This document shows, piece after piece, positions 1 to 25,839 of a DNA stretch of 25,839 nt. Each line of letters starts with the position of its first letter. Within the stretch, counting starts at the first letter, position 1. A program made the translations under genes and the position numbers. Source of the stretch: Candidatus Oleincola secundus (GTDB lineage: Bacteria > Atribacterota > Phoenicimicrobiia > Phoenicimicrobiales > Stramentimicrobiaceae). The DNA lies in NCBI GenBank assembly GCA_018400815.1, contig JAGYLS010000019.1, positions 1-25,839 of the forward strand. Reading direction: 5' to 3'. The notes below the pieces were generated by a model. That model had not been told where the DNA came from, ran no database searches, and saw only the letters and a list, made by a program, of their open reading frames with translations.

Positions 1-176
1 TCTAGATTTTCCCCATACAAATTTTCGATTTCTTTCTGTTCTTCTCTTGATACATATGGCAACATTTCTAATTTCATTCTTATTAAAAATTCTTCTAAAG
101 CATTTTCTATTTCATTCTTCACTATATTTCTAATTTTTTCTTCAGAAATTGAATTGGATCTGCTTCTGGCTATCAA
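1..176 (-). pseudogene. Probable small antitoxin-like ORF, 5' end apparently lost or fused; runs off the window edge
   Basis: Not in the ORF track. Open minus frame reads SNSISEEKIRNIVKNEIENALEEFLIRMKLEMLPYVSREEQKEIENLYGENL, resembling small RelB-like antitoxins from memory. There is no ATG at the expected start, only a TTG at 176 inside the upstream ORF. Confidence 0.4.
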
Positions 177-651
177 AGACAATTCCATGATTATTAATAC
201 AAGCAGAAATGAGCTTCATATCAAATGCAAACTGACAGATTCCCTGGAGGTCTTCAGTTAATATTTGGGTTTTGTAATCATCGCCTTCATAGAAGTTTTT
301 CTTGATATAATCATATAGCTTCTTGTATGCCGGGGACTTTTCAAAATAACTATCTTCCATATATTTGAGTAATTCTTCTTGTTCTGGAATGTAGTATGGC
401 TTATCGGCTTTCTCTGCCATTAGTTCATCAATTCTATCATTTACAATAATGGATTCTTTAGTAAAATAAGCTTCGTAAATTTCAGTAAAATTGTCTTCCA
501 GGACTTGGGGTGGATTTTGAAAATAAGTCTCTATATCTTCATGGCTAATCTTCTCAGTGTTCTGGTTATTATAGATTTCTATAACTTTGTCCTTATGGAC
601 TATGCCATAAAGGTTTGTCAGTGCTATGATGTATTTCGTTAATTGAGTCAT
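142..651 (-). CDS. Hypothetical protein, resembles the N-terminal part of SEC-C-motif proteins; probably C-terminally truncated
   Basis: 169-aa ORF with RBS-like GAAAGGA upstream. It ends abruptly (QKQIQFNF) where a different coding frame begins. Confidence 0.55.
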   Translation of the reverse strand: MTQLTKYIIALTNLYGIVHKDKVIEIYNNQNTEKISHEDIETYFQNPPQVLEDNFTEIYEAYFTKESIIVNDRIDELMAEKADKPYYIPEQEELLKYMEDSYFEKSPAYKKLYDYIKKNFYEGDDYKTQILTEDLQGICQFAFDMKLISACINNHGIVFDSQKQIQFNF

Positions 652-698
652 TCAATATCATTCCTTTCGTTATGTCATTCTCCGGGAAATTTTAAGGC

Positions 699-1736
699 CT
701 ATACTTCTTCGTCATTGAGGAATTTAACCATACTAGCTTTGGCTGAATCCAACATTTTCAAACTTTTTACCATACGGAGATTGATTTTTAATTCTGAAGC
801 AATGGGTTTAATGAGCCTATATGTTTCTTCTTTTTTTACGAATATTTCCTGAGGCAGGGTCTTCATGTTCATAGCAATTTTATAAAATTGTTGTTGAAAT
901 TCTATAAAACATTGATCAGGTTTTGCTAAATGATGATCTAAAATAAAACCTGAATGATGATCTACCCAAAAAAATACATAGGGATAATATGGTCTCTCTC
1001 CTTTATCCTGGACTGCCCTTGGATAATAAAAGAAATCAGCTTCCCAGGTACCTTGATGAGGTAAATGTCTTTTATTTATCTGGTTTAGTAATTCCTTATC
1101 AATCGATTTTAGAATAATCTCGTTTTTTGCTAAAGGTAATGGTTCTATCCATAGGTCTTTCCAGGTAAAACCTGTCCCTTCTTTTTTTGGAACTCGAACT
1201 AAGTAATGATTGCTGGTACGTGGGGTGAGAAGATTTGGGTCTTGCTTAAAACGGATTGCCACTTCCATTGCCTGATCAAGGCATAAGGTCAAATAGTTAG
1301 CCTCTGCAGCAGTTAAAAACCACGGGTGATAACCAGGTTGATAACTTTGGAATAATGGCCATAGATGAGAATTATTTACTTTTAGACCAATTTTTTGAAT
1401 AACCTGAAAATCTTCTTTCTGTAAAAAAGATTTTTCTTCAAATGAAGCCATTAATAAGTTTTGATGACTGAGTATATCATCAAGGGACGGATAGTCTTTT
1501 TCCGATTGAAGCTCTAAGTAGCTATATAATCCCTCGCTTCCTAAATACACCGCCAGGGCAAAGTGTTCACCTGCTCCTCCCATGATAACACAATATCCTA
1601 TCTCTCCATTTTCGGGGTTCTGAACGCCAAATAAATCAGTATCCCACATCCAGTTCCAGCACTCCATTCTCTGAAACTTTATTGCAGTTTTGTATAATTC
1701 TTTCCATTGATTGATAGTAGGTAATTGTTTATTCAT
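699..1736 (-). CDS. Conserved hypothetical protein (DUF7309/DUF6930-like)
   Basis: 345-aa ORF with AAGGAAGGA RBS. Conserved-looking N-terminus WxxLY...WNWMWDTDLFGVQNPENGEIGYCVIMG; family recalled, not searched. Confidence 0.7.
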   Translation of the reverse strand: MNKQLPTINQWKELYKTAIKFQRMECWNWMWDTDLFGVQNPENGEIGYCVIMGGAGEHFALAVYLGSEGLYSYLELQSEKDYPSLDDILSHQNLLMASFEEKSFLQKEDFQVIQKIGLKVNNSHLWPLFQSYQPGYHPWFLTAAEANYLTLCLDQAMEVAIRFKQDPNLLTPRTSNHYLVRVPKKEGTGFTWKDLWIEPLPLAKNEIILKSIDKELLNQINKRHLPHQGTWEADFFYYPRAVQDKGERPYYPYVFFWVDHHSGFILDHHLAKPDQCFIEFQQQFYKIAMNMKTLPQEIFVKKEETYRLIKPIASELKINLRMVKSLKMLDSAKASMVKFLNDEEV

Positions 1737-1775
1737 CTTTCCTTCCTTTTTTATTTGGTTGTTAGTTTGCCGGTT

Positions 1776-2189
1776 TTAGTTTAAATAATTATTTAAAAAT
1801 TGAGATACACTTTGAATCTTGATGCCTCGGTAGGTTTTTAAAGGCAGTATATGATGTTTGTCGCCAGAAATAATATAATTTGCTTTTGCTTCAATAGCAC
1901 ATTCTAAGATACTGTTATCTGAGTGATGAGCCTTTATTATATCTATCTTTTCTGTGGGAACAACAAAGTGAGTGATTTTATTAACTGATTCATTTAAAAA
2001 AAATACTTGCTCATTGCTCCATCCAAATTTATGTTTAAAAATTCTGTTCAATTCATTTAATATTTTATCAGAAATAAAGATATCAATAGCCTTTTCCCTG
2101 GCCAAACTAATTAATGATTCAGGTTTTCCCCCAAATAGTATTGCAGAGATGTATACATTGGTATCCAATACTACTTTTATTTTAGACAT
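1776..2189 (-). CDS. PIN-domain (VapC-like, PIN_3/TIGR00305-type) toxin
   Basis: VVLDTNV, DNxILECA and IISGDKH motifs; lies 3 bp downstream of the RHH gene. Confidence 0.92.
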   Translation of the reverse strand: MSKIKVVLDTNVYISAILFGGKPESLISLAREKAIDIFISDKILNELNRIFKHKFGWSNEQVFFLNESVNKITHFVVPTEKIDIIKAHHSDNSILECAIEAKANYIISGDKHHILPLKTYRGIKIQSVSQFLNNYLN

Positions 2190-2192
2190 TGC

Positions 2193-2444
2193 TTAGCTTG
2201 TGCTATCACTTTCATATTCTTCCCTTATTTTTTCAATATCGTCCTCAGATTTGATATTGTATCTATTTGCAGTTATTTCGCCCCATTTTCTTATTTCTTT
2301 CCAGCGGTTTATTTCGTCAAGATATGATATAAGGGATTCCTTGAATATTTGGCTTCTGGAAGTTTTTCTTTCTTTTGCAAGATTATCAACTTCCTTATAT
2401 AAGTCTTCGTTTAAAGACATGTTGATAATTTTGGTCTTTCTCAT
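2193..2444 (-). CDS. Ribbon-helix-helix (CopG-like) antitoxin
   Basis: IINMSLNEDLYKEVDNLAKERKTSRSQIFKESL is an RHH pattern. ATG at 2444 follows a GGAG RBS. Confidence 0.88.
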   Translation of the reverse strand: MRKTKIINMSLNEDLYKEVDNLAKERKTSRSQIFKESLISYLDEINRWKEIRKWGEITANRYNIKSEDDIEKIREEYESDSTS

Positions 2445-2458
2445 ATTTATCACTCCAA

Positions 2459-2510
2459 TAGTAATGATATTTCTTTACTATAGAATATAATAAATTAATA
2501 TTCTTGTCAA
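2459..2510 (-). promoter_or_regulatory. Sigma70-type promoter of the RHH-PIN operon with candidate operator inverted repeats
   Basis: TTGACA (2510-2505), 17 bp, TATTCT (2487-2482). Inverted repeats AGAATAT/ATATTCT (2482-2504) and TAGTAA-N10-TTACTA (2459-2480). Confidence 0.7.
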
Positions 2511-2530
2511 TTACTTACTAGCATTTTACA

Positions 2531-2604
2531 AGTTTGCCGGTTAGAAATAATTTACCGGTTTACCAGTTACCCGGTTTACCAATTAAGAATCAAGAAAAAA
2601 CAAG
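2531..2604. repeat. Degenerate 8-mer (TTTACCGG-type) and 7-mer (AATCAAG) tandem repeats
   Basis: tttaccgg tttaccag ttacccgg tttaccaa at 2551-2582, then aagaatcaagaa. AGTTTGCCGGTT at 2531-2542 is also present at 1764-1775. Confidence 0.7.
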
Positions 2605-2631
2605 TAAAAATATAAGATGAAAAAAATATGT

Positions 2632-2671
2632 AAAAAACCAGAGAGAGGATATCGCTGAACAATATCCTCTC
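2632..2671 (-). terminator. Rho-independent terminator of the capsule operon
   Basis: Stem GAGAGGATAT (2643-2652) / ATATCCTCTC (2662-2671), followed by a U-rich tract on the minus strand. Confidence 0.7.
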
Positions 2672-2694
2672 GGATTTTGTTGTGAGAATAAAAG

Positions 2695-3423
2695 TCACTT
2701 ATAATATTTTTGGTAATTGTAGTAATCGTAATTATAATAGTAGCTGTCTCTTTTTAAATCGACTTTATTTAATACCACACCTAACATTCTGGCCTTTGAT
2801 TTTTCTAAAAGGGCTTTTGTTTGTTTGACTGCATCTCTGTGTACCCTCTTAACCTCAACGATCAATAAAACTCCGTCGAGCTGGTTAGCCAGTATTAAGC
2901 CATCGGCAAATCCGATAATGGGAGGAGAATCAAACAAGACAATATCAGCTCTTTTTTTTAGTTCCTGGATAACTTCCGCCATTTTGGGTGAACTGAGCAT
3001 TTCGTAAGGATTGGGAGGAACAGGCCCGGATGGAACATAAGAGAGATTAGGATGTCCGCTACTTTGGTTGATTACTTCAGTTATTTCTTTGTCCCCTACG
3101 AGCACATTTGTTAAGCCAATACGTGAATTATATTGAAAAATTTTATGTAATGACGGCCGTCTTAAATCACAATCACAGGTAATAACCTTCTCGCCATTTA
3201 TAGCCATGGTTAAAGCCAGGTTTGCCAATAGAATTGACTTGCCTTCAAGTGGTATCGATGAAGTGGATAAAATTGTCTGGATGGGATGATCTGTGGTTCC
3301 TGAAAACTTCAAATTAGTTCTTAAGGTCCGAAAAGCCTCAGAGACTATGGATTCAGGACTGCTTTTGACAATAAAGGCATTGGAATAATCTCTTGGTTTT
3401 TCTTTTTTCTTTAATTTAAACAT
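2695..3423 (-). CDS. CpsD/CapB-family tyrosine kinase (cytoplasmic BY-kinase)
   Basis: EAFRTLRTNL, Walker A PLEGKS, Walker A' DCDLRRP, Walker B FDSPP, C-terminal tyrosine cluster YYYNYDYYNYQKYY. Confidence 0.95.
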   Translation of the reverse strand: MFKLKKKEKPRDYSNAFIVKSSPESIVSEAFRTLRTNLKFSGTTDHPIQTILSTSSIPLEGKSILLANLALTMAINGEKVITCDCDLRRPSLHKIFQYNSRIGLTNVLVGDKEITEVINQSSGHPNLSYVPSGPVPPNPYEMLSSPKMAEVIQELKKRADIVLFDSPPIIGFADGLILANQLDGVLLIVEVKRVHRDAVKQTKALLEKSKARMLGVVLNKVDLKRDSYYYNYDYYNYQKYYK

Positions 3424-3486
3424 AATAACTTTCTCGCTATTTATTTTTATAATCTATTTATCTTATATTTTTTGTGTCAATAAAAA

Positions 3487-5127
3487 TTATATCTGGGTTT
3501 TCCTGCTATCTATTTTTTTACTTTTTGTTTTCTTGCGTTTACGTCTTTTGACGATATCCTCAAAAGTGACCAAAGGAATTACACCTAAAACCGGTAGCTC
3601 TAAATATTTTTCTACATCATCTTTGCTCTTAAAGGAATAATCAAAAAATTCCATAAAGAATACCAGCATAACACCCAACATGATACCCAGTACTCCCCCA
3701 ATAGCCAGATTTAATAATTTTCTGGGCTTGATAGGATTAGTTGGCACAAGGGCTTGATCAATAATCCTGATATTACCCATTTCCATAGCCTCACTAATCC
3801 GGGCTTCCTGGTAACTCTCTAATAATAGCAGATAGGTATTTTCTGCTACCCGCACTCCTCTTTCCAGGCGGGCTAGTTGTAATTCTTTCTCCGGTAATTG
3901 CTCTAATCTGGTTTCATAATTCTTGATTACTTCAACAGTGCTATTCAGTCTTGCCTCTAATGAAATAATATTACTTTCCAGGGAAACCCTTTCTGAAAGC
4001 AAGTTCTGATAGATAGGGTTCATTGTTGACACGCTGGAACTGATAATCTCAGCAACCTTCTGACTTAATTCATTTTCAATTTGCCGAATCTGGATTTCAA
4101 TTTCAGTTACCTGGGGACTGTTTTCTGAATATCTTTCTTTGAGCGATGGTAGCTGAATCTGCAAATCGACCAATCTATTCTGTAATTGCTGGACAACAGG
4201 ATTTGCAGAAATCGTTTGAGAGGAAACAATAGTTTTTGAATGTTCCTGTAATTGTTTTTTGATTTGTTCCAGACGTACCTGACTACCGGTAATTTGGGTA
4301 TCTAAATCAATTCTTTGTGCTTCATATTTGGCCAGTTGTTCCAGATTCAGTCTGGTTTCTTCATCTAAATAGAGGATGTTCTCTCTCTTTTTAAAGGATA
4401 ATTTTTCTTCTTCCAATTCCCTTAATTCTTTTTCCTGGGAAGCCAGCTGTTTTTCAATAAAACTTTTAGCTGCAGTAGCCTGGGTACGATTAAAAGATCT
4501 GGACTGTTCAACATAGACCTCGGCACTTTTGTTGGCAATATCAGCTGCTAATTCAGGATGAATATTTTCACTGCTTATTTCAATAATATTGGTATCTCTG
4601 ACGAGATTTGCTGATAAAGAATTTCGCACATTGCTTAATATTCTTCTTCTGATCGCCTGTTTATCAGCATCCAGGTTCTCTTCTTCAGCAATATTACTCA
4701 CAAAACCAGCAGCAAACTGTTTTAATCTTAAAAAGTCCAGTATATCGATAAACCAGCGTAATTCATTGACCCTACGCTGAAAATTATCCTTCTCTATGGT
4801 CTGAAACAGGTCCAGTGGAAATTGACTGACAACCTCTTCGGCAATTTTGCGACTCTTAATGATTTCGACTTGTGTTTCAATATTGTCACTTCGTCCCATT
4901 AAAAAGCCCATTTCATTATCACTAAGTAATTGGCCAGGGGAATTATTTTCAGAGATAAGCACCGTGGTTGTCGCTTTATAAACCGGTGCAATGATATAAT
5001 TAGCCAGAAAAGCCAGAAAGAGAGCACTGATAAAAACTAAAAAAATTATCCATTTTCTCTTCCTTATTATTTGAATATATTCCTGTAAGGAAATTTCTTC
5101 ATCTGATTGATTAAATTGTTCTGACAA
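3487..5127 (-). CDS. Polysaccharide co-polymerase / chain-length determinant (GumC/Wzc N-terminal type)
   Basis: EISLQEYIQIIRKRKWII plus TM, long coiled coil, IIDQALVPTNPIKPRK plus C-terminal TM, LPVLGVIP. TTG start after AGGAGG. Confidence 0.93.
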   Translation of the reverse strand: MSEQFNQSDEEISLQEYIQIIRKRKWIIFLVFISALFLAFLANYIIAPVYKATTTVLISENNSPGQLLSDNEMGFLMGRSDNIETQVEIIKSRKIAEEVVSQFPLDLFQTIEKDNFQRRVNELRWFIDILDFLRLKQFAAGFVSNIAEEENLDADKQAIRRRILSNVRNSLSANLVRDTNIIEISSENIHPELAADIANKSAEVYVEQSRSFNRTQATAAKSFIEKQLASQEKELRELEEEKLSFKKRENILYLDEETRLNLEQLAKYEAQRIDLDTQITGSQVRLEQIKKQLQEHSKTIVSSQTISANPVVQQLQNRLVDLQIQLPSLKERYSENSPQVTEIEIQIRQIENELSQKVAEIISSSVSTMNPIYQNLLSERVSLESNIISLEARLNSTVEVIKNYETRLEQLPEKELQLARLERGVRVAENTYLLLLESYQEARISEAMEMGNIRIIDQALVPTNPIKPRKLLNLAIGGVLGIMLGVMLVFFMEFFDYSFKSKDDVEKYLELPVLGVIPLVTFEDIVKRRKRKKTKSKKIDSRKTQI

Positions 5128-5147
5128 TTAAACCCTCCTGTAAATTT

Positions 5148-5330
5148 AATCAATAATCACCAATCTACAATCACTAATCTCCAGTCACTAAATACAAATC
5201 ACCAATTGCCGGTCACCAGTCTACAATCAAGAATAAAAAACAAGAATCAATAATCAAGAATTAATCACTAGTCAAAAACTAAAAAATCAAGAATCACTGA
5301 TCAATAATTAAGAATCAAAAATCAAGAATC
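5148..5330. repeat. Degenerate 7-mer tandem array (AATCAAG/AATCACC), about 25 units
   Basis: aatcaat aatcacc aatctac aatcact aatctcc agtcact ... aatcaaa aatcaag aatc; fills the whole spacer. Confidence 0.85.
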
Positions 5331-5713
5331 TATGACTTTAATTGGAAATCATTGTTTTTTAAATAATGAATAAATCCTGATAATTGCTTTAATATTTTTT
5401 TAGTAAAACTATATAGATTATTAAAATCCACCTTGTCAATATATTTTAAATCAAGAGCAATATACAAATCATTTTGTATTTCAGCAACCGATCCTCTTGC
5501 CATTGATAAAAAATTCGCATAATCTTTGTAAGTAGAACGTTCAAATCCTTCTGCGATATTAGCCATTACAGAAACTGCAGCTCTTCTTATTTGTTGAGAT
5601 AATCCATAATTTTCAATAGTTGGAAAATTTCTTGTTATTTTATAAATGTCAGCTGTTAATTTTCTTGCATCCTGCCAAACTAATAGTTCTTCAAATGATT
5701 TGATTTTCGCCAA
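5330..5713 (-). CDS. Four-helix-bundle protein (TIGR02436 / 23S rRNA IVP family, Avd-like fold)
   Basis: FEELLVWQ, FP..ENYGLSQQIRRAAVSVMANIAEG and ARGSVAE motifs; TTG start after AGGAG. Confidence 0.95.
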   Translation of the reverse strand: MAKIKSFEELLVWQDARKLTADIYKITRNFPTIENYGLSQQIRRAAVSVMANIAEGFERSTYKDYANFLSMARGSVAEIQNDLYIALDLKYIDKVDFNNLYSFTKKILKQLSGFIHYLKNNDFQLKS

Positions 5714-5785
5714 TTGTACTCCTGAACTCCGTAATTTAACTTTTTATTATGCTATATATTTTATAAAAATATAAAAATAATATTA

Positions 5786-5910
5786 TTCGCCAATACCAAT
5801 AAAAAATTACCGATCAAAGATAAATACTAATCGCCAGTCACCAGTCAAGAATCAATAAAAAAATCAAAAATCATAAAATCAAGAAACACTTATCAAGAAT
5901 CAAGAATTCG
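5786..5910. repeat. Degenerate 7-mer tandem array (AATCAAG/AGTCACC)
   Basis: aatcgcc agtcacc agtcaag aatcaat ... tatcaag aatcaag; same orientation as 5148-5330. Confidence 0.8.
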
Positions 5911-5965
5911 TATAAATTCAAAATTTTAAAATCTAAAAACAAAAACTATAAACAAAAAAGGTTTC

Positions 5966-6099
5966 AACTAATTAACTAATTAACCAACGCAACTAATGAA
6001 CTGCATCTTAAACCAATTAACTAATTAACCAATTAACTAATTAACTAATTAACCAATTAACCAACGCAACTAATGAACTAATTAACCAATGAACGATTC
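5966..6099. repeat. 8-mer tandem array AACYAATK, about 14 units in two blocks
   Basis: aactaatt, aaccaatt, aactaatg and aaccaatg units, with two aaccaacgc variants. Confidence 0.92.
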
Positions 6100-6182
6100 A
6101 CAAATCATTACTATATAAGATAGCATAGAAATTGTTTAAGTTTCAACTATTTCGAATAATTATTTTAAATCAATTTATATCA

Positions 6183-7493
6183 CTATTTCAGGACACCATA
6201 AATAGAGATACCGGTTTGGATGATATCCAATGTGGTATCAATATCCAGCTCGGATAATGGCCTGGCTGGTAAATAGACAATGTCCTGTGGTTGGAGAGTA
6301 ATGTTTTGCGCTAAATGCCCATTTTTTAAAATCTCTTTTAAATCCACTTCAATAACCTGGTCATATTCTTCGCGAATAACTTTCACTTCTTTTAGTTCTA
6401 TGGTGCGCATTTCTATTCCCTCTTCATCTTGGGGAAATTTCCTGATAACAAGACACGAACTTAGTCTGGCCTTTTCATTGTAGCCTCCAGCCAAAGAAAT
6501 TGCCTCTACCACAGAACAGGTTCCTTCAATATTATAGAGACCTGGAGTTCTAACTTCACCTAAAACATAAATATTATTTTCTAAAGTCATGGGTATAAAA
6601 AGTGAATCACCATAATTGAGGGCAATATTCTGGGTTAAATCCTGCTCTAAAAGTAAGTTTTCCATATTAACCTGAATTGTTTCGCCATCCTGGCGATTCA
6701 CAACGGCATTTTTTAAATCGGCTCTGGCAGTAAAGCCATTGGCAATAGAAATTGCTTTCAGTATATCAACTTTTCCTTCGAGAGAATACAATCCAGGAGA
6801 ATTAACCTCTCCAGCTACAGAGATGGTATTCATTTCAAAAGCTTTAGGAATAAACAGGGAATCACCGGAATATAGAATTAGATTTTGACTCATATCGCTT
6901 TCATGGAGTAATTTTTCTAAATCAACCGGAATCACTTCTCCACTGTCCCTTATGATTGTTGCATTCTTTAAACCTGCGTTTTCTAAAAGTCCTCCGGCGA
7001 AAGATATCGCTTTTAAAACATTTACTTTTCCTGAAACAGGAAATAATCCCGGTGATTTCACCTCTCCTAATACCGAGATATCGGTGGTGCTAAAATCAAC
7101 AATAGTAAGGCTTACCTGGTTACCCTCTAATGAGGGTAGTACCTTTTCCATTTCCTGGACAATTGCAATACGGACCTCTTCTAAGGTCTTCCCAACAGCA
7201 TATATTTGACCATCAATTGGCAATGACATCATCCCATCCGGTTGAATGGGTACCCTCCTGGTCAATTCCGGATATCCCCATAATTGGATTTCCAGTACAT
7301 CCCGGTAATTCAGGGTATAATCCTGCTTTTGAGTTGTTTCAGCCTCTCCGACAGATTGAGTGTTTGCCAAAACATGGCCTGTTACAAGAAATATCATTAA
7401 TAAGCTTAAAAGAATAATAATTGTGGATTGATAAATCTTATTTGACTTTGACTTAAAATATTTATTTTGCATTATTCTCTCTTCTCCTTTCAC
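6183..7493 (-). CDS. Polysaccharide export protein (Wza/OPX family) with three SLBB domains
   Basis: Signal peptide, Poly_export motif (IQPDGMMSLPIDGQIYAVGKT), three V.GEV..PG repeats. Alternative ATG start at 7472; no lipobox Cys. Confidence 0.92.
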   Translation of the reverse strand: MKGEERIMQNKYFKSKSNKIYQSTIIILLSLLMIFLVTGHVLANTQSVGEAETTQKQDYTLNYRDVLEIQLWGYPELTRRVPIQPDGMMSLPIDGQIYAVGKTLEEVRIAIVQEMEKVLPSLEGNQVSLTIVDFSTTDISVLGEVKSPGLFPVSGKVNVLKAISFAGGLLENAGLKNATIIRDSGEVIPVDLEKLLHESDMSQNLILYSGDSLFIPKAFEMNTISVAGEVNSPGLYSLEGKVDILKAISIANGFTARADLKNAVVNRQDGETIQVNMENLLLEQDLTQNIALNYGDSLFIPMTLENNIYVLGEVRTPGLYNIEGTCSVVEAISLAGGYNEKARLSSCLVIRKFPQDEEGIEMRTIELKEVKVIREEYDQVIEVDLKEILKNGHLAQNITLQPQDIVYLPARPLSELDIDTTLDIIQTGISIYGVLK

Positions 7494-7532
7494 AAAAGAA
7501 GCTTTTCTTTTTTTAAAACTTTTTATTCATTC

Positions 7533-9560
7533 TTAAAATTCATATTTGACTTCAGCGGTAATGCTTATTTGTCCCAGGTCTTCATTTAATTGATTATCCT
7601 GGTTAGAAATAAGTTTATAGGAACCGGATAAGGATAAGTTCCAGTCATCAGAAATATTATATTCTAAATTGGCGAGAAATTCATTTGATTTTTGCACTGT
7701 TCCTGATAGAAAAATATTTTCATTGGCTATATCCGAGTCAGAAGGCAAGGAAATACCGGCCTGCCCTTCTCCATGTCTCTCGTTGATGTAATTTAAATGC
7801 AACAGTGTATCTTCGTTGATCTCATGAGAAATTCCCACTACAATTTGGTCAGCATCCGGCCCTAGGGGGTGACCGATATATTCTCCTTGATATAAATAAT
7901 TTTGCCATTCTTTTCTGGGATGATAGACATAGTTATTGAGGCGAGTATATTCGATAATCAAATCTGTTTTTGCATTATCCATAATATCCGGGATATGGCT
8001 GCCTATGCTGAATCCAACTCTTCCGGGATAAGGATTGACCTGTTGATAAAAAATAAAGTCATCAAACATAACTTCACCATAAATCTTGGCTCCATTATTA
8101 AATTGATATTGCAGGTCTAATCCAATATTATAATTAATATTGTTTTCCTTATCGGAAAGATCAGGGAAATTGGAATAAATCTGCTGGGTTAAATAATTGG
8201 ACAAAGGAAATGGTATGGGATTAAAGTAGAGAATACCACAATTCCGAGCGGCAATAGAAGTTTCCGATAAACCAATACGCCAGGGAGTATCAGGAGAATA
8301 TTCAAAACGCTGGCCAAATAACAGGCGATTATCATCTAGTAAGGAAAATAATTTGCTAAAATGAAGGTTTCCCCAGTTGCCGATTAATTGATCCAGGTCA
8401 AAATTACCGGAATAAGAAATCATGTCCAGTGGCCTGGTTTGGTTTGATAGGATAAGTGAACCGGAATAGCCTGGCCCCCATTTCATTTCATCTCTGCCAA
8501 TTTGCCAGGTTATGGGAGGAATTTCTAATCCATCAAAGGATGCCAATACCGGAATGTTGTCAGAAACGGGTATTTGATAAGCATCGGTTATAAATTTTAG
8601 ATAAGCCTTGTTCAGGTTTAATTCAACTGGTGAAAACTGTATATTTCTTATATCAAAGACCTGGACATCAACAGAAAAATCAGCTAGAAAAGCAGCATTA
8701 TCCCAGATTTCTCCGCTTATTATGGTACCAAATTTCAGATCGTACAAACCTTGATTTAATTTAATGGCTGATGGGCTTATGTTTGGGATATTGTTTTGCC
8801 CCTTAAAACGCAGCTTCTGATTCAAGTATCCCGAAACAGAAATAGTATCTTTTATGCGGTTGAATACGGCTTTCCTTTTATTTAAATAAACAACACTGAC
8901 GCCATAAGAAGCCAGGTCATCTTTTAATTCAGTCACTATATAGTCTAAAGACTCCATCTCCTGTTCAGTCAATTCGACATCTTTCAGTTGACCATCCTGT
9001 AAGTTAAAAATCATCTGACTGACCATTTCGGCTAAAATTCTGCGGGGAATGGGAAACTCTAATTTTCCGGAATGAGAATGGGCAAGATATCCTTTCCGGA
9101 TAAAATCATTGAGGCATTCGGCCATTCTTTCACCCTGGTAATCGTGCAGTATTTCCTGATTTGTCTTTTCCTTCGAAATAATTCTGACACCTTGTCTGCT
9201 CAATTCTTCTTCAAACTCCATGACTAATTTCTCTAAATGAATCAGCTGGGCTTCATCTAAGTCTATTTTTCCCCTCTCAAGATTAATTAAAGCCTGGTTT
9301 ATTAATCTTGCTACTTCCAGACGTGTTAAAGGTCTGGTATTAAGTGCAACCGTAGCTTCTCCCTGCAACAGATTTAAATATTCCATTTTTGCTAATTCAG
9401 TATAAATCCAGCTATCCAGGGGAACATTGATGAATGAGCTTAAATTGGTAGAACCTGGAGCTGCAATGGCAATAAACTGAACAAAGCAGGAAAAACAGAA
9501 TAATATGGACAGAAAAAAGATGTTTCTGGCGACTCTCTTCTTTTGCTTTGCGTTTTTCAT
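7533..9560 (-). CDS. Capsule assembly Wzi-family outer-membrane protein with N-terminal SLH-like repeats
   Basis: GRDEMKWGPGYSGSLILS and IGHPLGPDAD Wzi motifs; C-terminal YEF; N-terminal VPLDSWIY...RPLTRLEVARLI. Confidence 0.85.
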   Translation of the reverse strand: MKNAKQKKRVARNIFFLSILFCFSCFVQFIAIAAPGSTNLSSFINVPLDSWIYTELAKMEYLNLLQGEATVALNTRPLTRLEVARLINQALINLERGKIDLDEAQLIHLEKLVMEFEEELSRQGVRIISKEKTNQEILHDYQGERMAECLNDFIRKGYLAHSHSGKLEFPIPRRILAEMVSQMIFNLQDGQLKDVELTEQEMESLDYIVTELKDDLASYGVSVVYLNKRKAVFNRIKDTISVSGYLNQKLRFKGQNNIPNISPSAIKLNQGLYDLKFGTIISGEIWDNAAFLADFSVDVQVFDIRNIQFSPVELNLNKAYLKFITDAYQIPVSDNIPVLASFDGLEIPPITWQIGRDEMKWGPGYSGSLILSNQTRPLDMISYSGNFDLDQLIGNWGNLHFSKLFSLLDDNRLLFGQRFEYSPDTPWRIGLSETSIAARNCGILYFNPIPFPLSNYLTQQIYSNFPDLSDKENNINYNIGLDLQYQFNNGAKIYGEVMFDDFIFYQQVNPYPGRVGFSIGSHIPDIMDNAKTDLIIEYTRLNNYVYHPRKEWQNYLYQGEYIGHPLGPDADQIVVGISHEINEDTLLHLNYINERHGEGQAGISLPSDSDIANENIFLSGTVQKSNEFLANLEYNISDDWNLSLSGSYKLISNQDNQLNEDLGQISITAEVKYEF

Positions 9561-9587
9561 AGACTAATAAACTCCATTAGAATAATT

Positions 9588-9615
9588 ATCGCACCCGCAT
9601 AGTGGGTGGCTTTAA
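9588..9615. repeat. Dispersed hairpin repeat, copy 1 (IS200/IS605-end-like)
   Basis: ATCGCACCCGCATAGTGGGTGGCTTTAA, 26/28 identical to 21749-21776. Confidence 0.65.
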
Positions 9616-9640
9616 GAAGCATTACCACAATTTCATTATC

Positions 9641-10423
9641 TTAATCATGACTTTCATCTTGATGGTTATCAAGAACAGATATCTTTTTATTTTCTTTTAC
9701 AATACGATTCGAATTCAATATCTTTTCAGGATTTGTGGTAACCAGATCAAGAGCTTTTTCCTGGCCAATGATATGGGATATTTTATGCACACCTTCAGAT
9801 AATATCGGCTTCCGACCGAATTTAGATACCGAATGGGCATCTGTAACCAGGTAGTCAATTAAATTATTTTTTAAAGCCCGCTGGGCAAATAATTGAATTC
9901 CTTTTCCAAAAATACCATTGAGGCTGGCTGAAGTCAATTGACTTTCAATACCTCGGGTATGCCATTTTTCCAATAATTCAAGATTCTGTAAAAAGCCAAA
10001 ACAACGTTCAATATGGGCTATAACAGGGATATAGCCATTTAATTGAAGTTGAAATAAATATTGTTCAATATATGACGACAAGTGGATATCATTAGGAAAT
10101 TCCAAAAGGAGATAAGGAGAGTTATTTAATGTTAATAACTCACCATTTTGTAAATCATTAATCAGTTCTGGATAAAAGTGTATCTCCATTCCCGGCAACA
10201 CCTTTACCGGTATTCTCTCTTCCTTTAATCGTTTATTCAATTGGTTCACAGCAAGTATTATTATTTGAGCATTATTCTGATATACGCCCAGTTTATAATG
10301 AGGAGTTGCAATAATTGCCTTGATTCCATCATTCGAGGCTATCCTGGCAATATCAAGAGCTTCTTCCCAAGTAGCTGGTCCATCATCTAATTTTGGTAAA
10401 ATATGGCAATGTGAATCAATCAA
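9641..10423 (-). CDS. CpsB/CapC-family PHP tyrosine phosphatase
   Basis: IDSHCHILP..DDG, ATPH, AHIER and TDAH metal-binding motifs. Confidence 0.95.
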   Translation of the reverse strand: MIDSHCHILPKLDDGPATWEEALDIARIASNDGIKAIIATPHYKLGVYQNNAQIIILAVNQLNKRLKEERIPVKVLPGMEIHFYPELINDLQNGELLTLNNSPYLLLEFPNDIHLSSYIEQYLFQLQLNGYIPVIAHIERCFGFLQNLELLEKWHTRGIESQLTSASLNGIFGKGIQLFAQRALKNNLIDYLVTDAHSVSKFGRKPILSEGVHKISHIIGQEKALDLVTTNPEKILNSNRIVKENKKISVLDNHQDESHD

Positions 10424-10641
10424 CCTTTTCTCCTGAAATGTAATATTATTATTTTGTATCTTTTAGTATAGCAGTAGTCAGCAGTAATAGAAATATTACC
10501 TTTCTTCGTAAATCTGATTTATATTGAGCTTCTTTTAAAAATAACGACTAAAATAAAAATGATTATTTTAAACGTCAATTTTCAAATAGCTATAAGCATC
10601 AGTCGTTTTTTATTATTTCTCTATATATTATATATAAAGTT

Positions 10642-10671
10642 ATTATATAGGTTCACTAGTATAAAAATCAA
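10642..10671 (-). promoter_or_regulatory. Candidate promoter of the capsule export operon
   Basis: TTGATT, 18 bp, TATAAT on the minus strand. A second extended -10 (TGCTATACT) lies at 10465-10473. AT-rich context lowers specificity. Confidence 0.4.
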
Positions 10672-10703
10672 GTAGTGATTGGAATGGAGGGTAATTTAAA
10701 ATA

Positions 10704-10855
10704 GTGACCAATCACCAATCAAGAAAAAAACAAATAAATAAGAATCAATAATTTCCAATCACCAGTCAAGATAGTAACCAGTATCGTACAAGTATCGAGT
10801 CCAAAATACAAAAAAAGAAGTCGGCCAGTCGAATTATTATCGAGTAGAAATATAA
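10704..10855. repeat. Mosaic of 7-mer repeats (AATCACC/AATCAAG and AGTATCG types)
   Basis: TCACCAGTCAAGA at 10759-10771 is identical to 5838-5850. AGTATCG units at 10780-10797. TATCGAGTAGAAATATAA at 10838-10855 is repeated at 12480-12497. Confidence 0.75.
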
Positions 10856-10906
10856 AAAAGATTCGAGGTGCTAGGTGCGAATAAAAAAACAAGAAAACTG
10901 AAAACT

Positions 10907-10988
10907 CCCCTCTCCCCTCGGAGGGAGAGGGTTAGGTATTTTTTAAGTGGATGAAAATTGCTTCGTCGCTGCGCTCACCGAAATGAAA
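10907..10988. repeat. Adjacent REP-like elements: type A (CCCTCTCCC/GGGAGAGGG hairpin) and degenerate type B (TTGCTTCGTCGCT...AATGA)
   Basis: 9-bp perfect stem at 10908-10931. Type B is similar to 13546-13582 and 14633-14667. Confidence 0.75.
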
Positions 10989-11122
10989 TAATAGTATATA
11001 GTATTCTGTCATAGCATATACCGTAAAATAAAAAAGTTGCCGGTTTTCGGTAAAATATTTGAAGCAATGATAAATATTAAATTTAAGAACAAAAAAAGAA
11101 AAATCATTAAAGTTTTTTAATA

Positions 11123-11776
11123 CTATAAATCATTTTTATTTTCTAATTGTTGGTTGAAATATCCAGAGGATAAAGTTATGAGGTCTTTTTTTATTTCACT
11201 CCAGGAATAATGATATTTTACTCCCTCTGGAGTTTCTTCTTCTTCAGCATCCTTAAAATAAGTTAACGCCTTTAAAGTCACAGATTCTGAAAAAGATGAG
11301 CCATATTTATTTTTGCAAAAAGAAAATATATCATTAAGAGAATATTCTGTTTCTTTTATAATTGTCCATAGATCAATAAAGTCTTTCTTCAGGCCTCTTT
11401 GCACTATTGATATCAGCTTCATGGCAGAAATATCTTCTATAGAGGAAATTTGTATACCATTTTCAGATAAGAATGGTTTTAATAATGGATAATTATAATA
11501 GAAAAATGAAGTTTGTATAGTTTTTAATAATACAATTAGGGTATCTTCTTTCATTTCCACTAAGGACAACTGTTCTTCTTGAAAATAATTATTTAATTCA
11601 TTTGTTATTTTTATAGGTGAAAATTCTGATTCAGAAAAGAAATCAAAGTCAATAGATTTTCTATGACCTAATATCAGTGCAAGTCCTGTGCCACCGGCAA
11701 GGTAAAAAGACTTATTTGATAGGAGTAATTTCTTTAATATTTCCAATAACTCTTGCTGTTCTTTGGAAAGTATCAT
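11123..11776 (-). CDS. AbiEii/AbiGii-family nucleotidyltransferase toxin
   Basis: FYLAGGTGLAL..GHRKSIDFDFF, AMKL and RG..KDFIDL motifs. Probable start ATG 11776 (ORF track extends to 11821). Confidence 0.92.
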   Translation of the reverse strand: MILSKEQQELLEILKKLLLSNKSFYLAGGTGLALILGHRKSIDFDFFSESEFSPIKITNELNNYFQEEQLSLVEMKEDTLIVLLKTIQTSFFYYNYPLLKPFLSENGIQISSIEDISAMKLISIVQRGLKKDFIDLWTIIKETEYSLNDIFSFCKNKYGSSFSESVTLKALTYFKDAEEEETPEGVKYHYSWSEIKKDLITLSSGYFNQQLENKNDL

Positions 11777-12017
11777 CAAATCCACAATAAATCCTCCACC
11801 AGTTAAATGTTCTATTATCAAGTTTATAACTATAATGCCTTAAAATATTTTCAATTCCTTTTTTATCGATTTTTTTTATAAGCCATGACCACTCATATAT
11901 GTTTCCATATTTTAATATCCGCGATATCAACTCAGGGGAATTTAAGAATTTTTCTTCAGAGATATTTTTTTCGCCATATTCCCAGCTAAATTTTCTTAAA
12001 TTTATATTTTTATTCAT
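11712..12017 (-). CDS. DUF6922-like putative antitoxin partner of AbiEii
   Basis: FSWEY...ISRILKYGNIYEWSWL pattern; overlaps the toxin start. Start is 12017 or 12062. Confidence 0.75.
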   Translation of the reverse strand: MNKNINLRKFSWEYGEKNISEEKFLNSPELISRILKYGNIYEWSWLIKKIDKKGIENILRHYSYKLDNRTFNWWRIYCGFDDTFQRTARVIGNIKEITPIK

Positions 12018-12087
12018 AAACCAGAATGTCCCTGTACCGTTCTCGTCTTTAGCTTCATTCATAATAGAAAGTTGAATAGCTAATTTG

Positions 12088-12116
12088 ATTATAGTTAATG
12101 CAATTTAATTAGTCAA
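12088..12116 (-). promoter_or_regulatory. Sigma70-type promoter of the AbiE-like pair
   Basis: TTGACT, 17 bp, TATAAT. Confidence 0.65.
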
Positions 12117-12144
12117 AAAATGTTGCAAGATGATAATCGGTAGC

Positions 12145-12468
12145 TTCACCCCCACCTTAGTCCTCCCCCCTCAAGGGGGAGGAGATGAGAAGAGGCAGTC
12201 CTTCCCTCAAGGGGGAGGATATGACAGGAATAAATCCATTCTTCAAGAGGGAGGAAATGAGAAGGGATAATTATTCCCTCAAGGGGGAGGAAGTAAAAGG
12301 ATAGTTAATCCATCCGCAAGGGGGAGGAAATTAGTGAGCTAAATCTTCCCACAAGGGGTTGGAAATAATAAAATGTAATCCTTACCTCAAGTGGGGAAAT
12401 GAAAAAAGATAATCCTTTGCATGATAGGGAGGAAATGAGATTAGTCTATCCTTCTCTAAAGGGAGAAA
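12145..12468. repeat. Tandem array of nine ~36-bp hairpin units (REP-like type A)
   Basis: Core TCCYYCCCTCAAGGGGGAGGA; loop positions 12171, 12207, 12243, 12279, 12316, 12351, 12387, about 12421 and 12457. Confidence 0.9.
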
Positions 12469-12638
12469 CAAAAGAAGAGTATCGAGTAGAAATATAATTG
12501 ATTTAACCAACACATAGGTAACACTTTGATTCAGTAAATAGGTTACAATGTTTACACTTACTATTATTCAGCTACAGTATAAAATGATTGAAATATTAAA
12601 TAAATTCATGATATGGGAAGCCATTATATTATTGACTT

Positions 12639-12992
12639 TTAGCTTTGCTGATCTTTGAAAACCTCTAAAATATGTTCCTTGAAAGATTGTAAATTATTTT
12701 GCAATGTATCCCAAACAGCTTCAACATCGATTCCAAAGTAATCATGAATTAATACATTTCTAAAGCCTGTTGCTTCTTTCCATTCAACTTTTGGGTATTT
12801 TTCTTTAACATCTTCAGGTATATTTTTTGTTGCTTCACCTATTACCTCAAAATTTCTAATAACAGCATCTATTACCATTTCATTTTTTGAAAATTTATGA
12901 AAATCCATATTCTGAGTATAGTTTTCTATTTTTTCAATAGCATTTATGATATCTTCTAAATATAACAGGTAATCTCTTGAACGATTACACAT
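12639..12992 (-). CDS. HEPN (DUF86/HepT-like) ribonuclease toxin
   Basis: DAVIRNFEVIGEA and Rx4H motif RNVLIHDY; ATG at 12992 overlaps the MNT stop. Confidence 0.95.
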   Translation of the reverse strand: MCNRSRDYLLYLEDIINAIEKIENYTQNMDFHKFSKNEMVIDAVIRNFEVIGEATKNIPEDVKEKYPKVEWKEATGFRNVLIHDYFGIDVEAVWDTLQNNLQSFKEHILEVFKDQQS

Positions 12993-13284
12993 ATTGGACC
13001 TCATTAAAGATTTTTTCTTTTAATCTTGGTTTTACTGCATCTTTTATTACCAAATCAACTTCTTTTCCTAATAGATCTTCAAGGTAATTCTTCAACCTCA
13101 TATAATTAAAAAAATCTTTATGACCTTTATTAAAACTAACCAATATATCTATATCACTATCTTCATGAATAAAATGCCCACCCTTGGCAAAAGATCCAAA
13201 AACTCCTATTTCTTTTACTTGATATTTTTTCTTTATGTGGTTAACATTAGCATTTAATTTTTTCTTTATTTCAATAATATCCAT
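12985..13284 (-). CDS. Minimal nucleotidyltransferase (MntA-like) antitoxin
   Basis: FGSFAKG...DSDIDIL and LGKEVDLV motifs. Confidence 0.93.
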   Translation of the reverse strand: MDIIEIKKKLNANVNHIKKKYQVKEIGVFGSFAKGGHFIHEDSDIDILVSFNKGHKDFFNYMRLKNYLEDLLGKEVDLVIKDAVKPRLKEKIFNEVQYV

Positions 13285-13446
13285 ATCTAAATACCTTATT
13301 AATATTTTATTTAGGATTGATATTCATTTTCGTTGAATTTTGACTATATTGTATATATAGAATTGTATATTTTTTTCACTTTTTTCACAAGCATTATTAT
13401 AATTAAAGACAAAAAAATTACAATTGACCTATTTAACAATTAAAAC

Positions 13447-13510
13447 AGTATTCTGTATCAAGTATCGGGTATCAAGTCGAAAGACAATCGCTAGTCAACA
13501 ATCAATAATT
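13447..13510. repeat. 7-mer repeat mosaic (AGTATCR then AATCNNN)
   Basis: agtattc tgtatca agtatcg ggtatca agtcgaa ... aatcgct agtcaac aatcaat. Confidence 0.7.
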
Positions 13511-13545
13511 TAAAGATAAAACAAATTCTGTGGGAATAATTGAAT

Positions 13546-13582
13546 GAGATTGCTTCGCTCCCTTCGGTCGGTCGCAATGACA
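13546..13582. repeat. REP-like type B element just downstream of ugd
   Basis: GAGATTGCTTCG-N-TCGCAATGACA, with the same ends as 14633-14667. Confidence 0.8.
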
Positions 13583-13604
13583 AAAGAAAAAAGGTCGCAT
13601 ATTC

Positions 13605-15197
13605 TTAGCCTCTGCCAATACCATAATACTTAAAATCAAGTTTTTTTATTTTTTCAGGATTATACAGATTTTTCATATCAAAGATGAAAGGTTGGAAATA
13701 TAAGCCATATTCATGTCTTTTCATCAATAGTTTTATTTTATTAAAATCAAGATTACGGAACTGATCCCATTCAGTGAGGATGACTAAGGCATCGGCATCT
13801 TTTGCTGTTTCATATTCATCCTGACAATAGGTTAGTTCTGGCATTATTTTTTTGGTTTTCTCCATTGCCCTCGGGTCAAAACATTGAATCATGGCACCTT
13901 TTTCTAAAAGCATTTGAATTATATCAAGAGCAGCAGATTCACGGATATCATCTGTATTTTGTTTAAAGGCTAGACCTAAAATGCCAATTTTTTTATTGTT
14001 AAGATTTCTCATTTCTTTTTCAATTTTGTCTACTACTATTTTTCTTTGTCGCATATTAACCTCTATTACTGCGTTTAATAATTTAAAATCATACTTTGCA
14101 TTACTGGCAATGACATGTAAAGCCCTGGTATCTTTTGGAAAACAGGACCCTCCATAACCCGGTCCCGGATGCAGGAATTTAGGGCTTATGCGTCCATCCA
14201 TACCCATGGCTTTGGCAATCTGGTGCACATCTGCGCCTACCCTGTCACAAAGGTTGGCAATTTCATTGATAAAGGTAATCTTGGTTGCCAGAAATGCATT
14301 GCAGGCATATTTAATCATTTCTGCTGTCTCTAAAGTTGTAAATACAAAGGGTGTATCAAGAAGATATAAAGGACGATAAATTTCCTGTATGATTTGTTTG
14401 GCTTTTTCTGATTCATAACCAATAACTATTTTATTGGGATGGGTAAAGTCATATACAGCTGAACCTTCACGGAGGAATTCGGGATTGGAAATGATGTCGA
14501 AAGGATGGTTCACCCTCACCCTGCCCTCTCCCCTCAAGGGAGAGGGATTATTTGAAGAATCTCTTCTCAAGTTAGAGGGGGTATTTGAAAAATCTCCCCT
14601 CAAGGGAGAAGATGATGATGAAGAGGAAAACTGAGATTGCTTCGTCGCTTCGCTCCTCGCAATGACAGGAGGATGGTAATCCTCGCAATGACCAGAAAAA
14701 GAAGGGTCCTCGCAATGACCATGAGCAGAATGCTTCTCGGAATGACCGGGAGACGAAGTCTCCACATGATGACGGGGAGGAATTTGATTTTCGGTGATAA
14801 TTTGTTTGATTTTTCGGGCGGTACCTACCGGGACGGTGCATTTGTTTACAATAACCTTGTATTCATTCATATAACTGGCAATTTCTCTGGCAACCTCTTC
14901 TACCTGTTTCATACAGGCAGACCCATCATGATTAGATGGCGTACCTACGGCAATATAAATTACCTGGGATTCTTCAACTGCTTTTTTCAGTTCTGTCGTG
15001 AAACTAAGTCGTTTTTCTTCAACATTTTTTTTTATAAGTTCTTCCAGATTTGGTTCATGGATAGGGACACTGCCATTGTTTAGTAATTGGATTTTTTCTT
15101 TATCATTATCCACACAGGTAACTGATAATCCAAAATTTGCCAGGCAAGTACCGGTTACAAGGCCAACGTAGCCCGTACCGATTATTAATATGTTCAT
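13605..15197 (-). CDS. ugd: UDP-glucose 6-dehydrogenase with a ~91-aa in-frame repeat-derived insertion
   Basis: GTGYVG, SNPEFLREG, KYACNAFLATKI, catalytic GGSCFPKD, AFKQNTDDIRES. ATG 15197 follows GAGAGG. Confidence 0.95.
   Translation of the reverse strand: MNILIIGTGYVGLVTGTCLANFGLSVTCVDNDKEKIQLLNNGSVPIHEPNLEELIKKNVEEKRLSFTTELKKAVEESQVIYIAVGTPSNHDGSACMKQVEEVAREIASYMNEYKVIVNKCTVPVGTARKIKQIITENQIPPRHHVETSSPGHSEKHSAHGHCEDPSFSGHCEDYHPPVIARSEATKQSQFSSSSSSSPLRGDFSNTPSNLRRDSSNNPSPLRGEGRVRVNHPFDIISNPEFLREGSAVYDFTHPNKIVIGYESEKAKQIIQEIYRPLYLLDTPFVFTTLETAEMIKYACNAFLATKITFINEIANLCDRVGADVHQIAKAMGMDGRISPKFLHPGPGYGGSCFPKDTRALHVIASNAKYDFKLLNAVIEVNMRQRKIVVDKIEKEMRNLNNKKIGILGLAFKQNTDDIRESAALDIIQMLLEKGAMIQCFDPRAMEKTKKIMPELTYCQDEYETAKDADALVILTEWDQFRNLDFNKIKLLMKRHEYGLYFQPFIFDMKNLYNPEKIKKLDFKYYGIGRG
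14508..14780. repeat. Intragenic composite repeat: three 33-bp type A units plus five 26-27-bp type B units
   Basis: TCTCCCCTCAAGGGAGA units at 33-bp spacing; TCCTCGCAATGAC at 14654, 14680 and 14707, degenerate copies at 14734 and 14761. Confidence 0.9.
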
Positions 15198-15220
15198 CGT
15201 AATACCTCTCAAATGCAATT

Positions 15221-15316
15221 AATTGGTTCATTGGTTCATTAGTTCATTAGTTCATTGGTTCATTGGTTCATTGGTTCATTGGTTCATTAGTTCATTGGTT
15301 CATTGGTTCATTGGTT
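15221..15316. repeat. Perfectly phased 8-mer array (CATTRGTT) x12
   Basis: 96 bp, 12 units (the first is AATTGGTT); reverse complement of the 5966-6099 units. Confidence 0.97.
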
Positions 15317-15329
15317 TAAATGCAAGGCA

Positions 15330-15358
15330 AATATAATTAAAAGAAAGTTAATAAGCAA
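15330..15358 (-). promoter_or_regulatory. Candidate ugd promoter
   Basis: TTGCTT, 17 bp, TATATT immediately upstream of the 8-mer array. Confidence 0.45.
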
Positions 15359-15404
15359 TTGCTATATAAATTTTAAATATATAACAATAATAATAATTTT
15401 TATC

Positions 15405-15710
15405 CTATTTATCCATCTTTTCAATTTCTTCTTCTACTTCTTCTTCGCCTTCTTTATAAAATTTTTCTTCATCAGGGGCGAGCTCTTTAAGCAGTCTTAA
15501 AAATTCTCCGGCATGCACACGCTCTTCATCAGCAATATCCTTTAATACTTCCTGGGCTAATTTGTTATCAGTTGATTCGGCTAATTGCATATAAAGTTGA
15601 ATTGCCTCATATTCAGCGGAAATCATAAACCTTATTGCCCTTATTAATTCTTCCTCTGTTAATTTCCGATCATTTTTTAAACCAGCAAATGAATGTCCAA
15701 AATCAGGCAT
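15405..15710 (-). CDS. Short ferritin-like / rubrerythrin-type protein (encapsulated-ferritin-like)
   Basis: AEYEAIQLY...DIADEERVHAGEF di-iron ligand pattern; 101 aa. Confidence 0.88.
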   Translation of the reverse strand: MPDFGHSFAGLKNDRKLTEEELIRAIRFMISAEYEAIQLYMQLAESTDNKLAQEVLKDIADEERVHAGEFLRLLKELAPDEEKFYKEGEEEVEEEIEKMDK

Positions 15711-15901
15711 AATTTCATTCCTCTCTTTCTATTTTTAGTAAATATTTTTATTTTAATCCCATATCTTTAACTAATCAGTTGAAAAAATATTCTAATCATC
15801 CAAGAAACAAGTTTAAAAAACTTTGTAAGGCAAACTTAAAAAATTATACAATAATTATCATTTTTAGACAATCTTAACACAAAAGAACCTTTATTTTTAT
15901 A

Positions 15902-16430
15902 TTAACTAAACCAGAGAGCTATTTCTTTTTTTGCTTCCTGTTTATTGCCAGATGCATGAACTAAATTTTGTATAGACCTCTTTTGTTTGTCGGCAAAATC
16001 CGGTGAATCCAGAGAATAATCCCCTCTTATTGTTCCCAGTTCAGCAAAAACAGGAACCGTATTTCCGACTAACTTTCTCACCACTTCGACAGCATGATTG
16101 CCGCTTATGACAATTGCAACTACCGGACCGGAGACAACATATTGAATAAGCCATTTTCTTATTTTTTCCAATCTCCAGGGCATCATCAGTTCCTAAATCA
16201 TCTATTAGATTTAAATTGTATTTCTGATAGGTTTTTATGGTCTTTTCACCAACTAATTCTAACCATTCTTCATCATCCGGATAATGCCTTTCAACAATCT
16301 CTTTGGTCGGTTTTATTAGTTTCATTTTTTCCAACTTCAGACCTACTCTTTCAAACCTGGCAATAATTTCCCCCGTTAAGCGCCTTTTAAATGCATCCGG
16401 CTTTATTAAAACTAATGTTTTTTCTATCAT
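15902..16430 (-). pseudogene. ndk: Nucleoside diphosphate kinase split by a frameshift
   Basis: The N-terminal frame has EKTLVLIKPDA; the second frame has SGPVVA, GTIRGD and NLVHAS (catalytic His). The frames switch at an A6 run (16162-16167). Confidence 0.88.
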
Positions 16431-16662
16431 ATAATTTACCTCTTAGCTTATTTAGTATATTATTTTTTCCATTTGAAAAATTATAATTGGTTTTATTATA
16501 CTTTAATATAACTCATTTATATTTAATAATTCTACAAAGACTATAAAAAATCCTTTTTTAGAGAATATATACCTCTCTTATTAGCCAAAGATTATCTATA
16601 TTATTTTTAGATAACATTATGGCTATTGGTAAGGTTTTATAATTGAGGTAGAAATAATATAT

Positions 16663-16692
16663 TTGATTTTCAGCAATTAAGTCAGATATAAT
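16663..16692 (+). promoter_or_regulatory. Candidate promoter for the riboswitch leader
   Basis: TTGATT, 18 bp, TATAAT about 40 bp upstream of P1. Confidence 0.55.
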
Positions 16693-16731
16693 ATTAACAG
16701 TCCTTTGAAATTATTATTTACCTTTGAACCA

Positions 16732-16897
16732 TTAAGGTAGAGGAGCAGTACAAAATAAGTACAGACAATATAATTTTAATCTTTGTTCTGGAAAGGTTTG
16801 TCTGCCGAAGCAGAAAAATATTTCGTTTCTGCTGGGCTTATAGCAAAAAGCTATAAGACTGTCATCTTACTTAAAAGTATGATGGAGCGCTACTTAA
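16732..16897 (+). ncRNA. Lysine riboswitch (L-box) aptamer
   Basis: Ordered hallmarks GTAGAGGAGC, AGTA, GAAAGG, GCCGAA, TGGG, ACTGTCA, TGGAGCGCTAC. P1 TTAAGGTAG/CTACTTAA; P3 to P5 hairpins visible. Confidence 0.93.
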
Positions 16898-16937
16898 GGA
16901 ATAAAGTGCTTTATCATACTATATATTAGACAAAGAT

Positions 16938-16983
16938 AAAAAGACAATTGATGAAGACTTTATTCATCAATTGTCTTTTTTTT
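16938..16983 (+). terminator. Leader terminator of the lysine riboswitch
   Basis: AAAAAGACAATTGATGAA, 7-nt loop, TTCATCAATTGTCTTTTT plus T tract. Confidence 0.9.
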
Positions 16984-17058
16984 ATTCTCATTGGTAAGAA
17001 TCACTATTTCATATTTCCATTAATCAATTAATAAAAATATATTCATGGAGGTTGTTTT

Positions 17059-18306
17059 ATGAAAGTTCTGGTCTTTGGTGGATCAGGCAAAATGGGTTCT
17101 ACCGTTGCCTGGGATTTAGCTAATAACAGTAATGTTGGTCAGGTTGGAATTATTGGCATAGCCGGTCGAAAAGAAGATTCCTTAGAATATGTAAAAAAGT
17201 GGATTAACAGCAAGAAAATTGTTTCCCATGTTATGGACATTAACCAACGGGAAGAAACACAAAAGATAATGAGACAGTATGATGTAGGCGCAATTGCCCT
17301 TCCCGATCGAAAATCCAGTTATAAGGTTGTAGAAATGGCCATTGAAGTAGGCCTTGATATTGTTGATATCCTTGAAGAATATCATCGCAAACCAGATGCT
17401 TACGAAATTGAAGGGCTAAAAATTCCTTCCGGGATGAAACTTGAGGAATATGGTGAATATCTGCATCAACAAGCTATTGATAAAGGAGTTACTTTTGTAG
17501 ACGGAATTGGTTTTGCCCCGGGAATTACTAATTTTACACTGGGAGAAGGCATTAGAAAAATGGATCAGGCTGAATCTGCTATTGCCCGCTGTGGTGGAAT
17601 TCCCTCTCAGGAATGTAATAAAAAACATCCTTTAAGGTATATGATAACCTGGGCTTTCGACCATGTACTGCGGGAATATATGATAAAAGTCAATATACGT
17701 AAAGATGGCAAAATAATTGAAACAAATGCTATGAGCGAACTGGAAAAATTTAAATTTAATCAACTTGGTGTTAATGAAGAATTAGAATGTGCTATTACTC
17801 CTGGTATGCCCAGTTTCCTATATACCCGGCCAAATGTACGAGAATGTTTAGAGAAAACTATTCGTTGGCCTGGCCACTGGGAAGGAATTGAAGTCTTGAA
17901 AGATTGTGGCATGCTTAGTACTGAGCCGATTGAATTTAAAGGATGCATGATTTCTCCCCGAGAGTTTTTATGCCAGGTCATTACACCACAACTAAAACCT
18001 CAAAAGGGAGAAACAGATATTTGTGTTATGTGGAATAGTGTGACCGGTTTAAAGGATGGGAAAAAGACCAGAATCAATTATTATATGTGGGAAGGTGCAG
18101 ATACTCGAAACAATATTTCTGCAATGGGGCGAGTGACTGCCTTTACCGAATCTATCGCTGCAATGATGTTGGGCAATGGTGACATCAAGCAAAAAGGAAT
18201 TGTGGCACCAGAAGATGCTTTTTCCGGAGAAAATTACCAAAAAATAATTAAAGAGCTTAACAAAAGAGATATCAATATTCTGGAAATCGAAGAAGAATTA
18301 TCTTAA
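17059..18306 (+). CDS. Saccharopine dehydrogenase family protein, lysine 6-dehydrogenase-like
   Basis: Rossmann GGSGKMG, GFAPGITN, CGGIP, EKTIRWPGH; GGAGG RBS; lysine riboswitch upstream. Confidence 0.85.
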   Translation: MKVLVFGGSGKMGSTVAWDLANNSNVGQVGIIGIAGRKEDSLEYVKKWINSKKIVSHVMDINQREETQKIMRQYDVGAIALPDRKSSYKVVEMAIEVGLDIVDILEEYHRKPDAYEIEGLKIPSGMKLEEYGEYLHQQAIDKGVTFVDGIGFAPGITNFTLGEGIRKMDQAESAIARCGGIPSQECNKKHPLRYMITWAFDHVLREYMIKVNIRKDGKIIETNAMSELEKFKFNQLGVNEELECAITPGMPSFLYTRPNVRECLEKTIRWPGHWEGIEVLKDCGMLSTEPIEFKGCMISPREFLCQVITPQLKPQKGETDICVMWNSVTGLKDGKKTRINYYMWEGADTRNNISAMGRVTAFTESIAAMMLGNGDIKQKGIVAPEDAFSGENYQKIIKELNKRDINILEIEEELS

Positions 18307-18320
18307 TCTAATCATAAAAT

Positions 18321-19667
18321 CTAAGCTAGGGAGCCCATCGGATCCCATGGTTCTAATTTTATGGGGGTTTTTTCTAAGGCAGCTAAATACTCCTGAGAAA
18401 GATATTTTTTATTCACAACTACCTGGTACATAAATTGATCAAACCATTTATCGCTCATTACAAAAAATCCATCTTTACCATTTTCTTTCCCCCAACTATT
18501 TTCTACCTTCCATCTATTCGGGCCATTCTCTAAAATATTTACTCCTGTAAAAACCATGGCATGGGTAAGAGAACTATCTCCATAATTTACTCTATCCGCC
18601 TTGGTTAAATTGAAAGCAGTATTTAATACTTCTTCGTAATTATAAATGCTTGAATCCATAATCCCTGACTTTCTTTCTAACATTTGACCTACATCACAGC
18701 CAAACCAGACTGTTTCTCCGTTTTTTAATTGGGATATGGTTAATTTTTTTAATTCGTCAATTTTAAGGTTCAGATACAGTACTTCTCTGCCTTCTTTTAC
18801 ATTTCCCAGATATTTTACAGTGTAGGTTTTGCCAAAAGGTTTATCCTTAGTAGGACAATTAATGATACTTATATAGTCCTCAACCTGCACAGAAGAGTAT
18901 TTCTTATAAAATCCCAAAGGGGTAAGATTCCTATCCCGGTAAAAGTTATTTTTCTTATCTCTATATTCAAAATCAAAAACTTTTGGTGGTTCTCCAAAAA
19001 AATGACAAAGAAGAGCATAAAATTCTTTAATCATCCCTTCTTTTCTATCCCTTAAATCTCTTTCTTCCTTCTCTTTTAATTCTTCTCGCAGCACTTTAGC
19101 ATATTCCCTTAGTTTCAAATTTAATATCTTATTCATCAAAGAAGAATCACTACTATGGTAAGATTCAGGCATAACATATTTTGGAATAATACCGTATTTC
19201 TCAACCAAATTCACAAACATATCCCATTGACCGCCATCTATCATGGCATTATTTAAAAGCCACATTACCAGACGACTATTAATTTTTTCTCTTCTTGTTT
19301 CAATGATAGATTCTAAAAAATAATTGGCTTTTTCTAATTTATCCCAAAACATTAGATAAGCCTGGGAAAGCTCAAATCCCTCCTTTTCGCCAATATTTAA
19401 ATTTAGTTTTTGGGCAATAGCATAGCGTATTTTATTTAAACCAGCAAACATCCAACATCTCCCGGACTTTTTCTGATTAGTGATCATCCCGGTTTTTATC
19501 TCTTCCGAAAAAGTATGCTGCATTTTAATAATTGAATCACGATTTAGAGCTATATTGTTAATCCCATTTTTAATAATTGCATCACTTATGATTTTACTTC
19601 TCAAGTTTTTAGAATAATCTTTGGAAAAATCACTTAATAATTTTTTAGAAATATCTTTATCTTTCAT
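18321..19667 (-). CDS. pepC: Aminopeptidase C / bleomycin hydrolase (peptidase C1B)
   Basis: QKKSGRCWMFA, HAM, VENSWG and C-terminal WDPMGSLA. Confidence 0.95.
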   Translation of the reverse strand: MKDKDISKKLLSDFSKDYSKNLRSKIISDAIIKNGINNIALNRDSIIKMQHTFSEEIKTGMITNQKKSGRCWMFAGLNKIRYAIAQKLNLNIGEKEGFELSQAYLMFWDKLEKANYFLESIIETRREKINSRLVMWLLNNAMIDGGQWDMFVNLVEKYGIIPKYVMPESYHSSDSSLMNKILNLKLREYAKVLREELKEKEERDLRDRKEGMIKEFYALLCHFFGEPPKVFDFEYRDKKNNFYRDRNLTPLGFYKKYSSVQVEDYISIINCPTKDKPFGKTYTVKYLGNVKEGREVLYLNLKIDELKKLTISQLKNGETVWFGCDVGQMLERKSGIMDSSIYNYEEVLNTAFNLTKADRVNYGDSSLTHAMVFTGVNILENGPNRWKVENSWGKENGKDGFFVMSDKWFDQFMYQVVVNKKYLSQEYLAALEKTPIKLEPWDPMGSLA

Positions 19668-19889
19668 TTAATTCCCTTCATTTAATTTAAAAATTAATAC
19701 ATAATAATTCTAAGTACTTTTATTATTATAACCTAAAATTAACTAAACATAAAAATTCTCTTTGCATATTTAAAATTATTTGGCATAAAGAAAAGGTGCT
19801 TTAACTATCCTGATTAATCGGATAATTATATGATCAGATGTTATTTTTTAATTATAAATTCACATTATCCTTTTTAATAACAATTGTTT

Positions 19890-20489
19890 TTATTCAAATC
19901 TCATTTTTTTATAATAATATACTCGGTCATCTTCGGTTATTTCCCGTAATACTTTACAGGGATTTCCGGCAGCAATTACATTATCCGGAATATCTTTTGT
20001 CACTACACTTCCTGAACCAATCACCGTATTATTTCCGATATTAATATTGGGATTTATTACTACATTCCCACTAATCCAGACATTATCTCCAATATTTATT
20101 GGAAGGGCAAATTCATATTGGGTATTTCTGATTTCATGATGCAGGGGATGTCCGGCAGTATAAATGCCAACATTGGGACCCAGCATAACATTATCCCCAA
20201 TTATCACCCTGGCACAATCCAGGATTATCAAATTGTAATTGGCATAAAAATTATCACCGATTTCAATATTATACCCATAATCACAGCGAAATGGTGGCTC
20301 TATAAAAAATGTCCCTTTTGTTTTACCAAAGAGCTTTCTTATTATTTCGTTTCTTTTGGCAATCTCTTCAGGATGGAGTGAGTTAAACTGAAAAATTAAC
20401 CCTTTGGCATATTGTCGTTCTTTCAGTAATTCTTCATCAAAAGCAAGATAGGGTTTCCCTGACAGCATCTTTTCTTTTTGCCTGTTCAT
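19890..20489 (-). CDS. maa: Maltose/galactoside O-acetyltransferase
   Basis: EKMLSGKPY Mac domain, IEPPFRCDYGYNI, hexapeptide repeats, AAGNPCKV. Confidence 0.92.
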   Translation of the reverse strand: MNRQKEKMLSGKPYLAFDEELLKERQYAKGLIFQFNSLHPEEIAKRNEIIRKLFGKTKGTFFIEPPFRCDYGYNIEIGDNFYANYNLIILDCARVIIGDNVMLGPNVGIYTAGHPLHHEIRNTQYEFALPINIGDNVWISGNVVINPNINIGNNTVIGSGSVVTKDIPDNVIAAGNPCKVLREITEDDRVYYYKKMRFE

Positions 20490-20546
20490 TTAAATTCACC
20501 TTCTTCAATTAACTATGGAATAACCTGTTCCCGGGCCTAACAAGGA

Positions 20547-21542
20547 CTATCTAAATATTTCAGTCATAGTTGCATCTACTGAAGTTACTTCATCAAAATA
20601 TACTTCAATATCTTTGACCCATGCCCGGAATCCGTCTTTAATTATGACAATTTCATAATTTCCACTTTTTACATCCTCAAGGACTGTGGGAGTTTCTGTA
20701 ATTGTTTTTTTATAAGTTCCGTTTAAAAATACTTTGGCATCTTTTTGGTCACAATAAATCGATATTGACCCATAATCAGGACGGTATTTCAATTCAGCAT
20801 ATACCCTTGCTGTTCTGGAAGGTGAAACCGATACCTCATCGACCCATTCTTCATAACCGGGTAAAGATATTTTAACTGTATATTTACCAGCAGAGATGTT
20901 CTGCAAATTAAGAGGTGTCAGCCCTTCATATTGATCGTTCAAATAAATATCTGCCCCATTGGGGTCAGAATTAATAGAAATTGAACCATAGGCCCTTTGT
21001 GTTTTTAAATCGACAGAAATTCTTTCAACTTGAGAGGATATTACGGTTATGTCCCTGCTCCATTCTTCATAGCCTGAAAGCATTATTCTAATACTATGCC
21101 TTCCAGTTGCAACATTTCTTATATTTAGAGGAGTATCTCCTTTATAAGCATTATCTAAAAAAACTCGGGCTCCTTGGGGATTAGAATTTACCGAAATTGA
21201 ACCATAATCCGGTTCTTCTTTTGGTACTAGATCAGTAGAAATCCTGATCATGAGAACGGGCAATATGATAACAGTACTAACCCACTCCTGATAACCGGGG
21301 AGAACTAATTTTATAGTATATTGACCGGTAGCAATATTCTTTATATCTAAGGGAGTTTCACCTTTATAATCATTATCTAAAAATACCCTTGCACCTTTCG
21401 GATCTGAGCTAATTGAAAGGGAGCCATTTTTTAATTGCTCGGCATAAGAAGAAATACACAAGACAAAAAATAAAAATGTTAGAGTAAGAATAACAAAAAA
21501 TAATCTTTTAGTATTTTTTCTGAAATAATGATTAATTTTCAT
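20547..21542 (-). CDS. Exported PEGA-domain protein (four PEGA repeats)
   Basis: Signal peptide; four GS(L/I)S(I/V)...A.(V/I)(F/Y)L(D/N) repeats, three with S.P.GA and G.TPL. ATG 21542 follows GGAGG. Confidence 0.9.
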   Translation of the reverse strand: MKINHYFRKNTKRLFFVILTLTFLFFVLCISSYAEQLKNGSLSISSDPKGARVFLDNDYKGETPLDIKNIATGQYTIKLVLPGYQEWVSTVIILPVLMIRISTDLVPKEEPDYGSISVNSNPQGARVFLDNAYKGDTPLNIRNVATGRHSIRIMLSGYEEWSRDITVISSQVERISVDLKTQRAYGSISINSDPNGADIYLNDQYEGLTPLNLQNISAGKYTVKISLPGYEEWVDEVSVSPSRTARVYAELKYRPDYGSISIYCDQKDAKVFLNGTYKKTITETPTVLEDVKSGNYEIVIIKDGFRAWVKDIEVYFDEVTSVDATMTEIFR

Positions 21543-21748
21543 TTTTATTACCTCCAAAATAATAATATTTTTACTAAATTACTTTAGTAAAAAATTATTT
21601 AATAAATTTTCTCCTTTCCTCTTTTGAAATTATTCTAACATATTTAATTAACTGATTTTATTCTTTTCTTAAATATCTTTTTTTCTTATTATTTGTTATT
21701 TCTCTTGATATTATTATACAACTAAGCAAGCTAAAATGAAAAGTAAAC

Positions 21749-21795
21749 ATCGCACCCGCAAAGCGGGTGGCTTTAAAAACCTCTAAAAGAGGTTT
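21749..21795. repeat. Dispersed hairpin repeat, copy 2 (IS200/IS605-end-like) with a second hairpin
   Basis: CACCCGC-AAA-GCGGGTG followed by AAACCTCT-AAA-AGAGGTTT. Confidence 0.65.
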
Positions 21796-22033
21796 AACTT
21801 TTTCCTGGTTACTTCTGGTTATGCTTTTTTCTTATCTTTAACTGAATATTTCCAAGCAAGATAACTCTTTGGATTTCAGGTTAAAAATGATCAGATGACT
21901 TATTTTGATATTTTCATGGTAAAATAAACAGATATCATCATAGCTAATATTTTATTATAATCTAAATCGGAATCTTAAACTTTTGACTCCTATAATATGT
22001 TATAGTAATATTTAAGATTAATGGGGGAAAGAT

Positions 22034-22870
22034 ATGTTAAAAGAATACTATATACTCAGCCGTCCGTTTAATGCCCTTTCAGGCTGTGTTGTCGTTATTT
22101 TAAGCGGTTACGTTGCCGGAGCAACCGCATGGTGGCCGGTTATTATGGCTGCAATAACAGTATTATTAATTACATCATCCACCAATGCCTGGAATGACTA
22201 TATCGATATTGAAATCGATAAGATAAATAAGCCGGACCGACCACTACCCGCCGGTCTAATCAGCCCACGCGGAGCTTTGACTTTTGCTATTGTTGGCTCA
22301 ATCCTTTCATTGATAACTGCAATTTTTGTTAGTCAAACCGGTTTTTTAATCGCTCTTGGTGCTAATATTCTTCTTTATATCTATTCCTGGAAATTGAAGT
22401 GTACAGTCCTGCTGGGTAATGCAACTGTAGCTACTATTGTTGCCCTTTGCTTTATTTTCGGCGGTGTTGCAGCCGGCAATGTTCAGCCTACCGTTATGCT
22501 TGCCATTTCAGCGTTTTTTGCCATGATAGGAAGAGAAATTCTTTTAACAATGGCTGATTACAAGGGTGATTTGCAGCAAGGCTGTAACACAATATCTACG
22601 GTTTGGGGTAAAAAAGTTGCTGGAATTTTTGTAGTAATTTTTTTAGGAATTTCTGCTGCAACGATGATCCTCACTTACTTTACCAATCAGTACAATCCTG
22701 TCTATCTATATCTGGTAATCTTCATAATGTGCCCCATTTTTGCCTACATTGCCTTAAACGCAAAGAAAAATGCCGATATCAAGATATTAGAACAAAGCAG
22801 CATATTAATGAAATGCAGTTATTTTGTCTGGTTTTTGGCTATAGCATTAGGCTCTGGATTGATGGCTTGA
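22034..22870 (+). CDS. UbiA-family prenyltransferase, DGGGP-synthase-like
   Basis: RP.N, NDYIDIEIDKINKPDRPLPAG, YSWKLK...GN, REI...DYKGD; multiple TM segments. Confidence 0.85.
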   Translation: MLKEYYILSRPFNALSGCVVVILSGYVAGATAWWPVIMAAITVLLITSSTNAWNDYIDIEIDKINKPDRPLPAGLISPRGALTFAIVGSILSLITAIFVSQTGFLIALGANILLYIYSWKLKCTVLLGNATVATIVALCFIFGGVAAGNVQPTVMLAISAFFAMIGREILLTMADYKGDLQQGCNTISTVWGKKVAGIFVVIFLGISAATMILTYFTNQYNPVYLYLVIFIMCPIFAYIALNAKKNADIKILEQSSILMKCSYFVWFLAIALGSGLMA

Positions 22871-22931
22871 AAATTAATAGGATAAAATTCAGCATTGTTA
22901 ATTGTTATATTCTTTTAATATAGTTACTACT

Positions 22932-23714
22932 TCAGGTAAGCAATTCCAAATAGTAAATAATCATTGTCGAAGCAATGGGAACGGTAAGATCATCCAATAC
23001 TGACGGAGAAAACAGCTCGACCAAAGTTCCCGTTAAACTCGTAATCATTGAATAGACAAAGACCAGTTCAAGTGTTAAAATCTTTTGATTAATGGGATTA
23101 CTTAATCCATAAAAATAAAATGCTGAGAAGCATAATATAAATGCAGAAATAAAAAAAGTTAATGAACCCTCGAGCGTCCGCTGAGAACCTGTATAAGCAA
23201 GAGCCAATTTAATCTTACCATACTTTTTGCCAATTAATGATGCCAATGTATCACTGATAATCATAATCAAAATTCCGCAGATAGGAAAATAAAACTTATC
23301 AGGTGCAAAAACAGCAAAAATGGTAATTAACACCGTTATTGAGATACTATAGTGAAACGGTCCTTGTAAACGACCAATGATTTCTTCAGCTTCTTCACCG
23401 ATTGATTCATATAACTCCTTCAGCTGTCTGACAGAACTATCCCGGGAGCTAAAATAGACAACGATAGTCATGCTCAAAGAAATAAAAACTGCATGTAGTG
23501 GCAAGATAAAAAAAGGAACAATCAATATTACCAGACCTGTACATAGATGGACTATCTTTCGGGCAATGAATTTAGAAACCATATTTTTCTTCTTTAGATA
23601 AACAGGTACTATGATAGTGACAAACATGTAACCATAGGCAATTCCAATGAGGACTAAATCGGAAAGAAAATCAGCCTTTGTGTAGCTTTTAATTATTTCG
23701 ATGAGTGTGCTCAT
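22932..23714 (-). CDS. CTP-dependent polyprenol (phytol/dolichol) kinase family membrane protein
   Basis: RKIVH, DTLASLIGKKYGK, RTLEGS and DDLTVP motifs. Confidence 0.85.
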   Translation of the reverse strand: MSTLIEIIKSYTKADFLSDLVLIGIAYGYMFVTIIVPVYLKKKNMVSKFIARKIVHLCTGLVILIVPFFILPLHAVFISLSMTIVVYFSSRDSSVRQLKELYESIGEEAEEIIGRLQGPFHYSISITVLITIFAVFAPDKFYFPICGILIMIISDTLASLIGKKYGKIKLALAYTGSQRTLEGSLTFFISAFILCFSAFYFYGLSNPINQKILTLELVFVYSMITSLTGTLVELFSPSVLDDLTVPIASTMIIYYLELLT

Positions 23715-23795
23715 GAGTATATCTATTTATCTTTCTTAAGTGAGAAAACCCACTAATAATGTGGCATAGCAATAATGTCGTTGCCAAACATTTAT

Positions 23796-23824
23796 AGTAT
23801 ATTTATTATGACATTGGGTGTCAA
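23796..23824 (-). promoter_or_regulatory. Sigma70-type promoter of the kinase gene
   Basis: TTGACA, 17 bp, TATACT. Confidence 0.7.
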
Positions 23825-23834
23825 GCCAAACTTT

Positions 23835-23864
23835 AAAAGCCCCTCAGTGAGATACTGAAGGGCT
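23835..23864 (-). terminator. Terminator after the OmpA-family gene
   Basis: AGCCCCTCAGT / ACTGAAGGGCT hairpin followed by U residues on the minus strand. Confidence 0.65.
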
Positions 23865-23901
23865 ATAAGTTAAAATTTTTAATTATAGGATTAGTGGTAA
23901 T

Positions 23902-24759
23902 TTACATTTTTACCAGTTCCACCCGGCGATTTTTAGCCCTGCCTTCCTCAGTATCATTAGAGGAAACAGGCTGGGATTCACCGTAACCTTTAGCCAGAAG
24001 TCTTTCTGGAGTAATGCCAAATAGTTGCAGGTATTGGAATACGGTATTTGCCCGCTTCTCTGATAAGCTTAAATTGTATTCTGCTTCTCCTACATTATCC
24101 GTATGTCCCTGGATTTCAACTTTTAAATCTGGATTTTGTATCAGCAAGGTCACAATATGCTGGAGCTGTTTATCGGAATCCTGTTTTAAGGTAGCCTGAT
24201 CATAATCAAATAGGATATCATAGAGTATTACCCTGCCATCTTTATCCAGGGCTTCTTTTAGCTCAACAGGACCAAAGGTTAAGGATTTTTGAAATCCTTC
24301 TTCATCAATGATAACCAATTCCTGTTGCCCTAAGCCGGCATTCCCACTTACCCGGCACCAGGTAGTCCCTCCATCATCTCTGGGTATAGTCAGAACCATC
24401 TGACCTACATCTTCAAAGACTACCTTGCCTCCCATCTCCAGAGCAGCAGCTTTGTAATTTTCAAAAAACTCTAATTTGGATATATCCTGAACTCTTTCTC
24501 CGGAAGAGGTACGCACTTCATATAACAGTTGCCATTTTTTACCCTTAACCAGTACCTCTTCTCTCTTTTGAGTTTCTTCATTTATGGCATAAAATTTATA
24601 AGAATCAAAGTTAGCATATTTGGACATATTCTCAGCTAATACTGATCCAGGGAAGGGTCGGATAAAGGAATGCTCTGGTATATCGGCAGCGTGGACAGGC
24701 ACTATTACCAATAAAAGAAAAAGGGTAGTAAAAAATACTAATAACTTAAAATTAGACAT
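23902..24759 (-). CDS. OmpA-family peptidoglycan-binding exported protein
   Basis: Signal peptide (VHA), GHTD, N..LSEKRA, GYGESQP, NRRVE. Confidence 0.92.
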   Translation of the reverse strand: MSNFKLLVFFTTLFLLLVIVPVHAADIPEHSFIRPFPGSVLAENMSKYANFDSYKFYAINEETQKREEVLVKGKKWQLLYEVRTSSGERVQDISKLEFFENYKAAALEMGGKVVFEDVGQMVLTIPRDDGGTTWCRVSGNAGLGQQELVIIDEEGFQKSLTFGPVELKEALDKDGRVILYDILFDYDQATLKQDSDKQLQHIVTLLIQNPDLKVEIQGHTDNVGEAEYNLSLSEKRANTVFQYLQLFGITPERLLAKGYGESQPVSSNDTEEGRAKNRRVELVKM

Positions 24760-25510
24760 CGTTTACCTCCAGTTTTTTATTTAAAATAAAGGAAGATAAT
24801 AATATAATAAAATATTTTACAATCTTGGCATAATAGAATAACATCCATCTTCATTATTAAGTTGGATACTTCTTATTATTCTACAATCTTTTCATATTTA
24901 GACTGTACTATTTAGCTGTTTTTATATTAAAGAAGTTTGACAAAGCGATTGTTTTGTATTCTAATCGATAAATTATTTTTATTAGCTTCATTAGCTTATA
25001 TCGATAGTATATTATATTTTATTAAAAAAGTCCTTCTTTTTTTACAAAAAAATAAACACAAGCTCATCAGCTGGATGCTGAAGGGCTGGGATTGGTAGGC
25101 TTTCAGGCGGAATGTTTTTGCAATTCCGGTTTGAAGATAAAATGGACAAAATACATCGAAAGATAGACAAAATAATTCGTACATATCCATTATATTGAGA
25201 AATTTAATATTAAAATATCATCGTATAGCATAGAGCATATAGGCACTTTTAGTAATAAATAAATTATAGTAGAAAGATATGTGGCTGAGATATGATATAA
25301 TAAAGCATGATTAAATATTTAATTATTATCTTAATCAGTTTAATAGTCATCTCGTTTATCATAGGATTTTACTTACTATTCCCAAGGTATTAGGTTGCAG
25401 TTAAAGTTGATGCATATGAGATACATTTGAATTATATACACTAGCTATGAGCTAAAATATTTTTTTCTGTTCAGTACCTTTTTGTTTATTATAAAAAAGG
25501 AGGATTTAAA

Positions 25511-25839
25511 ATGAAAATTTTAGCCTGTACGGATAGCTCGGAACACAGTCAAAAAGCTCTGGAAAAAACTGCCCTACTCGCTGAGGGCAATAAGAACATT
25601 GATGAAGTAGCTATCATTTATGTTTATGACCACAGATATGATGCATACTTGCCTTATGCAGCAGAGGGAAGTTTCTCGACTAAAGAAATGGAAAACTATC
25701 AAACGATGGTAGAAAAACATAAAGAAGAAATGAAAAAGATGCTCTCAAATGCCTTATTATTTTTTAAAGAAAAGAATATAAAGGCACGTATCATCTACAA
25801 GGAAGGACATCCCGCTCATAATATCGTAAAGGTAGCCCG
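25511..25839 (+). CDS. Universal stress protein (partial, runs off the window)
   Basis: Not in the ORF track. AGGAGG RBS, then MKILACTDSSEHSQKALEK...EGHPAHNIVKVA. Confidence 0.88.
   Translation, partial: MKILACTDSSEHSQKALEKTALLAEGNKNIDEVAIIYVYDHRYDAYLPYAAEGSFSTKEMENYQTMVEKHKEEMKKMLSNALLFFKEKNIKARIIYKEGHPAHNIVKVA

Follow-up and report, generated by a model that had tools for sequence, protein, structure and literature searches.

In an uncultured Atribacterota bacterium, the gaps between the genes of a capsule locus contain small toxin-antitoxin (TA) pairs together with short repeats, and the explanation that we favor, if by a modest degree, is that the TA modules are gained, duplicated and lost when host recombination acts on repeat blocks that point the same way, irrespective of repeat type. 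On this best reading, leftover repeat arms and REP-like hairpins would form recombination-prone junctions at which TA modules accumulate, in the manner of the mosaic arrays of Neisseria. The whole stretch of DNA analyzed, 25,839 nucleotides, is referred to here as the window.

All genes listed in this paragraph lie on the minus strand. The core capsule genes are a Wzc-type kinase (2695-3423) and a chain-length determinant (3487-5127), both recognized by profile matches, wza (6183-7493), wzi (7533-9560), a cpsB-type phosphatase (9641-10423) and the UDP-glucose dehydrogenase gene ugd (13605-15218; profile matches). Between and beside them are four accessory modules, whose identities had been read from the letters alone and were upheld by TIGR and Pfam matches: a PIN toxin (1776-2189; TIGR00305, PF13470) with an RHH antitoxin (2193-2453; PF01402), a four-helix-bundle (23S rRNA IVP) gene (5330-5713; TIGR02436, PF05635), an AbiEii-like nucleotidyltransferase (11123-11821; Pfam) with an upstream partner of 116 aa (11712-12062) that has a weak DUF6922 match below cut-off, and a HepT-like toxin (12639-13004) with an MNT antitoxin (12985-13284), both found by profile matches. 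The modules are the AT-richest parts of the window, and a consensus scan places promoter-like sites at 2510-2482, within the direct repeats of PIN/RHH, and at 12116-12088, at the AbiE module. In agreement with the sequence-only reading, a Pfam scan of 18 window ORFs (142 to 16430) gave no match to integrase or transposase families. Exact inverted matches between module flanks are 12 bp or less, and the locus thus has neither the terminal inverted repeats nor, among those 18 ORFs, the transposase of an insertion sequence or composite transposon.

The description of every accessory spacer as filled with repeat mosaics stands in that the repeats are real, and fails for the spacer 3' of the PIN gene, which is 39 bp long with one repeat copy and no mosaic. 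That copy (1764-1775, on the plus strand like all arrays given here) is a 12-bp direct repeat that abuts the PIN stop codon and exactly matches 2531-2542, where the second copy is followed by a TTTACCAG-type 8-mer array and one AATCAAG unit (2531-2600). AATCACC/AATCAAG heptamer arrays (5147-5336) end just upstream of the start of the chain-length gene and, read on the mRNA strand, have the sense found before start codons; an arm stack after the wza stop (5829-6094) comprises an AATCAAG/AGTCACC array (5829-5907), an AAAAACT-type run (5915-5959) and an array of the 8-mer AACTAATT (5966-6094). The mosaic at 10707-11050 combines AATCACC/AATCAAG and AGTATCG arrays with the first copy of an 18-bp direct repeat (10838-10855) and two REP-like palindromes (about 10900-11030). 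Between AbiE and HepT, a repeat block (12145-12600) contains a REP-like array with a 36-bp period (12168-12417), the second copy of the 18-bp repeat (12480-12497) and, from near 12495 onward, a dispersed element some 55-90 bp long, and the region after the ugd stop (13447-13592) carries an AGTATCG array, an AATCNNN array and a REP-like palindrome. The dispersed element (near 12495-12590), which may resemble IS481-family ends, behaves as a further mosaic block; at 11 loci no adjacent transposase was recognized from ORF starts alone.

The core junctions are less tidy than first described. A 36-bp hairpin (9583-9618) with 82 hits on 45 contigs, which forms one terminus of a dispersed element some 250 bp long, sits in the 80-bp wzi-cpsB gap, ugd carries an in-frame insert of REP-like palindromes (about 14500-14770), and an array of the 8-mer ATTGGTTC (15222-15316) ends just upstream of the ugd start with no accessory gene beside it. 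This array is likely a downstream arm left orphaned when a four-helix cassette was lost: in two relatives (G015 and G020), the gene directly upstream of ugd is a four-helix gene, and the same arm type comes after it. The arrays at 5966-6094 and 15222-15316 form an inverted pair that might delimit an invertible or mobile block of 9 kb. This was rejected as the main reading because each array conforms to the polarity rule where it lies and because, in relatives, the array beside ugd persists although the genes upstream are different ones.

Under that polarity rule, the sense of each arm family is fixed. In the window's genome (G000), arms have one sense after stop codons in 28 of 29 cases and the other sense before start codons in 17 of 18, with the sense of the AATCAAG family fixed by co-orientation in this genome, without use of relatives; in a second genome (G001, 26 loci) the corresponding values are 18/19 and 11/12. 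The same-direction layout of arms around the modules follows from this rule. The arrays of AATCAAG and AATCACC on either side of the four-helix gene do have the same orientation, as had been noted (direct score 78, p=0.01 from 100 shuffles; inverted p=0.91 in the complementary-arm test), and this makes the window's copy an exception to the norm. Four-helix genes lie within inverted arms at 21 of 28 Atribacterota loci and within direct arms at none (six loci with short flanks, and a few more as duplicates or short alignments, were dropped), and within inverted arms at 66 of 76 cross-phylum loci (4 of 80 dropped), which argues against the proposal that direct AATCAAG repeats are type-specific sites for this gene. 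The arms in the spacers are likely remnants of four-helix-bundle cassettes; this origin is a correlation, in an assembly where PF05635 has a single match, the window's own gene.

These features can be assembled into a mechanism. The spacers are genome-wide mosaics of 7- and 8-base arms and small palindromes, probably derived from four-helix-bundle cassettes; when a four-helix gene is lost, its arms would stay behind and accumulate in stacks. Any module inserted into an operon whose genes all run in one direction would then automatically acquire same-sense arms on both flanks, and such same-sense blocks could then become substrates for RecA-type or slippage recombination. Cells that lose TA cassettes are in general poisoned, and the over-representation of TA pairs may reflect the poisoning of cells that delete them.

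Among the evidence for such recombination are direct repeats private to single modules. The GCCGGTT-type repeats reported around PIN/RHH proved to be the exact 12-bp direct repeat (at 1764 and 2531), which occurs twice in the genome, and the 18-bp exact direct repeat around AbiE likewise has only two genomic copies. AGTATCG, at 10780, 10791, 12478 and 13461, does occur on both sides of AbiE and of MNT/HEPN, the flanking positions first proposed for it, with two qualifications: the copy between AbiE and HepT is a lone heptamer inside the 18-bp repeat, and the MNT/HEPN flanks share an exact match of 9 bp at most, a chance level equaled by 37 of 39 unrelated mosaics. The AATCNNN arrays lie outside both modules (10710-10770 and 13486-13506), as described. 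The suggestion of nested layers found its match elsewhere in this genome, in the C124 array, where three nested, overlapping units lie between long direct repeats (exact over 52 and 73 bp, in blocks of 132-135 bp). Private direct repeats of 12-135 bp thus surround several units. Across the genome, an exact repeat of at least 12 bp present only twice flanks 3 of 26 TA modules, two of them the window's own and chosen post hoc, compared with 4 of 311 control blocks; long direct repeats are missing from the flanks of most of the genome's TA modules, which counts against host recombination, as does the shortness of a 12-bp repeat for RecA. The native xerD gene is also enclosed by mosaics and a 339-bp direct repeat, and such repeats alone are therefore no proof of mobility.

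The mosaic system is not limited to the capsule locus. The repeat families of the window make up 45 mosaics, spread over 20 contigs. Genome-wide, dimers of these repeats that lie outside long ORFs are well above local shuffles (83 observed vs 5.8 shuffled for the AGTATCG type and 26 vs 1.0 for the CCAGTTTA type, with a weaker excess of 23 vs 10.2 for AATCAAG). These counts come from a detector of hand-written patterns for eight families, which overlooks single units and some families, and they exclude one contig (C62) as a duplicate. TA hits, located with nine Pfam families, are enriched next to mosaics (20/40 vs 47/1397 other long ORFs), and the other 20 of the 40 have no mosaic within 700 bp; 28 of the 45 mosaics have no detected TA gene nearby. 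The xerD-punA junction, syntenic in 20 of 20 loci and short and repeat-free in 12, is expanded to roughly 410 bp (G000) and 480 bp (G001) by the same repeat families without TA genes.

Repeat-type specificity for cargo, central to the sequence-only reading, is not supported. Homologous modules elsewhere carry different repeat types or none, and the same detected type was found on both sides within 450 bp for 0 of 4 PIN/RHH, 0 of 4 AbiE and 0 of 4 MNT/HEPN homologues, in a small sample with a test that also misses the single-copy matches of the window. Type sharing is near background (9 of 11 adjacent mosaic pairs vs 531 of 928 pairs on different contigs, p=0.086), TA hits cluster on a few contigs, and the p-values of these mosaic counts overstate independence. 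These results count against the idea of a dedicated, integron-like system that would use every repeat type as the recombination site for its own cargo class and be served by the four-helix protein plus a partner or by host Xer. The promoter-like sites within the modules' repeats, the resemblance of the private direct repeats to attachment-site duplications and the same-type direct arms that bracket MazEF and HicAB modules in G001 speak for it; against it, besides the missing link between cargo and repeat type, the window has no recombinase among the ORFs scanned, the xerD copy of this assembly is frameshifted, and no integron integrase (TIGR02249) scored above cut-off in any of 22 family genomes, the window's own 86% complete genome included. 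A simple search for the attC-like pattern RYYYAAC...GTTRRRY had no match in 8 spacers, in line with the earlier expectation of traffic without attC. We regard such a system as improbable. An Rfam search returned a lysine riboswitch and nothing else.

Comparison with relatives agrees with the proposal that the small genes come and go, since all four modules differ in presence. The wza-wzz junction has a four-helix gene in three genomes (G000, G050 and, broken, G036) and is empty in two (G010, G049), the first of these empty at both the PIN and IVP junctions; after wzc lie, depending on the genome, PIN/RHH, a four-helix gene, nothing, or ugd. Tandem AbiE copies with a mosaic between them lie beside wzi in G007, and an 84%-identical copy of window positions 12501-13446 (MNT/HEPN) lies in the pilin-gene region of G001, with homology ending at the mosaic edges. 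PIN/RHH DNA was not found in 51 other genomes of the order, and its four distant protein homologues among 85 other genomes all lack arms.

Breakpoints had been expected to fall in the repeats, and several do fall at them or within about 10 bp. A contig with a PIN homologue from run X4 aligns from 1767, after 614 unaligned letters, and orthologue homology upstream of DUF7309 stops at 1753-1757, 7-10 bp short of the repeat. The suggested read search for empty-site junctions gave one candidate: a contig of run X1 joins 10786 to 13461, both sides of the joint being unique in the assembly, and skips AbiE and MNT/HEPN between AGTATCG arrays. This joint is one contig with 30 letters on its short side, unknown sequence between and 93% likeness, and three further low-depth joints conflict with it, so that other loci or other organisms must be the source of some of these joints. 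At 85% likeness, the joints of runs X3-X5 mostly link repeat copies of other organisms and were left unused. The reads and relatives examined contain no clean empty allele, and a metagenome scan for the locus found one locus only.

This variation could also arise if whole junctions were swapped between strains by homologous recombination in conserved flanking genes, as in minimal mobile elements, with the repeats uninvolved and merely co-accumulating with TA modules where junctions tolerate insertions. The capsule genes are indeed mosaic: one contig (L017) with a 95%-identical chain-length gene has a kinase that is only 70% identical and, after wzc, a four-helix gene in place of PIN/RHH. Many homologous modules without any repeats, and mosaics that expand at fixed junctions without cargo, fit this account as well. 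What it leaves unexplained is that PIN/RHH and AbiE are closely flanked by direct repeats unique to them in the genome, that C124 has three overlapping units between repeats, and that the MNT/HEPN unit recurs at an unrelated locus; we consider it rather unlikely.

It is highly improbable that the repeat-module-repeat layout is an assembly artefact joining alternative strain alleles at repeats. The metagenome assembly is fragmented, an ndk frameshift is contradicted by all four runs, and the X1 unitig depth is 9-24 over AbiE, HepT and the IVP gene compared with 30-37 over core genes; we set this difference aside as a sign of partial module presence, the modules also being AT-richest. An independent unitig of 5248 letters nevertheless runs, with 1 difference, through PIN/RHH and its two 12-bp repeats into the array on the IVP side, relatives have the same kind of layout, and contig C62 repeats the C124 layout at 98.9%, apparently as a strain variant that lacks one unit and is anchored by only about 20 letters.

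Chromosomal integrons are small-gene arrays rich in TA pairs with their own promoters and vary between strains. The window shares with them variable arrays of small self-contained, TA-rich modules with promoter-like sites, and departs from them in having no IntI above cut-off, no attC-like pattern and spacers that are 200-700-bp mosaics found at core junctions too. Closer in behavior, though not in membership, are the NIME/dRS3 arrays of Neisseria, which one study describes as intergenic arrays, 200 bp or more in length, that combine several kinds of short repeat beside surface-structure genes, are proposed to aid gene exchange and to mark sites of integration and deletion, and are built on a 20-bp dRS3 element that is the target of a phage (Nf1) integrase (PMC3898611). 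The window's units are instead polar 7/8-mer arms and palindromes, with TA pairs as most of the cargo, and the window yielded no recombinase. The same study describes minimal mobile elements, in which a junction flanked by conserved genes is occupied by one whole-gene cassette or another (PMC3898611), a trait shared by the wza-wzz and post-wzc junctions.

Two further systems resemble parts of the mosaics. TAACTGA-like heptamers of Beggiatoaceae, cyanobacteria and Bacteroidetes are described as tandem units that precede start codons closely and in a fixed orientation, occur together with related 7-mers and have no established mechanism (PMC4679880); the terms 'helix bundle', 'intervening' and 'toxin' do not occur in that paper, whereas the stacks seen here comprise eight or more unit families with ties to four-helix genes and TA cargo. 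In 23S rRNA, intervening sequences with an ORF contain an S23p four-helix gene within complementary arms with heptamers upstream of the ORF (PMC4990558). Atribacterota relatives share this complementary-arm layout between operon genes; the window copy differs in lying outside rRNA, with direct arms and no enclosing stem. None of the RNA runs contained this stretch. A literature search, thin in its coverage of subscription journals, listed no paper on TA modules in four-helix-arm mosaics.

The locus brings together, within a single lineage, three features that lack an explanation: intergenic repeats of 7 or 8 bases, the family of four-helix-bundle proteins and integrase-free TA clusters. With host recombination alone, the locus would be a lineage-specific version of known repeat-array plasticity. 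It is doubtful, and we would call it quite unlikely, that the four-helix arms are true recombination substrates from which gene-plus-mosaic units circularize and reintegrate with a dedicated factor, be it the four-helix protein or host Xer; were that so, integrase-free cassette arrays would stockpile TA and defense genes across Atribacterota by a new route for moving defense genes. The private 12-bp and 18-bp repeats predict exact empty sites and circles that can be tested by PCR.

The palindromes resemble CGTC-tagged REP sequences, which lie downstream of and inside genes and have no dedicated transposase (PMC3733652). The match is one of resemblance, and the window's palindromes are a component of the mosaics and not a module boundary. 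The in-frame palindrome insert of ugd parallels the occurrence of such REPs inside genes, and the segment that contains it spans 113 aa in the window and 23-129 aa in relatives.

Between 699 and 15218, all genes of the window lie on the minus strand, in the order DUF7309, PIN/RHH, the wzc kinase, a chain-length determinant, the four-helix-bundle (23S rRNA IVP) gene, wza, wzi, cpsB, AbiEii and its partner, HepT/MNT and ugd. The window comprises all of contig C101 in a 2.0-Mb genome (G000) that is 86% complete. The name Atribacterota is attached to the proteins in the 90% cluster of the PIN toxin and to those of a relative from the same family. Every toxin-antitoxin (TA) module of the window has a promoter-like site between the gene start and the upstream repeat, judged by consensus matches only. 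The repeats that the sequence-only reading had placed around the modules were found at their positions, and two of the same-orientation flanks proved sharper than it had reported: a 12-bp sequence is repeated exactly on either side of PIN/RHH (1764 and 2531) and an 18-bp one on either side of the AbiE block (10838 and 12480), and neither has a third copy in the assembly. When compared with 39 mosaics (spacers built of 7/8-mer repeat arrays, or arms) from other contigs, the PIN spacer match was equalled by none (0/39) and the AbiE spacer match by 3/39; the flank matches of the IVP gene and of MNT/HEPN are not special, since 10/39 and 37/39 foreign mosaics, respectively, equal them. Private direct repeats enclose 3 of 26 TA modules versus 4 of 311 control blocks, two of the three having been picked after the fact, and are a minority feature among TA modules.

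The same reading had proposed integron-like traffic through repeat-type-specific sites without attC. Type specificity did not survive comparison: of the homologues compared, four for each of PIN/RHH, AbiE and MNT/HEPN, none had the same detected repeat type on both sides, several had no arms, and a repeat type was common to 9/11 adjacent mosaic pairs (core genes included) versus 531/928 unrelated pairs (p=0.086), unrelated mosaics often sharing a type because mosaics are stacks. As had been claimed, there is no attC-like pattern in the eight spacers of the window, and an integron integrase was above the cut-off in 0/22 genomes. No dedicated enzyme for the modules was found. The assembly has an Xer-type gene that is intact and lies among housekeeping genes, besides the frameshifted copy of xerD and, on other contigs, two more tyrosine recombinases. 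What stands of the cassette idea is that the repeats are real and the modules vary; its type-specific sites do not, and a dedicated, type-specific system is improbable.

The repeats have a consistent polarity. Within each family, arrays of one sense closely follow stop codons (28 of 29 cases) and those of the other sense closely precede start codons (17 of 18); the corresponding figures for 26 loci of the congener G001 are 18/19 and 11/12. The two senses are the arms of a four-helix-bundle cassette. In Atribacterota relatives, significant inverted flanks surround 21/28 IVP genes and direct flanks 0/28; among 76 cross-phylum IVP loci, the flanks were inverted in 66, direct in 9 and direct only in 1. 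The four-helix locus of a typical relative is computed to fold into a long stem around the gene (z = -4.4), and the window's IVP gene departs from the inverted pattern, with p=0.01 for direct and p=0.91 for inverted flanks. Since two relatives, G015 and G020, still have a four-helix gene before ugd, the 8-mer array at that position is probably a downstream arm left orphaned. Same-sense 8-mer arrays also flank a core gene, namely ugd of G020; any co-directional operon block with before-start arms ahead and behind will appear flanked by direct repeats. We also note that ugd carries an in-frame insert of REP-like palindromes in one loop (14500-14770), a segment 113 aa long in the window and between 23 and 129 aa long in relatives, with differing palindrome combinations and the frame kept.

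The modules of the capsule locus move. In the relative G010, DUF7309, wzc, wzz and wza keep the window's order, and both PIN/RHH and the IVP gene are absent. In a metagenome contig whose wzz is 95% identical, wzc is followed by a four-helix gene. In G001 it is ugd that follows wzc, and DUF7309 is preceded by another PIN-like fragment. G007 has two AbiE copies in tandem beside wzi with a mosaic between them. The modules are not fixed and syntenic in relatives. The MNT/HEPN unit recurs in a pilin region of G001 at 84% identity. The homology runs from one mosaic edge to the other (12501-13446), and the arms of the G001 copy are of different types on one side and absent from the other. Exchange through flanking core genes, with the repeats passive, is a rather unlikely alternative. 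The sequencing runs add two candidate breakpoints: the alignment of a contig from run X4 starts at 1767, inside the 12-bp repeat, and a contig from X1, the run that covers the window best, links position 10786 with 13461, so that AbiE and MNT/HEPN are skipped from one AGTATCG array to another. This joint comes from a single contig at depth 8.9, with a shorter side of 30 letters and undefined sequence in between. Allowing three mismatches, neither side matches elsewhere in the assembly. The joint is suggestive of AbiE and MNT/HEPN loss between repeats; it falls short of proof because three further low-depth joints are not all derivable from the same allele. Mis-assembly is a very improbable explanation of the repeat-module-repeat layout.

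Genome-wide, the eight 7/8-mer families, defined by hand, are enriched outside long ORFs, most of them strongly and the AATCAAG type about twofold. Their clusters make up 45 mosaics, spread over 20 contigs; a TA or IVP match lies within 700 bp of 17 of them and of none of the other 28. TA matches adjoin mosaics in 20/40 cases versus 47/1397 for other long ORFs, or 5/10 versus 23/528 when counted by gap, figures whose independence is overstated as the matches cluster. At the xerD-punA junction, which serves as a clean control and is syntenic in 20/20 loci, the spacer is ~40-60 bp and repeat-free in 12, and in G000 and the congener it is a mosaic of ~410 and ~480 bp, respectively, without an extra gene. 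This counts in part against the sequence-only reading, by one of its own refuting conditions: the repeats are less common at ordinary junctions, but a mosaic does not require cargo. The native xerD of G000, with several frameshifts (G000:C134:2789-4800, locus L182), lies between two copies of a 339-bp mosaic, direct repeats 90% identical; xerD is one long match in most relatives, and the frameshifts may reflect decay or sequencing error. A dispersed element with a 25-bp-spaced dimer (window 12495-12590) is present in 5/5 genomes searched, usually directly after heptamer arms, and 9583-9618 and 21742-21924 are ends or copies of a ~250-bp dispersed element found on dozens of contigs. The plasmid- or prophage-like contig C189, with ParA-like and TA genes, has its own palindromic 8-mer arrays of ACGTCTAA type.

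Starting from the observed polarity, cargo variation and repeats, we lean towards a reading in which arms derived from four-helix cassettes, together with palindromes, would seed the junctions, host recombination between same-sense blocks would allow TA modules to be gained, duplicated and lost, and addiction would retain them. The locus is a variant of known repeat-array plasticity, a new cassette system not being demonstrated, and it is not an integron. Its junctions work like the mosaic arrays and minimal mobile elements of Neisseria (PMC3898611), and its parts match oriented intergenic heptamers (PMC4679880), S23p-bearing intervening sequences (PMC4990558) and REP-like palindromes (PMC3733652). 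No description of TA cargo in such four-helix arms was found in the literature searched, which was mainly open-access.

The TA array of contig C124 is better suited for tests than the capsule locus; three successive units there each lie within their own 132-135-bp direct repeat (84-96% identity); contig C62, 98.9% identical to part of the array, appears to be without one unit, on an anchor of ~20 letters. The region (G000:C124:1-9600, partly covered by locus L237) is dense: mosaics separate some ten TA modules and a gene that by eye resembles CysQ, and the private direct repeats there are nested. In G001, a bAvd-like gene lies between two 113-bp repeats of 87% identity (L227:1887-2503, on G001:C314), a layout that would be that of a diversity-generating retroelement fragment. 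Elsewhere in the window, all four runs carry two extra bases at 16161, where ndk is split, and this frameshift is probably an assembly error. A lysine riboswitch (RF00168, 101.9 bits) at 16730-16900 lies upstream of an ORF (17059-18306) that, judged by eye, looks like a saccharopine-dehydrogenase-type protein.

Follow-up and report, generated by a model that had tools for sequence, protein, structure and literature searches.

We report a lysine riboswitch with an expression platform predicted to act as a transcriptional ON switch for a gene likely encoding L-lysine 6-dehydrogenase, in a stretch of 25,839 nucleotides from Candidatus Oleincola secundus (hereafter, the window). We give this reading as a whole a probability of about 0.7; the ON logic taken alone, as drawn from modeled folds, appears very probable. 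A preliminary description of the same DNA had proposed that lysine binding frees an antiterminator and thereby activates transcription, and this proposal is supported both by predicted folding and by conservation among related leaders.

The aptamer is the only Rfam match in the window and aligns at full length with the lysine family RF00168 (model positions 1-182; 101.9 bits with the covariance model, against a threshold of 30; E 2.3e-26), in agreement with its earlier identification. Its P1 helix consists of 6 contiguous bp (16735-16740 with 16890-16895). All the junction core motifs (AGAGG-GC, loop E, GAAAGG, GCCGAA, CUGGG, ACUGUCA and UGGAG-GCU) are present. P2b and P3 are short and there are no G-C loop-loop pairs, the best L2-L3 complement being 3 A-U pairs in a rough scan with loops taken from predicted folds. 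The candidate promoter is weak by itself, since 17 sites of such strength were found vs. 12.4 expected; its hexamers are conserved in 3/3 close relatives examined, and the leader would start near 16699. The gene begins 76 nt past the U-tract and stands alone, with ndk diverging upstream and a C1 peptidase gene converging downstream. Translational control was considered and ruled out, as the Shine-Dalgarno sequence lies about 65 nt beyond the terminator (Table 1).

Table 1. Coordinates, in the window, of the predicted elements of the leader and of the gene behind it.
Feature	Positions	Strand	Remarks
Candidate sigma70-type promoter TTGATT-18-TATAAT	16663..16692	+	10/12 consensus match
Lysine riboswitch aptamer (RF00168)	16730..16900	+	Rfam
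Helix 3 (anti-antiterminator)	16876..16920	+	aptamer 3′ strand 16876-16891 : linker 16905-16920; predicted ligand-free state
Antiterminator	16899..16965	+	linker ("inverter" strand) 16899-16916 : 16949-16965; predicted ligand-bound state
Intrinsic terminator	16938..16983	+	stem 16938-16980, core 16943-16975, U-tract 16976-16983
Shine-Dalgarno GGAGG	17047..17051	+	7 nt before ATG; well clear of switch helices
415-aa saccharopine-dehydrogenase-superfamily enzyme, likely L-lysine 6-dehydrogenase	17059..18306	+	
Terminator-like hairpin 3′ of dehydrogenase gene	18343..18366	+	consensus match only

Three mutually exclusive helices had been described in this leader, and all three were recovered in our calculations. 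The terminator (16938-16955 with 16963-16980; 18 bp, hairpin -21.5 kcal/mol) is the top site in a terminator scan, its probable working stem (-16.8) being followed by U8. The antiterminator (17 bp with a single bulge and one G-U; hairpin -16.1) lies, as had been noted, entirely 3′ of P1; the last position of P1 is 16895. Helix 3 (16 bp, 3 G-U; hairpin -20.8) takes up the P5 3′ strand, J5/1 and the top of P1. The exclusion, however, is only pairwise, between helix 3 and the antiterminator and between the antiterminator and the terminator; helix 3 and the terminator can coexist and together make up the OFF state. As a control for chance, the 40-nt linker (16898-16937) was dinucleotide-shuffled 5000 times. 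The real pairing was equaled in 1/5000 shuffles for the aptamer 3′ strand, in 0/5000 for the terminator 5′ arm and in 0/5000 for both at once.

We then compared 57 distinct leaders, grouped by downstream gene: 22 precede the dehydrogenase gene, 2 precede L-lysine 6-transaminase and the other 33 stand before lysA, lysC, a transporter or one further ORF, or run into a contig end. Each leader was folded as a nascent transcript ending with the terminator loop, either freely or with the aptamer barred from pairing (locked), as a mimic of the ligand-bound state. Leaving out L112, whose terminator was mislocated, and L123, whose contig ends before the terminator, gave 31 paralogous leaders for this count. 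The terminator 5′ arm was more sequestered when the aptamer was locked, i.e. behaved as in an ON switch, in 23/24 dehydrogenase or transaminase leaders (L018 alone scoring the wrong way) and in none of the 31 paralogous leaders, 28 of which folded in the opposite, OFF, direction and 3 of which were neutral. The locked block was set by each leader's own P1 length; a fixed block of 3 nt past the aptamer gave the same direction, with noise among the OFF leaders because their P1 is longer.

In the window leader, sequestration of the terminator 5′ arm was 1.00 vs. 0.19 (respectively, locked and free). Snapshots of its growing transcript had the antiterminator as best fold from 16958 to 16970 in the locked state, and helix 3, then the terminator, in the free state. 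The antiterminator is thus, in the computed folds, compatible with a folded aptamer and excluded in the free state, as expected of an ON switch. The pairing typical of lysC-type OFF switches, between the aptamer 3′ strand and the terminator 5′ arm, was found in the paralogues and not in the window (mean -15.3 vs. -5.4 kcal/mol). The two groups were also separated, with no overlap, by the duplex energy of the aptamer 3′ strand with the linker (-22.6 to -35.9 in the 24 ON leaders vs. -11.8 to -19.5 in the 31 paralogous leaders).

The 24 distinct leaders before the dehydrogenase or transaminase keep the same layout. Absence of helix 3 and the antiterminator from homologous leaders had been named beforehand as an observation that would speak against the switch; both are conserved. 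In an alignment of 25 rows (the 24 folded leaders and L005, which is cut at its 5′ end and was used for alignment only), the share of paired cells was 93% of 400 for helix 3, 89% of 385 for the antiterminator and 97% of 349 for the terminator, compared to 12-57% over all three helices, and 29-50% for the first two, when the partner strand was slid. Compensatory changes occur at 3 pairs of helix 3, 2 of the antiterminator and 6 of the terminator. Those in helix 3 and the antiterminator fall nearly all on one split (5 vs. 20 sequences), and their number was not above that in shuffles (336/500 and 486/500, respectively). Conservation is strong and covariation modest, reflecting few events.

The 415-aa enzyme matches PF03435 and PF16653 above cut-off and has the fold of the saccharopine dehydrogenase superfamily; no curated NCBIfam model matches it. 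Its closest solved relative is 3ABI, the L-lysine dehydrogenase of P. horikoshii (PH1688), at 25% identity. 3ABI was well ahead of saccharopine reductase in a sequence search (E 1.5e-29 vs. 3e-12) and of the next match in a profile search (3.7e-107 vs. 7.5e-56). It also ranked first in a fold search, followed closely by carboxyspermidine (E 9e-27) and saccharopine (7e-26) dehydrogenases; the input was an alignment-based AlphaFold model with a pLDDT of 97, a single-sequence model reaching only 39. The enzyme is thus nearer to lysine dehydrogenase than to these two, by a wide margin in sequence and a narrow one in fold, with one characterized lysine dehydrogenase in the comparison. The motifs GFAPG and RWPGH are common to the enzyme and 3ABI and absent from saccharopine reductases in the printed alignments, and "lysine 6-dehydrogenase" is the automatic JGI name of 7 of the 15 members listed for the nearest cluster. 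A plasmid collection held only distant matches with generic names.

The best functional argument for the enzyme is its exchange with L-lysine 6-transaminase (LAT) behind the same leader. LAT (TIGR03251, 637 bits vs. a cut-off of 520.8) follows such a leader in two genomes, G079 and G082. It is found in 3/52 genomes of the order, the third copy being cut by a contig end. In G082, LAT occupies the locus where sister genomes carry the dehydrogenase, and the genome has no match to the dehydrogenase orthologue; in G079 both genes are present, each behind an ON-type leader. LAT and lysine 6-dehydrogenase yield the same product. That of the dehydrogenase is stated in the accessible part of PMC7253579. 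The preliminary description had reasoned from the ON logic that the downstream enzyme is catabolic, and the LAT leaders provide independent support for this idea. Given ON logic, lysine is the probable substrate.

An ON switch could also be real and the enzyme act on something else, such as ornithine, saccharopine, a polyamine precursor or another lysine-derived amine, with lysine merely signaling plentiful peptides or basic amino acids. The low identity to 3ABI and the near-equal fold scores of carboxyspermidine and saccharopine dehydrogenases would be in keeping with this, as would a second, 378-aa paralogue in relatives of the sister family, which is nearer to 3ABI (E 2.5e-69) and encoded upstream of the riboswitch, outside its regulon. 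In the same family, the dehydrogenase is followed by genes for a GabT-like omega-aminotransferase, a P-loop protein and an NhaC-type transporter, with an aldehyde oxidoreductase-like gene as well in G024, and these could serve arginine or ornithine. The label arginine-synthetase-like for the P-loop protein comes from a weak match to cyclic 2,3-diphosphoglycerate synthetase together with the accessible part of PMC11032458. We nevertheless consider a different substrate unlikely, given the exchange with LAT, the two motifs shared with 3ABI and the automatic names.

The genome of the window, which we take to be a JS1-type Atribacterota from record names, has three lysine riboswitches. Besides the window leader, an OFF-type leader on C192 (G000:C192:7842-8029) precedes lysA and further diaminopimelate (DAP) pathway genes, with lysC and dapA homologues behind it, and a leader on C152 precedes an NhaC-type transporter (family names tested on orthologues). 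When no more than one change is allowed, the terminator motif G(A/G)CAAU(U/C)(G/A)AUG is present in 23/24 ON and 30/32 OFF leaders; a looser form has 5 matches in the window's genome, 4 of them at the three riboswitch terminators. With the two classes sharing a terminator family, a rewired linker is likely to have flipped the logic. We infer that a leader was duplicated with its terminator and its linker then rewired.

The ON aptamers are set apart by a fully supported branch, in an unrooted tree that does not give the order of events. They are about 11 nt shorter than OFF aptamers, with a shorter P2b and P1 (mean 5.8 bp vs. 8.9 bp in local OFF paralogues), and each core motif is kept in 21-24 of the 24, a partly circular count since the motifs served to find the leaders. 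G-C pairs between L2 and L3 are lacking in 22/24 ON leaders vs. two or more in 27/33 OFF leaders (rough scan, predicted loops). For B. subtilis lysC, the accessible part of PMC3082890 describes the L2-L3 contact as important, both to how the RNA folds and to its regulation. The ON aptamer is possibly weaker and later to respond; the same features could also mean that it works poorly. It is plausible, at only slightly under even odds, that the trimmed, A-U-rich periphery sets a higher lysine threshold.

Two further observations concern this group of leaders. In sister-family leaders (L009-L020, L213-L217, L242-L245), linker:aptamer pairing is stronger, to -35.9, and by eye extends into the L5 loop (a C-rich loop and a downstream G run), which could be a toehold; the window leader lacks this extension. 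On C152 (G000:C152:5092-10988, L002), NhaC transporter, arginine-synthetase-like and aldehyde-oxidoreductase genes lie behind an OFF-type lysine leader; their sister-family orthologues follow an ON leader and the dehydrogenase, and would thus be under the opposite predicted logic, unless there is an internal promoter.

In the full-length RNA, locking the aptamer does not keep the terminator from winning (P 0.94 for the window and above 0.8 for 13/24 ON leaders), and helix 3 is far stronger than the P5 that it displaces (-20.8 vs. -6.8). The switch must therefore be kinetic, as is usual for transcriptional riboswitches. Helix 3 starts only about 10 nt after P1, meaning that lysine must bind within a short time. 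We propose that when lysine is scarce, linker 16905-16920 would invade the nascent aptamer 3′ strand to make helix 3; with the linker consumed, the terminator would form. When lysine is plentiful, the aptamer would close before the linker emerges and its 3′ strand would be protected, leaving the free linker to capture the 5′ arm and loop of the terminator ahead of synthesis of its 3′ arm, and the polymerase would read through. Lysine would thus have to bind before about 16920 leaves the polymerase, and formation of the antiterminator would have to precede nucleation of the terminator. The enzyme would then oxidize surplus lysine to 2-aminoadipate semialdehyde / piperideine-6-carboxylate, and synthesis would meanwhile be shut off by the OFF paralogues on the DAP operon.

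The energy gap between helix 3 and P5/P1 and the preference for the terminator at equilibrium could also describe a nearly constitutive attenuator, in which helix 3 always wins or the trimmed aptamer, some 11 nt shorter and without its G-C kissing pairs, binds too weakly; the gene would then be mostly off or answer to another ligand, a protein or polymerase speed. We think this quite improbable: it would leave conservation of the antiterminator without a reason, and the aptamer core is kept throughout the ON class, with the circularity mentioned above. Small shares (0.06-0.17) were present in 8 RNA runs, and the four libraries compared in detail all have contigs of related strains, with one contig covering 16826-16944 and carrying a foreign tail; these are contigs only, which say nothing on transcript ends or levels and are not proof of transcription.

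Returning to the ON switch, the window's genome makes lysine by the DAP route (lysA, lysC and dapA homologues on C192) and the dehydrogenase is therefore not needed for its synthesis. No lysine-ketoglutarate reductase partner was seen in this genome; the sole AlaDh_PNT_N match, cut by a contig end, looks like an alanine dehydrogenase beside an alanine-symporter-like gene. Candidates for the next step are proC, which would give pipecolate, and six aldehyde:ferredoxin oxidoreductase matches, which would give aminoadipate; a search of this 86%-complete genome yielded no aldehyde dehydrogenase. A lysine 2,3-aminomutase-like gene (G000:C186:6851-7693, L259; 512 bits over 283 positions) is truncated at a contig end, has no lysine riboswitch there and represents a second lysine-using route.

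That the leader is an ordinary OFF switch on a gene for saccharopine-type lysine synthesis, with helix 3 and the antiterminator incidental, is very improbable: repression is the rule for most lysine riboswitches, and homoaconitase-like and homoisocitrate-dehydrogenase-like genes do lie just upstream in the sister family, as in the aminoadipate route, but these genes are not behind the riboswitch, the window's genome has no homoisocitrate-dehydrogenase match at 86% completeness and has DAP synthesis genes under an OFF leader of their own, pairing of the window's aptamer 3′ strand to the terminator arm is poor compared to OFF paralogues, and none of the shuffled linkers reproduced both helices.

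The upstream genes of the sister family form a conserved block (L218:156-5641, L247:2886-8980) encoding an HD-like protein, homoaconitase-like large and small subunits, a homoisocitrate-dehydrogenase-like protein, a PrpD-family protein and a 3ABI-like dehydrogenase; in G028 (L223), the dehydrogenase and PrpD-like genes are one 754-aa ORF. Together they might encode an aminoadipate-type route that operates in one direction or the other.

The nearest named homologues of the enzyme are in Atribacterota genomes (94% and 91%). Orthologues (E 1e-60 or better) were found in 21/86 genomes of the phylum, all in the window's own order. That of G004, a 98%-complete genome, has no riboswitch in the 862 nt upstream, and G016 offers too little upstream DNA to judge. 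The enzyme's clade spans Atribacterota, Chloroflexota, Zixiibacteriota, Acidobacteriota and Thermoplasmata. For homologues from beyond Atribacterota, neither scanning 156 protein-anchored loci for the motifs nor applying Rfam to 15 such loci revealed a lysine aptamer, and no neighbor was recurrent, the largest family being present at 5/69 loci, so that gene context was of no use there.

Other observations concern genes elsewhere in the window. Upstream of the leader, the nucleoside-diphosphate kinase gene (15902-16430, minus strand) is split in two frames, with 2 bases fewer than an intact 175-aa relative in L133, and is either a pseudogene or an assembly error. The UDP-glucose 6-dehydrogenase gene (13605-15218, minus strand) has an in-frame insertion of about 90 codons (14505-14786), which consists partly of palindromic, dispersed repeat elements; the frame is kept, and parts of the insertion have matches at 11 further genomic sites. 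A capsule export cluster (1776-13284; Wzi, Wza-like, chain-length and tyrosine kinase/phosphatase genes) is interleaved with toxin-antitoxin-like pairs (AbiEii, HepT with a nucleotidyltransferase, PIN) and a four-helix 23S rRNA IVP protein. Finally, two convergent genes at 22034-23714 encode a UbiA-family prenyltransferase, with archaeal-type PRK12884 and DGGGP synthases as its best models, below cut-off, and a membrane protein without Pfam match that resembles phytol/dolichol kinase, a possible isoprenoid-lipid pair in a bacterium.

At somewhat under even odds, these steps can be joined in one scenario. In JS1 Atribacterota, a lysine riboswitch and its terminator may have been duplicated together, and one copy turned to ON through a single strand that pairs alternately with aptamer or terminator, the trimmed loop-loop contact raising its threshold. 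One cell would then read lysine at two set-points, with synthesis off at the low one and 6-deamination, by dehydrogenase or, interchangeably, transaminase, on at the high one. The leader is short, its three-helix logic is clean and OFF paralogues with the same terminator lie in the same genome, so that the ON logic and its evolution can be tested together. If the prediction is true, the leaders would be a natural matched OFF/ON pair showing how riboswitch logic inverts, and the window leader possibly the first natural lysine-ON switch to be tested, as no bench test of one was found in the literature searched. Through its regulation, the leader also provides an argument as to what a widespread but unannotated clade of dehydrogenases does, and it suggests that lysine breakdown is regulated in a lineage that abounds in anoxic sediments.

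In a literature with few subscription journals, we found no publication on a lysine riboswitch with lysine dehydrogenase, nor on Atribacterota with riboswitches. What is known is that lysine-activated riboswitches are predicted for lysine-fermentation genes; what is new is this target, not linked to a riboswitch in the literature searched. PH1688/3ABI is the best sequence, profile and fold match of the enzyme and has the same two motifs; the enzyme, with a predicted activity, differs in its 25% identity, some 50 additional residues and a separate clade. Rodionov et al. (2003) reportedly predicted activating lysine elements. The accessible part of PMC5584792 describes positive regulation for lysine riboswitches that precede kal and kce, which are catabolic genes, in Clostridium sticklandii, Fusobacterium nucleatum and Thermoanaerobacter; saccharopine or lysine dehydrogenase is mentioned nowhere in that text. 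The window leader is like these in the predicted positive regulation of a catabolic gene by a lysine riboswitch, and unlike them in its target, 6-deamination (dehydrogenase/transaminase) instead of fermentation to acetate, and in its phylum. With the OFF-type L box (RF00168, B. subtilis lysC) it shares a five-way-junction aptamer, an intrinsic terminator and, by prediction, a ligand-stabilized P1, as far as these are described in the accessible part of PMC3082890. Unlike the lysC type, it has the opposite predicted output, an extra linker strand between aptamer and terminator, a shorter P1 and no G-C L2-L3 pairs. Zhou and Zeng (2015) are said to have engineered lysine-ON riboswitches. The accessible part of PMC10974012 treats natural lysine riboswitches as repressors, and metabolic engineers there had to build ON versions (the Lys-A series). 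In both these switches and, by prediction, the window leader, lysine raises expression; the engineered ones were selected from mutant libraries of OFF switches, whereas the one in the window is natural.
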